The notes under the pieces: model-generated
Databases searched by the model: none
What the model was told of the DNA's origin: nothing
The model's input: only the letters and a program-made list of their open reading frames with translations
Source: Nanobdellota archaeon
GTDB lineage: Archaea; Nanobdellota; Nanobdellia; Woesearchaeales; CAZZGN01
Length of the DNA: 53,340 nucleotides
Assembly: GCA_051819665.1 (NCBI GenBank)
Contig: JBNJDG010000006.1
Location: forward strand, 1-53,340
Direction of reading: 5' to 3'
Shown: positions 1 to 53,340 of the stretch, piece after piece
How positions within the stretch are numbered: position 1 is the stretch's first letter
Layout of the letters: the number at the start of each line of letters is the position of its first letter
Made by a program: the position numbers and the translations under genes

Positions 1-2946
1 ATAAAGTTCTAAAGGATACCTCCACGGCACATCAACACCATGTGCCATATCATCCACTTCCGAAGGTGTAAGCCTGGATGTCAATACTAGTGGGGAATCC
101 ATGGTCCTGCTTCCCCTCTTGTCAGGCAGATACTGTCTTGAGAAATTCAGGAAAGCATCCATCACCAGGAGAACACAATTCTCATCACCATCACAATCCC
201 TTCTCAGTGCCGCATGATAAAGAGGATGGGCAAAACATGCCTGGATGTTCGAGAATCCGATTATCCTGCCGACCATGCCCGCAGAGATATGAGGTGCAAG
301 GCCCACTACAATATGACCAACAAGATCGGATGGTTTCTTGAGGTTATAGTATGGTTCCAGGCCGTAAAAATTCACCAGGAGATTATCTATGAAATTTGCA
401 ACATTGAAAAGTACCCTGTCGCCCGGGTCATCAAAAGAATCCTTATTACAGGGAAGGACGAGATCCTGAGGTTTCATCTCCACTATCTGCTGACCGTTCT
501 CAAGCGGATTTCCATAGATATCCTTGTTATAGCCCAACTCTTTCAGTTTTTCAACAGAAGTATGGATCTCATCCGGTTTGAAATGTGTAAGCGAAAGCTC
601 GGTCATATCATACCTTGTAGTCCCGTCCTTGTTGACATAAACACCATGTTTCGCCCTGAGAATGCCTTTAGCAAGGTTCTCCGGGATCCTCTCCTTATTA
701 GTGGTTCCCCTTACACCTTTTATGACATCAGGATAGACTTTCACGCCGAGCTGTTTCACTGCCCTATCAAAAAGGTTGGCTATATCTACTTCTTTCTTCC
801 TGTAAGAGACTGCCTTTTCGCTTTCTTCTCTGGTAAGCCCGGAATCCTCAACAAAGTACATCTTCTCCGTCTTGCTGTTGCAGTCCTCACAATAAGGGTA
901 TATCCTTTCCTTATTACACTTATCACAATAATATACAGGAAAATCCGACGTGACTTTCCTGTTCTCCACTGCCGACTGGAAACTCCGCAATCTGCCGCCT
1001 TCCTCCCCTACCGGGAAAAGTGTATGGGGGCTTCCGGTCAGTTTCCTCATCTTGGCCTTCTCGGGCCTTCCCATCCTTGCACCTACAAAAGTGCCTGCCC
1101 TGTCCCTTATCCTTACACCACTAAGCTCAGAGACGATCCCGAGAACCTCCTGGCTCTGTGGTTCGGAATAATTCTCTATATCTAAAGTATCATAAAGTAT
1201 CACCGACTCATCAGGCCCGAACACTATATACTCATTACTTGCAAGCTCATGAGGGGCTCCGAGAGATTCGAGTGTCTCCTTGACCTGCTCATCATAACTG
1301 ATGACAAGTTTCTTTATCCTGTTCTCTTCCCTGACCACTTTCGCCTCTTTTGCGGATTCTCTCAATCTGATAAGAGCCTCTTTAGAGATGAGTCCCCAGA
1401 AAAATGTATGATGTGGGTGCAGAGGGACATCCAGCCTGGAGGAGATTCTCTTCGCAAGCTCAAAAGATACTTCTGTGTTTATCGGATCCCTGAACAATCC
1501 TGATAAATTTTCCTCACTCTCTCCAAGAGACTCCGCAAGCTTCTTGCTGACAGGACTTCCGAGCTTTTCCTTCACTGCCTTCTCCAACTCCAGAGCCCAC
1601 CATTCAGGGCAGTATCCTGCCGGAACCAGATTATGATTATTCTCGCTGAAATCACCGAAATTAGCAAGTATATCTCCCAGATAAAGGACTTCCTCTACCT
1701 GTTTCCTGACCTCTCTCGCCTTCTCATCCGAATTCACCCTGACCACTGAGCCATCCTCAAGTTTCACTATCGGCCCTTCAATATCATCAGTCAGCGACAT
1801 TGCCGATGCTTTGCCCGGCCTCTCTGTCTTGAGCTGGGTCCCTACAGCTATGAACTCACCGAGAAGAGCCATTGTGGCAGGGTGGATGGCTGCAGAAGAA
1901 AGCCCTGAACATCTGCTCCTGCCGTACCTGAGCCTGAAACCCCCCACTTTGAGAGGATAAGAGAAAACAGGTCTCCCGGCAACCAGATCTGAAATGAAGG
2001 TATAATTAGGAGCCACTTTCTGCTCGGTCTTCTTCTCACCGGAACTTTTCGCCTTAGCTTTCTTCTGTATGTCCAGGAACTCTTTCAGGAAATCCCATTC
2101 GAGCCCGAAATCCTTGCCCCAGGAAGAAAGCCTCTTCCATAACTTGACTGCTTTCTGGGAGACACCTTCAGCGAGCACAAGACACATCCCTCCACGTATG
2201 AGATTAGATTCCATACGATCAAGATCCTTATAATTGCTCACTTCCAGCTTTTCAGTCGGATCCCCGCTTACCTCTACCGGCAGATTCCTCACCAGTTGTT
2301 CCAGTTCACCTTCTGACGGAAGATATTGGAGGTTCGTGACACGTTCATGGTAATCATATATCTCCCTGACGAATCTCTTGACCTCCTGCTCTGTAGGGTC
2401 ATATTTTGAGATACCAAGTTTTGTTCTCACATAATCTGAGATTATAACTGAGACAGCAGCTGCGGTTCCTCCGGCACCTCTTATCGGTCCGGCATAGATC
2501 GATGAAAGATACTCACCCCCATCCTGCCTCTTTTTTATCTTGACTTCAACCAGACCTTCAAGAGGGGCAGCTACTATGCCGGCTGTACTGTATGCCATAC
2601 CTGTCCTTATACCTACTTCTATGGCCTCTTTCTTGTCACTGAAACTGCAGAACTTCTGCTGGGCCACCTCCCCTGCTATTATGAGAGCTATCTCCCATGA
2701 CTGGGGAGTGTATTTCTTCTCCAGCTCCTCGATCCTCTTGGCCATATCAGTGTCAACAAGCTGCGGAGCTACTGTAGAGATAAGCCCTTCTACACGATCA
2801 GCCATCGTTGCAGCCAGGGGAACATCGACCCTCTGTTCAGGATCATAACCTTTCTCCCTCGCTTTACCGGCATGCTTCTTACATCTCTCAAGCTCACTGT
2901 CCAGCATCCGGAAATACTCATCCATATATTCACTTTTTTCTGTCAT
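1..2946 (-). CDS. polC: DNA polymerase D large subunit DP2 (partial, 3' end runs off the left edge)
   Basis: Absent from the ORF track because no stop lies in the window. Manual translation of both ends: from ATG at 2946 MTEKSEYMDEYFRMLDSELERCKKHAGKAREKGYDPEQRVDVPLAATMADRVEGLIS; near the edge HPLYHAALRRDCDGDE and RGSRTMDSPLVLTSRLTPSEVDD (DP2 catalytic region), in the same frame. Abuts the DP1 stop. Confidence 0.96.
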   Translation of the reverse strand, partial: MTEKSEYMDEYFRMLDSELERCKKHAGKAREKGYDPEQRVDVPLAATMADRVEGLISTVAPQLVDTDMAKRIEELEKKYTPQSWEIALIIAGEVAQQKFCSFSDKKEAIEVGIRTGMAYSTAGIVAAPLEGLVEVKIKKRQDGGEYLSSIYAGPIRGAGGTAAAVSVIISDYVRTKLGISKYDPTEQEVKRFVREIYDYHERVTNLQYLPSEGELEQLVRNLPVEVSGDPTEKLEVSNYKDLDRMESNLIRGGMCLVLAEGVSQKAVKLWKRLSSWGKDFGLEWDFLKEFLDIQKKAKAKSSGEKKTEQKVAPNYTFISDLVAGRPVFSYPLKVGGFRLRYGRSRCSGLSSAAIHPATMALLGEFIAVGTQLKTERPGKASAMSLTDDIEGPIVKLEDGSVVRVNSDEKAREVRKQVEEVLYLGDILANFGDFSENNHNLVPAGYCPEWWALELEKAVKEKLGSPVSKKLAESLGESEENLSGLFRDPINTEVSFELAKRISSRLDVPLHPHHTFFWGLISKEALIRLRESAKEAKVVREENRIKKLVISYDEQVKETLESLGAPHELASNEYIVFGPDESVILYDTLDIENYSEPQSQEVLGIVSELSGVRIRDRAGTFVGARMGRPEKAKMRKLTGSPHTLFPVGEEGGRLRSFQSAVENRKVTSDFPVYYCDKCNKERIYPYCEDCNSKTEKMYFVEDSGLTREESEKAVSYRKKEVDIANLFDRAVKQLGVKVYPDVIKGVRGTTNKERIPENLAKGILRAKHGVYVNKDGTTRYDMTELSLTHFKPDEIHTSVEKLKELGYNKDIYGNPLENGQQIVEMKPQDLVLPCNKDSFDDPGDRVLFNVANFIDNLLVNFYGLEPYYNLKKPSDLVGHIVVGLAPHISAGMVGRIIGFSNIQACFAHPLYHAALRRDCDGDENCVLLVMDAFLNFSRQYLPDKRGSRTMDSPLVLTSRLTPSEVDDMAHGVDVPWRYPLELY

Positions 2947-4506
2947 CTAAAACCTCATTATCTTCGCTTTCCTTGTCTTAAGGTTTATTATAGGAATCCT
3001 TCCCGGCTCGGGGTTAAGGCCCACTTTCTCCTGATAATCTGTCATGCCCAGCCAGGTGGAACCGTTTATCATAGTCACATTCCTGTAACTGCTGATAGTG
3101 GTCCTGTGTATGTGCCCCGTTATAAACAGATCGGGTACTTTGGTTATCACCAGGGGATCGGATCTCTCATCAGGTATATACTGCGTCGATTGATGGGAAG
3201 GAGCCAGGTGTCTCTTCTGCAAGAGGAACCTCATGATCAGCTCGGGCTTTTCCAGGCCTCCTCCTGCTCTTATCGGCTCAACATGATCAGCTATGTAAGG
3301 GAAACTGAACCCATGGTATAATAATACAGAGAAACCGGGAAAATTATCCTTTTTCCCGACCGTCACATAAGAAGGATTGCTTACCATCGTGACATTCTCA
3401 AGATCCCATATGGACTTGGCAAAGTCTTTCGGGAGCCTTGGCTGGGGCTCCGGGATCCTCACAGAATCGTGATTTCCGGCACAGACTATTATCTGTATAT
3501 CCTTTGGTATCTCCTTCAGGTATTTAGCCAGTTCATCATACTGAGCCTCAATATCATCCAGCTCAAGGTCTTCCTGCTGCCCCGGATAGATGCCTACTCC
3601 GTCCACAAGATCACCCACGAGGAAAAGATATTTTATCTTCCCAGCTTCCTCCTTCTGTGCATCATTGCCGAAATCACCTTTCAGCCACGATATCATCCTC
3701 TTGAACTGTCGCCAGAGGAAATGCTTCGAACCCATGTGGATATCCCCGAGTACAGCCGCATTGACCTCTTCCGGACCTTTCTTGAGCTCATTATGTAGAG
3801 GGATATCAGGGAAGATGACCGTATCGGCGAAAATTATGGATTTTGTGCCTGTACCGGTTATGGCAAGGACCTCATCATTGACTATATACTGGGCAGTCTG
3901 GTAAAGATCGTCCCTGTTCTTATTGATAAGGACATTTATCTCACCACTCAGATCCTCCAGTGTGAGAATTATATTATTGTTCTTCGTGACCGAGATCTCC
4001 TTGACCATCCCTATGACTGATACAGACTCCTTTCCCTCCAGACCCTTGACCCTGTTTATCGATGTAGCCCTCTCCAGCTCCTGCCTGTTCTGAAGTATAT
4101 TCTTGAGAGCCGTGTATCTTTCATTGAAATAAGAGACGAAAGTCTGGATATCCTTCTTCTTCTCCGAATCCTTATAAGAATAATCAACTTCTACATCAGC
4201 AAATTCTTCCTTCCTCTCACGCGATTGTTCAACTGCAGAAGTCACCCTGTCTGCTGTCTCAGGGTCACCCTTCTTCTCAGCATCAGCCAGAATATGTTCA
4301 AGCTCCTCCCATTTGACATCAGAAGAGGAAGATATAAGCTTTTCTATCTTATGATTCATCACTGCAGGAAGCTCATCCTTTGAAGAGAGCATATCCACTA
4401 CCTTCTTCGCTTTATCCTCAGAACCGTGGATCTTATCAACAAACTCAGGAGAAACAAGAATTCCCTTCTCCATGAATATGCTGACGAGCTCTCTTCTCTT
4501 ATCCAT
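2947..4506 (-). CDS. polB: DNA polymerase D small subunit DP1 (proofreading exonuclease)
   Basis: OB-fold plus calcineurin-like phosphoesterase motifs GDIHMG, GDLVDG, GNHD, YHG, GHIH. Start moved to ATG 4506 (MDKRREL). Confidence 0.95.
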   Translation of the reverse strand: MDKRRELVSIFMEKGILVSPEFVDKIHGSEDKAKKVVDMLSSKDELPAVMNHKIEKLISSSSDVKWEELEHILADAEKKGDPETADRVTSAVEQSRERKEEFADVEVDYSYKDSEKKKDIQTFVSYFNERYTALKNILQNRQELERATSINRVKGLEGKESVSVIGMVKEISVTKNNNIILTLEDLSGEINVLINKNRDDLYQTAQYIVNDEVLAITGTGTKSIIFADTVIFPDIPLHNELKKGPEEVNAAVLGDIHMGSKHFLWRQFKRMISWLKGDFGNDAQKEEAGKIKYLFLVGDLVDGVGIYPGQQEDLELDDIEAQYDELAKYLKEIPKDIQIIVCAGNHDSVRIPEPQPRLPKDFAKSIWDLENVTMVSNPSYVTVGKKDNFPGFSVLLYHGFSFPYIADHVEPIRAGGGLEKPELIMRFLLQKRHLAPSHQSTQYIPDERSDPLVITKVPDLFITGHIHRTTISSYRNVTMINGSTWLGMTDYQEKVGLNPEPGRIPIINLKTRKAKIMRF

Positions 4507-4507
4507 A

Positions 4508-5719
4508 TTACAGATCAAGCCTCTCCTCGAGAATCTTCCTCACTTTGGTCAACGATGATGGTGAAAGGGAAGGCGTTATCTCCCTCGTCCTTCCGTGTCT
4601 GCCTTTTGAGATGATCTTCGCGTTTATTATCCCCATCATATCCAGCTCACCCAGGATATCAGATACCCTTCTCTGGGTGATGGGCCTCAGGTTCGTGGAA
4701 GTGCACGTGCTCTTATAATTATCATATACATCCCCTGTATACAAAGGACTGTTATCCTTTGGATTGTACTGGGAGAATACAGAATACAGTACTACCTGGA
4801 ACTGTTTGGGCTGGGCATCAACAAGGTCTATGACCTTATCCTTCTCTATCTTCTCCTCTGCCTTATCTATGAAGTCCATGGTTATCTGGGTCTTGCCGTC
4901 CCTTTCAGCTAACTCACCAGCAACCCTGAGAAGCTCTAAAGCTCTCCTGGCATCCCCATGATCCCTGGCAGCGTAAGCCGAACATTTCTCGATGACACCA
5001 TCATCAAGAGAACCCTCCTTGAAAGCCCCCGCAGCTCTTTTCTTGAGGATCTGCTGCAACTGGACCGCATTATAAGGCGGGAAGACTATCTCCTCTTCAG
5101 AGAGGGAGCTCTTTATCCTTGGATCAAGGGAATCAGCAAAGAGAAGATCGTTAGAGATACCTATTATCGATATCTGCCCCTTGCTCAGTTCAGAATTCAT
5201 ACGGGTGAAATTATAAAGAACCTCATCCCCGGCCTTCCTTACAAGCTGATCGAGCTCATCAAGAACCAGTATGACAACCTGCTCCTTCGAATCTATAACA
5301 TCAAAGAATACTTTGTAGATCTCATCGGTCGGAAGACCTGTGGGAGGGATGCTCTTACCCATCTCCCTGCATAGATGTGCCATGAGCCTGTATTCAGTAT
5401 CCGCGACTTTCTTCAGTTTACAATTGATATAGAATATTGTAAGAGGAATATCTTTCTGATTAGCCACCTGCTGCATCTGATCAGTCACATTCTTCACCGA
5501 CAGGGTTTTTCCTGTACCTGTCTTTCCATATGCAAAAATATTGGAAGGTCTTTCCAGTCTCAGACTGGGAGCTATCACATTAGCAATCTGGTTTATCTCA
5601 TTCTCCCTGTGAAGTATATCTTCAGGTACATAAGATGATTGCAGAACTTTCTTGTTCTTGAAAAGAGGTTCTCTTGTAAGATATTTTTCAAAGAATCCGA
5701 CTAGATTATTATTTCCCAT
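4508..5719 (-). CDS. cdc6: Orc1/Cdc6 replication initiator
   Basis: Walker A GKTGTGKT, Walker B LVLDELD, GDARRAL, C-terminal winged helix ending SKGRHGRTR. Confidence 0.97.
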   Translation of the reverse strand: MGNNNLVGFFEKYLTREPLFKNKKVLQSSYVPEDILHRENEINQIANVIAPSLRLERPSNIFAYGKTGTGKTLSVKNVTDQMQQVANQKDIPLTIFYINCKLKKVADTEYRLMAHLCREMGKSIPPTGLPTDEIYKVFFDVIDSKEQVVILVLDELDQLVRKAGDEVLYNFTRMNSELSKGQISIIGISNDLLFADSLDPRIKSSLSEEEIVFPPYNAVQLQQILKKRAAGAFKEGSLDDGVIEKCSAYAARDHGDARRALELLRVAGELAERDGKTQITMDFIDKAEEKIEKDKVIDLVDAQPKQFQVVLYSVFSQYNPKDNSPLYTGDVYDNYKSTCTSTNLRPITQRRVSDILGELDMMGIINAKIISKGRHGRTREITPSLSPSSLTKVRKILEERLDL

Positions 5720-5725
5720 TGTCTC

Positions 5726-6019
5726 GTTCCATAAGAACAGGGGGTTTATATTATTTTTCCTTTAACGGCACACCCCCACACCATTATTTCCTGTGGAAAA
5801 AATTCATTAATTAAAATTAATTCTTTTATTTGAAGTAAAAGAAAAGAAAATTCTCTTTCTCCCATCAAATCTTATTATTTTATTATTTTCTATATAGAAA
5901 ATTATTATTATTATTATTAATGATATATTATGAAATATAACTATAATACCATAAAGAAAACAACAAAAGATATTTCATACGAAAAAAAGTTCCATGAGAA
6001 ACAAAGGTGTCAGGGTGCC
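5726..6019. other. Chromosomal replication origin (oriC): inverted ORB elements flanking an AT-rich unwinding element
   Basis: ORB on - strand 5767-5798 TTCCACAGGAAATAATGGTGTGGGGGTGTGCC; ORB on + strand 5989-6019 GTTCCATGAGAAACAAAGGTGTCAGGGTGCC; about 190 bp of very AT-rich DNA between them; third ORB-like site at 5726-5745; directly upstream of cdc6. Confidence 0.88.
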
Positions 6020-6110
6020 ATATTTTGGGATGATTTCAGAATATTATCTGGATGATAAAGAAATACAGAAAAAGTTTAAAAACCTGATAATCCCAAAGAG
6101 TTCAGACAGA

Positions 6111-6461
6111 ATGATAATCGCATTTGCAGTACAAGAAAATAAAGGAATTGACAGCACTCTGGCCAGACATTTCGGTAGATGCCCATATTATATCTTCATC
6201 GATTCAGAAAATGAAGGTATCAAGGATATAAAGACCAAGGAAAACCCATTCCTTGCCAATCACAATCCAGGAGATGTCCCAAAATTCATTTCAGAAAACA
6301 GAGCTGATGTCATGATAGCTGGAGGTATGGGGCCAAAGGCTATCTCCTGGTTCAATGATTTAGGGATAAATACAATAACCACTACCCCGAAAAAGATTGA
6401 TGATCTGCTGGATGATTACTTCAAAGGAAATTTAGGGGGTGCTGATTCCTGTAGGGATTGA
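6111..6461 (+). CDS. NifB/NifX-family (dinitrogenase FeMo-cofactor-like domain) protein
   Basis: HFGRCPYY and ADVMIAGGMGPKA motifs. Start at 6111 (MIIAFAV) follows a BRE/TATA-like AAAAAGTTTAAAAA at about 6069-6082. The longer ORF start at 5994 would fall inside the ORB. Confidence 0.85.
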   Translation: MIIAFAVQENKGIDSTLARHFGRCPYYIFIDSENEGIKDIKTKENPFLANHNPGDVPKFISENRADVMIAGGMGPKAISWFNDLGINTITTTPKKIDDLLDDYFKGNLGGADSCRD

Positions 6462-6507
6462 TTGATTTTACCAACATTTAAATAATAGTTTTTTATATCA
6501 ACATAAT

Positions 6508-7266
6508 ATGCAAAAAAATGATTTTTTCGATATGAAAAACTATCTAACACCTACCGAGCAGAAGATAATCCGTTTATTCAGGCAGAGTCATAAGATACAC
6601 ACTTCTTCTGAGATTAAAGAATTGTTTCCAGAGAAAAATATCAACCAAATTTTAACCAACCTTACAAGAAAACAATATATCCTGAGATTGAAAAGATCTT
6701 ATTATGTTCTTAAAGAAGCTTTCCTTGATGACCCTTATAGAATAGCTTCAGAATTGGGTGCCGGTCCGGTATGTCTCATAACTGCGCTCAGGGTTCATAA
6801 CCTGATTGATTACGAACCCTCAACTATTTTTGTGATGACAGGCAGAAAGTCTTATAGGATAAAACTGTTAGATTATAGACTTCATTTCATAAACCTTAAG
6901 CACAAGACAGGGATAGAGGAAAAGGGAGGCATATTGGTTACAGATACTGAGAAAACGATCATAGACTGCCTCGCTTTCCCTGAATCTGCAGGTGGTTATG
7001 GGAATGTTATAAAGGCATTGGAGGAAGCTGATATAAAATGGAGTAATATGCTAAGGAATCTGGCCGCATACGATAAAAGCTCATTATACCAGAAACTCGG
7101 ATATTTTCTGATGAGGCTGGGCAAAAAAACCCCGGACCATGTTATGAGGAGATTGAAATCGAGGGTAAAAAATAATCTGAGGCTGATACCAAACAGCAGG
7201 ATCTCATATACTTACAATAAGGAATGGAGGATAATGGATAACTTAGGTGAGAGAAGATGGGATTGA
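6508..7266 (+). CDS. Type IV toxin-antitoxin antitoxin, AbiEi-like (N-terminal wHTH)
   Basis: N-terminal HTH, LxxLxRKxYILRLKR, TALRVHNL, TDTEKTIID motifs; overlaps the start of an AbiEii-like gene. Start could be 6532. Confidence 0.82.
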   Translation: MQKNDFFDMKNYLTPTEQKIIRLFRQSHKIHTSSEIKELFPEKNINQILTNLTRKQYILRLKRSYYVLKEAFLDDPYRIASELGAGPVCLITALRVHNLIDYEPSTIFVMTGRKSYRIKLLDYRLHFINLKHKTGIEEKGGILVTDTEKTIIDCLAFPESAGGYGNVIKALEEADIKWSNMLRNLAAYDKSSLYQKLGYFLMRLGKKTPDHVMRRLKSRVKNNLRLIPNSRISYTYNKEWRIMDNLGERRWD

Positions 7267-8030
7267 GGGATATAAGGAGGATAGCATTTGAGAGAGGTAT
7301 AGGCAAGAATTATGTCTGTAAGGATCAGAAGATAACTGAAGCTTTGACTCGTTTATATCTCACTTTTAAGGATGAGATTATCCTTAAGGGAGGAACAGCG
7401 CTTAACAGGGGATATATGAAGGATAGAGGAAGATTTTCTGAGGATATCGATGTTGATTTCATAAACAATGACAGGGAGAAGGCCAAGGAGTATATAATTA
7501 AAAAGATGGAGAGTATAAAGGGATTCAGTATAGGAAAGCCGAGATTGATGAATGATACATTGAGGTTTGATTGTTATTATATCAACGAACTGGAAAATAA
7601 GGACAGGATACAGGTAGAGTTCTATCTCGGTCATGACAGAATTATAGGTGGAGCGGAGACTATAGAGGTAAGGTCTCCGTTATTCAGTGGACAAAGCAAT
7701 ATAATGAAGGTCTATTCGCTCGAGAGCCTGCTTGCAAGGAAGATCGTCGCGCTTCTTAACAGGCAGGACGGGAAGGACATCTATGATCTGTTCAATGGAT
7801 TGAAAGAGGATTATGATAAGAATAAACTCAGAAAGACGCTCAAAGAGGTCAGCACCTTCTATGGGCTTGCTCTGGATGATTCGGAACTTCATGGTAAATT
7901 CAAGGATATAAAGGAGAATATGAGATATATAGCAAACTCTACCAATCACTATATACTGAAAGACAATAAGATCGCATGGGAGATAATGTTCCAGGAGACA
8001 GAGAGTATCCTGAAAGGATTGGTAAGATGA
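7257..8030 (+). CDS. AbiEii/AbiGii-family nucleotidyltransferase toxin
   Basis: LKGGTAL...RFSEDIDVD, KIVALLNR, KDIYDL signature motifs. Confidence 0.9.
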   Translation: MGLRDIRRIAFERGIGKNYVCKDQKITEALTRLYLTFKDEIILKGGTALNRGYMKDRGRFSEDIDVDFINNDREKAKEYIIKKMESIKGFSIGKPRLMNDTLRFDCYYINELENKDRIQVEFYLGHDRIIGGAETIEVRSPLFSGQSNIMKVYSLESLLARKIVALLNRQDGKDIYDLFNGLKEDYDKNKLRKTLKEVSTFYGLALDDSELHGKFKDIKENMRYIANSTNHYILKDNKIAWEIMFQETESILKGLVR

Positions 8031-8110
8031 ATGATGCAATAAAGAATCCAAAATCAGTAAATTATTTATATTACTGAATCAAAGATAATTAAAAAAAGGA
8101 GGTATTAATC

Positions 8111-8368
8111 ATGGTACAAGAACCTTATCTCGCAATAACTTTAGCAATAATCATCGGTACATTGGCGGCTGTTGTCTATAGTCTAAGAATTCTGGTGCTT
8201 CTTGAAAGAAGGATCGGCAGGATGGATATAAACATCGAAAGGATGACAGAGAAGATAGCCAAGGAAGAAGTGAAGATAGAGCAGGAAGAGAAGAAGATCG
8301 AAGCGATGGAAGCCGGAAAGAAGAAACCTGGCAGGAAGAAAAAGTCTAAGTCCACAAAGAAGAAATAA
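8111..8368 (+). CDS. Small single-pass membrane protein with coiled coil and Lys-rich tail
   Basis: SD-like GGAGGT upstream; hydrophobic N-terminal helix, coiled-coil segment, basic C-terminus; 2 nt from the next gene. Confidence 0.7.
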   Translation: MVQEPYLAITLAIIIGTLAAVVYSLRILVLLERRIGRMDINIERMTEKIAKEEVKIEQEEKKIEAMEAGKKKPGRKKKSKSTKKK

Positions 8369-8370
8369 AG

Positions 8371-9270
8371 ATGTCTCTGAATTCGGTCTGCAGGGACATA
8401 AAGTCCCTCAAGATCCAGGGGGCAGTGGCTGTCGCCAGGGAAGCAACCAAGGCTTTGTATGAACACTCAAAGACTATCACTACAGATGACCCTGAGAAGT
8501 TTCTCAACTATCTTAAGAAAGCTTCTGAGAAGCTTATAGCTACGAGGGAGACAGAGCCTGCTTTGAGGAACGCTATGGGATATTATTTCCATAAACTCAA
8601 TACGAAGTCTGTGGAAAAGCTAAAGACACATATTGAGCTCAAACATGAGGAGATTCTTAATCACTTCAGGGATGCAGAGAAAGAGATAAGGGTGATGGGC
8701 TCTAGGCGTATAAAGAATGGGGATATAGTCTATACCCATTGCCATTCCTCAACAGTATGTAACATTCTGAAGGAAGCCAAGAGGAAGGGCATAGATTTTG
8801 AGGTCCATAATACAGAGACAAGGCCCCTCTACCAGGGAAGGAAGACCGCGAAAGAACTTTCTGAGGCGGGTATAAAAGTCACTCATTACACTGATTCGGC
8901 AGCGAGGCACGCTATAAAGAAAGCTGATCTTGTCCTCCTTGGGGCTGATGCGATAACAACAACGAAAGTGTTCAATAAAGTCGGCTCTGAGCTTTTCGCA
9001 AAGGAAGCCTGTGACAGGGATATACCTGTCTTGTGCTGTACTGATTCATGGAAAGTTGATCCTGAGTCTGTATTCGGCTTCCTTGAGGAGATAGAGGAAA
9101 GGCACAGGAAAGAGGTGTGGCCTGATGCTCCTGAGAATGTCACTATACATAATTATGCATTCGATATGATAAATCCTAAGTATATAACAGGAATAATCTC
9201 AGAGCTTGGTGTTTATGAGCATTCCTCTTTCATAGAAGAAGTAAGGAAATCATTCGATTTCCTTTTTTAA
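8371..9270 (+). CDS. Ribose-1,5-bisphosphate isomerase (eIF2B-family)
   Basis: IKSLKIQGA, RETEPALRN, THCHSS (catalytic Cys), ETRPLYQG, GADAI (catalytic Asp), NKVGS. Confidence 0.85.
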   Translation: MSLNSVCRDIKSLKIQGAVAVAREATKALYEHSKTITTDDPEKFLNYLKKASEKLIATRETEPALRNAMGYYFHKLNTKSVEKLKTHIELKHEEILNHFRDAEKEIRVMGSRRIKNGDIVYTHCHSSTVCNILKEAKRKGIDFEVHNTETRPLYQGRKTAKELSEAGIKVTHYTDSAARHAIKKADLVLLGADAITTTKVFNKVGSELFAKEACDRDIPVLCCTDSWKVDPESVFGFLEEIEERHRKEVWPDAPENVTIHNYAFDMINPKYITGIISELGVYEHSSFIEEVRKSFDFLF

Positions 9271-9747
9271 TTCTCTGATCTGCTTCTTCAGTTCTCTCAC
9301 TTTCTTCTTGTTGTTTTCCTGGAACAGGTATTTCCCGCATTCAGGGCAAGTGCAGTCGAATTCCAGAGTCTTTTCAAAGTCAAGCCTCATGCACTTATCC
9401 TTGCATGTGAAGAACTGAGTTTCGTTCTCTACCCTTAGTCTGTATTTGAGCCTCTCTATCTTTGCTTCTTTCATCCTTCTCGAAAGCTCTTTTACTCTTT
9501 TCTTATTGAAGCTCCAGAAATAAGTGTACCATCCGTTCTTCTCATTCTTCATGCGCTTGAATTTCGCAAGATTATACTGGTTAAGCCTGTACAGAAGATT
9601 CCTGACCTGTTTCACTTCACTGTCCATGATCTCCGCTATATCCTCTTCAGCGACTGGCTCCTTGTAGATAAGGTTTGCTGCCTTATAACAGTCTTCACCG
9701 GCGAGCTCATTAACAACTTCTCTCACCAACTTTTTTGTAAGCCTCAT
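9250..9747 (-). CDS. tfe: Transcription factor E (TFE alpha)
   Basis: wHTH with VRNLLYRL and GWYTYFW, followed by a Zn ribbon (C..C / CPECG). Confidence 0.88.
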   Translation of the reverse strand: MRLTKKLVREVVNELAGEDCYKAANLIYKEPVAEEDIAEIMDSEVKQVRNLLYRLNQYNLAKFKRMKNEKNGWYTYFWSFNKKRVKELSRRMKEAKIERLKYRLRVENETQFFTCKDKCMRLDFEKTLEFDCTCPECGKYLFQENNKKKVRELKKQIRELKKEIE

Positions 9748-9844
9748 TTACCTCCCCCCCTCAGAATATTTGTATGGATAAATACACCTGTTCTTCAACT
9801 ATATAAATCTTTCGTTATATATACTTATACTCCGAGAATTTCCA

Positions 9845-10234
9845 TCAATCGAACTCTTTAACTATATCCTCGAAGAGAAGACCTCTCAATTTTACATAAT
9901 CTGTGTTCATGGAGAAGAATTCTTTTGTCTCGTTCATATCCTCAAGAAGCACGAAGAACCATTTATCGAACTTAACAGCTATCCATGCCTGGGCTCCGAA
10001 CATCTCGCTGAATCTCCTTAGTTCTTTAACTTCCCTTTTCGGGATGTATAACTTCGTGCCCTTTACCGTCTTGCATTCGATTACGAGCTTCCTGAGCCTG
10101 TTTCCTGCAATTATATCAGGTGAGGGGTATTTCATCGATCCTGACCCTGCCACTCTTACAGCCGGTATATCCTTATCCCAGAATTTATGCACAAGGTCTC
10201 TTTCAGCCACAGTCCCTTTCCTTTTCTGTGTCAT
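9845..10234 (-). CDS. hjc: Archaeal Holliday junction resolvase
   Basis: KGTVAERDL, VRVAGSG, PDIIAG, IECK (PD-(D/E)xK). Confidence 0.93.
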   Translation of the reverse strand: MTQKRKGTVAERDLVHKFWDKDIPAVRVAGSGSMKYPSPDIIAGNRLRKLVIECKTVKGTKLYIPKREVKELRRFSEMFGAQAWIAVKFDKWFFVLLEDMNETKEFFSMNTDYVKLRGLLFEDIVKEFD

Positions 10235-11406
10235 TTTGCAGCACCTTTGTGCTCTTTCCCGAAGAACCAGTCATTGAACAATGAAGCTACAGTGGAGAGC
10301 ACGATACTGTAAAGCACGAAGAGAAGACTGATGTTCCTGATAGCGTTCATGCCTTCCACATTGGATATTGAAGAGATTATTATGAGTATCACTACAGCTA
10401 CATCTATCCCTTTAGGAACATTGAGAGTCATGAAAAGTTTCTTCCTGAAGTTTATGCCTTTGATGGACATCACGATGGCTATATACCTTATTATCAGGTA
10501 GATTATGAAGAGTGCAGAACCGATGAGGAGCTCTTCGAAAGTCCTGTATTGGGAGTATTTGACTATGACCGTCCCGAGGAGTATGAAAACCAATATCTCC
10601 AGGGTATTTGCAAAGACGCTTGCGAATTTCTCTAGCTCTATTTTATGCTTGATCCGGTGATTCCCGAATATAAGTCCGAATGTAGTCACACCCAGGACTC
10701 CGCTTCCGCTCATCACATCCGAGAGCACATAGACCATTATAGCCGAGGTTATGACCATCAGGTGAGAGAGTTCCTGGAAGAAATTCTTCTTCATCACATG
10801 TACTACAAAGTATCCGAATACTATCCCCACACCTATAGCCACAAAGAACTGCTGGAGGAACATAACGAACTGGCCTGAAAGATCCGCCGTTCCTCCCTTG
10901 ATCATGTCTATCATGACCATCGACAGGATAAGTGTAAGTGGTGTGTTTATTATGGCCTCTATATCAAGCACATTGATGACCCTGTCTTTCTTCTCTTTAA
11001 GTACGGCCAATGAGACAGCAGGATCTATGCCGTACATCAATGCAGAAAATAATAGTGCTATTACAAGCGACATATTGGGGTTGATATCGAAGAAATACAT
11101 GGTTAATGGAGTAAGTATGAGAAGGACCAATCCTAAGAATACTAATGTTAATTTTATGCTCTCTCTGGAATATCTCATCACATTCTTTATATCAAATTTC
11201 GATGTCGAGTCGAAGACCACCATTATAAGAGTGAGCTCGCTTATGGTTATGATCATCTCATTCGAGAAATCCGCGAAGCCGAACAGGCCCATCACCATCC
11301 CTGTAAGGACGAGGAAGAAGACATTGGATACCTTGAGTTTATACGCTATAGCAGAGAATATCGTTCCGAACAGGAGTATTACCGCTATAGAGATTATCTC
11401 TGCCAT
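10231..11406 (-). CDS. Cation:proton antiporter (NhaP/CPA1-like)
   Basis: About 12 hydrophobic helices; IDPA, EAIINTP, SGVL, PKG motifs resembling CPA1 consensus. Confidence 0.8.
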   Translation of the reverse strand: MAEIISIAVILLFGTIFSAIAYKLKVSNVFFLVLTGMVMGLFGFADFSNEMIITISELTLIMVVFDSTSKFDIKNVMRYSRESIKLTLVFLGLVLLILTPLTMYFFDINPNMSLVIALLFSALMYGIDPAVSLAVLKEKKDRVINVLDIEAIINTPLTLILSMVMIDMIKGGTADLSGQFVMFLQQFFVAIGVGIVFGYFVVHVMKKNFFQELSHLMVITSAIMVYVLSDVMSGSGVLGVTTFGLIFGNHRIKHKIELEKFASVFANTLEILVFILLGTVIVKYSQYRTFEELLIGSALFIIYLIIRYIAIVMSIKGINFRKKLFMTLNVPKGIDVAVVILIIISSISNVEGMNAIRNISLLFVLYSIVLSTVASLFNDWFFGKEHKGAAK

Positions 11407-11458
11407 ACAGAAAATCTTGGTGTAATGATTTAAAGCTTTTTTGTTTATTACCTATTCT

Positions 11459-12349
11459 TTATACATTGAACCTGAAAAGATCATATGCGCATTTACTATC
11501 AGGGAAGACATCTTTCGCTTCCTCTTCAAGCGCTTCTGTAGTCTTATACCTACCCGAGAAGTGGCATAATATGAGCCTTCCTGCGTCTCCATTACTCGCT
11601 AAAAGACCTGCCTGTTTTGCGGTCATATGCTTGAATTCCCTTCCTTTATCGGATAATTCTTCGAGGAAAGTTGCTTCACATAACAGGACATCCGCTTCCC
11701 TGGCAAGATTAAGGGCATTATCACATGGTTCTGTATCGAAGACGAAAGATACTTTCTTTCCCTTTTCCATATAACTTACATCATTGGGTTTTATGTTCTT
11801 CCCTTCATGTTTGACCTCCTGGCCGTTCTGTAGCTGTCCGACAATGGGCCCCGGAAGCCCTTCGATCTTCTCTTTCTTCATCCTCCTGGCATCTTTCTCC
11901 CTGAATGCATAACCCATGCATCGGGTTCCATGGCTCAGTTCCCTGGCTTCGATAGTGAAACTGTCATCCTCATAGATAACCCCGTCTGTGCATTCGATAA
12001 TTTCTATCTCCAGCTCGGTATCGTAGATGAATCCTTTGAGCATGTTCTCGAAGAATCTTTTTGAACCTCTCGGCCCGTAGATCTCGATCCTCTTCTCACT
12101 GTCCGTATTACCTATTGTCTGGAGAAGACCCGGCAGGCCCAGGACATGGTCCCCATGCCAGTGGGAGATGAGTATCTTAGATACCTTATTCGGCTTGATG
12201 CCTGCATATTTCATCTGCCTCTGTGTGCCTTCCCCGCAGTCGAACAGGATTCCCTTATCCGCATACTCCAGTAGGATGGATGTAAGGTTCCTCTCTTTCG
12301 TAGGGATCATCGATGCTGTTCCTAACACTGTCCCTCTGATCTTTCCCAT
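11459..12349 (-). CDS. rnz: Ribonuclease Z
   Basis: LGTASMIPTKERN, FDCGEG, HWHGDH, EATF, HMT, HFSGRY. Start moved to ATG 12349. Confidence 0.95.
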   Translation of the reverse strand: MGKIRGTVLGTASMIPTKERNLTSILLEYADKGILFDCGEGTQRQMKYAGIKPNKVSKILISHWHGDHVLGLPGLLQTIGNTDSEKRIEIYGPRGSKRFFENMLKGFIYDTELEIEIIECTDGVIYEDDSFTIEARELSHGTRCMGYAFREKDARRMKKEKIEGLPGPIVGQLQNGQEVKHEGKNIKPNDVSYMEKGKKVSFVFDTEPCDNALNLAREADVLLCEATFLEELSDKGREFKHMTAKQAGLLASNGDAGRLILCHFSGRYKTTEALEEEAKDVFPDSKCAYDLFRFNV

Positions 12350-12442
12350 GAGGATTAGTATGTTCCGGACATTTATATAGGTTATTTTTTGTCTATATGG
12401 AAAATAATTATATTTTAATAATATCATTCTCTCCTTAAAGGC

Positions 12443-12961
12443 ATGATATATTCAGTTTTACAGGATGATGCGGTGATCACAGAGGATAGTGACGATGCGA
12501 GGGACCTTTATAACGAGAGCTCTTTCGGCACCCTCTTCGGCAAAAAGGTCCAGCTGTCGATCTATGAAGCTCTTTACCTTGTCGAGAAGAAGAAATTGTC
12601 AGTGAAGGATGGCAGAGGGAAGGAGTATTCCTTTGACAGGCTCTTCAGGAAGGCTAAGAGGAGGGAGAAGGATTTCTGGGTCAAGTACTGTGTCTTCAGG
12701 GATTTCAGGAACAGGGGCTATGTTATTAAAACAGCCCTCAAGTTCGGTGCTGAGTTCCGCGTTTATGACAGGGGGATCAAACCAGGAGAAGATCATGCTA
12801 AATGGGTGGTCTATCCGGTGCATGAAAGGAGAGAGTTGACCTGGCATGATTTTTCCGCTAAGAATAGGGTAGCGCATTCCACGAAGAAGAGGCTCCTTAT
12901 TGGCATAGTTGATGGTGAGAATGATATTGTCTATTACGAGGTAAGGTGGGTAAGGCCTTAG
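12443..12961 (+). CDS. endA: tRNA-intron endonuclease (single-unit, 172 aa)
   Basis: LSIYEALYL, KTALKFGAEFRVY, EDHA, RVAHSTKK (Tyr/His/Lys triad). Confidence 0.93.
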   Translation: MIYSVLQDDAVITEDSDDARDLYNESSFGTLFGKKVQLSIYEALYLVEKKKLSVKDGRGKEYSFDRLFRKAKRREKDFWVKYCVFRDFRNRGYVIKTALKFGAEFRVYDRGIKPGEDHAKWVVYPVHERRELTWHDFSAKNRVAHSTKKRLLIGIVDGENDIVYYEVRWVRP

Positions 12962-12997
12962 AAAATTATTTAAACCATCCCTGATTCTTCCTTATTG

Positions 12998-14050
12998 ATG
13001 GATAAGAACAAGATAACAGATGTTGTCAGCAGGAAAGGGCCCATGCTTCCTATGCAGTTATCGAAGGAGCTGGGTCTTAATTCTATAATGGCCGGCGCTT
13101 TCCTTTCCGAGCTTGTGGGTAAGAAGGAGATCTTCTGCACTAACCTTAAAGTGGGAGGCTCTCCGCTTTATTATACGAAAGGCCAGGAGAAGAAACTCCT
13201 TGAGTATACGGATTATCTTAAAGCACCTGAGAAGAAAGCTCTCGAACTGCTGAAGGAAAAGAAGGTAGTGAAGGATTCCGAGCTTGACTCTGTAACAAGG
13301 GTTTCCATGCAGAACATAAAGGATTTCGCCAAACCTATAGAGGTGTCGGTAGGCGGTGAGAAACATAATTACTGGAAATGGTTCCTTACTGATAATGAGG
13401 AAGCACAGAGTATCCTTAAAGGCAATTCCGGTTCAGAAGAGAAGAGAAGCGAAACCACTAAGGAAGAGAAGGAAGAAACGACCAAACATGAAGGGAAAGA
13501 GCCTTCTCCCGAAGATAATCCTGAAGAGAAAAAAGAAACGGATGATACTAATACATCTGCAAAACCGGAAAAGGATGTTCAGAAGAGCAGTGGAAAGGCA
13601 GAAGAACAAAAAGCAGAGTCCCAGGGACATGTCCCTGATGAGGGAAGGACATCCCAGGAGCCCCATCAGAAAGAGGATAAGGAGAAGGGACAAGAGAGGA
13701 CAAGTCCCTCTGAAAGTTCCGGTGGTGAGGATAATGAGCTCTCAGGGAAAGTGAAAAGTTTCTTCGACAGTGCAGGTATAGTGGTCCTTTCCCAGAACAT
13801 TGTCCGAGCTTCGGAGATAGAGTATAAGATCCTTATCCCGAGTCCGGTAGGTAAATTGCAATATTATGCTGTCGCTAAATCCAAGAAGAAATGCAGTGAT
13901 TCTGATCTCTCCCAGGCTTATGTAGGTGCCCAGCTTGAACGCCTGCCATGCCTTTTCATCTATACAGGAGAGCTCACGAAGAAAGCGAAGGAGAAACTCA
14001 ACAACGAGTTCAGGATAATTACAACATACAGGATCAAAGATGGGAACTAA
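12998..14050 (+). CDS. Hypothetical protein: N-terminal wHTH-like domain, low-complexity charged linker, C-terminal alpha/beta domain
   Basis: 350-aa ORF overlapping the fen start; linker at about aa 143-247. Confidence 0.75.
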   Translation: MDKNKITDVVSRKGPMLPMQLSKELGLNSIMAGAFLSELVGKKEIFCTNLKVGGSPLYYTKGQEKKLLEYTDYLKAPEKKALELLKEKKVVKDSELDSVTRVSMQNIKDFAKPIEVSVGGEKHNYWKWFLTDNEEAQSILKGNSGSEEKRSETTKEEKEETTKHEGKEPSPEDNPEEKKETDDTNTSAKPEKDVQKSSGKAEEQKAESQGHVPDEGRTSQEPHQKEDKEKGQERTSPSESSGGEDNELSGKVKSFFDSAGIVVLSQNIVRASEIEYKILIPSPVGKLQYYAVAKSKKKCSDSDLSQAYVGAQLERLPCLFIYTGELTKKAKEKLNNEFRIITTYRIKDGN

Positions 14051-15062
14051 CCTGGCTTCACTTCTGGTATCGAAAGAGACTTCTATGGAAGAGTTGAGAG
14101 GAAAAACTCTCGTCGTTGACGGTTATAATATCCTTTACCAGTTCCTCTCTTCTTTGAGGATGAGGGATGGCACGCCTCTCCAGGATTCCAAAGGGAATAT
14201 AACCTCGCATCTTAACGGCCTTTTCCTCAGGTCAGTAAGGATCATGAGTTATGGGATAAAACTTGTTTTCGTCTTTGACGGGAAACACCCTGAGCTTAAG
14301 AGGAAAGAGGTAGAGAGGAGAAAAGAGCTCAAGGAGAAAGCCAAAGAGGAATATAATAAGGCAGCGGAGAAAGAGGATATTGAAGGGATGAAGAAATACT
14401 CGTCAAGGATATCTTCCCTGACCAAGGATATGGTGGAAGAGGCGAAGGAGCTCCTTGATGGTCTGGGAATCCCCTGGGTGCAGGCGCCTACCGAGGGGGA
14501 GGCCCAGGCAGCTCATATGGTGAAGAAAGGAGACTGTGATATGGTTGTGAGCCAGGACACTGATGCTCTCCTTTTTGGTGCTTCCCATGTAGTCAGGAAT
14601 CTTACAATCTCCCAGAAGAAGAAAAAGCAGAACAAACTGTCTTATGATAACATAAAACCGCAGCTTTTTGACCTTTCAGAGAATCTTAACGAGCTGGGCG
14701 TTGATCAGGATCACCTGATAGCATTATCGATGCTTGTCGGTACTGATTTCAACCAAGGGGGTGTCAAGGGCATAGGTCCTAAGAAGGGCCTTAAGATAGT
14801 GAAGAACAATAAGGACAATATAGAGGGCATCTTCAAGGAGGCCGGCTGGAATGGAGAAGTGACCTGGCAGGAGGTATTCTATCTTTTCAAGAACATGCCC
14901 GTGACTGATGATTATTCCCTTGACTGGAAGAAAGCTGACCCTGAGAAAGTCAAGAAAATATTGTGTGAGAGGCATGAATTCTCTACAGAACGTGTCGGGA
15001 AGGATCTTGACAGGATAATCGAGAAGAAGAAACCACAGAAGGGCCTTGGTGAGTTTTTTTAA
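14040..15062 (+). CDS. fen: Flap endonuclease 1
   Basis: DGYNILYQFL, FVFDG, EGEAQAA, SQDTDALLFG, GTDFN..GIGPK; C-terminal PIP box QKGLGEFF. Confidence 0.97.
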   Translation: MGTNLASLLVSKETSMEELRGKTLVVDGYNILYQFLSSLRMRDGTPLQDSKGNITSHLNGLFLRSVRIMSYGIKLVFVFDGKHPELKRKEVERRKELKEKAKEEYNKAAEKEDIEGMKKYSSRISSLTKDMVEEAKELLDGLGIPWVQAPTEGEAQAAHMVKKGDCDMVVSQDTDALLFGASHVVRNLTISQKKKKQNKLSYDNIKPQLFDLSENLNELGVDQDHLIALSMLVGTDFNQGGVKGIGPKKGLKIVKNNKDNIEGIFKEAGWNGEVTWQEVFYLFKNMPVTDDYSLDWKKADPEKVKKILCERHEFSTERVGKDLDRIIEKKKPQKGLGEFF

Positions 15063-15063
15063 T

Positions 15064-15930
15064 ATGGAATGGTTCATATTCGCTATACTTTCTGCAGTCT
15101 TTCTTTCTGCCTATAATATCATCAGGAAAAAAGCCCTCAGGAAGGAACATTCCACAGAACTCCTGGCTTCCATCTTTGTCACGATAGCTGTGATACAGCT
15201 TGTTTACCTCCCGTTCCTTGACTGGCATCTTTCTCTCCGTATCTTTGGCATGATAATCATAAGGTCGGTTCTTGCTTCCCTGGCCTGGCTTCTACTCACG
15301 AAAGCTATACACCATATGGAGCTTTCATCCGTGGCTCCTATGACGAATCTGAGCCCTTTATTCCTGCTTTTCCTGTCTTATATCTTCCTCGGCGAGAGGG
15401 TAAATCTTGTACAGATAATAGGCATCTTCCTTGTGATGGCGGGGGGTTATTTCATCCAGATCCATGACCATTACCTTGATTTTTTCAGGCACATTAAAGA
15501 ATTCAGGAACAAGTATTTCATCTTCACCATAGCTGCAGTTTTCCTTCTTGCATTATCAGCAGTGTTCTCCAAGAAGATCGTTGATTCGATACCTGTAACT
15601 GATTATCTTTTCTTCACGTATCTTTTCTCAGCCCTTTTCTTCCTGGGTATACTCCTTTTCAAGTATGATGGTTTTAAGGACCTCTCAAAGGGCTTAAGGG
15701 ACTCACCTGTATTCGTGCCTGCAGCAGCGGTGGCGCTTATACTTGCTGATTATCTTCATTTCTCGGCTCTCTCTTTGGGCATGGTCACTCTCGTTGTTCC
15801 GATAAGGAGATTATCGACTCTTTTCACTACAATCATCGGAGGAAGGATGTTCCATGAGAATCATCTTGTGCATAAGATCATCTCGACAGTCATTCTTGTA
15901 ACAGGAGCGGCACTTATAATTATGGGTTAG
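15064..15930 (+). CDS. EamA/DMT-family transporter
   Basis: Two repeats of about 5 TM helices, LSYIFLGERV motif. Start set at ATG 15064. Confidence 0.88.
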   Translation: MEWFIFAILSAVFLSAYNIIRKKALRKEHSTELLASIFVTIAVIQLVYLPFLDWHLSLRIFGMIIIRSVLASLAWLLLTKAIHHMELSSVAPMTNLSPLFLLFLSYIFLGERVNLVQIIGIFLVMAGGYFIQIHDHYLDFFRHIKEFRNKYFIFTIAAVFLLALSAVFSKKIVDSIPVTDYLFFTYLFSALFFLGILLFKYDGFKDLSKGLRDSPVFVPAAAVALILADYLHFSALSLGMVTLVVPIRRLSTLFTTIIGGRMFHENHLVHKIISTVILVTGAALIIMG

Positions 15931-16474
15931 GTTCCCTGAATTTCATCATCCATTCATCGAATCTCCTGACCTTATGCTCTCCCTTTCTCCTCAGGCTTTC
16001 CCTTATGAGCTTGATAGGTTTCTCCTCATTCAGGTAAAGCTTCTTCGAATAGAATTTATCTGCAAAAGTTATAATCTCCTCTTCAATCGTCTCTGGTTTC
16101 ATATCCCTTTCAGGAAGAGGCAGTTGCTGTTCTCTGATATCCTCTTTTGTGAGGCCTATCCCGAGATGCCTCTCACAGACAAGAGCATGTTCAGGCAGGC
16201 CTTCTTTTTCCAGGATCTCCCTCCCGAGAATACCGTGTTTTATGTAAGGCTCTTCGCCATGGCATCCTATCTGTTCCGCATCAGTCCTGATAGCACCTAT
16301 ATCATGGAGGAGGGCAGCTTCATATATGAAATTCTTATCAGGATTTAGGTCTTTTACTCTTTCAGCAACTTCCAGGGCTTTCTCTGCAACTTTCCTTCCG
16401 TGAGTCAGGACATAATGATAAGCTTCCGTGCCTTCATAATACTTACTTAATATCTCTTCAGGATCCATATTCAT
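15920..16474 (-). CDS. HDIG/HD-domain phosphohydrolase
   Basis: H...ALLHDIG, HGILG, ERH, ADKF. Confidence 0.88.
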   Translation of the reverse strand: MNMDPEEILSKYYEGTEAYHYVLTHGRKVAEKALEVAERVKDLNPDKNFIYEAALLHDIGAIRTDAEQIGCHGEEPYIKHGILGREILEKEGLPEHALVCERHLGIGLTKEDIREQQLPLPERDMKPETIEEEIITFADKFYSKKLYLNEEKPIKLIRESLRRKGEHKVRRFDEWMMKFREPNP

Positions 16475-16541
16475 AGATGATTCAGGCTCTCTTTATCTAT
16501 TTTGCCAAATATTTTTAAAACGATACACTATACCTATCTTT

Positions 16542-17555
16542 ATGCATGTTGTCAGGGCAAGACTCAGGGATGCTGAAAAGGTCAAGAGGCAGATCATAAA
16601 ACAGGATCTGTTCGATAAGGACCATAAGATCTTCAAGGATGACAGTTATATCTATTTCCCCCTGAAAGAGAAAGTTTCCTTAGATGGTGTAGAGGAAGTC
16701 AATATAGAGATGCCTAAGGCTCCGAAGGAGAATACACTATCGGATATACTTAAAGAGAGGCTTTCGGAAGACGAGCTTGAGAAGGTGAAGACTGCCTTCG
16801 ATACTATAGGGGATATAGCAATACTCGAGATAGATGATGATTTGAAAGATAAGGAAGGATTGATAGCTGAAGCTCTCCTCAGATGCCAGAAGAACATAAA
16901 TACTGTTGTTAAGAAAGCGGGCATCCATGACGGCACCTATAGGGTGCAACCGGTAAAGCATCTTGCCGGAGAGAAGAAGACAGTGACTGTCCATAAGGAG
17001 AACAATGCAAGGATAAAGGTTGATGTGAATACGGTATATTTCTCTCCGAGGCTTTCCACTGAGAGGAAAAGGATAACTCACGAAGTTGGAAAAGGTGAAG
17101 AGATCCTTGTGATGTTTTCCGGAGCAGCCCCTTATCCATGCGTCCTTGCCAGGAATACCGAAGCTAAGTCTATAACAGGAGTCGAGATAAACCCTGAGGG
17201 GCATGAATATGGTCTTGAGAATATCAGGCTCAATAAGCTGAAGAATGTCACCCTTTACAATGATGATGTGAATAATATCGTTCCGAAGCTTGGGAAATTC
17301 GATCGCATCCTCATGCCTCTCCCTAAATCTGCCGAGGATTTCCTTGATACAGCTCTCTCAGCTTCTAAACACGGAACAGTAGTCCATTTCTATGATTTCC
17401 TTCATATTGATGATTTTCACAAGGCTGAAGAGAAAGTTGCTGAAGCCTGCAGGGGGAAAGATCTTTCTTATGAGAAGCTTTCCCTGACTAAGTGTGGACA
17501 GCACGCACCAAGGACATTCAGGGTCTGCCTTGATTTCAGAGTATCAACAGGATGA
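16542..17555 (+). CDS. trm5: Trm5-family tRNA G37 methyltransferase (Met-10+/class I SAM)
   Basis: FDTIGDIAI, HKEN, YFSPRLSTER, MFSGAAPY, EINP, DRILMPLPK, HFYDF. Confidence 0.85.
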   Translation: MHVVRARLRDAEKVKRQIIKQDLFDKDHKIFKDDSYIYFPLKEKVSLDGVEEVNIEMPKAPKENTLSDILKERLSEDELEKVKTAFDTIGDIAILEIDDDLKDKEGLIAEALLRCQKNINTVVKKAGIHDGTYRVQPVKHLAGEKKTVTVHKENNARIKVDVNTVYFSPRLSTERKRITHEVGKGEEILVMFSGAAPYPCVLARNTEAKSITGVEINPEGHEYGLENIRLNKLKNVTLYNDDVNNIVPKLGKFDRILMPLPKSAEDFLDTALSASKHGTVVHFYDFLHIDDFHKAEEKVAEACRGKDLSYEKLSLTKCGQHAPRTFRVCLDFRVSTG

Positions 17556-17664
17556 TAATCAGGGTCATCAATCCTAAAGTTGTGTGGTCCCTCTTTTTCT
17601 CTTCCGGAGGATGCCTGTAGATATTGAGCTTATGTTCTACGATCCTCCTGTCGTAAGGTATCAT
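17536..17664 (-). CDS. Putative 42-aa tail-anchored membrane microprotein
   Basis: MIPYDRRIVEHKLNIYRHPPEEKKRDHTTLGLMTLIIILLIL*, with SD-like GAAGGAG just upstream; below the ORF-track cutoff. Confidence 0.5.
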   Translation of the reverse strand: MIPYDRRIVEHKLNIYRHPPEEKKRDHTTLGLMTLIIILLIL

Positions 17665-17743
17665 TTAGCTCCTTCAAAGCTTTAACAAGTTGTATTTAAT
17701 ATTAACGGTAAGTTTATTAAATGAGGACACATATCATATACCT

Positions 17744-17813
17744 GCATGCGATGATTAAGTGAACACCCACTGAGCTTCCGGCTATGATGAACGGATGTAA
17801 CTTATGAGCATGC
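17744..17813 (+). ncRNA. Box C/D guide sRNA
   Basis: Terminal stem GCATGC/GCATGC; box C ATGATTA 17751-57; 12-nt guide; D' CTGA 17770-73; C' ATGATGA 17784-90; 13-nt guide; box D ATGA 17804-07; TATA-like TTTATTAA at 17713-20 and a T-tract immediately downstream. Confidence 0.82.
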
Positions 17814-17832
17814 TCTTTTTTGGTTGATTTTT

Positions 17833-18255
17833 ATGGTAATAGTAAGACCTTATCAGAATAAGGACCACGAACAGTATAAAAGGATAATGGAAGCGGTAGG
17901 GCTTAATTGGAAGTCGCTCCAGACGAAAGAGGCCCTTGAAGAGAAAGTGGAAGATGATCCGGGGTCAGTCATTGTTGCAGAAGAGAACAAACTGGTCGGG
18001 GCAGTGAACACATACTGTAACCCTTCTTTATCATCCATTTATTTTTTAGCTGTCGACCCTTCATGGCAGGGTAAAGGGATAGGTAAGAGGCTTCTCAAGA
18101 GTGCGGAAGAACATATATATTCGCATGGATGGAAAAACAATAATATCCAGCTTTTTGTGAACGGGCCGGATATAAAGGAACTCGAAGGATTCTATAGGAA
18201 AGCGGGTTATATGAAGACTAACCATGCATACATGTTCTTAAAACATAAACTATAA
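17833..18255 (+). CDS. GNAT-family N-acetyltransferase
   Basis: LAVDPSWQGKGIGKRLL acetyl-CoA motif, FYRKAGY. Confidence 0.9.
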   Translation: MVIVRPYQNKDHEQYKRIMEAVGLNWKSLQTKEALEEKVEDDPGSVIVAEENKLVGAVNTYCNPSLSSIYFLAVDPSWQGKGIGKRLLKSAEEHIYSHGWKNNNIQLFVNGPDIKELEGFYRKAGYMKTNHAYMFLKHKL

Positions 18256-18280
18256 ATTCAACAAGAAATTATCTTGTATT

Positions 18281-19192
18281 ATGGACATACTTGAAAGGAA
18301 GCTTCAGCTCATGGAACGTACAGGTTATTCTCCCAGTCGTTATTATAAGGAGGATATCCATAATGAGGAAAACAAGCTTGAGGACAGGACAGAGAGCGCT
18401 GAATGGGTAGTGCAGCAGGAATCTTATAAGCTTGACGAGGAGATAATGAGATCAATCGAGATGGTTTATGATAATCTTTTTTCTTCACTGGATGACGCTG
18501 AAAAGGCCCTTGATAATGCCCATCGTCTGGCCAAGGATTATGATCCTGAAAGACTCAGGGACATAAGAGCGGGAGCTTCGATGATCCTTCATCGTTTCAG
18601 GGAAGGCCTTACTTTCCGTGGCGGGCTTGATAATGTTCTGAGTGATTATTCAAGGGCCAGATCAATCGTGGACAGGTACGGGCTCCCGGAAAAAGAGACA
18701 GAATCCTTCAGGAACAGGATATTTACGAGGCTCTACACGAAGGGATTTTCATTTCTTGATAAAGGTGATGTAGATAATGCCTGCTCTGTCTGTGATGACC
18801 TGAGAGAATATGAAGGGAGATTGTCCGGCAACAGCAGATTCAGCGATTCTCTTGCCGGCTATACGATCACACATATTGCTTCTGAAGGGATGCGTGACCT
18901 TGAAGAGGGCAGATTGAGACAAGCGGAAGATTCTTATTTAAAAGCAATGAAGATCTCCACACAATTCAGGGTGAATGTTTCGGGACTTTACAGGCTTGGT
19001 CTTAATGTCCTGAACAAACATATCTCTCATTGCTATGAGAATCACAATAAAGGTTATAAATCAGAGGCATTGAACAGCTATGCGAATGCTGTGATCTTAT
19101 CAAGGCAGCTTCCCTATAATACAAAAGGGGCTATTTTGAGACTTGAAGGTGAACTGGATATATGGGAAAACAATATTCAAAGAAAGACATAA
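18281..19192 (+). CDS. Hypothetical all-helical protein (possibly TPR-like)
   Basis: 303-aa ORF filling the space between co-directional genes; helical A..xY..A patterns; no family recognised. Confidence 0.6.
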   Translation: MDILERKLQLMERTGYSPSRYYKEDIHNEENKLEDRTESAEWVVQQESYKLDEEIMRSIEMVYDNLFSSLDDAEKALDNAHRLAKDYDPERLRDIRAGASMILHRFREGLTFRGGLDNVLSDYSRARSIVDRYGLPEKETESFRNRIFTRLYTKGFSFLDKGDVDNACSVCDDLREYEGRLSGNSRFSDSLAGYTITHIASEGMRDLEEGRLRQAEDSYLKAMKISTQFRVNVSGLYRLGLNVLNKHISHCYENHNKGYKSEALNSYANAVILSRQLPYNTKGAILRLEGELDIWENNIQRKT

Positions 19193-19605
19193 AGAGTTTC
19201 CTTGCAGAGAATCCTTCTGCAGAGGGTCTTATAGGTAAGAAATCGGATGTAGTCGAAGAGGGCAATCTCCTGAAAGCGGAAGGCAAAACACTCTTCATCA
19301 GGCCGGAAGATGTATGGCTCCCTCACCTCAAATTATTGCAGGACAATCCACGGCTTTTACCGAGGGTGATTGTTGATATGGGTGCTGTAAAGTTCGTGGT
19401 CAAGGGAGCTGATATAATGAGACCAGGTATAAAGGAGACAGGGGATTTTTCCAAAGGAGACCATATAATAGTAGCTGATGAGACCCATGGGAAACCTCTT
19501 GCTGTCGGAGAAGCCCTCCTCTCTTCTGAAGATATGGGAGAACAGGAAAAAGGCAAATCTGTGAAGAACCTTCATTATGTAGGAGATGAATACTGGGATC
19601 TATGA
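19162..19605 (+). CDS. PUA-domain RNA-binding protein (DUF1947/MCT-1-like)
   Basis: VDMGAVKFVVKGADIMRPGI, HGKPLAVG, KGKSVKNLHYVGD. Confidence 0.9.
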   Translation: MGKQYSKKDIKSFLAENPSAEGLIGKKSDVVEEGNLLKAEGKTLFIRPEDVWLPHLKLLQDNPRLLPRVIVDMGAVKFVVKGADIMRPGIKETGDFSKGDHIIVADETHGKPLAVGEALLSSEDMGEQEKGKSVKNLHYVGDEYWDL

Positions 19606-20238
19606 ACTTTCTTTCTTCTTACCCTTCATCCACCAGACACCCAGGTAAACAAGAGGAGTGTCTATAGCCGCAACCACTATCTTAAGTATCCAGTATGGGA
19701 TTATCAGAGAGAATATGAAGGGTGCTGTGAATTTAGGGGTTGTCTGATAGAAAGCTATGAACATGAAGATAGTGGTATCAAGGAACTGGCTGAATATTGT
19801 TGATATATTGTTCCTCAACCATAGGAATTTTCCTTTCATCTTCTTCTTAAGGAGTCTGAAAGCCCATACATCATGCATCTGGCTCACTGCAAAAGCGGTG
19901 AAGCTCCCGACGAGCACTCTTGCAGAGATACCGAATATCTTCTTGAAGGATTCGTTGTAAGTGAACCTGTCTGCGGGAGGCATGTGTATAGCGATAATTG
20001 TCAGCAGAAGCACGAATATTATGGATATCATGCCTGAGTAGATCAGTTTCTGTGCTTCTTTAGAACCATATACCTCATGGATGATATCGGTTATAATGAA
20101 AGTTATCGGGTAAGCGAAAATACCCACAGCGAAGTTTATGGTAAAGTCGCCTATGCTCAGATAGGTGATCTTGTTCCCCAGAAGATTCGCTGCAATAAGA
20201 CCAGCAATGAATAACGAAGAAAGGATGGTCTTTTTCAT
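19600..20238 (-). CDS. Queuosine/preQ0 precursor transporter (YhhQ/Vut_1 family)
   Basis: YPITFIITDIIHEVYG, SQMHDV, LWLRNNISTIFSQFLDT, DTP motifs. Confidence 0.9.
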   Translation of the reverse strand: MKKTILSSLFIAGLIAANLLGNKITYLSIGDFTINFAVGIFAYPITFIITDIIHEVYGSKEAQKLIYSGMISIIFVLLLTIIAIHMPPADRFTYNESFKKIFGISARVLVGSFTAFAVSQMHDVWAFRLLKKKMKGKFLWLRNNISTIFSQFLDTTIFMFIAFYQTTPKFTAPFIFSLIIPYWILKIVVAAIDTPLVYLGVWWMKGKKKESS

Positions 20239-20247
20239 TTTACTTCT

Positions 20248-21378
20248 CTATCCGAACATCGACATATATTCGGCGCCTTCTTCCTTATCTTTGCTACCTA
20301 CCTTATCAGCCGCTTTCTCGAAGTATTGCTGTTTTATTGTAGTCTTGTTGTCCCTGATGGCGAAATAGCCGGCTTCGGTGCATGCTGCCTTTATCTCTGC
20401 ACCAGAGAAACCTTCCATCTTCTTAGCTATCTTATCCATATCAAGCTTTCCGAGTTTCATATCCTTGGTATGGATCTTGAAGATGTTCTTTATCCCTTCT
20501 TTGTCAGGCGAAGGTATGTGGATTAACCTGTCCAGTCTTCCCGGCCTTACTATAGCGGGGTCGAGGATGTCTTTCCTGTTCGTACAGCCTATGACCTTCA
20601 CATTATCCAGGCTCTTGAACCCGTCTATCTCTGCGAGGAACTGCATGAAGGTCCTCTGTACTTCCCTCTCTCCCGAAGTGCCAATCTCAATCCTTTTGGC
20701 TGCAAGAGCATCAAGCTCATCGATGAATATGATAGCGGGTGCTTTCTTCCTTGCCAGGTTGAAGATGTCCTTCACCATCTTCGCACCTTCACCAATGAAT
20801 TTCTGGACAAGCTCTGAGCCTACTATCTCGATGAATGTGGAGTCTGTAGAAGCAGCCACCGCTTTAGCCAGAAGTGTCTTCCCTGTTCCCGGGGGCCCGT
20901 GAAGGAGGATCCCTTTAGGAGGTTGAATGCCTACTTTCTTGAAAGTCTCTGGTTTTTTCATCGGAAGCTCGACAACTTCCTTGACTTCCTCGCCCTGCTT
21001 GTCAAGCCCTCCTACATCACTCCATTTTATCTGGGGCTTCTCCATGATGACAAATTTCTCGACATTGAAACCTTTTGATGTCTTCACTTTCTCTATGATG
21101 TTGAGGTTCTTCTGTTCGCAAAGCACCATATCTCCTGCTTTAAGCTTTAATTTAGGGTTAGCGTTAACATAGAAAAGATTACCATTGGGTACCTTTATGA
21201 TCACATTCTCCTCTAATACATCATTCACTTCACAGACCATCAATGCAGGTTCCCTGTACCTGTCCAGCTCGTTCTTAAGCCTGTTAACAGTATCCTTGAG
21301 GACCTTGTTCTCCTCTTCGAGCTGGTTCTCTTCTGATGAATAGGTGTACATGACGTTTTCAAAGTCGTTATTTGCCAT
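20248..21378 (-). CDS. pan: Proteasome-activating nucleotidase
   Basis: N-terminal coiled coil and OB fold, GPPGTGKT, FIDELD, RPGRLDR, C-terminal HbYX-like MFG. Confidence 0.93.
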   Translation of the reverse strand: MANNDFENVMYTYSSEENQLEEENKVLKDTVNRLKNELDRYREPALMVCEVNDVLEENVIIKVPNGNLFYVNANPKLKLKAGDMVLCEQKNLNIIEKVKTSKGFNVEKFVIMEKPQIKWSDVGGLDKQGEEVKEVVELPMKKPETFKKVGIQPPKGILLHGPPGTGKTLLAKAVAASTDSTFIEIVGSELVQKFIGEGAKMVKDIFNLARKKAPAIIFIDELDALAAKRIEIGTSGEREVQRTFMQFLAEIDGFKSLDNVKVIGCTNRKDILDPAIVRPGRLDRLIHIPSPDKEGIKNIFKIHTKDMKLGKLDMDKIAKKMEGFSGAEIKAACTEAGYFAIRDNKTTIKQQYFEKAADKVGSKDKEEGAEYMSMFG

Positions 21379-21423
21379 AAGGGTTAGGTTTGATTAGTTA
21401 TTTAAAAATATTTTGGAACTCTT

Positions 21424-22443
21424 TTACCTTTCTGTTATTATAAGCTCTTTCGGACTTCTTGTAAGCCTTTCTGCTCCCTTTTCCATTATGATGGCCGTGT
21501 CTTCTATCCTTATGCCGTATTTTCCTTCTTCATAAACTCCTGGTTCTATGGTTATGATATTCCCTTTTTCCAGAGTCTCTTTGGAATCAGGGGAGATGTT
21601 AGGTTTCTCGTGTACATTCAGACCTACACCATGGCCAAGGGAATGGATGAATCTCTTGTCGAGGTTTTTTCTTGCATGATCGTCTACATTACTGGCCTTT
21701 TCACCTTTCTCTGCTTTCGCTAGAGATTCTTCCTGGATATCCAGAAGATTTTCATACTCTTCGATCTCTTTCCTCTTAGGATTGCCTACGTATATGGTCC
21801 TTGACATATCGGAACAGTATCCGTCCACCTTCGCCCCATAATCAAGCAGGAGGAAACCTTTGCTTATCTTACCTTCATTATTGTGATGGACTATCGAGGA
21901 ATTCTTCCCTGAAGCGGCTATCGGCTCGAAGGAAGGCTCTGCTCCTGCTTTCCTTATCTCCCTCTTTATGAAATCCGCAAGCTCCTTCTCTGTCCTGAAA
22001 CTGAAATCGTTTATTATCTTCGAGAAAACTTTATCTCCCAGCCTGCAGGCTTCCTTTATCTTTTTGACTTCCCTTTCTGTCTTGACCGATCTCAACGATA
22101 ACAGCTCTTCACTGATATCGTAATATCTTCCTCCTATCAGTCTTTTCAGTCTCTCATATTCGAGGACGGACATGCTTTTCTTGTCTATCCCTGTCTTTTT
22201 CGATTTGAGGTGTTTCTTCAGGAGCTTTTCCTTCATACCTCTCCCTATCGGTTTTACATTAAGGCCTGTCTTCTTCGCTTTCTCATATTCCAGTTCAGGT
22301 ACGAGCATCAATGAGGAAGTCTTCTTGACTATAAGTATTGCAAAACCCCTGTAACCAGTATGATAGTATATGTCGTTATCGTTCTCCCCTATAAGAACAA
22401 GGGAATCGAGGCCTTTCTTCCTGACGAGGCTCTTCAGGCTCAT
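21424..22443 (-). CDS. Xaa-Pro aminopeptidase/dipeptidase (M24B)
   Basis: DYGA..GYCSDMSRT, HSLGHGVGLNVHE, TIEPGVY, GIRIED. Confidence 0.92.
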   Translation of the reverse strand: MSLKSLVRKKGLDSLVLIGENDNDIYYHTGYRGFAILIVKKTSSLMLVPELEYEKAKKTGLNVKPIGRGMKEKLLKKHLKSKKTGIDKKSMSVLEYERLKRLIGGRYYDISEELLSLRSVKTEREVKKIKEACRLGDKVFSKIINDFSFRTEKELADFIKREIRKAGAEPSFEPIAASGKNSSIVHHNNEGKISKGFLLLDYGAKVDGYCSDMSRTIYVGNPKRKEIEEYENLLDIQEESLAKAEKGEKASNVDDHARKNLDKRFIHSLGHGVGLNVHEKPNISPDSKETLEKGNIITIEPGVYEEGKYGIRIEDTAIIMEKGAERLTRSPKELIITER

Positions 22444-23690
22444 CTTGTCACCTGGAATCCTCTTATCTTCTCGAGAAGTCTTTTGGCTTCTTCATTCTCT
22501 CTGAAATGCTTCCTGACAGGCTCGATCATCTTATCTATGTATTCAGCTATGGCTTTCTTAAGATCCATAGGATGGAGTTCATTGTTCGCGAAGGATTCTG
22601 CAAGTTTCTCGTAACTTGAGAATTCAAGATTACCGCCGAACTTCTCCGGTCTCTCTATAACGAACTTGTCGAATCTCTCGAAGATCATGTACTTTGCGTA
22701 TTCCATAAGCGGGTTTTCCTCAACCTCACCTTCAGGACAGTACGCTTTGTTTATCTTCCTGTCGATGTCCTCTCTCGCATCATCCATGAAGATTGCTGTA
22801 TCCGGTTTTGATTTCGACATCTTGAGGGAGAGCTGCCTCTCTTCCTCATACTCCTTAAGCCTTTTCTTCAACAACTTTATGAACTCCTTATCTGTCTCTC
22901 CTTTCTTCAGTTTCTTTTTCACGCTCTTCAGCTGGTTGGACAGGTTCTTCGTCATGAACTTCTGATTTGAGAACAGCCTGAATGAAGAAAGTTTTTCCGC
23001 ATCCTTCTCTTCAATGGCTTTCTTTATATCCTCTATGTCATCCTCCACTTTATGATAAGGCTCTGAAAGCCCCATGAGCATGTGATGGCTCAGAGAGACA
23101 GGCTTGAAATACCCCAGCTTCGGTCCCAGCTCTCTCGCGAGCATATTGACCTTCCTCTGGTCATGGCCCAGCTGGCAGATCTTCGCATTGAGGTAGAATA
23201 TGTCTGCTGCCTGCATGCACGGATAAAGAATTTGAGATGCCTGAAGGGCTTCGTCCTCTTTCCTCCCCATGATCTGACTGCATCTTATAACTCTGTTAAG
23301 GGTAGCACTCCTGGCGATCTCCATAACCAGTTTCCAGTAATTATCATCCTTAACAAGGTCGGAGGCCCAGACGAACTCAACATTGTCCATATCCATGCCT
23401 GCTGCTTTCCAGACCTCGATCATATACTTGCCCGTGGTCTGTATCTTGTCAAGGTCTCCACCCATCTTATTGTTCGCCCAGCCGTGCCAGTCGGCCACGA
23501 GCATCTTGAACTTGATTCCCTCCTTTGTGAGCTTGTTTATGTTGATGGCCCTTATGATAGCCTGTGCTATATGGATCCTTCCTGAGGGCTCGAATCCGTC
23601 ATAAGCTATTAATTCCTCATCTGATTCAAGCAGTTCTTTCAGTTCCTCTTCCGTGATGATCTCTTCCCAGTCATGATCGAGTAGGCTCAT
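22440..23690 (-). CDS. tyrS: Tyrosine--tRNA ligase (archaeal/eukaryotic type)
   Basis: AYDGFEPSGRIHIAQ, ADWH, YPCMQAAD, GHDQRK, KMSKS, KAYCP, LHPMDLK. Confidence 0.96.
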   Translation of the reverse strand: MSLLDHDWEEIITEEELKELLESDEELIAYDGFEPSGRIHIAQAIIRAININKLTKEGIKFKMLVADWHGWANNKMGGDLDKIQTTGKYMIEVWKAAGMDMDNVEFVWASDLVKDDNYWKLVMEIARSATLNRVIRCSQIMGRKEDEALQASQILYPCMQAADIFYLNAKICQLGHDQRKVNMLARELGPKLGYFKPVSLSHHMLMGLSEPYHKVEDDIEDIKKAIEEKDAEKLSSFRLFSNQKFMTKNLSNQLKSVKKKLKKGETDKEFIKLLKKRLKEYEEERQLSLKMSKSKPDTAIFMDDAREDIDRKINKAYCPEGEVEENPLMEYAKYMIFERFDKFVIERPEKFGGNLEFSSYEKLAESFANNELHPMDLKKAIAEYIDKMIEPVRKHFRENEEAKRLLEKIRGFQVTR

Positions 23691-23797
23691 TGATAAACAC
23701 CAGAACAGAGGGTATCAGGATTATTTATATAACTAACTGATTTTCACTCTTTACAACCCGAAAAATATAATAGTCAACTATAAGACCATAAAAGAAG

Positions 23798-25957
23798 ATG
23801 TTTTATAGATATTTCATAAAAGGGGTTGTACAGGGCGTTGGCTTTAGACCGTATATCTACAGGAAAGCCAAGTCTCTTGGTCTTAAAGGGACAGTGAAGA
23901 ACATCGGCTCTGGTGTAGAGGTCATATGTGATGATCCCGATTTTATTGGAAAACTTGATGATCTTCCTCCTCTTGCAAAGATAACAGAGTCAGAAAGGGA
24001 ACCAGTAGATACAGAACATGATGATTTCAGGATTTTGAAGAGTGAAAGTTCAGATGGAGCAACGATACTTCCTGCGGATGTTTTCATGTGCGAAGATTGC
24101 AGGAAGGAATTGAGGGATAAAAAGAATAGACGTCATAATTTCTATTTCATAACCTGCACAAACTGCGGCCCCAGGTTTTCCATGATAGAGGATTACCCTT
24201 ACGACAGGCCATATACTTCTATGAAGGATTTTGAGATGTGTGAAGACTGCAGGAAGGAGTACACAGATCCTATGGACAGGAGATATCATGCGCAGACGAT
24301 TGCATGTAAAAAATGCGGTCCGAAGCTTAGTCTGAAGAAGAATAACAAAGTGATTGAAACAGAAGATGATCAGGATACGATAAGGAAAGCCATGGGGCTT
24401 GTGAAAGAAGGCCATGTGATTTCTATAAAAGGTGTGGGGGGCTATCATATCTGCTCTCTTACAGATGACAGAACGGTAAAAGAAGTGCGGAGGATTCTCG
24501 GAAGGAAGCACAAACCCTTTGCGCTTATGGTGAAAGATATAGAGAAGGCAAAACAGTTGGCGATGATTGATGAGAAAGAGGAAGAGCTTCTCAAGAGTCC
24601 GGAAAGGCCTATAGTTGCGGTCAAAAAGAAAGAAGATAACCTGAGAGAGGTTTCAGAGCTTGATACTATAGGTATAATGCTCCCTTACACTGCTCTTCAT
24701 TACATGCTCTTTGACTTTATAGGTGAACCGCTGATAATGACCTCATGTAACCTTCCCGGGCTTCCTGTAGAGACAAAAGGGGGCATAACAGATTATTCTC
24801 TTACCCATGAGAGAGAGATAGTCAACAGGTGTGATGATTCTGTCATGAAAGTCATTTCGGGAAAGCCCTTCCTTCTGAGGAGATCGAGGGGCTTTGCTCC
24901 GATGCCGGTAACCATGTCAACAGGATGCAGCGATACGATAGCTCTCGGGGGAGAGATAAATAATGTCATCTGTTCGGTGAAAGACAAGGATTGTTATCTG
25001 TCACAGCATATAGGAAATACATCGAAAGAACCTACTCTTGAGTTCATGAAGGATACGCTTGAAAGATTCATCCGCCTGACAAGGTCGAGACCCCGCCTCA
25101 TTGTATGTGATAAGCATCCTGGATATAAGAGCACAGAACTTGCGGAAGAATTTGCTGAGATATACGGGGCACAGTTGATAAGGGTCCAGCATCATAAGGC
25201 CCACATTGCGGGTGTGGCTTCTGAACATGGCCTGTCAGATTATGTAGGGATAGCGATCGACGGATTAGGGTATGGTGATGACGGTGCAATCTGGGGGGGT
25301 GAGATATTCGATGTCTCTGATGATACTGATTTTGAAAGAATAGGCCATCTTGAATACCATGATCAACTAGGAGATTCTGCAACAAGATTCCCGAAAAGGA
25401 TGCTTGTCTCTATACTTTCAAAATTTATGTCTCTGGATGAGATCCTAACACTGGAAATATTGCCTGAAAAAGATATCAAACTCATCTATAATGCTACAAG
25501 ACAGGGATTTAATGTGATTAAGACCACAAGCGCAGGGAGGGTGCTTGATTCCGTGTCAGCGCTTCTTGGTTTTTGTGAAGAGAGGACTTACGAGGGCAGG
25601 CCTGCCATCCTTCTGGAAGCGAACTCTTCTGAACCTTATGACATAGAACCAAAGATTACAGAAGAAGACGGAAAGAAGATACTTTCTACTTCTCATCTGT
25701 TTGAATATCTGATAAAGAATCTTGATAAGGACAGGAAAAGGCTGGCCGCTACTGCTCAGCTCTATATTGCTAAGGGTCTTTACAGAATAGCTTCAGAGAA
25801 GGGAAAGCCAATCGTATTATCGGGTGGTGTCGCTTATAATACAATCATAAGTTCATTCATGATATCTAAAGGGGTCTTGTTGAATAACGATATTCCTGCA
25901 GGAGATGGCGGTCTCTGTTATGGCCAGGCATATCTTGCGAACCTTATACACCGGTGA
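23798..25957 (+). CDS. hypF: Carbamoyltransferase HypF
   Basis: GVVQGVGFRP acylphosphatase domain, two CxxC zinc fingers, KGVGGYH, QHHKAH, DGLGYG, PAGDGG. Confidence 0.97.
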   Translation: MFYRYFIKGVVQGVGFRPYIYRKAKSLGLKGTVKNIGSGVEVICDDPDFIGKLDDLPPLAKITESEREPVDTEHDDFRILKSESSDGATILPADVFMCEDCRKELRDKKNRRHNFYFITCTNCGPRFSMIEDYPYDRPYTSMKDFEMCEDCRKEYTDPMDRRYHAQTIACKKCGPKLSLKKNNKVIETEDDQDTIRKAMGLVKEGHVISIKGVGGYHICSLTDDRTVKEVRRILGRKHKPFALMVKDIEKAKQLAMIDEKEEELLKSPERPIVAVKKKEDNLREVSELDTIGIMLPYTALHYMLFDFIGEPLIMTSCNLPGLPVETKGGITDYSLTHEREIVNRCDDSVMKVISGKPFLLRRSRGFAPMPVTMSTGCSDTIALGGEINNVICSVKDKDCYLSQHIGNTSKEPTLEFMKDTLERFIRLTRSRPRLIVCDKHPGYKSTELAEEFAEIYGAQLIRVQHHKAHIAGVASEHGLSDYVGIAIDGLGYGDDGAIWGGEIFDVSDDTDFERIGHLEYHDQLGDSATRFPKRMLVSILSKFMSLDEILTLEILPEKDIKLIYNATRQGFNVIKTTSAGRVLDSVSALLGFCEERTYEGRPAILLEANSSEPYDIEPKITEEDGKKILSTSHLFEYLIKNLDKDRKRLAATAQLYIAKGLYRIASEKGKPIVLSGGVAYNTIISSFMISKGVLLNNDIPAGDGGLCYGQAYLANLIHR

Positions 25958-26345
25958 AAACAAGCTTCCCGTGTTTGACACCTTTCTGGGCCAGTATCCG
26001 GTCAGAGAACTCTTTAATCTCTTTGGTGGGTCCTTCAAGGACAAGGACCTCCATACAGTTGTCCTTGTCAACATGTATATGGAGCGTGCTTTTTACAAAA
26101 CCTGCCTCGTGCTGCTGATGTATAAGATCATGTTCTATCTCATGCTTATTATGATCAAACACTATGGTCAGTGAGGCCATCATCTTTTTCCTGGGTTGTG
26201 TTATCTCTTCTTCGATAAGCTCTTTCCTAATTATGTCCCTTACGGCTTCAGACCTGTTCTTATATCCTTTCTTTTCGATAAGCTTGTCAAAGCTCTCGAG
26301 AAGTTTCGGACCGAATGCGATTCCTTTTCTTATTATATTTTCCAT
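25944..26345 (-). CDS. nikR: Nickel-responsive regulator NikR
   Basis: RHH domain GYKNRSEAVRD; Ni site QH...STLHIH...CME. Confidence 0.93.
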   Translation of the reverse strand: MENIIRKGIAFGPKLLESFDKLIEKKGYKNRSEAVRDIIRKELIEEEITQPRKKMMASLTIVFDHNKHEIEHDLIHQQHEAGFVKSTLHIHVDKDNCMEVLVLEGPTKEIKEFSDRILAQKGVKHGKLVFTGV

Positions 26346-26348
26346 ATC

Positions 26349-26708
26349 TTAACGCCTTCTTTTCATTATCTCGCACAGGCATCTTGAGTTCCTGTGGGAA
26401 CACCCTTCAGGGATGTGCTTATTATCATTCTTCAGTTCTGTTTTTAAATAATTTACTGTGGTTTTTATCTTCTCCCCGTAGTCTGTCAGCAGATATTTTT
26501 TACCGTCCTTTTCGGTGATGCTTATTATCCCCAGATCTTCCATATCCTTAAGTCTAGCGGAAAGCAATGTAGGGTTTATGATCCGGTTTGTGACTTTATA
26601 TATCTCATTATACCTTAAAGGTTGTTTTGAAAGAACGTAAAGCAGGGAGAGCGAATATTTCTTCCCGAATAATCTCAAGATTTTCATGAGATCACAATTT
26701 TCCTGCAT
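26349..26708 (-). CDS. HxlR/DUF24-family winged-helix regulator
   Basis: N-terminal Cys, GKKYSL, LRYNEI, LLSARLKDME..GII, YLLTDYG; extra Cys-rich tail. Confidence 0.85.
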   Translation of the reverse strand: MQENCDLMKILRLFGKKYSLSLLYVLSKQPLRYNEIYKVTNRIINPTLLSARLKDMEDLGIISITEKDGKKYLLTDYGEKIKTTVNYLKTELKNDNKHIPEGCSHRNSRCLCEIMKRRR

Positions 26709-26709
26709 A

Positions 26710-26727
26710 ACTACATAATTTTGTAGT
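26710..26727. promoter_or_regulatory. Inverted repeat, candidate operator of the HxlR-type regulator
   Basis: ACTACA-TAATTT-TGTAGT immediately upstream of the regulator start, within the divergent promoter shared with the hydrogenase operon. Confidence 0.5.
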
Positions 26728-26819
26728 CCCCTTTTAAATATTTTTTCTTACATAATATACGAAAAAGTATACTTACGGTGAACGCACTGTATATTTACGC
26801 TTTAAAAAAGGTGGTGAAT

Positions 26820-26984
26820 ATGTCTAAGAAAGAGAAATGCAAGGAGCTTATGACTAAATTCTTTGGCCCTGCATCTGCCGCTCAGGTGGATTCCATGGGA
26901 GAAGACGAATGTGTAGAGAAGTGCAGGTCAAAGGTAGCTGGTTTCCTTGGTGAAGAGAAGGCCAAGGAGTTTGACAGCATTTAG
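26820..26984 (+). CDS. Small 54-aa protein heading the hydrogenase operon
   Basis: SD-like GGTGGTG before ATG 26820; MSKKEKCKELMTKFFGPASAAQVDSMGEDECVEKCRSKVAGFLGEEKAKEFDSI. Confidence 0.7.
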   Translation: MSKKEKCKELMTKFFGPASAAQVDSMGEDECVEKCRSKVAGFLGEEKAKEFDSI

Positions 26985-27010
26985 GATAATAAAAAAAGAG
27001 GTGTGTATTT

Positions 27011-27904
27011 ATGCAAGAACTAAACCTGATTTGGATGCAGGGTCAGACTTGCGATGGGGATTCGATGTCTGTTTTCGACGCACAGAATCCCGATTTTCTG
27101 ACCTTTCTGGAGAGGAACAAGATAAACCTGCTCTATCATCCCACTGTTAGCCCGGTCTATGGTGATGAAGCGCAGGAATTATTCAATAATTGTCTGAGTG
27201 GAAAGACAAGAGTGGATATCTTCGTCTTTGAAGGTTCGGTCCCTACAAAAGATGGTTTCGGGGACTTCTTTGAAGGAAAGGATGTTAAGGAGATGGTGAA
27301 GAATTTCGCATCAAAGGCGGAGTTTACATTCGCTGTCGGTACATGTGCAGCTTATGGAGGCGTACCAGCTGCAGGGCCTAACGAGAGCGGCGCAACAGGG
27401 CTCCAGTTCCATAAGACAGAGAAAGGAGGATTCCTGGGGGAGAATTATGCTTCAGGGATGGGCTTCCCGGTGATCAATATCCCTGGTTGTCCAACACATC
27501 CGGACTGGGTCATAAACACTCTGCTCTCTTTCAGGCTAGGAAGGCCGGTGCATCTTGATAAATACAACAGGCCCAAGGATTATTTCGAGGAGAAGGTCCA
27601 CAGGGGCTGTGTCCATTGCGAATATCACGAGAGAGCTCTCTGGGCCAAGGATTTCACAGAGCTGGGCTGTTTTGCAGCATCATTGGGTTGTAAGGGAAGA
27701 ACAACTAATGCAGATTGTAACAAGAGGCTCTGGAACGGGATGTCATCATGTACGAGATCCGGTGCACCGTGTATCGGCTGCTGTAACCCGGATTTCCCTA
27801 TGGACATGACACCGTTCAACAAGGAGACCTTAAGTCTTCCGGAGGATTTGAAGGAACAGCTCAAAGAGAAGAATGCTATTGTTCACGGGGGTGACTCACA
27901 ATGA
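27011..27904 (+). CDS. [NiFe]-hydrogenase small subunit, group 2-like, no Tat signal
   Basis: WMQGQTCDGD, EGSVP, GTCAAYGG, INIPGCPTHPDW, VHRGC, LGCKG, ADCN..LWN, PCIGC. Confidence 0.93.
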   Translation: MQELNLIWMQGQTCDGDSMSVFDAQNPDFLTFLERNKINLLYHPTVSPVYGDEAQELFNNCLSGKTRVDIFVFEGSVPTKDGFGDFFEGKDVKEMVKNFASKAEFTFAVGTCAAYGGVPAAGPNESGATGLQFHKTEKGGFLGENYASGMGFPVINIPGCPTHPDWVINTLLSFRLGRPVHLDKYNRPKDYFEEKVHRGCVHCEYHERALWAKDFTELGCFAASLGCKGRTTNADCNKRLWNGMSSCTRSGAPCIGCCNPDFPMDMTPFNKETLSLPEDLKEQLKEKNAIVHGGDSQ

Positions 27905-29412
27905 GCCACAAGAAAGTAATCGATCCGCTTAACAGGATAGAAGGCGATATGGCTGTAGAGCTTAAGATAGATGATAATAACGTCATCGAAGAGGCAAAAT
28001 CGATGGGTTTTGTCTATAGGGGGTTTGAGAATATATTCCTCGGCCAGAGGCCTTTCGATGCGATGAGGCTGTCCCAGAGATCCTGCGGTGTATGTCCTGT
28101 GTCTCATGGTACTGTAGGGGCTAAAGCGATAGAGTCGATCTTTGATTTTGAGATCCCGAGGAACGCAGAGCTTGTCAGGGATATTGTCCAGGGCGCCAAT
28201 ACGATTGTGAGTGATGTGACCCATTTTTACTTCATGTGGGGGCCGGATCTTGTCAATGAGACCTACAAGGATTCGAAGTTCTACCCTGAGCTTGTGAAAA
28301 GATTTGATCCTTTAAAGAGTCCGCACCTGAAATCAATACTGAAGAATGCAAGAATCCCTTTGCATAGTGTGATCTCGATCTTCGGGGGGAAGTTTCCTCA
28401 TCCGATGCATGCTGTGCCGGGAGGTGTCACAAGCATCCCGAAGCATATTGAGCTCATAAAGGCGAACACTATGCTCAAGGAAGTAAGGGCATTCATCGAG
28501 GATGAGATCCTTAACGGGGTTTCTGTCGATGACTGGCTTAAGGTGAAGACCCTTAAGGATGTCCAGGAACTTATGAAGGATGAGAAGTTTGCGAATTCAG
28601 ACATAGGCCTTTTCATCCAGGCAGGACAGGAACTTGGTCTCCATAAGCTCGGTGAAGGCTCACCCAAGAACTTCATCTCTTACGGCTTCGGTAAGAACAA
28701 GGACGGTTCTATGCTTTACAGGGCCGGTTACGTTGAGCATGGCAGGTACCATAAGCTTGATCCGACCCATATCTATGAGGACACGACCCACTCGTACTAC
28801 GAGACGGAGAAAGAGTGGAGACATCCTCAGGATGGTGTCACAAAACCTGTACCGAGGAAGCATGGCGCTTATTCATGGATGAAGTCTGCAAGGTATTTTG
28901 GTCATGCTGTTGAAGCTGGGCCTCTTGCGAGGGCTATCGTCAATGGAGATCACCTGATAAATGATCTTGTGAAACACTTCGGTGTGAATACTTTCACAAG
29001 GACTCTTGCCAGGCTCCATGAATGTCTGGTTATCCTGCCAAAGCTCTGTGAATGGCTTGATGAGATGGATCTTACGAAACCTTTCTACAAGCCTTTCCCC
29101 GAGATCAAGGATGGTTCGGGCTTTGGTCTGACTGAGGCACCGAGAGGTGCGGTAGGCCACTGGATCAATGTGAAGGACGGGAAATGCACAAGCTACCAGA
29201 TAATCACGCCGACTACCTGGAACGGTTCGCCCAAGGACTCTAAAGGACAGAAAGGGCCGATTGAACAGGCGCTTGAAGGTGTGAAACTGAAGGACAAGGA
29301 CAGCATACTTGAAGCTGGCCATATTGTCAGGGGCTTTGACCCTTGCATATCCTGTTCGATCCATGCTGTAGGAAAGAAGAAACACAGCATACAGATAGAT
29401 CCTGCAAGATAA
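27901..29412 (+). CDS. [NiFe]-hydrogenase large subunit, group 2-like
   Basis: NRIEGD, YRGFE, L1 RSCGVC, EAPRG..GHW, YQIITPTTWN, L2 FDPCISCSIH plus a 15-aa cleavable extension. Confidence 0.95.
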   Translation: MSHKKVIDPLNRIEGDMAVELKIDDNNVIEEAKSMGFVYRGFENIFLGQRPFDAMRLSQRSCGVCPVSHGTVGAKAIESIFDFEIPRNAELVRDIVQGANTIVSDVTHFYFMWGPDLVNETYKDSKFYPELVKRFDPLKSPHLKSILKNARIPLHSVISIFGGKFPHPMHAVPGGVTSIPKHIELIKANTMLKEVRAFIEDEILNGVSVDDWLKVKTLKDVQELMKDEKFANSDIGLFIQAGQELGLHKLGEGSPKNFISYGFGKNKDGSMLYRAGYVEHGRYHKLDPTHIYEDTTHSYYETEKEWRHPQDGVTKPVPRKHGAYSWMKSARYFGHAVEAGPLARAIVNGDHLINDLVKHFGVNTFTRTLARLHECLVILPKLCEWLDEMDLTKPFYKPFPEIKDGSGFGLTEAPRGAVGHWINVKDGKCTSYQIITPTTWNGSPKDSKGQKGPIEQALEGVKLKDKDSILEAGHIVRGFDPCISCSIHAVGKKKHSIQIDPAR

Positions 29413-29493
29413 GCAGGTCTTCTATTTTTTCTTTTTTGTATTTAACACTGATTCTTAGAAAGATATTTAAATCATTGTTCAGGGTGAGTTCAT

Positions 29494-29952
29494 ATGGCAG
29501 TCAAGGTATTTTTTATAGGGAACATGCTTGGTGGTGACGATGGTATTGGCCCGAGGCTTTATTATGCTATGAAGGATGATCCGGAACTTAAGGATTATGA
29601 GATGATGGAGATGGGAGTCATAGGTTTTGATCTTATCTCATATATCGAAGAGGGGGATAAAGTAATAATCGTCGATGCCATTCATTCAAATGAAAAAGAA
29701 GGAGAGGTTGTTGTGCTTGGGGAGGAAGACCTTTCTCCGGAGATGTCCCTTGTTTCCCAGCATGACTTTGGTGTCGAAGAGACAGCGGCCATGCTGAGAA
29801 GGTACTCACCTGAGCTGAAGAAGATACACATTATAGGTATAAATGTGACTTCTACAGATAGTTATTCAAAGGAATTATCTGAGAACATAAGTAAGAAGTT
29901 CGATAAGATAAAAAAAGAGGTATCAGAGAAGATACTCTCTCTATCGGAGTGA
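29494..29952 (+). CDS. Hydrogenase maturation endopeptidase (HybD/HycI family)
   Basis: GNMLGGDDGIG, IIVDA, SQH. Confidence 0.92.
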   Translation: MAVKVFFIGNMLGGDDGIGPRLYYAMKDDPELKDYEMMEMGVIGFDLISYIEEGDKVIIVDAIHSNEKEGEVVVLGEEDLSPEMSLVSQHDFGVEETAAMLRRYSPELKKIHIIGINVTSTDSYSKELSENISKKFDKIKKEVSEKILSLSE

Positions 29953-29958
29953 TTTAAG

Positions 29959-30237
29959 ATGTGTTATGCAATACCTGCAAAGATACTCGAGATGGACGGG
30001 GAGATAGCCAGAGTGGATTATGGCGGCGTAATAAAGAAAGTTAATATCTCCCTCGTGGATGATGCTAAGACAGGGGATTCTGTCCTTATCCATGCAGGCT
30101 TCGCGATAGAGAAGCTTGATAAGAAATCCGCGGAAGAAGCGATGGAGACGATAAGGAGGGACCTTTCCCAGTTCTCGGAAGAGGATTTCAGGATCAAGGA
30201 AGAGATGGAGAGATGGAAAAAACAAAGGAGCATCTAG
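29959..30237 (+). CDS. hypC: Hydrogenase chaperone HypC
   Basis: MCYAIPAKI, GDSVLIHAGFAI. Confidence 0.95.
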   Translation: MCYAIPAKILEMDGEIARVDYGGVIKKVNISLVDDAKTGDSVLIHAGFAIEKLDKKSAEEAMETIRRDLSQFSEEDFRIKEEMERWKKQRSI

Positions 30238-31229
30238 AGGAAATAAGGAAAACCGCGAAAGATCTCGGTAATGTTACTTTGATGGAGATCTGCGGGGGCC
30301 ATACTAATGTAATTATGAAATATGGTATAAGAGATATCCTGCCAGACAATGTGAATCTGATCTCCGGGCCGGGATGTCCTGTTTGTGTAAGCAGCAGGCA
30401 TGATATAGACTGTATGATAGAGCTGGCGAAAGAAGGCGTCCCTGTAGCTACATATGGGGATATGATGCGCGTTCCCGGGTCAGAATATTCTCTGGAGGAT
30501 ATAAGCGCAGAGACAGGCAGGGTGTTTGAGGTCTATTCTACTACTGAGGTCTTAAAACTGAAGGAAGATTATCCTGACATTGTGTTCTTTGGCATTGGTT
30601 TTGAGACGACTGCCCCAATGACTGCTTTCCTCCTAAAGAAAGGAGTGACAGTTTATTCAGTGCATAAGATCGTGCCCCCTGCCCTGAAGATACTTTCATC
30701 AGGTGATGTGAAGATTGACGGGTTCATCGATCCGGGACATGTATCAACTATTATAGGAAGTAAGGCATATGAGGATATAAAGGCCCCTCAGGCGATAGCC
30801 GGATTCACTCCCGAAAGGATCCTCCGTTCGATAAGCGTGCTTCTGAAGCTTATAAGTGAAAATAAGCCGGTCACGATAAATGCGTATCCTGAATCTGTAT
30901 CAGAGAAAGGCAATGAGAAAGCAAAGAAGATGCTGGCCGAGCACTTTGAGATTGTTGATTCTGAATGGAGAGGACTTGGTACATTACCTGGTTCAGGTCT
31001 TGAGGTCAAGGACCCGGAACTTAATGCAAAATTAAAATATAAAAGGATAATTGATAAGGTGCCCGAACCGAAAAAGACGGCTTGCAGATGTGGGGAAGTC
31101 CTGAAAGGGCAGATAGAACCAACAGGATGTCCTCTTTACAGGAAGGTGTGCACACCAGAGAGTCCTCATGGAGCATGCATGGTCTCGGAAGAGGGTAGCT
31201 GTGCTATCTCTTACAGGTATGGAAAATGA
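30213..31229 (+). CDS. hypD: Hydrogenase maturation protein HypD
   Basis: MEICGGH, GPGCPVC, GFETT, PGHVS, C-terminal Cys cluster GACMVSEEGSC. Confidence 0.96.
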   Translation: MEKTKEHLEEIRKTAKDLGNVTLMEICGGHTNVIMKYGIRDILPDNVNLISGPGCPVCVSSRHDIDCMIELAKEGVPVATYGDMMRVPGSEYSLEDISAETGRVFEVYSTTEVLKLKEDYPDIVFFGIGFETTAPMTAFLLKKGVTVYSVHKIVPPALKILSSGDVKIDGFIDPGHVSTIIGSKAYEDIKAPQAIAGFTPERILRSISVLLKLISENKPVTINAYPESVSEKGNEKAKKMLAEHFEIVDSEWRGLGTLPGSGLEVKDPELNAKLKYKRIIDKVPEPKKTACRCGEVLKGQIEPTGCPLYRKVCTPESPHGACMVSEEGSCAISYRYGK

Positions 31230-32188
31230 AAGATAAGATAACTTTAGCTCACGGTTCAGGCGGGAAGGAGATGGATGAGCTTATCTCTAAGTTTTCTTTC
31301 CCGAAAGGTAACTGGACGAATCATGATGATGATTCTGCTGTCATGAGATTCGGCGATAAGAATCTTGTTTTCACGACAGATTCGTTCACAGTGGACCCGC
31401 TCTTCTTTCCCGGTGCGGATATAGGTCATCTGGCGTTCTCAGGGACGGTTAATGATCTATGCGTCATGGGGGCAAGACCCCTCGGGCTTTCTTTGAGTTT
31501 CATTATTGAAGAGGGCTTCAAGAGAAAGGATCTTGACCGCATCGTGAGTTCGATAAGACAACTTTCTGAAGAATACGATGTGCCTGTCGTGACAGGAGAC
31601 ACCAAGGTGATGAGCAGGGGAAAGATAGATGGGATAGTTATCAATGTTTCAGGCACAGGTATTGCTGATGAGATCCTTGATGGTCAGCCCGAAGAAGGTG
31701 AAAAGATCATCCTTTCAGGTGGCCTCGGCGAGCATGCGGTCTCTCTCCTGTCCAAGAGGTTTGATTATGAGACAGATCTTGTCTCTGATTCAAAACCTAT
31801 GATTGATGAGCTCCTGGCCGTAAAGGATATGATAAAGATAGCCAAGGACCCTACAAGAGGGGGCGTTGCTGCGGTTCTCAATGAGCTTTCCGATAAGAAG
31901 AACATAGCCGTGCATATTGATGAGGGGAAGATCCCTGCTAAGAGGGAGGTAAGGACGGTTGTTGATATGCTCGGGATAAACCTTTACGAACTGGCATGCG
32001 AGGGACGCTTTGTATGTGTTGCCGAGAAAGGGAAAGAAGAACAGGTTTTGAAAAAGCTTAAGGGTTTTAACGAGGATGCTGCTATCATCGGCGAAGTGAA
32101 GGAGGGGGATAAAGTTCATATAAACACAGAACTGGGATCAAGGATCCTGCCCAAGCCTACTGGTCGGATAGTGCCAAGGATATGTTAG
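31226..32188 (+). CDS. hypE: Carbamoyl dehydratase HypE
   Basis: LAHGSGG, TTDSF, GDTKV, DPTRGG, C-terminal PRIC. Confidence 0.96.
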   Translation: MKDKITLAHGSGGKEMDELISKFSFPKGNWTNHDDDSAVMRFGDKNLVFTTDSFTVDPLFFPGADIGHLAFSGTVNDLCVMGARPLGLSLSFIIEEGFKRKDLDRIVSSIRQLSEEYDVPVVTGDTKVMSRGKIDGIVINVSGTGIADEILDGQPEEGEKIILSGGLGEHAVSLLSKRFDYETDLVSDSKPMIDELLAVKDMIKIAKDPTRGGVAAVLNELSDKKNIAVHIDEGKIPAKREVRTVVDMLGINLYELACEGRFVCVAEKGKEEQVLKKLKGFNEDAAIIGEVKEGDKVHINTELGSRILPKPTGRIVPRIC

Positions 32189-32197
32189 GGTGAGAAT

Positions 32198-32539
32198 ATG
32201 CACGAATTATCCATAACAAAGAAGCTTGTAGAGATGCTCAAGGAGACGTGTCTTGAGGAAGGCATAAAAGAACCTGGACGTGCTTATCTTGAGCTTGGCA
32301 GGATGACCGGCTTCAGGAAAGATCCGATACAATTTTATTTTGAATCATTCAGGAAAGAGGAACCGATGCTTGCAGGCATGAAGCTGGATATCGAAGAGAA
32401 AGATACAGAGATAAAGTGTAATGCTTGTAACCGGGAGAGCATTATAGAGGATCTGTGCATGATCTTCTGTCCTCATTGCGATTCGAATGATGTTGATATA
32501 ATTGCAGGGAAGGATTTTAAGATAAAAAATATTGAATGA
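32198..32539 (+). CDS. hypA: Nickel metallochaperone HypA
   Basis: MHELS N-terminus and two CxxC motifs. Confidence 0.95.
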   Translation: MHELSITKKLVEMLKETCLEEGIKEPGRAYLELGRMTGFRKDPIQFYFESFRKEEPMLAGMKLDIEEKDTEIKCNACNRESIIEDLCMIFCPHCDSNDVDIIAGKDFKIKNIE

Positions 32540-32569
32540 AAGGATTCAGAAATTATTGAAGGTGATATT

Positions 32570-33316
32570 ATGTGTCAGGAATGCGGATGTGGCGTCTATG
32601 ATCCGGACAAGGATGGTAAGGCTCAGGATAAAGGTGATGAGAAGCAATCAGTTTCAGTGGAAAAATCAATAATAAAGGAGAATGACAGGCAGGGAGAGAA
32701 ACTTGCAAAGATGCTCAAGGACAAGGGCATCCTGTGTGTTAATGTTCAGGGTTCTCCCGGTTCGGGAAAGACCACTCTCATAGAGAACACAGCAAAGATA
32801 CTGGGTTCGGATGAGATGGCAGTCATACAGGGGGATCTTGAGTCTGAGGTTGATCTCAAGAGGCTTGAAGAGAAGGGTATAAGCACATTCCAGATAAACA
32901 CCCACTCAGGATGTCATCTTAACTCGGATATGATAAACAAGGCCCTTATCGATATGGACCTGAAGGATAAAAAATATCTTTTCATTGAGAATGTGGGGAA
33001 TCTTGTCTGTCCTGCCGGTGTTAAGATAGGTCAGCACATGAACATGGTCATCTCTTCCACGACAGAAGGCAGTGATAAGCCTAAGAAATATCCTGTGATC
33101 TTTAACGATGCTTCTCTGGTCGTCATATCGAAGATAGACATATCAGAGGCAGTTGAGTTTGATGAGGAACAATATAAGGCTGATATAAAGAACATAAACC
33201 CGAAAGCTGAGATAGTCAGGGTATCTTCAAAGAAACCGGAAACATTCGAAGGGGCAGCTCATAATATATCTCATGCCCGGGATCATCTTCTGGGTAATGA
33301 ACATCAGCATCACTGA
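32570..33316 (+). CDS. hypB: Nickel-insertion GTPase HypB
   Basis: MCQECGC, GSPGSGKT, GCHL, ENVGNLVCP, KPKKYP, SKID; His-rich tail. Confidence 0.96.
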   Translation: MCQECGCGVYDPDKDGKAQDKGDEKQSVSVEKSIIKENDRQGEKLAKMLKDKGILCVNVQGSPGSGKTTLIENTAKILGSDEMAVIQGDLESEVDLKRLEEKGISTFQINTHSGCHLNSDMINKALIDMDLKDKKYLFIENVGNLVCPAGVKIGQHMNMVISSTTEGSDKPKKYPVIFNDASLVVISKIDISEAVEFDEEQYKADIKNINPKAEIVRVSSKKPETFEGAAHNISHARDHLLGNEHQHH

Positions 33317-33354
33317 TTGATGGGTGTATTTTCAGACTGATAAGATTGAATCAG

Positions 33355-34029
33355 TCAGTCAAGTTCCCATGTTTTGAGTGTTTCCTCTTCTATGCTTCTC
33401 CCTGAGTGGACGATCTTTCCTTCGTCCATTATATGGATTTTATCGCAATGTCTGAGGATCTTCATATCATGTGTTGTTATGATCTTGACTGCATCTATTG
33501 AATTTATCAGTTTGATGATCTCTTTCTTTGATTTCGGGTCAAGATGGACAGTCGGCTCATCAAAGATTATGACTGATGGTTCCATCGAGATCACAGCTGC
33601 TATAGAAACTCTTTTTTTCTGGCCAGTGCTTAGGTTATGAGGATTCTTGTTTTTCAGATGGGTGGCACCCACTTTATCCAAAGCGGATTCTGTTCTTTCA
33701 TTTATATTGTCCATGCCCAGGTTTTCAGGACCGAAGGCTACATCTTCAAGGACAGTGGGGGAGAATAGCATATTGTCGGGATTCTGGAAGACTATCCCTA
33801 CTTTCTTCCTGATCTCTCTTAGGTTCTTCTTTTTTACTTCCAGTCCATCCACTTTTATCTTCCCTTTGTTTGGAAGGAGGACTCCGTTCAGATGATTGAG
33901 TAGGGTTGACTTTCCGGCCCCATTCTTACCTATTATTGCCGTAGTGCCTTTCCCTATATTAAGAGAGACATCATCAAGGGCCTTTTTCCCGTCAGGATAA
34001 GAATAATGAAGATTCTCAATCTCTATCAT
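33355..34029 (-). CDS. cbiO: ECF Ni/Co transporter ATPase (CbiO/NikO)
   Basis: GKNGAGKST, VFQNPD, LSTGQKKR, FDEPT. Confidence 0.9.
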   Translation of the reverse strand: MIEIENLHYSYPDGKKALDDVSLNIGKGTTAIIGKNGAGKSTLLNHLNGVLLPNKGKIKVDGLEVKKKNLREIRKKVGIVFQNPDNMLFSPTVLEDVAFGPENLGMDNINERTESALDKVGATHLKNKNPHNLSTGQKKRVSIAAVISMEPSVIIFDEPTVHLDPKSKKEIIKLINSIDAVKIITTHDMKILRHCDKIHIMDEGKIVHSGRSIEEETLKTWELD

Positions 34030-34591
34030 TGTAGCCTCTGGATAGCATTGCCATATATATTTTTTCTGATTTACTGTGACTCCTCATAACGAGGCTGGCT
34101 ATCATATTCGAGATTGTCTTTATATCGAACTTCTGTCGTCTTTTCATGCATCTTACATTCCTTGCTGTCCTCATATCCTTCAGGGTTTCAAGGAACAGTA
34201 GTATATACCTGTAAAGGAAAGAAAACATAGTGACGAAAAGCTTTGGTATGCCGATGAATCTCATTGATCTCATGAGATCCCTGAAATTTGTGGTCATCAT
34301 GAAGAGAGTTATAGTGAGTATGGATGATAAAGCTCTTGAGAAGAGGAGGATAGCTTTTGAAAAGGGCATGAAGAAAAGGAATACAAGGAAAGGGAGGCAT
34401 AAGAGAAGCCTCTTGAGGAACTGTTTCGGGGCCCCGATAATAAGTATAGTGAAGAGTATGGTCCCTATATAGATCCCCAGGAACGGGAGGTTATTCTGGA
34501 ATGATAAGAGGGCTATGAGAAATATAGCCACGGGAAGCTTTACCCTTGCGTCCACTTTTCCTAAGATATTATCAGTTTTGTTTTCTAGCAT
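34016..34591 (-). CDS. cbiQ: ECF Ni/Co transporter T component (CbiQ/NikQ)
   Basis: DARVKL, TT, YRYI, AMLSRGY. Confidence 0.88.
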   Translation of the reverse strand: MLENKTDNILGKVDARVKLPVAIFLIALLSFQNNLPFLGIYIGTILFTILIIGAPKQFLKRLLLCLPFLVFLFFMPFSKAILLFSRALSSILTITLFMMTTNFRDLMRSMRFIGIPKLFVTMFSFLYRYILLFLETLKDMRTARNVRCMKRRQKFDIKTISNMIASLVMRSHSKSEKIYMAMLSRGYNDRD

Positions 34592-34862
34592 TTTTCAGTA
34601 AGTAGCCGAGACCGAGAGCTACAAGTACGGTGATTATCATCCCTAACAAGTTTGCAAGGAATGTTGAAAAGTAATTTTCCTTACCTAAGGTATCATAATC
34701 CGGGAAAGGAGAACCTTCATACAAAGTCTCGCCTTCTCCTGCAAAATCGAGATGCTCTGCTACTTTCTCGAGACCGTCAGGGTATTCTGAAGCAAGAGGG
34801 AGTAAGAGGGACACCACAACAAGCACTATTATGAAAAAGACCAAGGCGAAATTACCTTTCAT
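34572..34862 (-). CDS. PDGLE-domain protein (NikN-like)
   Basis: ASEYPDGLEKVA, PFPDY, two TM helices. Confidence 0.9.
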   Translation of the reverse strand: MKGNFALVFFIIVLVVVSLLLPLASEYPDGLEKVAEHLDFAGEGETLYEGSPFPDYDTLGKENYFSTFLANLLGMIITVLVALGLGYLLKNARKQN

Positions 34863-34863
34863 C

Positions 34864-35511
34864 TTACCACCACCTCGGTTTTATCTTTTCAAGCTTCAGC
34901 AGGTCTGGTCTGGATTTCTGGATTGACTTTACGATCCCTACTGTTATAAGCCCTTCTCCTATGCCTATGACTGCATGCAGCGGGACCATTGCTATAAGAG
35001 CCTTGCTGAAGCTCACTGTCCCGCTAAAACCTAGTTCGAGTGCACAGGCAACTGCTGCCATGACCACACTGAAAAATCCGGCAAAGAAAGCGGGGAGAGA
35101 CACACCCTTCATGATCCTTTTCAGGTTTACGAAGGTTATATAGGCGACGAATGCACCGATCAGGCCCATGTTGAATATGTTTGCCCCTAAAGCAATTATC
35201 CCTCCGTCTGCAAAGAAAAGTGCCTGAATGAGAAGGACAAGTGTCAATATTATCAATGCTCCGTAAGGACCAAAAAGAATTGCTGCCAGAGCTGCACCTA
35301 TAAGATGTCCGGATGTTCCCCCGATTCCCACAAGTGTGAAGTTAAGCATCTGCCCAGCGAATATTGCTGCGGCAATTACAGAAAAGAAAGGGATGTATCT
35401 ATCTCCCATCTTGTCTTTTGCTTTTCTTAGTGCCAGTGAGAGCAGGAGGATAGTTATTACTCCTGTTATTAATTATACGGGCAGACTCATGAACCCGTCC
35501 GGTATGTGCAT
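34864..35511 (-). pseudogene. cbiM: ECF Ni/Co substrate-binding component CbiM/NikM interrupted by an in-frame TAA at codon 13
   Basis: SD-like GGTGA then MHIPDGFMSLPV*LITGVITILLLSLALRKAKDKMGDRYIPF..., in frame with ORF 34864..35409 (GTSGHLIG, QALFFADGG, GIGEG). TAA at 35473-35475. Could be a sequencing error. Confidence 0.8.
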
Positions 35512-35540
35512 AGTTTCACCTTTATATTAAACCTGTTTCA

Positions 35541-35567
35541 GTGTTACTTTTTTTATATTTGTGCTAC
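35541..35567. promoter_or_regulatory. Candidate NikR operator upstream of nikM
   Basis: GTGTTAC-N13-GTGCTAC, directly downstream of a minus-strand BRE/TATA (CGAAAATCTTATAAA) and 30 bp before the nikM start. Confidence 0.6.
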
Positions 35568-35699
35568 TTTATAAGATTTTCGTCACACTGTGGTCTTTCT
35601 GTTTCTCTTCTTCCCTTCATGGGCATGGTTGCCTTGATCTTAGAGAAAACTTTAAATACTACTTCTGCTATCGGTACTGTATATTAGCGGGTGAATTTT

Positions 35700-35966
35700 A
35701 TGGCTGATGAAGAAGGAAAAAAGTTTTCAAAAGAGCTCATAGGAAAGATCATTGTTTCAAAGACAGGTAAGAGGTTCGGAGAAGTAGGGGATCTTATCTT
35801 TGAGACCAAGTCCGGAGAGCTCATCAATATGGTCCTCATCAATCCGACCAGTTATACTCAGAAGCTTGAGCTCGAGAAGAATAAGGAAGGTAACATACTG
35901 ATACCGTTCTCCTCGGTGATAGCTATCGGTGACTTTATGGTAGTTGCAGAAGAGGACATAATATAA
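35700..35966 (+). CDS. PRC-barrel protein (CdpB-like archaeal cell-division family)
   Basis: SKELIGKIIVSKTGKRFGEVGDLIFETKSG...IPFSSVIAIGDFMVV. Confidence 0.88.
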   Translation: MADEEGKKFSKELIGKIIVSKTGKRFGEVGDLIFETKSGELINMVLINPTSYTQKLELEKNKEGNILIPFSSVIAIGDFMVVAEEDII

Positions 35967-36002
35967 TTACCTTTAAATATTATTATTTCTTTCATATCTC
36001 TT

Positions 36003-36956
36003 ATGGAAAACACACTATGGACTGAAAAATACAGGCCCAAAGAATTCTCTGAAGTGAAGGGTCAGCAGGAGATAGTGAAGAGGGTCAAGGCTTTCGTTGA
36101 GAAGAAGAACATGCCTCATCTTCTGTTCTCAGGTCCTGCAGGTGTTGGAAAATCCACTCTCTCGCTTGTTGCTGCAAGGCATCTTTTTGGTGAAAGCTGG
36201 AGAGACAATTTTCTTGAACTCAATGCTTCTGATGAGAGAGGCATAGACATAGTAAGGAGCAAGGTCAAGGACTTCGCGAGGACAAGGTCTATAGGCAATG
36301 TGCCTTTCAAGATAATCTTCCTCGATGAATGTGATGCTCTCACCAGGGATGCGCAGCAGGCTCTCAGGAGGACTATGGAGAACTACACATCCACGACGAG
36401 GTTCATATTGAGCTGTAATTATTCCTCCAAGATCATAGACCCGATCCAGTCCAGATGCACCCTTTTCCGCTTCAAGCCCCTTCCGAAAGAGGATGTTTAT
36501 TCTATAATAGATACTATCTCGAAGAAGGAAGGCATCTCTGTTACGGATGATGCAAAGGATGCACTTTATGAGGTAAGCAATGGAGACTGTAGGAAGGCAG
36601 AGAATATCCTTCAGAGCTGTGCTTCGATAACCGGTGAGGTTGATGCTGAGTCCGTACATTCTATAGCTTCTGTTGCAAGACCTAAAGAAATAAAGGAAGT
36701 GCTTTCTATTGCCATGAAGGGTGAGTTCGTAAAAGCGAGGGAGAAGATACTTGATGTCATGCTCAAGTACGGTCTTTCCGGACTGGATATAGTCAAGCAG
36801 ATACAGAAGGAGATCTGGAATCTTGATATAGAAGACCGTTCCAAAGCGGAGCTTGTATGGAGATGCGGTGATGCGGAATTCAGGATGACTGAGGGAAGCG
36901 ATGAGTATGTCCAGCTTGAGGCCCTGCTTGCCCAGTTCACTTTATATAAGAAATGA
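36003..36956 (+). CDS. rfcS: Replication factor C small subunit (no intein)
   Basis: WTEKYRP, GPAGVGKS, ELNASDERG, LDECD, AQQALRRTME, IQSRC. Confidence 0.97.
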   Translation: MENTLWTEKYRPKEFSEVKGQQEIVKRVKAFVEKKNMPHLLFSGPAGVGKSTLSLVAARHLFGESWRDNFLELNASDERGIDIVRSKVKDFARTRSIGNVPFKIIFLDECDALTRDAQQALRRTMENYTSTTRFILSCNYSSKIIDPIQSRCTLFRFKPLPKEDVYSIIDTISKKEGISVTDDAKDALYEVSNGDCRKAENILQSCASITGEVDAESVHSIASVARPKEIKEVLSIAMKGEFVKAREKILDVMLKYGLSGLDIVKQIQKEIWNLDIEDRSKAELVWRCGDAEFRMTEGSDEYVQLEALLAQFTLYKK

Positions 36957-37005
36957 TCTCTTCTTCTTATGATTCTATAATATTGAAAGAAAAAAAGAAT
37001 TAAGG

Positions 37006-37923
37006 TTAATCCTCTTGTGGATTGTCCCTTATCACAAGGCTCTTCTGGATGATATCCTTGTACTTGTAACTAAGTTCAAGTGTGACCTGTTTCGTATAGA
37101 GGTCATCCTTGTCAAGCTGATCCGATTTGCACCTGATCTTGGCTTTACCATCATTGAGCCTTGAAACATTACCGCTTCCTGAACTTGAACAGTCAAAGCC
37201 AACATTCTCGTCGTTGCCTTCTGTCATCTCGAACTCAAACTTGTTATGCATCGAGTTGAACTCCTTTCCGGGTCTTGCGACTTCTCCACCTCCAACATTC
37301 TCCACATTGAAGATGAGGGTTATCTGTTTTGATCCGCCGGGTTGCTGCTTAACCTTCTTGACGGTAAGAGGTGCTCCGGAAGCGAAAACTTCCTTCTTCT
37401 CATCAAGTTTGCAGAGGCTGTCGTCCCTGTAATCACCTTTGAAGCATACGGAGGGCACTGATACATAAGTCTTGTAATCGTATTTCACTGTGGCGAAGAA
37501 ATCCGCTTCATGGGTCAGACCTCCGACATCTTCGAGCATGGCATTTCCGAAGCTTATCGTTTCCTGGCCGCCTCTTTCGTTGTATTCTGAAACCTTTTCA
37601 AGTTCTTCTTGATTGCTTTTCACTGGGTCATCTATCCCGAACATCTTTGTATCGATTCCCTGGATGGTCACATTAAGATCTCCTGGAGAGATGTCCTCTT
37701 CCCCTTTGTTCTTCACGGTTATTTCTACAGGGAACTCTTCGCCTTCCCAGACAGTCTGGACACCATTCACATCTGTGCCCATGACCTCGAAATTGGCGAT
37801 GACGCCCTGCGTACCTCCATAGTAGACAGGCGGTTCCACATCTGAACTTCCGTCTCCGCTGCCTTCGCAGCCGCTCAGTATCATGACTGCTGCAATTGCC
37901 ATTATAATGAATAATCTTTTCAT
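37006..37923 (-). CDS. Putative lipoprotein, paralog 1 of a tandem family
   Basis: Signal peptide with lipobox ILSGC; beta-rich Cys-paired domain shared with its neighbours. Confidence 0.8.
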   Translation of the reverse strand: MKRLFIIMAIAAVMILSGCEGSGDGSSDVEPPVYYGGTQGVIANFEVMGTDVNGVQTVWEGEEFPVEITVKNKGEEDISPGDLNVTIQGIDTKMFGIDDPVKSNQEELEKVSEYNERGGQETISFGNAMLEDVGGLTHEADFFATVKYDYKTYVSVPSVCFKGDYRDDSLCKLDEKKEVFASGAPLTVKKVKQQPGGSKQITLIFNVENVGGGEVARPGKEFNSMHNKFEFEMTEGNDENVGFDCSSSGSGNVSRLNDGKAKIRCKSDQLDKDDLYTKQVTLELSYKYKDIIQKSLVIRDNPQED

Positions 37924-37927
37924 ATTA

Positions 37928-38890
37928 TCACTCCTCGTAACCTCTTATCTCGATATTCCTTTTTATATGAGTCCTGTAACCATATTCAAGCTCTATGGAA
38001 AGGGATGTCTTGTATGCGCTTCCTCCTCCTATGTCCGGATATGTGCAAGATACTCTCCCTCCTCCTTCGCTGATCTTTATATTGTTTGAAGGCTCGCAGT
38101 TTTTTGTAATGGATTCCTCTCCGACCTGAACTTCTATAAGGTCCACTGTATTCATATCTGCCGGGCTGAAGCCGGTAGGTCTTTTCCTTGGTTCCCAGAT
38201 ATCCTGCAGATCTATAACATCGCCATTACCTGCATTCCTTATATTGAATGTGAACCTCATCTTATTTCTCATGTTGTCTACCTTGACATGAGATACTGTC
38301 ACCGGCGCGCCTTGTCCAGAGCCCATGCTTACATCCTGTGAAACACAGGCCTTGTCTCCATAGGATCTGTGTGGATTAGGGTCTATGCATACTGTATCTG
38401 AAGCGAGCGTCTCGTATTCGTAAAGTGCGTATATCATGATGGGAATCTGGTATTTTTCCGTCCCGCTTGGTAGGTTAATTTCCCCCGACTGTCTCTGGAT
38501 GAGTTTGTATCCCCCTTCTCTGTTGAATTGGCTCCTTCCCGGAAGCTCTCCAAAAGAGAGCCCTTGTGATGGATTAGGGAGATATGAATAAGCGTCCAGA
38601 TCCTGTCCTGTAGTTGAACTACCCGTGGTTCCTATGATCCCTGTATCATAACCTGTGATATACAGCCATCCTTCATTAATAGTATGAGCACCTTTATTGT
38701 AAAGCTCTAAACCGACAGGAAGAACATCTCCCTCATAAACAACCCTTGGTGGATTATTTTTCAGGAGCTTCATCTCAAGGCCCTGTGTACCTCTCCTGAA
38801 ATTAACATCCCCTTCTTCTGACTTTTCTGTAGAGCAGCCGCTGATAAGAACGATCATCAATACTATAATGAAGAGTACATGAGGCCTCAT
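37928..38890 (-). CDS. Putative lipoprotein, paralog 2
   Basis: Lipobox LISGC; GTQGLEM..NNPP, YEYET..VCIDP, GQGAPV, YGYR. Confidence 0.8.
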   Translation of the reverse strand: MRPHVLFIIVLMIVLISGCSTEKSEEGDVNFRRGTQGLEMKLLKNNPPRVVYEGDVLPVGLELYNKGAHTINEGWLYITGYDTGIIGTTGSSTTGQDLDAYSYLPNPSQGLSFGELPGRSQFNREGGYKLIQRQSGEINLPSGTEKYQIPIMIYALYEYETLASDTVCIDPNPHRSYGDKACVSQDVSMGSGQGAPVTVSHVKVDNMRNKMRFTFNIRNAGNGDVIDLQDIWEPRKRPTGFSPADMNTVDLIEVQVGEESITKNCEPSNNIKISEGGGRVSCTYPDIGGGSAYKTSLSIELEYGYRTHIKRNIEIRGYEE

Positions 38891-38914
38891 ATATACCCAC
38901 TCTCCGGTTTTTCA

Positions 38915-39832
38915 TTATTTAAAGTTTTCGTTTTCATTGGCCAAGATCTTTATTTCTTTAGAATCAGATATTGTGTAGCCATATGAAAGATCAAGGTTGA
39001 TTGATGTTATATAGGAAGTGTCCCTTTTTTCCAGGGCTTCTTTCGGTTTGCATCTTGCTCTCCCTTCATCCCTTACTTTTATCCTCTGTGGTTGACAGTC
39101 CATCCTTTTCCCGGCTATCTTACCGGTGATATCTACAGTATTGAAGTATTCTTCCCTCATCTCACCATCACCACAGAAAGCTTTCAGAGAGTTGTCGTCG
39201 ATGATCCTCCCTCTGCCTTTGTTCCTGATGTAGATCTCGAATACGGGTTTTATATTTCCTTCTTCATCCTTGCTCATTGTCTGCTCAATCCTGGTTATGG
39301 CAACAGGAGCTCCCTGTCCGGAAAAGCTCTGGTCCTTAACAGTACATGGCTTATCTATGTCCTTCAGGTTGTAAACATCAGGGTCTATGCATACCTCTGT
39401 ATCAAGATGGGTCCCGTATTCGTAACATATGCTTGTAAGGATCTTAGAGGAGTGGATACTGCTCATCTCCTCAAGCTCTTTCGTGGTGCTGTAAAACATC
39501 CATTCGTCCCTTTTCCCATCAGGACTGTACCTTGACTTACCCTCAAGAGTAAAACCATAACTCCCATGGAAAGGCTTTTCTATATAAGCGTCTTCCACTG
39601 TTATTGACAAAAGTCCATCTCCAATATCATGGGCACCTTCATTCTTCATCTCTATGCCAATAGGCACTTCCTGCCCTTCAAAGAATTCTCTCGGGGGAGC
39701 ATTATCTATAAAATCCATCCTCACTCCTCTTGTGCCCTTATAGGGGTCAAAATCCTTTATTGCCCCTCCGCTGCATCCGGCAAGAGCAAGTGAGAGAATT
39801 ACTATTATCAGGATGATGCCTCTTTTTTCCAT
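38915..39832 (-). CDS. Putative lipoprotein, paralog 3
   Basis: Lipobox LAGC; GTRGVRM..NAPP, YEYGT..VCIDP, GQGAPV, YGY. Confidence 0.8.
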   Translation of the reverse strand: MEKRGIILIIVILSLALAGCSGGAIKDFDPYKGTRGVRMDFIDNAPPREFFEGQEVPIGIEMKNEGAHDIGDGLLSITVEDAYIEKPFHGSYGFTLEGKSRYSPDGKRDEWMFYSTTKELEEMSSIHSSKILTSICYEYGTHLDTEVCIDPDVYNLKDIDKPCTVKDQSFSGQGAPVAITRIEQTMSKDEEGNIKPVFEIYIRNKGRGRIIDDNSLKAFCGDGEMREEYFNTVDITGKIAGKRMDCQPQRIKVRDEGRARCKPKEALEKRDTSYITSINLDLSYGYTISDSKEIKILANENENFK

Positions 39833-39867
39833 ATTATCCTCTGCCTGGTCTTATTTTATAAATCTTT

Positions 39868-41346
39868 CTAATCCCCTTTCACATGGAAAGTCTTGTGAGC
39901 ATTAGTGAGGTAATCGTAATCTGCAATGACCCTTATGTATTTGGTTGAAAGAGGGGCAGAGCCCACGATGGCAGTCTTTTTCCTTGAATAAAGCGGGCAT
40001 GAGATTGTCCTGTATCTTTTTATCTCGCCTATGTCCTCTTTAAGCTTATAGAAAAAATAACGTTGGCATTCATCTATGCATCCTTCATCTCCTTCACATC
40101 TGTCTGCGCATCCTGATTCGGTGAGAGGGACTTTTTCCATCTCATGGTCGCATCTCTCAAGTTTCAGTTTCATGCTCTTCGGGACCTGTATCTCAAGCTC
40201 GTTTATGTCCTTTATATGGCCTTCCCATCCGTTCTCCAAGGTTATACCGAGTCTCGCCAGTCTCTCATCATTCTTGCTCACAGGTATCGGCTGGTAATCT
40301 ACAGTCCCTATACCAATCTTGATCGGCCCGCTAGTGTAGACTGCGGTAGGGTTCCTGTCCTTTACATCGTATTCCTCCAGGGGATCAGTACCTTCTTTCC
40401 TCAATGCCCTCAGCCTGGCCTCTTCTATGAAGTACGCTTTGGTATAACCCAATGTGCTGAAATCATACTCGGCGAAGAAATTCACTTTGAATGTTCCTTC
40501 AGGCAGGTCATCGAAGACACAGTCCATGGATTTTTCCTCATAGCTGAATATGCTGAAGCTGTCATACCTGCCGTTTTCAGGATAGGTCCTCGTGGCATTG
40601 TCGCTGGAGTTGCATATCATCCTGACTTCCTTTTCCTTATCAAGGGTTTTACCCTTTACAGTAGCCCAGAAAGTCATCTCCTCACCTTCTTTAAGGATGG
40701 GGCTTGATGCTTTTATATCTTCTATATAGATACCCAGCCTCTCGTCCTTCTCGCCTTCTTCCACTCTGCCTGTGAAGTAACCGCCGCTGGCATAATCAAG
40801 CTGTTTTTTCGTGAAATTGCCCCAATTTGCTGCTGGATCCCAGTCTTTCCAGAAAGTAAGTGTCTCTGCGGAGCTTATCGCCACTTCCTTGCTTAATGAT
40901 TTAATTGAACCTTCGGACATTATTGCAGTGTCGCTCAATAATATCGGGGCTACAAAGTATACGAATGCAGCCACGATGCCTATGATGATTACGAACTGGG
41001 CAAGAGGGTATTCCCTGACAAATTTAGTGCGCATCAGTTCAATCAAAACTCCGATTATCAGGAAAGGATAGAAGAAATGGTTGAAGAAGAAATATATCGG
41101 TACGCCGATGAATAGGAGAATCAGGAAAAGCTTCAGGCCTTTGGATTCCCTGACCATCTCTGTCTGCATGAGCATCAGGAAGATCATCAGGCCGATGAAT
41201 GGGAAAAAGAAAGGGTTAAATAGTATGTATATGGCAACTCCTCCAATCACGGCAGCTATGAGAAGTTTTATCCATGTATTGCCATGTTCGCTCATGTGCT
41301 GCTTTACCGAATCCGCGCCTTGCTGGAGCGTGTCTTTGATCCCCAT
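39868..41346 (-). CDS. Membrane protein with repeated N-terminal TM segments and an extracellular Cys-containing domain
   Basis: Repeated TM unit (aa ~25-135) then a beta-rich domain with YDFST, SGPI, ADYDY, loosely resembling the downstream lipoproteins. Confidence 0.72.
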   Translation of the reverse strand: MGIKDTLQQGADSVKQHMSEHGNTWIKLLIAAVIGGVAIYILFNPFFFPFIGLMIFLMLMQTEMVRESKGLKLFLILLFIGVPIYFFFNHFFYPFLIIGVLIELMRTKFVREYPLAQFVIIIGIVAAFVYFVAPILLSDTAIMSEGSIKSLSKEVAISSAETLTFWKDWDPAANWGNFTKKQLDYASGGYFTGRVEEGEKDERLGIYIEDIKASSPILKEGEEMTFWATVKGKTLDKEKEVRMICNSSDNATRTYPENGRYDSFSIFSYEEKSMDCVFDDLPEGTFKVNFFAEYDFSTLGYTKAYFIEEARLRALRKEGTDPLEEYDVKDRNPTAVYTSGPIKIGIGTVDYQPIPVSKNDERLARLGITLENGWEGHIKDINELEIQVPKSMKLKLERCDHEMEKVPLTESGCADRCEGDEGCIDECQRYFFYKLKEDIGEIKRYRTISCPLYSRKKTAIVGSAPLSTKYIRVIADYDYLTNAHKTFHVKGD

Positions 41347-41347
41347 C

Positions 41348-42715
41348 TTATTCGCACAACGCTTCCTTGACAGTATCCTCGGACTTGCTTTCCCCGTAGA
41401 TCCTTGAGCCTTCGCATTTACAGCGCCAGCTGGTGTCTTCCACTTTGCCTTCGTTCTTCACGTAGATCTTGTTACCGTCTTCACAGAAATATCTGTAATC
41501 ATCAGCGTCATATTCAGGCACTAACCTGAGGACCATCTCTGCCACTTCGATCCTCTGGCCGTCAGGCTTCAGTTTCATCCAGTTGTCCTCTTCCTTGAGA
41601 TGGTCTGCGGGGATGATCCTGCTGTATTCTTCATCTTCTGATCTTATCTGTCTCTTATATCCGTTCACGTTCATTATAAGATCATAGTCGTCATTGGTCA
41701 CGAACTCGAAGGATACATTCGCGGAAAGCTCGCCGTTGACAATTTCTTCGTAATTATCCTTCAAATCAAAATAATAGACAGGGTAATCTATATCTTTCAG
41801 GTCTGTCCTCACTTCTATAAGGTCTATCAGATAGTCGCCCTTATCCGTCTTGAATAAGAGCTCGTTCTCTCCCTGTTCTACGTAAGTCGGAGGGAAGTCT
41901 ATCACATTGAGCATCTGGCAATCAGGTATGCCGTAATAGAGCTCCCTTGAGTTAAGCTTTATCTGGAGCTTACCTACCCTGCTCTGCTCGCAGTTGGGGC
42001 TGAATTTCAGTTTTGCCCTCTCTACATTATTTGCTTCGCTTCCCGAGACGAAGAAGGTGTTCTTGCTGTCCTGCTTAGAGAGATCGGTTATATCTCCGAT
42101 GACCCTCACATTCTCGAGGCTGTACTCATTGGTCTTCCAGAACCTTGCCCCTACGCTGGAGACGGAGAATTTTAGGGTGTTTGCTTCTGAGAGCATCTCT
42201 CCCGGCAACTCTATGGGATTGGGATTATATTCTTCTATATCCTTCTCGTATATTATGTTGCCATTGAGTTCTATCGTAAGTATTCCTTCATTCTTATTGG
42301 AAATGAAACCCAGCCTTACATCTTTCGTGTTTTCAGGATCCGGAATCTCGAAAGTCATCTCATGGGTTTTTTCCTTCATTATATTGTTTTTTATGATGAA
42401 AGGATTCTCTTCTTTGATCGTATTGGAATCTGTCGACCTGTACAGGGTGAAGCTCGATATCTCATGAGAGCATTCATTGCTCATACATTCTTTGATATCG
42501 TTTATATCAAGCCTGCCCGGTCTTTTGCGCATCACTTCTACTTCATTGAGCTCTTTATAATCTACCTGGTCCTCTGAAGGGCCTTCTATATCTTCCTCCA
42601 GAAGATCTTCTCTTACATTTGCGGGAAGGAATAGTATATAGAGTATTATTGCCAGAGCTATAAGTCCAACCAGGGCCGCAGCTCCTCCGGCTCCATCACC
42701 TTTTTTGGCTACCAT
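41348..42715 (-). CDS. Secreted or membrane-anchored acidic surface protein
   Basis: MVAKKG followed by a hydrophobic helix (class III signal-like); repeated beta-rich units (L.I.LN...IY, N.LKF). Confidence 0.75.
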   Translation of the reverse strand: MVAKKGDGAGGAAALVGLIALAIILYILFLPANVREDLLEEDIEGPSEDQVDYKELNEVEVMRKRPGRLDINDIKECMSNECSHEISSFTLYRSTDSNTIKEENPFIIKNNIMKEKTHEMTFEIPDPENTKDVRLGFISNKNEGILTIELNGNIIYEKDIEEYNPNPIELPGEMLSEANTLKFSVSSVGARFWKTNEYSLENVRVIGDITDLSKQDSKNTFFVSGSEANNVERAKLKFSPNCEQSRVGKLQIKLNSRELYYGIPDCQMLNVIDFPPTYVEQGENELLFKTDKGDYLIDLIEVRTDLKDIDYPVYYFDLKDNYEEIVNGELSANVSFEFVTNDDYDLIMNVNGYKRQIRSEDEEYSRIIPADHLKEEDNWMKLKPDGQRIEVAEMVLRLVPEYDADDYRYFCEDGNKIYVKNEGKVEDTSWRCKCEGSRIYGESKSEDTVKEALCE

Positions 42716-42745
42716 ATATTTAAATTACCGAACCCTATATTTAAA

Positions 42746-43621
42746 TTATTTTCTATTTTCGTGGGCCCGTCTTAAGAGGTTCTTGTCCTCTTCCGATTGT
42801 TTTTTCTTCCTTCTCTCGAACATCCTTCTCTGTATCTCTATGGCCTTCTCCGGGTCGAGATCATGGCCGAACATCCTGAAATCTCCTTTATCTGTTTTCA
42901 CAGTCCCTTCTAAATGGGTATTCACGCCTATCCTTACACCAGTGTAGATTGATGTGTTGATTGAGGTCTTGCTGTAATCGCCTATCACACAGCCTATAAA
43001 TTGTTCTCCTGTGTTTATTGTATTGTCTTCTCCGTCCTTCACCTTTATATCTCCATAGGTGTTCTTCAGGTCTGAATTTGTGGTGCCTGCCCCTATATTG
43101 ACCCAGCTGCCGATGAAGCTGTTCCCTATATAACCGAGATGTTGTTTGTTAGAGTAATCACAGATTATGCTCTCCTCTATCTCTCCTCCGACTTTACAGG
43201 TGTTCCCTATATGGCACATACAGACTTTGCTGTGGGGGTTTATCCTGCTGTTCTTACCTATGAAGACAGGTCCTTCTATTACACAGAATGGGCCTATCTC
43301 CGCTCCCTCGCTTATATAGACAGGCCCTTCACTGGTATCAAGAACAGCAGTCTCATGGACACAGCTTCCTTCTTCCCTTATTATGTCCTTCTTGCCGGTC
43401 ATGAACTCCAGGTTTTCCTTAAGATACTTCCTGTTATAGATTATAACCTCATGAGGATAAGTAATCTTTTCAGGTTCATCTTTCTTCAGGTTTGATACAG
43501 ATGGTACTGTACTCTTATCCCTGTATCCTATATCGGCATACTTTGAGAGTTCTTTCAGTGTGAATCCCGCTATGGGAATCTCATCGGCTTCTCTTGTCTT
43601 AGTGATAGGGTCGAGTTTCAT
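42746..43621 (-). CDS. GlmU-like left-handed beta-helix acyltransferase with a short N-terminal region
   Basis: Hexapeptide repeats GPVYISEGAEIG, KVGGEIE, SNKQHLGYIGNSFIGSWVNIGAGTTNSDLKN. Confidence 0.82.
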   Translation of the reverse strand: MKLDPITKTREADEIPIAGFTLKELSKYADIGYRDKSTVPSVSNLKKDEPEKITYPHEVIIYNRKYLKENLEFMTGKKDIIREEGSCVHETAVLDTSEGPVYISEGAEIGPFCVIEGPVFIGKNSRINPHSKVCMCHIGNTCKVGGEIEESIICDYSNKQHLGYIGNSFIGSWVNIGAGTTNSDLKNTYGDIKVKDGEDNTINTGEQFIGCVIGDYSKTSINTSIYTGVRIGVNTHLEGTVKTDKGDFRMFGHDLDPEKAIEIQRRMFERRKKKQSEEDKNLLRRAHENRK

Positions 43622-45333
43622 TCTACAGTCACCGATTTCGCCAGGTTCCTCGGTTTGTCTATATCACATCCTTTGTCTCTGGCTATATGATAGGCAATCA
43701 ACTGAAGAGGGATTACACTCAGGAAAGGAGTCAGCTCGTCTGATGTTTTCGGTACTTCAAGCACATCATCAGCGTATTTGCCTATCTCCCCATCTTCTTC
43801 GGTGGAGATGGCGATCACTTTCCCTCGCCTGGCTTTAACTTCCTGTATGTTCGAGAGGACTTTCTCATAAGATTGGTCTTTCACACAGATGAAGACAGAG
43901 GGCATGTCCTTGTCGATAAGGGCTATAGGTCCGTGCTTCATCTCTGCGGCAGGATAGCCTTCTGCATGTATATAGCTTATCTCCTTAAGCTTGAGGGCCC
44001 CTTCAAGAGCTATAGGATAATTGACGCCCCTGCCCAGGAAAAGGGAATTATTCTTCGAGTTATATTCTTTGGTAAGTTCCATTATCTCTTTTTCTTTCGA
44101 GAGTATCTCTCTTATCTTATCGGGAATCTTTTCGAGTTCTTTGTTTATCCTTCCCCTTCCTATCCTTCCAGCTATCATCATCAGAACGGTCAGTTGTGTC
44201 GTAAAAGCCTTCGTTGAAGCTACACCTATCTCCGGGCCTGCTCTTGTATAAAGGGTTGTATCGCTTATCCTGTCTATTGTGCTCCCAGTTACATTGCATA
44301 TAGAGATTATCTTTGCGCCTTTCTTCTTCGCTTCCTTGATCCCTGCTACCGTATCTGCGGTCTCTCCACTCTGGCTGATGGCTATGACGGTGGTGCCTTT
44401 CTCTATCACCGGATCCCTGTATCTGAATTCTGAAGCATATTCGACTTCCACCGGTACTCCGGCGAGTTTCTCTATCCAATACTCTGCCACAAGGCCTGCA
44501 TGCCATGATGTCCCGCATCCGATGATGACTATCCTTCTGATGTCCTTTGGGATGTCCTTGACTTGTCCTCTGAGAGTCCTTTCTATAACTTCCGGCTGTT
44601 CATGTATCTCTTTGTGCATGAAATGTTCATAATTTCCCTTCATAACCTGCTCTACAGACCATTGGACTTTCTCACTCTTTTTCCTGATCTCTTTCCCTTT
44701 GAAATCAGTGAAGCTCACCTTTCCGTCGATGTATGCTATCTCTCCGTCTTTCATGAAGTATGCATCTTTCGTGTATGGCAGGAAGGGGCTGACATCGGAA
44801 GCCACGAACATCCCTCTTTTCCCTGTGCCTATGACGAGGGGACTTCCGTTCCTCACTGCGATCATCCTGTCCGATCTTTTGTCTATGGCTGCGAAAGCGA
44901 AGCTTCCCTTTAATTTTTTGACCGTCTTCCTGACTCCTTCCTCAAAATCATCGTATTGGGCTATAAGGTTGGGTATGACTTCTGTGTCAGTTTCAGAGTA
45001 AAGCTCCATCCCTTCGTTGAGTTCGGCATAATTTTCTATTATCCCGTTATGCACCACGAATATCCTATTATCCTTATCATGATGGGGGTGCGAGTTATTT
45101 TTAGTGACTCCGCCGTGTGTGGCCCATCTGGTGTGGCCTATGCCCAGATGAGCTTTCTCTTCGTCTTCTTTCTCATCCGAGATCCTCCCTACTTTCTTTT
45201 TCAGCTTTACCTTGTCTCCTGTCTTCAGAGCAATGCCCCATGAGTCATAACCTCTGTATTCGAGCGTCTTAAGCCCTTTCTTTATGATCCCTGAAGCATC
45301 TTCTGGTCCTTTATATCCGAATATCCCGCACAT
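43618..45333 (-). CDS. glmS: Glutamine--fructose-6-phosphate aminotransferase (isomerizing)
   Basis: MCGIFG, LEYRGYDS, HTRWATHG, HNGIIEN, SQSGETAD, EGALKLKE, DKPRNLAKSVTVE. Confidence 0.98.
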   Translation of the reverse strand: MCGIFGYKGPEDASGIIKKGLKTLEYRGYDSWGIALKTGDKVKLKKKVGRISDEKEDEEKAHLGIGHTRWATHGGVTKNNSHPHHDKDNRIFVVHNGIIENYAELNEGMELYSETDTEVIPNLIAQYDDFEEGVRKTVKKLKGSFAFAAIDKRSDRMIAVRNGSPLVIGTGKRGMFVASDVSPFLPYTKDAYFMKDGEIAYIDGKVSFTDFKGKEIRKKSEKVQWSVEQVMKGNYEHFMHKEIHEQPEVIERTLRGQVKDIPKDIRRIVIIGCGTSWHAGLVAEYWIEKLAGVPVEVEYASEFRYRDPVIEKGTTVIAISQSGETADTVAGIKEAKKKGAKIISICNVTGSTIDRISDTTLYTRAGPEIGVASTKAFTTQLTVLMMIAGRIGRGRINKELEKIPDKIREILSKEKEIMELTKEYNSKNNSLFLGRGVNYPIALEGALKLKEISYIHAEGYPAAEMKHGPIALIDKDMPSVFICVKDQSYEKVLSNIQEVKARRGKVIAISTEEDGEIGKYADDVLEVPKTSDELTPFLSVIPLQLIAYHIARDKGCDIDKPRNLAKSVTVE

Positions 45334-45342
45334 TTTCTCTCC

Positions 45343-48051
45343 TCATATCCCTTTCATTATTTCCGGTAGTTCTTTGAAATCCTGTATAGAATGGTCTGCT
45401 CTTTCATCCTCCCCGAAGATTATCGTGGTCGCATTCATCTCCTTTGGTATGGCCAGGTCCTTATCAAAATCATCTCCTATGATCACGCATTCGTCCGCTT
45501 CGAGGTTGAATCTCTCGAAGACCTTCCTGTAATATTCCTTGCTTGGTTTCATCTTACCTATCTGGGGGGAAGTAATAACCATATCGAACTCGTTGATTAT
45601 GTCAAGGGCCTTAAGTTTCTCTTTGGTTAAGTTGTCTTCACTGAATACTATTTTCAGATAGTTCTTGAGAAGCGGAAGGGCCTCCCTGAATCCCTTGTTA
45701 AGCCTTATCTCTTTCATTATAGTGTTCTTGAATCTTTCATGCGCTTTATTATGATTCTTTGAACCTAGAGCTTCGGCAAGCCTTGCGTATGAGTATTCTC
45801 TTGTCCTCTTCTCCGGGTCTTTTTCTTTGATGAGTTCCTTGACGATCTCTTTCCATCTTTCATATGCCTTAGCAGGGTCATCAGAAAGCTCTTTCATGGC
45901 TTCCATATCGGCTTTTTCCGCAATCTCCTTAGTCCTGTATATAGTATTGTCTGCATCGAAGAGTATGGCCCTTATCAGCTTATCCCTGACAATATCCTCA
46001 TTCACGAGCTTGTATGGGAAGACCATCTTGCCCGGTTTAGAGGTTATGTTGTCCTCAATGGTCACATTCTCTCCTGTGAAAAGACCTGCCTTCCTGATGT
46101 TCGGGTTCACGAACCTCCCTTTAACATAAATGCTTTCAGGGTTTTCAGATTCTGTCCTGAAATTGTCTCCTATCGTATTGTCCTCTCCAAGGACGCTGGC
46201 GTCTATGAAACAGTCTTTCCCTATCTTGGTGCCTCTCATTACCACTGAATCCCTTATCCTTGTCCCTTTGCCTATATAACCGTCTATAGAGCAATAACCT
46301 TCTATCTTGACATCATCAGCGATGACAGCTCTGGGAGAGACATAACTTTCTCTGCTTATCTCCGCGTTCCCTATATTATTGCTGAGATGGCCTCCGCCGA
46401 ATCTCCTTAGCATAAGCCTGTTGACTTCCAGGATGTTCCATGCCCTCCCCAGATCAACCCTGGTGGCTTCTGTTATCCAGTACTCTACATCGGAGTTTTC
46501 CATAAGATAAGCCTGGGGTGGTTTATTTGGCTTGATACCTTCTCTTTCAAGTGCATTGAATAACACATCTGCATTGATTATACTCAGGCCTACATTTGCG
46601 AGATTAGAGGGAGCGTTCTCTTTCGGTTTCTCTTTTATGCCTTTGATCTTCTCCCCCTCGAATTCTATTATTCCGTATTCACTTGGGTCTTCTACCCTTC
46701 TTAGTGTAAGTACGTTCTTCTCGTCCCTGTGTTTGTCAAGGATCTTTCTCGTCTCATCATCTGAAGATATGCTGTCTCCGTATTTTAGTATGAAGATGCT
46801 GTGCTTTATATGCTCTCTTGCAGAATATATGGCATCTGCAGGCCCTCTCTGTTTTTCCTGTATGACGAATTTTATATCTGCTGTATAATTGTTGGCAAAG
46901 TAGCTTCTTATCTGTCTTATGTTGTCCTTATTGCATACAATGGTGATGTCTTCAATTCCATTATCGAGCATCTCATCCACATGGTGTGCCAGGAGGGGTT
47001 TCCCGAGGAAAGGGATCATCGTCTTTGATTTGGATAATGAGAAAGGCTTCATCCTCGTTCCATTGCCTGCGGCAAGAATCAGGCCTTTAACTTCCTTCTT
47101 CACCAGGCCCATAAGGGCATCAGCAGTTTTCCCCGGATCATGCCTTATGCTGCTCACCTTGTTCCATTCGGCCTTTTTCCCTTCCTTCTTCAGGATATCT
47201 CTCTCGATAATCTCTGTCCTTATGTTCTCTTTGTCCTTCTTTATCTCATATCCTCCTTCTTTCTCGTATTCTTTGAGAATCTCTCTCGGAATTGGGCCCT
47301 TATGGAGAAGCACATAATCCAGTCCTCCGCAGTATCTTGAAGCCTCGTTTACGTGTTCCGAGGCACTATATCCGTCTGTCTGGCCCGCCTGGGTGATCAT
47401 ATTGGAGACGAATACTTTCTTTCCTTCGGTCTCCATCATGGCTTTCCTTAAACCGGGAAGGAGGAAGTGGACAAGAACACTTGTATAGAGGCTCCCCGGC
47501 CCTATGACTATGAGGTCTGCTTTCTTCACTGCATTAATGGCGTCCTTTGTGGCTTCCGCATCCTCATCCTTCAGGAATATCTTCTTTATTTTCGATTTGT
47601 TTGGGGCTCTTACATTGAGCTCTTCCTCCACGATGCTTCCGTCTTCAAGTTCGGCACACACATGGGTGTTCTTCTCAGTAGAAGGTATTACCTTCCCATG
47701 TATCCTCAGGATCTCACTCATATGCTTGATGCCCTTACTAAGACTGCCTTCCACCTTGGTCATTGCTGTCAGCAGAAGGTTCCCCATGCTCATGCCTTTC
47801 AGATCCTCTCCCTTGTCGAACCTGTACTGTAGAACATCCTTGAAGAGGGGCTCAGAATCAGACAAGGCTATAAGGCAGTTCCTTAGATCTCCCGGGGCAG
47901 GGATATCGAAATTCCTCCTGATGACCCCTGTGCTCCTTCCCGAGTCTGTGACAGCGACGATTCCTGTAATGTTACAGTCATATTCCTTGAGTCCTCTGAG
48001 GATCTCGGATTGTCCGGTTCCTCCTCCGATGCAGACGATATTCGGTTTCAT
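45343..48051 (-). CDS. Fusion: YvcK/GlmR (CofD-like) + sugar-phosphate nucleotidyltransferase + LbH + HAD hydrolase
   Basis: aa 1-318 IGGGTG, DSGRSTG, PGDLRN, GPGSLYTS, RHDP; aa ~320-555 LILAAGNGTRMKP, KTMIPFLGKP, YGD, EKP; hexapeptide region; aa ~697-902 ILFDADNT, KP, IGDDFDKDL. Confidence 0.9.
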   Translation of the reverse strand: MKPNIVCIGGGTGQSEILRGLKEYDCNITGIVAVTDSGRSTGVIRRNFDIPAPGDLRNCLIALSDSEPLFKDVLQYRFDKGEDLKGMSMGNLLLTAMTKVEGSLSKGIKHMSEILRIHGKVIPSTEKNTHVCAELEDGSIVEEELNVRAPNKSKIKKIFLKDEDAEATKDAINAVKKADLIVIGPGSLYTSVLVHFLLPGLRKAMMETEGKKVFVSNMITQAGQTDGYSASEHVNEASRYCGGLDYVLLHKGPIPREILKEYEKEGGYEIKKDKENIRTEIIERDILKKEGKKAEWNKVSSIRHDPGKTADALMGLVKKEVKGLILAAGNGTRMKPFSLSKSKTMIPFLGKPLLAHHVDEMLDNGIEDITIVCNKDNIRQIRSYFANNYTADIKFVIQEKQRGPADAIYSAREHIKHSIFILKYGDSISSDDETRKILDKHRDEKNVLTLRRVEDPSEYGIIEFEGEKIKGIKEKPKENAPSNLANVGLSIINADVLFNALEREGIKPNKPPQAYLMENSDVEYWITEATRVDLGRAWNILEVNRLMLRRFGGGHLSNNIGNAEISRESYVSPRAVIADDVKIEGYCSIDGYIGKGTRIRDSVVMRGTKIGKDCFIDASVLGEDNTIGDNFRTESENPESIYVKGRFVNPNIRKAGLFTGENVTIEDNITSKPGKMVFPYKLVNEDIVRDKLIRAILFDADNTIYRTKEIAEKADMEAMKELSDDPAKAYERWKEIVKELIKEKDPEKRTREYSYARLAEALGSKNHNKAHERFKNTIMKEIRLNKGFREALPLLKNYLKIVFSEDNLTKEKLKALDIINEFDMVITSPQIGKMKPSKEYYRKVFERFNLEADECVIIGDDFDKDLAIPKEMNATTIIFGEDERADHSIQDFKELPEIMKGI

Positions 48052-48317
48052 ATAAGCATCATTCGGGAAGGTTCTTTTATAATTTACTGTGAATGGATTT
48101 ATATCAATCAGAACAAAAAGATATTTTTGGGTTTTTATTTATTTAAGAATAAATATTTTTATTTTTTGGCTTTGAATAAGGGTTTTTTATTCTTTTAGGA
48201 CATTTTAATGCATGAAATGATTTTACTGGCCATTCGATTATTATTAATATCCATAATAATATTTTAAATTTAATCAAAATAATAAAATTTATTAATAACG
48301 GTCTCTTCCTCTCTTTT

Positions 48318-49268
48318 ATGTATGGTCAGCAGAAGGACACATATATCATGAAGAGGAGTGGAAAGGGATTCGTTTACTCTCCTGCCAGGATGCTGGAGAA
48401 TCCGGAAAGCCTTAAGGTGATAAGCAGTCCTGTAAGGATAAGGATCCTTTCCCTGCTTTCACAAAGGGGCATGTACCCTTCAGAATTGTCAGGATCTCTC
48501 GGAATGAATGAGCAGAAGGTGTATTATCATCTTAAGCAGCTCCATAACCAAGGGGTTCTTGAGGTCATCGAGAAGAAAGAGATAAGAGGGGCTGTGGCGA
48601 AGAAGTACGCTTCTTCTGTCCTGAATTTTGCTGTCTCTCTGGGTGATTCCTGGGAGCCTTTATCCAATCTGAAAGAGACGACTACAAAAGGCGAGAGGTT
48701 CCTGAGGGAATTTGTCAGGGACGGGCAGTTCAACGGTTATGTTGTGGTGGGTAGCCCAGATCCACACGGTTCTTTCAGGGCCTATGCGAGAGATGGCCAT
48801 TATGCGATAGATCTCTCTATGTTCCTCGGGAGACATTGTTCTCTTGCAGATTCTTTCAGCGTAAAACTTGATGTTGATGTCATGAACGAGAAGGCCCGTA
48901 ATGAGAACTTAGTGCTTGTCGGAGGGCCTGTTACAAATATGCTTGTCTCTGAGGTGAACTCTCATCTCCCTGTGCGTTTCAGTGATAAGAGACCCTGGGG
49001 TCTTTACAGTACAAAGACTGGCAAGCACTATACGGACGATACAGTCGGGCTTATAGCCAAGATACCGAATCCTTTCAATCGGGAGAAGTCGATAATCCTT
49101 TTGGCGGGGATAAGGTACATAGGTACAAAGGCTGCTGTGATGGCGCTGACCAGGAAGGTTTCACTTTTGCTCAAAGACTATGGGGACAGCAGGGCATGGT
49201 CTTCTGTAGTCCAGGGTTTCGATCTTGACAGTGATGGGAAGATAGATTCGGTAGAGATACTTGAATGA
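48318..49268 (+). CDS. ArsR-type wHTH regulator with a C-terminal ligand-binding-like domain
   Basis: SSPVRIRIL, YPSELS, EQKVYYHLKQL; C-terminal VVGSPDPHG, NLVLVGGPVTN, AGIRYIGT; divergent from the glm operon. Confidence 0.82.
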   Translation: MYGQQKDTYIMKRSGKGFVYSPARMLENPESLKVISSPVRIRILSLLSQRGMYPSELSGSLGMNEQKVYYHLKQLHNQGVLEVIEKKEIRGAVAKKYASSVLNFAVSLGDSWEPLSNLKETTTKGERFLREFVRDGQFNGYVVVGSPDPHGSFRAYARDGHYAIDLSMFLGRHCSLADSFSVKLDVDVMNEKARNENLVLVGGPVTNMLVSEVNSHLPVRFSDKRPWGLYSTKTGKHYTDDTVGLIAKIPNPFNREKSIILLAGIRYIGTKAAVMALTRKVSLLLKDYGDSRAWSSVVQGFDLDSDGKIDSVEILE

Positions 49269-49439
49269 TCTTATGAATTGTTAGAGAATTCTCTGGCCAT
49301 TTAGCCTGTTTCCCTTTATACAAAGGGTCTTTGTGACTGCAGGGTTCATGATTTAATAGTGCCTAACCGCTTAACGTCGTGAATAACCTCTCACTTTTTG
49401 ACATAAAATATATAAATATGTCTGGGATTTTATCAATAT

Positions 49440-50201
49440 ATGTTCGGAATATTCAGGAAAAAGAAGTCAGTAGAGAAACTGAACCGTAATCTTAATTTTG
49501 CATTCTCCAAGCTTGATAATGACATAAGTAATATGCAGGCATGGGTGAATCATCTTAAGGAGAGGAATGAAAACATAGAGTACTCTCACTCTTCCCATGT
49601 GGATCTTACAAGAAGGGATCTTGATTCTCTCTCAAAATGGATGAGGTACCTTTACAATCACAGCATGCAGCTGCATAACAGGTTCAGGGACATGTCCTCG
49701 TATATAAAGAACCTTGAGAAAAACCATAATGCCCTTCAGGAAAGGCTTGCAGAGGTGGAGAAGAGGGTTGAGGGACATGAGAGGACACTTGAGGACAATA
49801 GGAAGGGACATGGGGGTCCTGATTCGAATAATTTTCAAGGACAAGTCAGGGACAAGTCAGGGACAAGTCGAGGACAAGTCGAGGACATGTCCTCGAAATC
49901 TGAGGACATTGATGAAGAGGGTGATAATGCCCCTGATCTGTCTCCTAAGAAAGCATTTAAGGTTAATAGGTCTGCCCTTACCGGTAGTCAGCTTGAATTT
50001 CTTAATCTTCTTTATCATGCAGACCGTCCTCTTTCTTATGAAGAGATATCAAATATGCTCGGGAAGAAAAGTAAAAGTGTGAGAAACCTTATATATGGTC
50101 TTCGTAGCAAGGGTTTAGAGATAAAAAATAAGTATGTTGGTCTTCGTAAAAAAGGGTTTTATATTGATAAGAAAGAGAAACTTAAGTTAACAGGAAGGTA
50201 A
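49440..50201 (+). CDS. Coiled-coil plus C-terminal winged-helix DNA-binding protein with an internal DNA repeat array
   Basis: TATA-like ATATATAAA at about 49408-49416; N-terminus MFGIFRKKK; heptad region aa ~10-112; wHTH LTGSQLEFLNLL..LSYEEISNMLGKKSKSVRNLIYGLRSKG. Confidence 0.85.
   Translation: MFGIFRKKKSVEKLNRNLNFAFSKLDNDISNMQAWVNHLKERNENIEYSHSSHVDLTRRDLDSLSKWMRYLYNHSMQLHNRFRDMSSYIKNLEKNHNALQERLAEVEKRVEGHERTLEDNRKGHGGPDSNNFQGQVRDKSGTSRGQVEDMSSKSEDIDEEGDNAPDLSPKKAFKVNRSALTGSQLEFLNLLYHADRPLSYEEISNMLGKKSKSVRNLIYGLRSKGLEIKNKYVGLRKKGFYIDKKEKLKLTGR
49688..49908. repeat. Intragenic array of GGACA motifs with 10-11 bp phasing
   Basis: GGACA at 49688, 49773, 49783, 49793, 49806, 49839, 49850, 49861, 49872, 49883, 49904; palindrome GGACATGTCC at 49688 and 49883. 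Confidence 0.92.
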
Positions 50202-50276
50202 TGTTTTTCTATATTCTCTTGTTGGATGGTCTATCCAATACATGTTTTTACATACTTCCGTTCTTTTGGTTTTAAT

Positions 50277-50383
50277 GACTTGTCCTGTCCTTGAGGACAT
50301 GTCCTCATGTCCCTAATTTTGAGGACATCTGAGGACATTAAGGGACATCTGGGGACAAGTCAGGGACATGTCCTCAGTTGTCC
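50277..50383. repeat. Intergenic array of the same GGACA/TGTCC motif
   Basis: GGACA at 50295, 50323, 50333, 50343, 50353, 50364; TGTCC at 50281, 50286, 50300, 50308, 50369, 50379; perfect palindrome TGAGGACATGTCCTCA at 50292-50307. Confidence 0.92.
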
Positions 50384-50483
50384 TTATTTCGTATATTTTT
50401 CATTTTAGCTGAAAGAATTCCTGATTTTTGGTCTGATTTCGGAAATTCATACAATCAGGCATATATCACATGCCCTGAGAAGC

Positions 50484-50999
50484 TTATATGAGGGCCTTTA
50501 GCCTTTCCTTTGCTTTTTCCAGAGTTTCTTCTGGTTTGCCGGTAGTGTCTATCTCTATTATCTTATGTCCGTTTTCTCTTGCTTCAGTGAGGATCGTCTC
50601 GAAAATCTCTGAATCAAGGTTCTCCCTTACTTTTTCCTGGCTGTATCCTCTTTTGGTGAGTCTCTCTTTCAATTGTTTAAGTTCGGTCCTGCAAACAATA
50701 CAGGCCGGGCTCATCTCTTCAGGGAGATAATGTGCCAGGTGTCCTTCTATCAGGATAGTGTCCTCACTTTTTGCGATCTCTTCTTTAAGTATTTTTGCCA
50801 GTTTCTCTGTATCTACTTCATATGTGTCTCTTTCTCTGTCATATCTTTCGAAGAGATCATGTTTTCGGGCGAAATCAGTGAGGTTTATCAGCTTTTTTTT
50901 AAACGAAAGTGAGAGTTTTTTTGCCAGGGTGGATTTTCCGGTTCCAGGTGTGCCTGTTACAAGTACTGCTTTTTTTGCTCTTTCTCCCTTTCTTTTCAT
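50484..50999 (-). CDS. Adenylate kinase AK6/Fap7-type
   Basis: VTGTPGTGKST, IEGHLAH, RLTKRGYSQEKVRENLDSE. Confidence 0.9.
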   Translation of the reverse strand: MKRKGERAKKAVLVTGTPGTGKSTLAKKLSLSFKKKLINLTDFARKHDLFERYDRERDTYEVDTEKLAKILKEEIAKSEDTILIEGHLAHYLPEEMSPACIVCRTELKQLKERLTKRGYSQEKVRENLDSEIFETILTEARENGHKIIEIDTTGKPEETLEKAKERLKALI

Positions 51000-51676
51000 T
51001 TTATCGTTCTTTTCACGTGATCTTTTACCTCATCCGGGAGGTCAAGTTCAAGGAATTCCTCTTTATCAAGAAAATCCAGGTTGTTTTTATTAATGAAAGT
51101 GAGAGTTTCTTCTATATAACCGGTTGTTATCGTGTTCTTTTTGTTGTTCTTATTGACTATACTCATCTCGGAAAGGGTCCCTTTTTCTTTCAGGAGCCTG
51201 TATGCACTCTCCAGTGGGCTTTCTCCCAGGAATACTTCTCCCGAAAGTGAGTTCTCCTTATCTTCTACGAGTATCTTTCCGTCTTTTCCCTTGATTACAG
51301 GGTAGACCTTCTTCCTGTTCAGATCATACTGTCTGCATTCTTCTTTCGTTGCTATGCCTATGCTGTGGCCTTTCGGAGAGATTATCTCCCTGTAGTTTTC
51401 TTTAAGGAAAGTGAGACTTTCGTCCTTTGTCTTCTTTTCGGCTTCAGTCACGGGCAGCCAGATGACTCTCTTGAACCCATCCCTTGCTTTCAGGTTTCCC
51501 TCCCAGTAGCTTATCAGGTAGAAGTGAGGGGATTCATGGTAGTCTTCTATCTCTATTCCGGGGTATTGTGGTTCTCCTTCTGTTTCAGGAAGGGAAAATT
51601 CACCGGAAGTGAGGTCTACTTCAAGTGCGACTTTCCTCTCGCTATAGAATAATATAGGTTTATTAGCTCCCGCCAT
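50996..51676 (-). CDS. Hypothetical protein with a degenerate Nudix-like C-terminal region
   Basis: GEVFLGESPLESAYRLLKEKG resembles GX5EX7REUXEEXG; overlaps the AK6 start. Confidence 0.55.
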   Translation of the reverse strand: MAGANKPILFYSERKVALEVDLTSGEFSLPETEGEPQYPGIEIEDYHESPHFYLISYWEGNLKARDGFKRVIWLPVTEAEKKTKDESLTFLKENYREIISPKGHSIGIATKEECRQYDLNRKKVYPVIKGKDGKILVEDKENSLSGEVFLGESPLESAYRLLKEKGTLSEMSIVNKNNKKNTITTGYIEETLTFINKNNLDFLDKEEFLELDLPDEVKDHVKRTIK

Positions 51677-51966
51677 AAAGTGAGATTTGATACAGGTTTA
51701 TATAAACTTTTCCATAGTAACATTGGTTCTCCTCTTTATTTTAGGCACTATTGTCAGAATGTCTTTGTTTCCTTTTCTTGCTTTTTTTATCGGGCTTCTG
51801 GGGAGTTTGGCTTGTTATGCTTATTACTGTTATGAGCAGAAATATCCCCATGATGAGATAGGGTATAAATGTGGTGCCTTTTGCAGCGGGTGAGAGATAT
51901 ATTAATACCATATCTATGGATGTATAATAATCATTTATTAATTGTTTGCCCTTATCTCCGGAGTTT

Positions 51967-52830
51967 TTATGGGAAGAGTGTAACCATTTTGCTCGTCAGC
52001 GGAGGAATATTGGTCCTTTTCGTCAGCGGTTTCCCTTCGGGTGTGTAGAAGGTGAGCTTAATATAATCTGCTTCCGGGATCCTATCCTCCGTTTCAAGGT
52101 GTATCTTGATCATATCTCCGTGCTTCAGGTATCCTTCTTCCTGATTATCCGATTCCATTGCATATTCGACATTATATATGCCTTCTCCCTTTTTTTTCGG
52201 CAGTATGGTTGTCTCCATGCCTTTGAGGATATGCGCTTCCTCTGTTGATCCGGATATATTCATCTTTCCGAACCGGGTTCCGTCTTTCTCGATGCTGAAT
52301 ACATCGTTTATAGAGACTCCTGTTTCATTTATCCTCGGAATCTCTACATCCACAAGACCTTTCTCGCTCAGATTGAATCTCAGTCTTGTATCGTTCTTCA
52401 CCCTTACAGAATCCTCTTCCAGATCTCCGTCAAGATCCGTCAACAGGGGTTTCTCGGAATGGTTTATTTCTCCCTTTAATTCTCTGTCCTTATTTGTGAA
52501 ATACCTGTCTTCACTGTAACTAAGGGTGGTACTGGTTCTGGGGGAATGGACTGCGATCATGAGGTCTTCCAGTTTGAGTGACCGGCTGCTCGGCCCGACT
52601 TTCACAAGAAGGCTCAGTTCTTCTATGGCTTTCTTCGATACTTCCCCCTTCACTCTTTCGAGTTTGAGATCCATGCCGATGGCTTCTCTGGCTTCTCTGC
52701 CTGTACTGAGTGCATCACTCTGCAGGGACCTTTGAGTATGGAGTATGACGCCTGCTCCTATTGATGCCGCAAGTATTCCGGATATGAACACTATCAGGGT
52801 GCCGATACCTATTACTCCTTTCTTTCTCAT
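51967..52830 (-). CDS. Archaellin-like protein (class III signal peptide)
   Basis: MRKKG|VIGIGTLIVFISGILAASIGAGVIL...LQSDALSTG matches the archaellin N-terminus; C-terminal LKHGD...TPEG..T pattern. Confidence 0.8.
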   Translation of the reverse strand: MRKKGVIGIGTLIVFISGILAASIGAGVILHTQRSLQSDALSTGREAREAIGMDLKLERVKGEVSKKAIEELSLLVKVGPSSRSLKLEDLMIAVHSPRTSTTLSYSEDRYFTNKDRELKGEINHSEKPLLTDLDGDLEEDSVRVKNDTRLRFNLSEKGLVDVEIPRINETGVSINDVFSIEKDGTRFGKMNISGSTEEAHILKGMETTILPKKKGEGIYNVEYAMESDNQEEGYLKHGDMIKIHLETEDRIPEADYIKLTFYTPEGKPLTKRTNIPPLTSKMVTLFP

Positions 52831-52952
52831 GTTCTTATTTATCCTCTTTTGTGTTAATAAGTTTTGTGTTGTTCTTATTATTTAATACTAATAAAACTTT
52901 TTATACTGCCTCATATAGTGATTAGATTATAGAAATAGAATATGGTGGTTAC

Positions 52953-53340
52953 ATGGGTTTTTTCAGCTTTTTAAAGAAAAAGAAATCAGGTTCTTCGAAT
53001 GGAGAAAAGGATTCCTCTATCCATTTTCCGGGCAAGGATGGTTCCGGCGGCCAGGGTATGCCTCAGCCTCCGAAGCCCCCCGCAGGTAGTGGAAGCCAAC
53101 AGCCCGGTGGCCAGGGCAGTATGCCTCAGCCTCCAAAGCCTCCCGCAGGTAGCGGAAGCCAACAGCCTGGTGGCCAGGGCAGTATGCCTCAGCCCCCGAA
53201 GCCTCCCGCAGGTAGTGGAAGTCAGCAATCTGGTGGCCAGGGTATGCCTCAGCCTCCAAAGCCTCCCGCAGGTAGTGGAAGTCAGCAATCTGGCGGTCAG
53301 GACAGGATAGCAGATGATCTTTCTCCGCAGGGCCAACAGG
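52953..53340 (+). CDS. Pro/Gly/Gln-rich repeat protein (partial, runs off the right edge)
   Basis: SD-like GGTGG then MGFFSFLKKKKSGSSNGEKDSSIHFPGKDGS(GGQG[S]MPQPPKPPAGSGSQQ[P/S])x4; frame open to the edge. Confidence 0.82.
   Translation, partial: MGFFSFLKKKKSGSSNGEKDSSIHFPGKDGSGGQGMPQPPKPPAGSGSQQPGGQGSMPQPPKPPAGSGSQQPGGQGSMPQPPKPPAGSGSQQSGGQGMPQPPKPPAGSGSQQSGGQDRIADDLSPQGQQ
53046..53300 (+). repeat. Coding tandem repeat, four units of 60/63 bp
   Basis: Units start at 53046, 53106, 53169, 53232, with a partial unit at 53292; differences are mostly synonymous in the 52953 frame. Confidence 0.93.

Follow-up and report, generated by a model that had tools for sequence, protein, structure and literature searches.

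What does a YvcK protein do in an archaeal hexosamine operon, fused into one polypeptide with a nucleotidyltransferase and a HAD domain? YvcK (GlmR) is conserved across bacteria and important for cell-wall synthesis, and its biochemical role is disputed, having been taken as that of a GlmS activator, of an accessory uridylyltransferase, or of neither. We analyzed a 53,340-nucleotide stretch of a Nanobdellota archaeon (GCA_051819665.1, JBNJDG010000006.1:1-53340), here called the window, and compared its yvcK locus with those of other genomes.

A four-part fusion gene next to glmS

The fusion gene (45343..48051, minus strand) is a single stop-free frame of 902 aa that joins YvcK, a GlmU-type nucleotidyltransferase (NT), a degenerate left-handed β-helix (LbH), and a HAD domain, as the sequence-only reading had described it. 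Pfam places CofD at aa 5-282, NTP_transferase at aa 322-502, and HAD at aa 693-877; the LbH/hexapeptide matches at aa 565-632 are weak (hexapeptide, 25.4 bits, below the cut-off of 27). All four parts are folded in the AlphaFold model (mean pLDDT, 88.7). The search for relatives yielded 52 matches from 7998 scored candidates, and 26 relatives besides the query combine the CofD, NTP_transferase, and HAD families at 42-58% identity, which rules out an assembly artefact. As for read support at the junctions, one contig piece of run X5 spans LbH/HAD (45868-46114) with no differences, whereas YvcK/NT, near 47100, is bridged by none among the pieces listed. Across the yvcK loci compared, fusions of HAD with YvcK come in three domain orders, and one locus encodes a separate HAD-NT-YvcK-like-GT2 fusion. 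The ESM Atlas gave nothing but leads below 0.9 for the fusion. The sequence-only reading knew of no description of the architecture, and our literature search found none in print either.

The neighboring genes lie as they had been read. The glmS gene (43618..45333, minus strand, 571 aa), encoding glutamine-fructose-6-phosphate transaminase (TIGR01135, 758.6 bits; cut-off, 418), starts 9 nt after the fusion gene and overlaps by 4 nt a gene for a 291-aa LbH protein of the alt_bact_glmU type (42746..43621, minus strand; TIGR03991, 265 bits; cut-off, 225). This spacing suggests that the fusion gene and glmS are cotranscribed. In two salt-lake metatranscriptome runs (X1 and X2), 27 of 30 bins contained pieces matching the region at an identity of at least 99%, but these are contigs, possibly derived from DNA, and show neither transcription nor cotranscription. 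Divergent from the operon, 266 nt from the fusion gene, is a regulator gene with an ArsR-type HTH and an S_layer_C-like part (48318..49268, plus strand), and the same regulator also borders the glmM-type version of the operon. Upstream of it, an AT-rich element with a TATA-like box and TTA/TAA repeats (48239..48278, plus strand) is common to 16 loci and is a candidate operator. Its Gibbs motif carries 25.2 bits of information, while 12 control sets drawn from other divergent intergenic regions gave 14.0-14.9, and the window copy ranks among the weaker fits; plain palindrome counts were uninformative in this AT-rich DNA.

The YvcK domain and its fused partners

The N-terminal domain (aa 1-317; 47101..48051, minus strand) belongs to YvcK, as had been proposed, and not to true CofD. 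It scores 330 bits with TIGR01826 (cut-off, 196), compares at E 5e-76 with B. halodurans YvcK versus 0.026 with CofD (18% identity), and reaches Z 33 to YvcK versus 23-24 to CofD/FbiA in a fold search. True CofD identity is thus ruled out by the E values together with the genome, in which no CofC (PF01983) was matched. The likeness to GlmR/YvcK (B. subtilis GlmR; B. halodurans BH3568, PDB 2HZB/2O2Z) amounts to a TM-score of 0.94 over the target at 40% identity and extends to the link with the hexosamine pathway. The protein differs from these in being archaeal, in its three extra fused domains, in occupying the place of glmM in a glmS/glmU operon, and in its genome (96% complete), where RapZ/YvcJ (PF03668) had no match. 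In a wide fold search, YvcK and CofD/FbiA alone rose above background, and the rows for GT-B and ribokinase-like folds, at Z 7-9, do not separate the mechanisms.

The domain keeps T12, D36, D55, N217, Y262, and R303. The UDP-sugar-binding residues of B. subtilis YvcK are T14, N218, Y265, and R301 (PMC5482804); the first three match T12, N217, and Y262 in an alignment to 2HZB, and the fourth is equated with R303 by the position of the RHD motif, present in 89/89 archaeal rows. At the predicted uridylyltransferase residues of Listeria GlmR, D40, D41, and N198, the aspartate D36 is kept, followed by S37 and H195; position 37 is an aspartate in 12/89 archaeal and 66/130 bacterial rows. Within the fusions, for which conservation was counted over 25 rows, D36 and D55 are invariant and R39 is found in 25/25.

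The NT domain (aa ~320-548; 46408..47094, minus strand) has as its nearest solved relative, together with the LbH, the archaeal bifunctional GlmU (TIGR03992; S. tokodaii ST0452, PDB 2GGO/5Z0A). Its motifs GxGxR...K, GD, EKP, and DxG occur in 25/25 fusions, with G329, R333, K343, G425-D426, E474-K475, and D533 invariant, although the fusion scores only 187.5 bits against the TIGR03992 cut-off of 292.1. In GlmU acetyltransferases a His-x-x-Tyr motif is catalytic; our literature search found no primary paper for that role. The fused LbH (aa ~552-688; 45988..46398, minus strand) carries K and F at the positions of ST0452 His308 and Tyr311, and neither His nor Tyr stands there in the 25 rows, so that this part is probably structural. 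The 291-aa protein, in contrast, aligns HLGY to HLSY of ST0452, retaining His-x-x-Tyr plus an Asn, and its N-terminus is a mere vestige of a nucleotidyltransferase. Judging from these residues, it is probably a glucosamine-phosphate N-acetyltransferase, and acetylation seems to have passed to this separate downstream gene.

The HAD domain (aa 692-902; 45346..45978, minus strand) is of class IA, with motif I reading DADNT. Motifs I to IV (DxD, S/T, K, GDxxxD) and residues D699, D701, S/T804, K835, D860, and D865 are conserved in 25/25 fusions. It thus resembles the class IA phosphatases (TIGR02253/PH1655, YjjG/YfnB, N-acylneuraminate-9-phosphatase) in all four catalytic motifs, PH1655 being the nearest solved relative (E 5e-9), but falls below every family cut-off tested. 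HAD phosphomutases of the β-phosphoglucomutase type have DxDGV as motif I, which this domain does not; DxDGV-type HADs are present in five glmM-type operons instead.

YvcK and GlmM across genomes

We searched 401 genomes, 82 with yvcK and 319 without, 253 of them with glmS. Within the order, GlmM (TIGR01455) exceeded its cut-off in 0/82 yvcK genomes (best score, 230 bits) versus 36/80 sampled yvcK-negative glmS genomes, and at least two phosphohexomutases were found in 1/50 glmS genomes with yvcK versus 152/203 without; Fisher p values for such counts are too strong, since the genomes are kin. Among 13 families of mixed content, six differ in the predicted direction, none in the opposite one, and seven are uninformative (sign test, p 0.03). 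In a tree, all 31 mutases retrieved from 30 yvcK genomes group on the side of PMM/PGM, and the glmS-linked clade contains none of them. The PGM_PMM_I Pfam match alone had masked this pattern, which copy counting and typing of the mutases revealed. As control rows, B. subtilis and E. coli possess both YvcK and GlmM.

The two genes also share a slot. Operons without yvcK run regulator<glmS>glmM>glmU, a mutase lying within three genes of glmS in 22/39 loci, while the order regulator<glmS>yvcK>HAD>glmU is seen at L257 and L260, and also at L275 and L276. A mutase-family gene occurs in only 1/120 stretches around yvcK matches. A DxD[DN]T HAD gene lies within three genes in 38/82 yvcK loci, compared with 2/816 genes further off and 0/40 loci with glmS and without yvcK; the 44/82 yvcK loci with none nearby include contig fragments. 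More broadly, the neighbors within three genes of yvcK at 83 loci (HAD in 41, nucleotidyltransferase in 31, glmS in 22) bear out the hexosamine/UDP-GlcNAc context, although on the YvcK tree the HAD, NT, and GlmS linkages reduce to 5-6 independent pairs, too few to reach significance.

The absence of glmM from the window was borne out: it holds no phosphohexomutase or PGM_PMM domain. The source genome has one PMM/PGM-type gene, truncated where contig C16 ends (81 bits against a GlmM cut-off of 448). The suggestion that the HAD domain replaces GlmM for want of any mutase therefore does not hold as stated. Something in the module may well stand in for GlmM, but the HAD alone is unlikely to do so, because it is the presence of YvcK that tracks glmM loss and because the HAD is not of the DxDGV type. 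Among the yvcK genomes, 70/80 have a PF02878 match and 10/80 have none; four of these ten (96-100% complete) carry glmS, also have no PF02879 match, and gave no phosphohexomutase match at all.

A putative mutase-free route and its competitors

From this displacement of glmM we propose, with a probability of about one half, that the operon makes UDP-N-acetylglucosamine and that YvcK and HAD together perform the step normally done by GlmM. GlmS, by its family assignment, would supply GlcN-6-P; YvcK and HAD would shift the phosphate from C6 to C1; the downstream LbH protein, with its kept residues, would acetylate; and the fused nucleotidyltransferase, with its intact motifs, would form the UDP-sugar. 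For the shift we tentatively prefer two steps, in which YvcK would move a nucleotide phosphate onto the anomeric hydroxyl to give hexosamine-1,6-bisphosphate and HAD would strip the 6-phosphate; that YvcK is itself the mutase and HAD trims side products we find somewhat less probable. Binding of UDP-GlcNAc would serve as feedback control, and where a genome lacks glmS, the module would take up scavenged amino-sugar 6-phosphates as substrates and activate them. The module has the operon position of GlmM (TIGR01455/TIGR03990) and presumably its step, but is related to it neither in sequence nor in fold.

A similar logic is known from the nucleotide-heptose route (GmhA-HldE/HddA-GmhB-HddC), which employs a SIS enzyme, a 1-kinase, a HAD phosphatase, and a nucleotidyltransferase. 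The gene order glmS>yvcK>HAD>NT matches it, but the YvcK fold is not one known from kinases (ribokinase-like rows at background, Z 7-8). Among enzymes whose reaction is known, the nearest is CofD, and what it transfers from its nucleoside diphosphate donor is a phospho-ester and not a gamma-phosphate, a chemistry that counts against the proposed phosphotransfer by YvcK.

In published Bacillus genetics, the lethality of glmR pgcA is rescued only by GlmM, which fits a role at the mutase step, and Listeria glmR mutants have lower GlcNAc-1-P with unchanged F6P (PMC10128056), placing the block upstream of uridylyl transfer. Against the mutase-step reading, purified B. subtilis GlmR raised GlmS activity 16-fold (PMC7525490), Listeria GlmR formed UDP-GlcNAc in vitro, and the Listeria mutant was rescued better by overexpression of glmU than of glmM (both PMC10128056). 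Moreover, 44/80 sampled yvcK-negative glmS genomes also have no GlmM above cut-off (mutase counts among all 203: a single one in 45, none in 6), which shows that loss of GlmM does not require YvcK, and the PMM/PGM-family gene kept in most yvcK genomes could do the step promiscuously. Also on this side of the balance are the 32/82 yvcK genomes that have no glmS, the 44/82 yvcK loci with no DxD[DN]T HAD nearby, and the joint possession of YvcK and GlmM by bacteria such as B. subtilis and E. coli.

The sequence-only reading had made the regulatory link between GlmR and GlmS its main point. In the corresponding model, YvcK senses UDP-GlcNAc and activates GlmS while tethered to the last pathway enzyme, HAD is an overflow phosphatase, and PMM/PGM does the mutase step, the higher flux permitting glmM loss. 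The kept UDP-sugar-binding residues, the glmS gene within three genes at 22/83 yvcK loci, and the direct stimulation seen in B. subtilis speak for it. However, glmS is present in 50/82 yvcK genomes versus 203/319 without yvcK (p 0.70), it neighbors yvcK less often than HAD or nucleotidyltransferase genes do, and a single genus includes three genomes (92-100% complete) with the full fusion and no glmS; chance co-occurrence, the neighbor counts, and these three genomes make the link weak. The model also gives no direct reason for the 0/82 co-occurrence with GlmM, fails for the four genomes without any mutase, and meets a GlmR-GlmS interaction that was not detected in Listeria (PMC10128056), so we consider it unlikely. 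When the YvcK domain was modeled in complex with its cognate GlmS, both runs scored 0.00, a result that counts neither way.

Alternatively, YvcK might make no more than catalytic amounts of a sugar-1,6-bisphosphate that primes the housekeeping PMM/PGM (and GlmM in bacteria), with HAD limiting its level and GlmM dispensable as the primed PMM/PGM suffices. The retention of PMM/PGM in most yvcK genomes, one protein in which a YvcK-family domain is fused to PGM/PMM, and one locus with a divergent PGM gene immediately upstream favor this, but a PMM/PGM gene almost never lies near yvcK, and the ten genomes without a PF02878 match, including the four also without PF02879, make it improbable. Less probable again is a CofD-like reaction, in which sugar-1-phosphate passes from a UDP-sugar to a phosphorylated acceptor that HAD then dephosphorylates, yielding a phosphodiester solute or glycan building block. 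CofD/FbiA are the sole clear structural relatives and, like the fusion, pair a transferase with a nucleotidyltransferase, CofC/FbiD (bioRxiv 10.1101/2021.08.11.456035); the invariant D36 and D55 and the GT2-containing fusion agree with this reading. Yet such a route requires more sugar-1-phosphate and so predicts no GlmM loss, the opposite of what is observed; and our literature search found no paper on di-GlcNAc-phosphate, a compatible solute that might have been its product. Finally, YvcK as a second, accessory GlcNAc-1-P uridylyltransferase, as described in Firmicutes, is very improbable despite the reported in vitro activity of three Firmicute GlmRs (PMC10128056) and the failure of a D38A D39A mutant to complement (PMC13046274), for it would be redundant with the intact nucleotidyltransferase to which it is fused, has two of the three predicted Listeria catalytic residues changed, leaves the GlmM exclusion and HAD unexplained, and sits poorly with native S. 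aureus GlmR, which cannot make up for loss of the other uridylyltransferases (bioRxiv 10.64898/2026.06.23.733835).

The locus corrects a printed view, in a figure legend of PMC7525490, that the archaeal glmR homologue is CofD. A YvcK that has no RapZ partner and stands in the hexosamine operon at the very place from which GlmM is absent is a natural experiment for a disputed protein, and the exclusion suggests a specific, assayable enzyme role for it, may point to a second route to UDP-GlcNAc, and offers a new reading of the Bacillus suppressor genetics. Tentatively generalized, YvcK/GlmR could be a nucleotide-dependent hexosamine-phosphate 1-phosphotransferase that, with HAD in Woesearchaeota, forms a mutase-free GlcN(Ac)-1-P route displacing GlmM and, in bacteria, supplies the 1,6-bisphosphate that primes GlmM. 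If true, this would give a new function to a family under study for twenty years and identify the missing phosphodonor of GlmM.

The four-domain fusion and its operon

The fusion gene (45343-48051, minus strand) was a stop-free frame of 902 aa in which Pfam and NCBIfam placed, from N to C terminus, a YvcK domain, a nucleotidyltransferase (NT), weak hexapeptide matches (left-handed β-helix [LbH]), and a HAD domain. On the same strand, glmS followed after 9 nt and overlapped by 4 nt a gene for a 291-aa LbH protein, with an ArsR-type regulator gene (48318-49268, plus strand) divergent from the operon. Both the frame and the layout were as the sequence-only reading had described them. A homologue search with the fusion gave 52 hits from 7998 scored candidates, and the CofD, NTP_transferase, and HAD families occurred together in 26 other proteins (42 to 58% identity); named relatives were mostly Ca. 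Woesearchaeota, some records standing under other titles, and we take the window to be woesearchaeal as well. Given these 26 proteins of the same build and a predicted fold that was confident across all four parts (pLDDT 88.7), the fusion is real. The read support proposed as a check was found for one junction, LbH/HAD, which a single piece of sequencing run X5 spanned, but not for YvcK/NT, which no piece bridged among the matches listed.

The first domain scored 330 bits against TIGR01826 (cut-off, 196) and is a YvcK, as had been supposed, being far closer to B. halodurans YvcK than to CofD in sequence (E values of 5e-76 versus 0.026) and fold (Z scores of 33 versus 23 to 24). True CofD was ruled out by these values and by the lack of a CofC match in the window's genome (96% complete), in which RapZ also had no match. 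It retained the residues that bind the UDP-sugar in B. subtilis YvcK (PMC5482804). Of the three residues predicted to be catalytic in Listeria GlmR (PMC10128056), the fusion keeps one, the invariant D36, the other two being S37 and H195.

The NT-LbH part had the archaeal GlmU ST0452 as its closest relative. Its nucleotidyltransferase motifs were invariant across 25 aligned fusions, and its LbH lacked His-x-x-Tyr, both in the alignment to ST0452 and across the 25 fusions; we take these to be the catalytic residues of the GlmU LbH. The 291-aa protein was the mirror image, with His-x-x-Tyr retained and the nucleotidyltransferase only vestigial. Since each gene keeps the motifs that the other has lost, the two would jointly make up one GlmU. 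The sugar substrate of the NT is likely GlcNAc-1-P, with Glc-1-P possible. All four catalytic motifs of the HAD domain were present in 25/25 fusion rows.

The operon is followed on the same strand by consecutive genes (37006-42715) whose products have hydrophobic or lipoprotein-like N termini; the four of five scanned had no significant Pfam match, and the run is retained in the closest relative, L182. The window's end (51967-53340) holds an archaellin-like gene (PF01917) and a frame with proline/glycine/glutamine-rich repeats that continues past the contig end. Elsewhere in this genome (G000), contig C60 has a gene (2773-4073) for a 433-aa protein that starts with a HAD of similar type and ends in a part that is class II aldolase-like by eye; it adjoins a family B polymerase-like gene. 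On contig C16, a nucleotidyltransferase gene (17716-19171) whose product is extended at its N terminus by a ribbon-helix-helix-like segment lies directly upstream of the genome's only PMM/PGM gene.

Distribution, neighbors, and regulator of yvcK

Of 401 genomes of the order, 82 had yvcK (79 over the cut-off), mostly as a stand-alone gene of 310 to 350 aa. A phylum sample of 301 genomes had it in 74, of which 9 belonged to other orders. Within three genes of yvcK (83 loci) we found HAD in 41, nucleotidyltransferase in 31, glmS in 22, and an ArsR gene in 12. Because the second HAD profile derived from these same neighbors, HAD was recounted by motif, giving 38/82 loci (L264 left out) versus 2/816 genes further away. 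Among 20 additional loci, all 9 of family f93 had yvcK>HAD>NT, only 2 of them with glmS in the stretch.

Domain combinations comprised YvcK-NT-LbH-HAD, NT-LbH-HAD adjoining a free YvcK, HAD-YvcK, HAD-YvcK-GNAT, and YvcK-HAD. In a quick, unrooted IQ-TREE of 175 YvcK domains, including a random 45 of 130 bacterial rows, one 35-row branch (SH-aLRT 96) contained most four-domain fusions, with P0011, P0015, and P0032 elsewhere. Split yvcK>NT-LbH-HAD operons branched near the full fusions, a placement compatible with stepwise fusion but, on an unrooted tree, no proof of it.

In most loci, the regulator gene and the first gene of the operon pointed away from each other. An AT-rich element was common to the regions upstream of the regulator (25 bits versus 14 to 15 in controls; 16 loci once three near-duplicates were dropped). 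Members of this ArsR plus S_layer_C-like family occur widely in archaea (Atlas scores, 0.94 to 0.98) and adjoin both the glmM and yvcK operon versions. The window's member (48318-49268) is likely a regulator of the hexosamine operon that has yet to be described, and the element upstream of it is conserved.

Several other loci were observed. A GNAT acetyltransferase, likely a GlcN-6-P acetyltransferase, stood beside glmS and yvcK in L180, L202, L187, L023, L268, and L200 (5563-7767), where it is fused as HAD-YvcK-GNAT; the window's own genome had no match to it. L264 encodes a separate 1148-aa fusion (947-4393, minus strand) of HAD, nucleotidyltransferase, divergent YvcK/CofD-like, and GT2 domains beside an NAD-dependent epimerase, possibly a surface-glycan phosphotransferase; about 15 relatives have the CofD-like domain fused to GT2. 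P0048 (856 aa) joins a full PGM/PMM to a YvcK-family domain, and in L181 a divergent 709-aa PGM gene (6421-8547) lies directly upstream of a HAD-YvcK fusion. A PPi-dependent phosphofructokinase gene separates yvcK>glmS from HAD in L256, L259, and L263. Omnitrophota-like loci (L033-L035, L041, L053-L059, and others) repeat the order PTS IIA-like > yvcK > HPr > enzyme I > nucleotidyltransferase > metK-like > ahcY-like, these names being putative and taken from sequence starts. The yvcK-negative genomes with glmS>GNAT (L285-L293, L356, L362, and L363) have mutases of a divergent clade, marked by an SHNE loop, which are candidate phosphoacetylglucosamine mutases of a eukaryote-like route.

Mutual exclusion of yvcK and glmM

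The genes yvcK and glmM excluded each other among genomes and were swapped in the operon. At least two phosphohexomutase copies occurred in 2/82 yvcK genomes versus 175/319 others and, among glmS genomes, in 1/50 with yvcK versus 152/203 without; these tallies include ten genomes flagged unpublished, none with yvcK, and with flagged genomes removed the latter counts were 1/50 versus 144/195. GlmM (TIGR01455) was over its cut-off in 0/82 yvcK genomes and in 36 of 80 yvcK-negative glmS genomes (of 203; 32 from families also holding yvcK genomes and 48 from others). Of 13 mixed families, 6 differed as predicted (f20, f37, f40, f107, f113, and f119), 7 were uninformative, and none was reversed (p = 0.03), f40 being counted on 330 to 416 bits, below the GlmM cut-off and above the 230 of yvcK genomes. 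When 80 mutases were placed on a FastTree, the 31 that came from yvcK genomes all sat on the PMM/PGM side, and four genomes with glmS and yvcK (G093, G113, G342, and G364) had no match to either mutase domain.

We picked 40 glmS loci from the matches listed, 39 from yvcK-negative genomes and L383 from a yvcK genome; our script placed glmS in 39 of them, missing L295. A mutase lay within three genes of glmS in 22/39, typically as regulator<glmS>glmM>glmU, and the four such genes tested were all over the GlmM cut-off (575 to 592 bits). Stretches around yvcK matches held a mutase-family gene in 1/120, the divergent gene of L181. Against this pattern, GlmM loss does not require YvcK, as 45/203 yvcK-negative glmS genomes had a single mutase and 6/203 had none; HAD was also present in five glmM-type operons, but of a different motif type.

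A predicted YvcK-HAD route and its alternatives

We give roughly even odds to the prediction that YvcK and HAD displace the GlmM step. In this reading YvcK, in most cases together with a DxD[DN]T HAD, would do the job of GlmM. The gene order glmS>yvcK>HAD>glmU (L257, L260, L275, and L276) would suit a kinase followed by a phosphatase, via a 1,6-bisphosphate, as in nucleotide-heptose synthesis.

In vitro results for GlmS activation and uridylyl transfer, the terms in which their authors interpret them, count against displacement (PMC7525490, PMC6171935, and PMC13046274). That YvcK is a GlmS activator is unlikely here. The same 401 genomes included 253 with glmS, and its frequency was 50/82 with yvcK versus 203/319 without (p = 0.70); three genomes of one genus (G327, G353, and G208; 100, 92, and 97% complete) carried the whole fusion and, in place of glmS, no more than weak SIS matches, in frames of 340 aa. 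YvcK therefore does not depend on GlmS in these archaea, and the support for a GlmR-GlmS connection that had been drawn from fusion and operon linkage is weak; the two genes do cluster where a genome has both. It is quite unlikely that YvcK primes the remaining PMM/PGM, and slightly less likely still that it performs a CofD-like transfer after the NT. A redundant uridylyltransferase, favored by the in vitro transfer, is highly improbable. The uridylyltransferase role in vivo is questioned in a 2026 preprint (10.64898/2026.06.23.733835).

In the open literature, covered by listings and the openings of abstracts, we found nothing on archaeal YvcK, on the YvcK-NT-LbH-HAD architecture, which had been thought undescribed, or on a displacement of GlmM by YvcK; one paper names CofD as the archaeal homologue of glmR (PMC7525490). 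Some relatives are already labeled "YvcK" by NCBI, so that these proteins are, as far as we found, annotated yet not described in this literature. The displacement of GlmM by YvcK and HAD would mean a new form of the hexosamine pathway, and the chance that a new enzyme activity is at work is fair.

Follow-up and report, generated by a model that had tools for sequence, protein, structure and literature searches.

Phage and plasmid initiators of the lambda O type have their iterons as phased direct repeats in the linker-coding part of their own gene, and in the SegAB and ParABS systems centromere-like cis sites lie beside the gene of the binding protein. Most DPANN archaea are uncultured, and chromosome positioning, replication and segregation in them are, to our knowledge, open questions. 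At oriC3 of Sulfolobus, the winged-helix protein WhiP has its binding sites both in repeats of its own ORF and in the downstream intergenic region (PMC3607249). RicO combines a winged helix–turn–helix (wHTH) with a coiled coil and an amphipathic helix and binds sites close to the origin (10.64898/2026.03.06.710092).

The locus analysed here (positions 49440 to 50383) lies in a contig stretch of 53,340 nucleotides from a Nanobdellota archaeon, referred to below as the window. It shares the layout of WhiP, an archaeal winged-helix protein with repeats in its own ORF and downstream, and its family, too, is associated with origins (PMC3607249; 10.64898/2026.08.15.744077). However, WhiP is described with a tandem winged helix, AT-rich repeats and mapped initiation, whereas we find a single C-terminal wHTH, a 120-aa helix and a candidate membrane helix, with phased 5-bp half-sites that contain GC; an unwinding tract is lacking, and the canonical Cdc6 origin candidate lies at another place. 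Searches of Pfam, NCBIfam and the PDB, whose libraries may hold no WhiP model, gave no WhiP match. With RicO, RocS and RacA of Firmicutes the protein has in common a three-part build, of which the membrane part is a candidate here, a disordered linker and origin-proximal sites (10.64898/2026.03.06.710092; PMC4914108). Yet in those proteins the DNA-binding domain is N-terminal (MerR-type in RocS), an order that is reversed here, and the sites are dispersed over 600–700 kb (nine ricS, 25 ram), in contrast to the dense array that the present gene contains and that continues behind it. Foldseek, Pfam, NCBIfam and the PDB gave no match that would relate the protein to any of the three by sequence.

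As with lambda O, phased direct repeats occupy linker-coding DNA in the gene of the binding protein, here a probable one, although the present repeats are chromosomal, are conserved between housekeeping genes, consist of 5-bp half-sites and have no adjacent AT-rich tract. There was no specific PHROG match (best E 1.8e-5), no relative in the viral contigs searched with alignment A1, and neither a mobile context nor a Rep-family initiator. Cis sites adjoin the gene as in SegAB and ParABS, but no Walker ATPase partner is adjacent, the flanking genes coding for an ArsR fusion and a kinase, and Pfam and NCBIfam searches gave no ParB or SegB family match. The preliminary description had noted that no ParA/SegA ATPase is adjacent; indeed, the two AAA_31 (ParA/MinD-type) matches in the genome sit on other contigs (C5 and C13). 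Finally, the array locus differs from an Orc1/Cdc6-dependent oriC in having neither an ORB nor an AT-rich unwinding tract. By the tests run, the array module belongs to none of WhiP, RicO/RocS/RacA, lambda O, ParABS and SegAB, and we found no description of this gene–array system in the literature searched, mostly outside subscription papers. The Ori-Finder-Arch preprint gives Nanobdellota origins in its supplement, which may include some of the ORB sites discussed below (10.64898/2026.08.15.744077).

The gene and its GGACA arrays

The source genome (G000) amounts to 1.12 Mb; other G numbers are relatives' genomes and L numbers are loci. The features of the locus, and of the origin candidate in the same window, are the following.

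49440..50201, + strand: gene of a 253-aa helix/coiled-coil, linker and C-terminal winged-helix protein, subfamily A (ORF, AlphaFold model, Foldseek)
49440..49466, + strand: aromatic/basic N-terminus MFGIFRKKK, candidate membrane-inserting helix (sequence pattern)
49446..49805, + strand: long helix, aa 3–122, predicted coiled coil (AlphaFold pLDDT mostly >90; weak coiled-coil family matches)
49809..49958, + strand: disordered linker, aa 124–173, encoded in part by the repeat (AlphaFold pLDDT <50)
49977..50192, + strand: winged helix–turn–helix, aa 180–251 (AlphaFold model, Foldseek, HTH_11, motif co-variation)
50070–50108, + strand: recognition helix, aa 211–223 (AlphaFold model, Foldseek, HTH_11, motif co-variation)
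49688..49908, + strand: intragenic array of 11 same-strand GGACA copies in 10–11-bp phase, with two full palindromes (sequence)
50281..50383, no strand: downstream array of 12 half-sites in both orientations, two full palindromes among them, between convergent genes (sequence)
49409..49416, + strand: TATA-like box about 25–30 bp 5′ of the ATG (sequence), in line with archaeal promoter spacing
48318..49268, + strand: conserved upstream neighbour, an ArsR-type HTH fused to an S-layer-like domain (domain matches, relatives' loci)
50484..50999, − strand: conserved convergent neighbour, a nucleotide kinase, AAA_18 (domain matches, relatives' loci), probably AK6-like
4508..5719, − strand: orc1/cdc6 gene, beside the DNA polymerase D small subunit gene (context)
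5773..5960, − strand: ORB-like box (5773–5799) with an AT-rich tract; canonical oriC candidate, separated from the array locus by 44 kb

The GGACA copies on the + strand of the ORF start at 49688, 49773/83/93, 49806, 49839/50/61/72/83 and 49904; two TGTCC are also present in the ORF, both as parts of palindromes. The 12 downstream half-sites lie 79–182 bp past the stop codon and include 50323/33/43/53/64. An exact recount agrees with the preliminary description on copies, positions, phasing and the double orientation of the downstream array, as well as on the palindrome GGACATGTCC, found four times across the locus (49688, 49883, 50295 and 50364). That description had placed all 11 intragenic copies in the linker-coding part: all are in the gene, but according to the AlphaFold model only six fall in the linker (aa 124–173), with four where the long helix ends and one within it. 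The two arrays are the densest 150-bp clusters of GGACA in the 1.12 Mb genome, with 12 and 11 copies, the next having five. In a random control of 400 windows of 1,500 bp, the best 200-bp cluster of any 5-mer had at most eight copies, and at least seven were reached in 20 windows.

Contigs of runs X1 and X2, which come from one study, cross the intragenic array without letter changes or gaps; of the four runs considered, X3 and X4 give little cover and in all four the downstream array is outside the cover. Contigs from RNA libraries are no proof of transcription. The agreement of the X1 and X2 contigs, together with the recurrence of the layout in 24 genomes, argues that the arrays are not an assembly artefact.

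The AlphaFold model of the protein is one helix, a disordered stretch and a winged helix, and Foldseek returns generic wHTH matches (best E 1.5e-4), MarR/ArsR-type regulators, which backs the C-terminal wHTH proposed earlier. The 253-aa protein has no Pfam match below E 0.001, and NCBIfam, PHROGs, the PDB and the Atlas gave generic coiled-coil and HTH matches only; HTH_11 is matched by 15 of the 40 members of alignment A3. The aromatic/basic N-terminus, also noted before, proves to be a trait of the family, its pattern occurring in 67 of 155 family proteins compared with 13 of 777 long ORFs of the source genome. A homodimer prediction gave a score of 0.28, the mark being 0.42, and counts neither for nor against a dimer.

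The genome-wide motif scan found the densest clusters at this locus, 44 kb from the oriC candidate, but no conserved dispersed sites. The palindrome occurs nine times in the genome (1.0 expected), five times outside the locus, four or five of these in coding sequence. Outside the locus it ranks 65th of 1024 palindromes, a 5-copy GGACA cluster at window position 13625 is not kept in 23 homologous genes, and a single copy of the palindrome is present in 320 kb of G163, and likewise of G168. Dispersed sites or a regulon were rejected on these grounds. The 5-copy cluster lies in the linker of a 350-aa conserved protein with no Pfam match (window 12998–14050), present in 23 of the 25 genomes searched, whose homologues are often about 5–30 kb from cdc6.

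The window contains further features: an AbiEi/AbiEii type IV toxin–antitoxin-like pair just past the oriC candidate (6508–8030), NiFe hydrogenase and hyp maturation genes (23798–33316), a run of five large − strand genes with absent or weak Pfam matches (37006–42715) and a 902-aa fusion of CofD-like, nucleotidyltransferase, hexapeptide and HAD domains (45343–48051). An ORF cut by the contig end (52953–53340) combines an aromatic/basic N-terminus with Pro/Gly/Gln-rich tandem repeats of 63 bp and adjoins an archaellin-like gene.

Recognition helix and array motif across the family

By sequence matches, the protein family is spread through its DPANN (Woesearchaeota-like) order. At E 1e-4, alignment A2 has matches in 253 of the order's 401 genomes, and alignment A4, at 1e-6, in 238 of 401. 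Both tallies mix paralogues and include genomes marked unpublished, which carry none of the other claims. Of nine named records with relatives, five are labelled Woesearchaeota, Nanoarchaeota, Nanobdellota or Nanoarchaeia and four 'uncultured Methanosarcinales'; the Atlas neighbours of the protein are mostly Nanobdellota. The source is thus probably a Woesearchaeota-like DPANN archaeon. Members were sorted into A (the 49440..50201 gene), B1 (which shares the N-terminal part of A, and often its neighbours, but has another helix), B2, a short B3 and C. The usual site of subfamily A and part of B1 is between the ArsR/S-layer fusion gene and the convergent kinase gene. Type C had no array in the four loci examined. 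B2 and C also occur as a pair with phased TGGGA/TCCCA arrays beside a methyltransferase-like gene, often with XerA (L197, L204–L206, L210–L212, L215–L217, L220 and L222–L234), and B2 arrays are mostly upstream, in promoter position. A short ORF at G000:C14:7196-7453 (L084) resembles the N-terminal helices of the family only and has no winged helix.

We classed 106 loci by helix sequence, an array being defined as at least six copies in 200 bp. All 24 loci with a K[ST]xRN helix (17 genera and ten families, as labelled by the tool) have a GGACA array, compared with none of the 34 other subfamily-A loci with a classified helix; outside the K[ST]xRN class such arrays are found only in three of 26 CSKS loci, whose motif contains GGACA. 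The other helices go with other motifs: NT-RV with AATGC (8/9), NY-TVKN with TGACA (4/7), YGTIKN with GTAAC (2/5), T-K/RVY (n = 5) with CGTTA in three, CGTAA in one and AATGC in one, NT-KNH/Q (n = 6) with GTCTA in four and GACTA in one, CGRT (n = 15) with GAACC in nine and CGGAC in three, and CSKS with TGGGA (21/26). Most motifs are also present as abutting palindromes. The homologues thus have arrays of their own that co-vary with the recognition helix, a match to be read as co-variation and not as a count of independent events, since helix classes and motifs were defined after viewing the loci and kin share both. As the other helix classes carry other motifs, the protein very probably binds its own arrays.

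The earlier proposal that the repeat is held at the DNA level, and not at the protein level, is borne out in the GGACA class. Same-strand distances peak at 10–11, 21–22, 32–33, 43–44 and 54–55 bp, a period of about 10.8 bp that is not a multiple of three, and codons are fixed in the linker: Gly is GGA in 34 of 35 cases (61 of 146 elsewhere in the same genes), Thr is ACA in 38 of 38 (66 of 128 elsewhere) and Asp is GAC in 26 of 30 (61 of 138 elsewhere). The conserved-looking linker peptide is the motif translated in three frames. A tree built on N-terminal sequence, with 48 rows and no more than seven per class (proteins shorter than 185 aa, unclassified rows and B3 rows excluded), is poorly resolved and requires 15 label changes, with a minimum of seven and a shuffled mean of 34. 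It lends weak support to the idea that specificity may have switched repeatedly within the family.

Relation to replication origins

The family is linked to replication origins. In ten of 57 genomes subfamily A is no more than 60 kb from cdc6, compared with 2.1 expected from contig cover, and the same holds in eight of 26 families, compared with 1.4 expected (p 3e-5), in a count that excludes five A genomes without a cdc6 match and one unpublished genome and that favours genomes with long contigs; for subfamily B the figure is 0 of 43 (2.5 expected). Where neither usual neighbour is in view, eight A loci are at 8–75 kb from cdc6 and 14 more have cdc6 on another contig. The kinase gene is near cdc6 even in genomes whose wHTH gene has another position (39 genomes gave a match, with both genes on one contig in 13 cases, at 14–259 kb, five within 60 kb), so that origin proximity may be inherited gene order. 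Array position is not uniform in the family, since B2 arrays are 189–360 kb from cdc6 in the four same-contig cases. XerA adjoins 11 of 28 B2 loci versus none of 60 A loci; its adjacency is no proof of a terminus, because it is also beside four of 23 cdc6-proximal loci in other orders.

Across the class, 44 of 151 genomes were matched. In its other orders a paralogue is convergent with an A-like gene that again has arrays of its own. An ORB core is within 22 of 23 such loci, in 17 of these 22 inside the linker-coding DNA of the paralogue, and cdc6 is 3.5–15 kb away in 22 of 23. At L264:2329-3141, and at 16 more of L263–L285, the coding ORB box is read as a conserved-looking peptide and is followed by 4-bp tandem repeats. 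Subfamily B3 adjoins eight of 20 ORB sites picked for lying at least 10 kb from cdc6, with half-sites interleaved around the ORB, and among the first-found B3-like genes an ORB is alongside in five of eight. Such loci, distant from cdc6 and with the ORB surrounded by TGAGAC half-sites (L089, L158, L239, L241–L246, L248, L250, L254 and L260), are candidate second origins.

The 49440..50383 locus itself does not look like an origin. With an ORB consensus rebuilt from 27 sites, the only strong ORB-like match in the source genome is the box at 5773–5799, and no ORB-like site is present at the array locus; scores of at least 15 occur near three of 62 A-classed loci, all of one genus, 100–200 bp upstream of the A gene. 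The AT maximum is 0.73 at the array locus versus 0.95 at the oriC candidate, and no AT-rich unwinding tract is seen at the former. Past the gene, the median AT excess is 0.11 in 23 loci; the values for comparison are 0.18 for 25 ORB sites and 0.14 for 705 background gene ends. The cumulative third-codon GC skew of G163 keeps falling across the array, at 58 kb, without an inflection there, and reaches its minimum at cdc6, at 112 kb. The skew of G168 is flat before the array and rises after it, which we graded as ambiguous, as is that of G085; in G017 there is a clear switch at cdc6/ORB near 765 kb, and a B2 array (437 kb) is mid-arm. The source genome also contains two weak Cdc6_C matches with an internal stop (G000:C31:1023-1214 and C61:1633-1821).

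Possible functions of the array module

We may wonder at this stage what such a module does. Our best explanation, held with a little less than even confidence, is a self-encoded, origin-proximal, centromere-like membrane anchor akin to RicO, RocS and RacA. The protein would self-associate through its long helix, while its winged helices would read the 5-bp half-site GGACA, a step to which the co-variation points strongly. The 10-bp palindrome may seat a dimer, and the half-sites phased at 10–11 bp could line further subunits on one face of the DNA in two arrays about 400 bp apart. With the aromatic/basic N-terminus inserted into the membrane, the complex would fix the chromosome to the cell envelope at a single origin-proximal place, in the manner of a point centromere, and gene and site would travel and change together. 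This anchor reading is based on the invariable GGACA arrays of the K[ST]xRN class, their phase of about 10.8 bp and the fixed linker codons, on the helix–linker–wHTH architecture with its enriched N-terminal pattern, and on the proximity of subfamily A to cdc6, seen also without the kinase neighbour. Counted against it are the absence of dispersed sites like ram or ricS, the N-terminal pattern in only 67 of 155 proteins, the lack of a partner ATPase or polar protein linked to the gene, and the many Woesearchaeales genomes without a subfamily-A-type match.

The same arrays could instead be iterons, the protein being either an initiator that, like WhiP, serves a second origin, or else an accessory factor or regulator that marks or gates Orc1-dependent origins. 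The repeats and downstream sites bound by WhiP (PMC3607249) form the same layout, and this origin-factor reading is strongest for the ORB-overlapping paralogues: the facing gene pairs of other orders, close to cdc6, and B3 beside eight of 20 ORB sites away from it. The ORBs upstream of the A gene in three genomes of one genus and the skew of G168 also agree with it. For the present locus we nevertheless consider it unlikely, because an ORB-like site is found at only three of 62 A loci and is absent here, no AT-rich tract is seen, only 20–76 bp separate the stop codon from the next gene in some homologues, and the skew of G163 falls straight across the locus. Moreover, the protein has one wHTH and no ATPase, and a coiled coil and candidate membrane helix are absent from the WhiP description consulted. 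The Orc1-independent initiator put forward in the preliminary description is weakened by the missing ORB, AT-rich tract and (in G163) skew inflection, and by the Cdc6 gene, ORB and AT-rich tract 44 kb away. The lack of an ORB and of an AT excess, with the skew minimum of G163 at cdc6, favours the anchor over an initiator.

Somewhat less probable still is a transcription regulator acting on itself, by roadblock or looping between the arrays, and perhaps on its neighbours, with chromosome position incidental. The Foldseek matches are MarR/ArsR-type regulators, B2 arrays are mostly in promoter position, and operators linked to their gene would account equally well for the helix–motif co-variation. 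However, the GGACA-class arrays are inside and downstream of the gene, at least five copies within 300 bp upstream being found in three of 23 loci, all of one genus; no GGACA array is in the promoter region of the 49440..50201 gene, which weakens the promoter-type autoregulation suggested earlier. The downstream array lies between convergent genes, the genome-wide scan gave no regulon sites, and some 23 phased half-sites with a 120-aa helix would exceed the needs of an operator. Two phased arrays and a long helix would also suit a nucleoid anchor without membrane contact, bridging or wrapping the arrays as a fixed loop, a boundary between domains or a site at which SMC or other machinery is loaded, and paralogues do sit at different landmarks, ORB for B3 and XerA for B2. 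We hold this to be very unlikely in view of the enriched aromatic/basic N-terminus and of the neighbours examined, among which no SMC or partner gene was seen. Linkers tolerate repeat slippage, but neutral expansion, a mobile-element relic or an assembly artefact is largely refuted, and scarcely credible to us: the layout is conserved in 24 genomes of ten families, its phase is non-triplet, synonymous codons are fixed and the motif follows the helix; independent contigs match, and alignment A1 found no relative in viral contigs.

A wider reading, plausible though on the doubtful side, is that Nanoarchaeia have an undescribed family of membrane-attached winged-helix proteins whose arrays, in or beside their own genes, mark chromosome landmarks. 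It would have arisen at oriC and diversified into origin-gating, origin-proximal point-centromere and Xer-linked members, with at least ten helix–motif pairs forming a recognition code. The analysis names a protein family, gives its predicted binding sites exactly and adds natural specificity variants, and thereby opens binding, helix swaps, membrane attachment and the interplay with Orc1 to in vitro testing. ORB boxes hidden in coding regions, and second ORB sites at a distance from cdc6, matter for origin prediction in the class. If the wider reading is true, the family would be the first chromosome-positioning system for these ultra-small archaea, one that needs no ParA/SegA motor.
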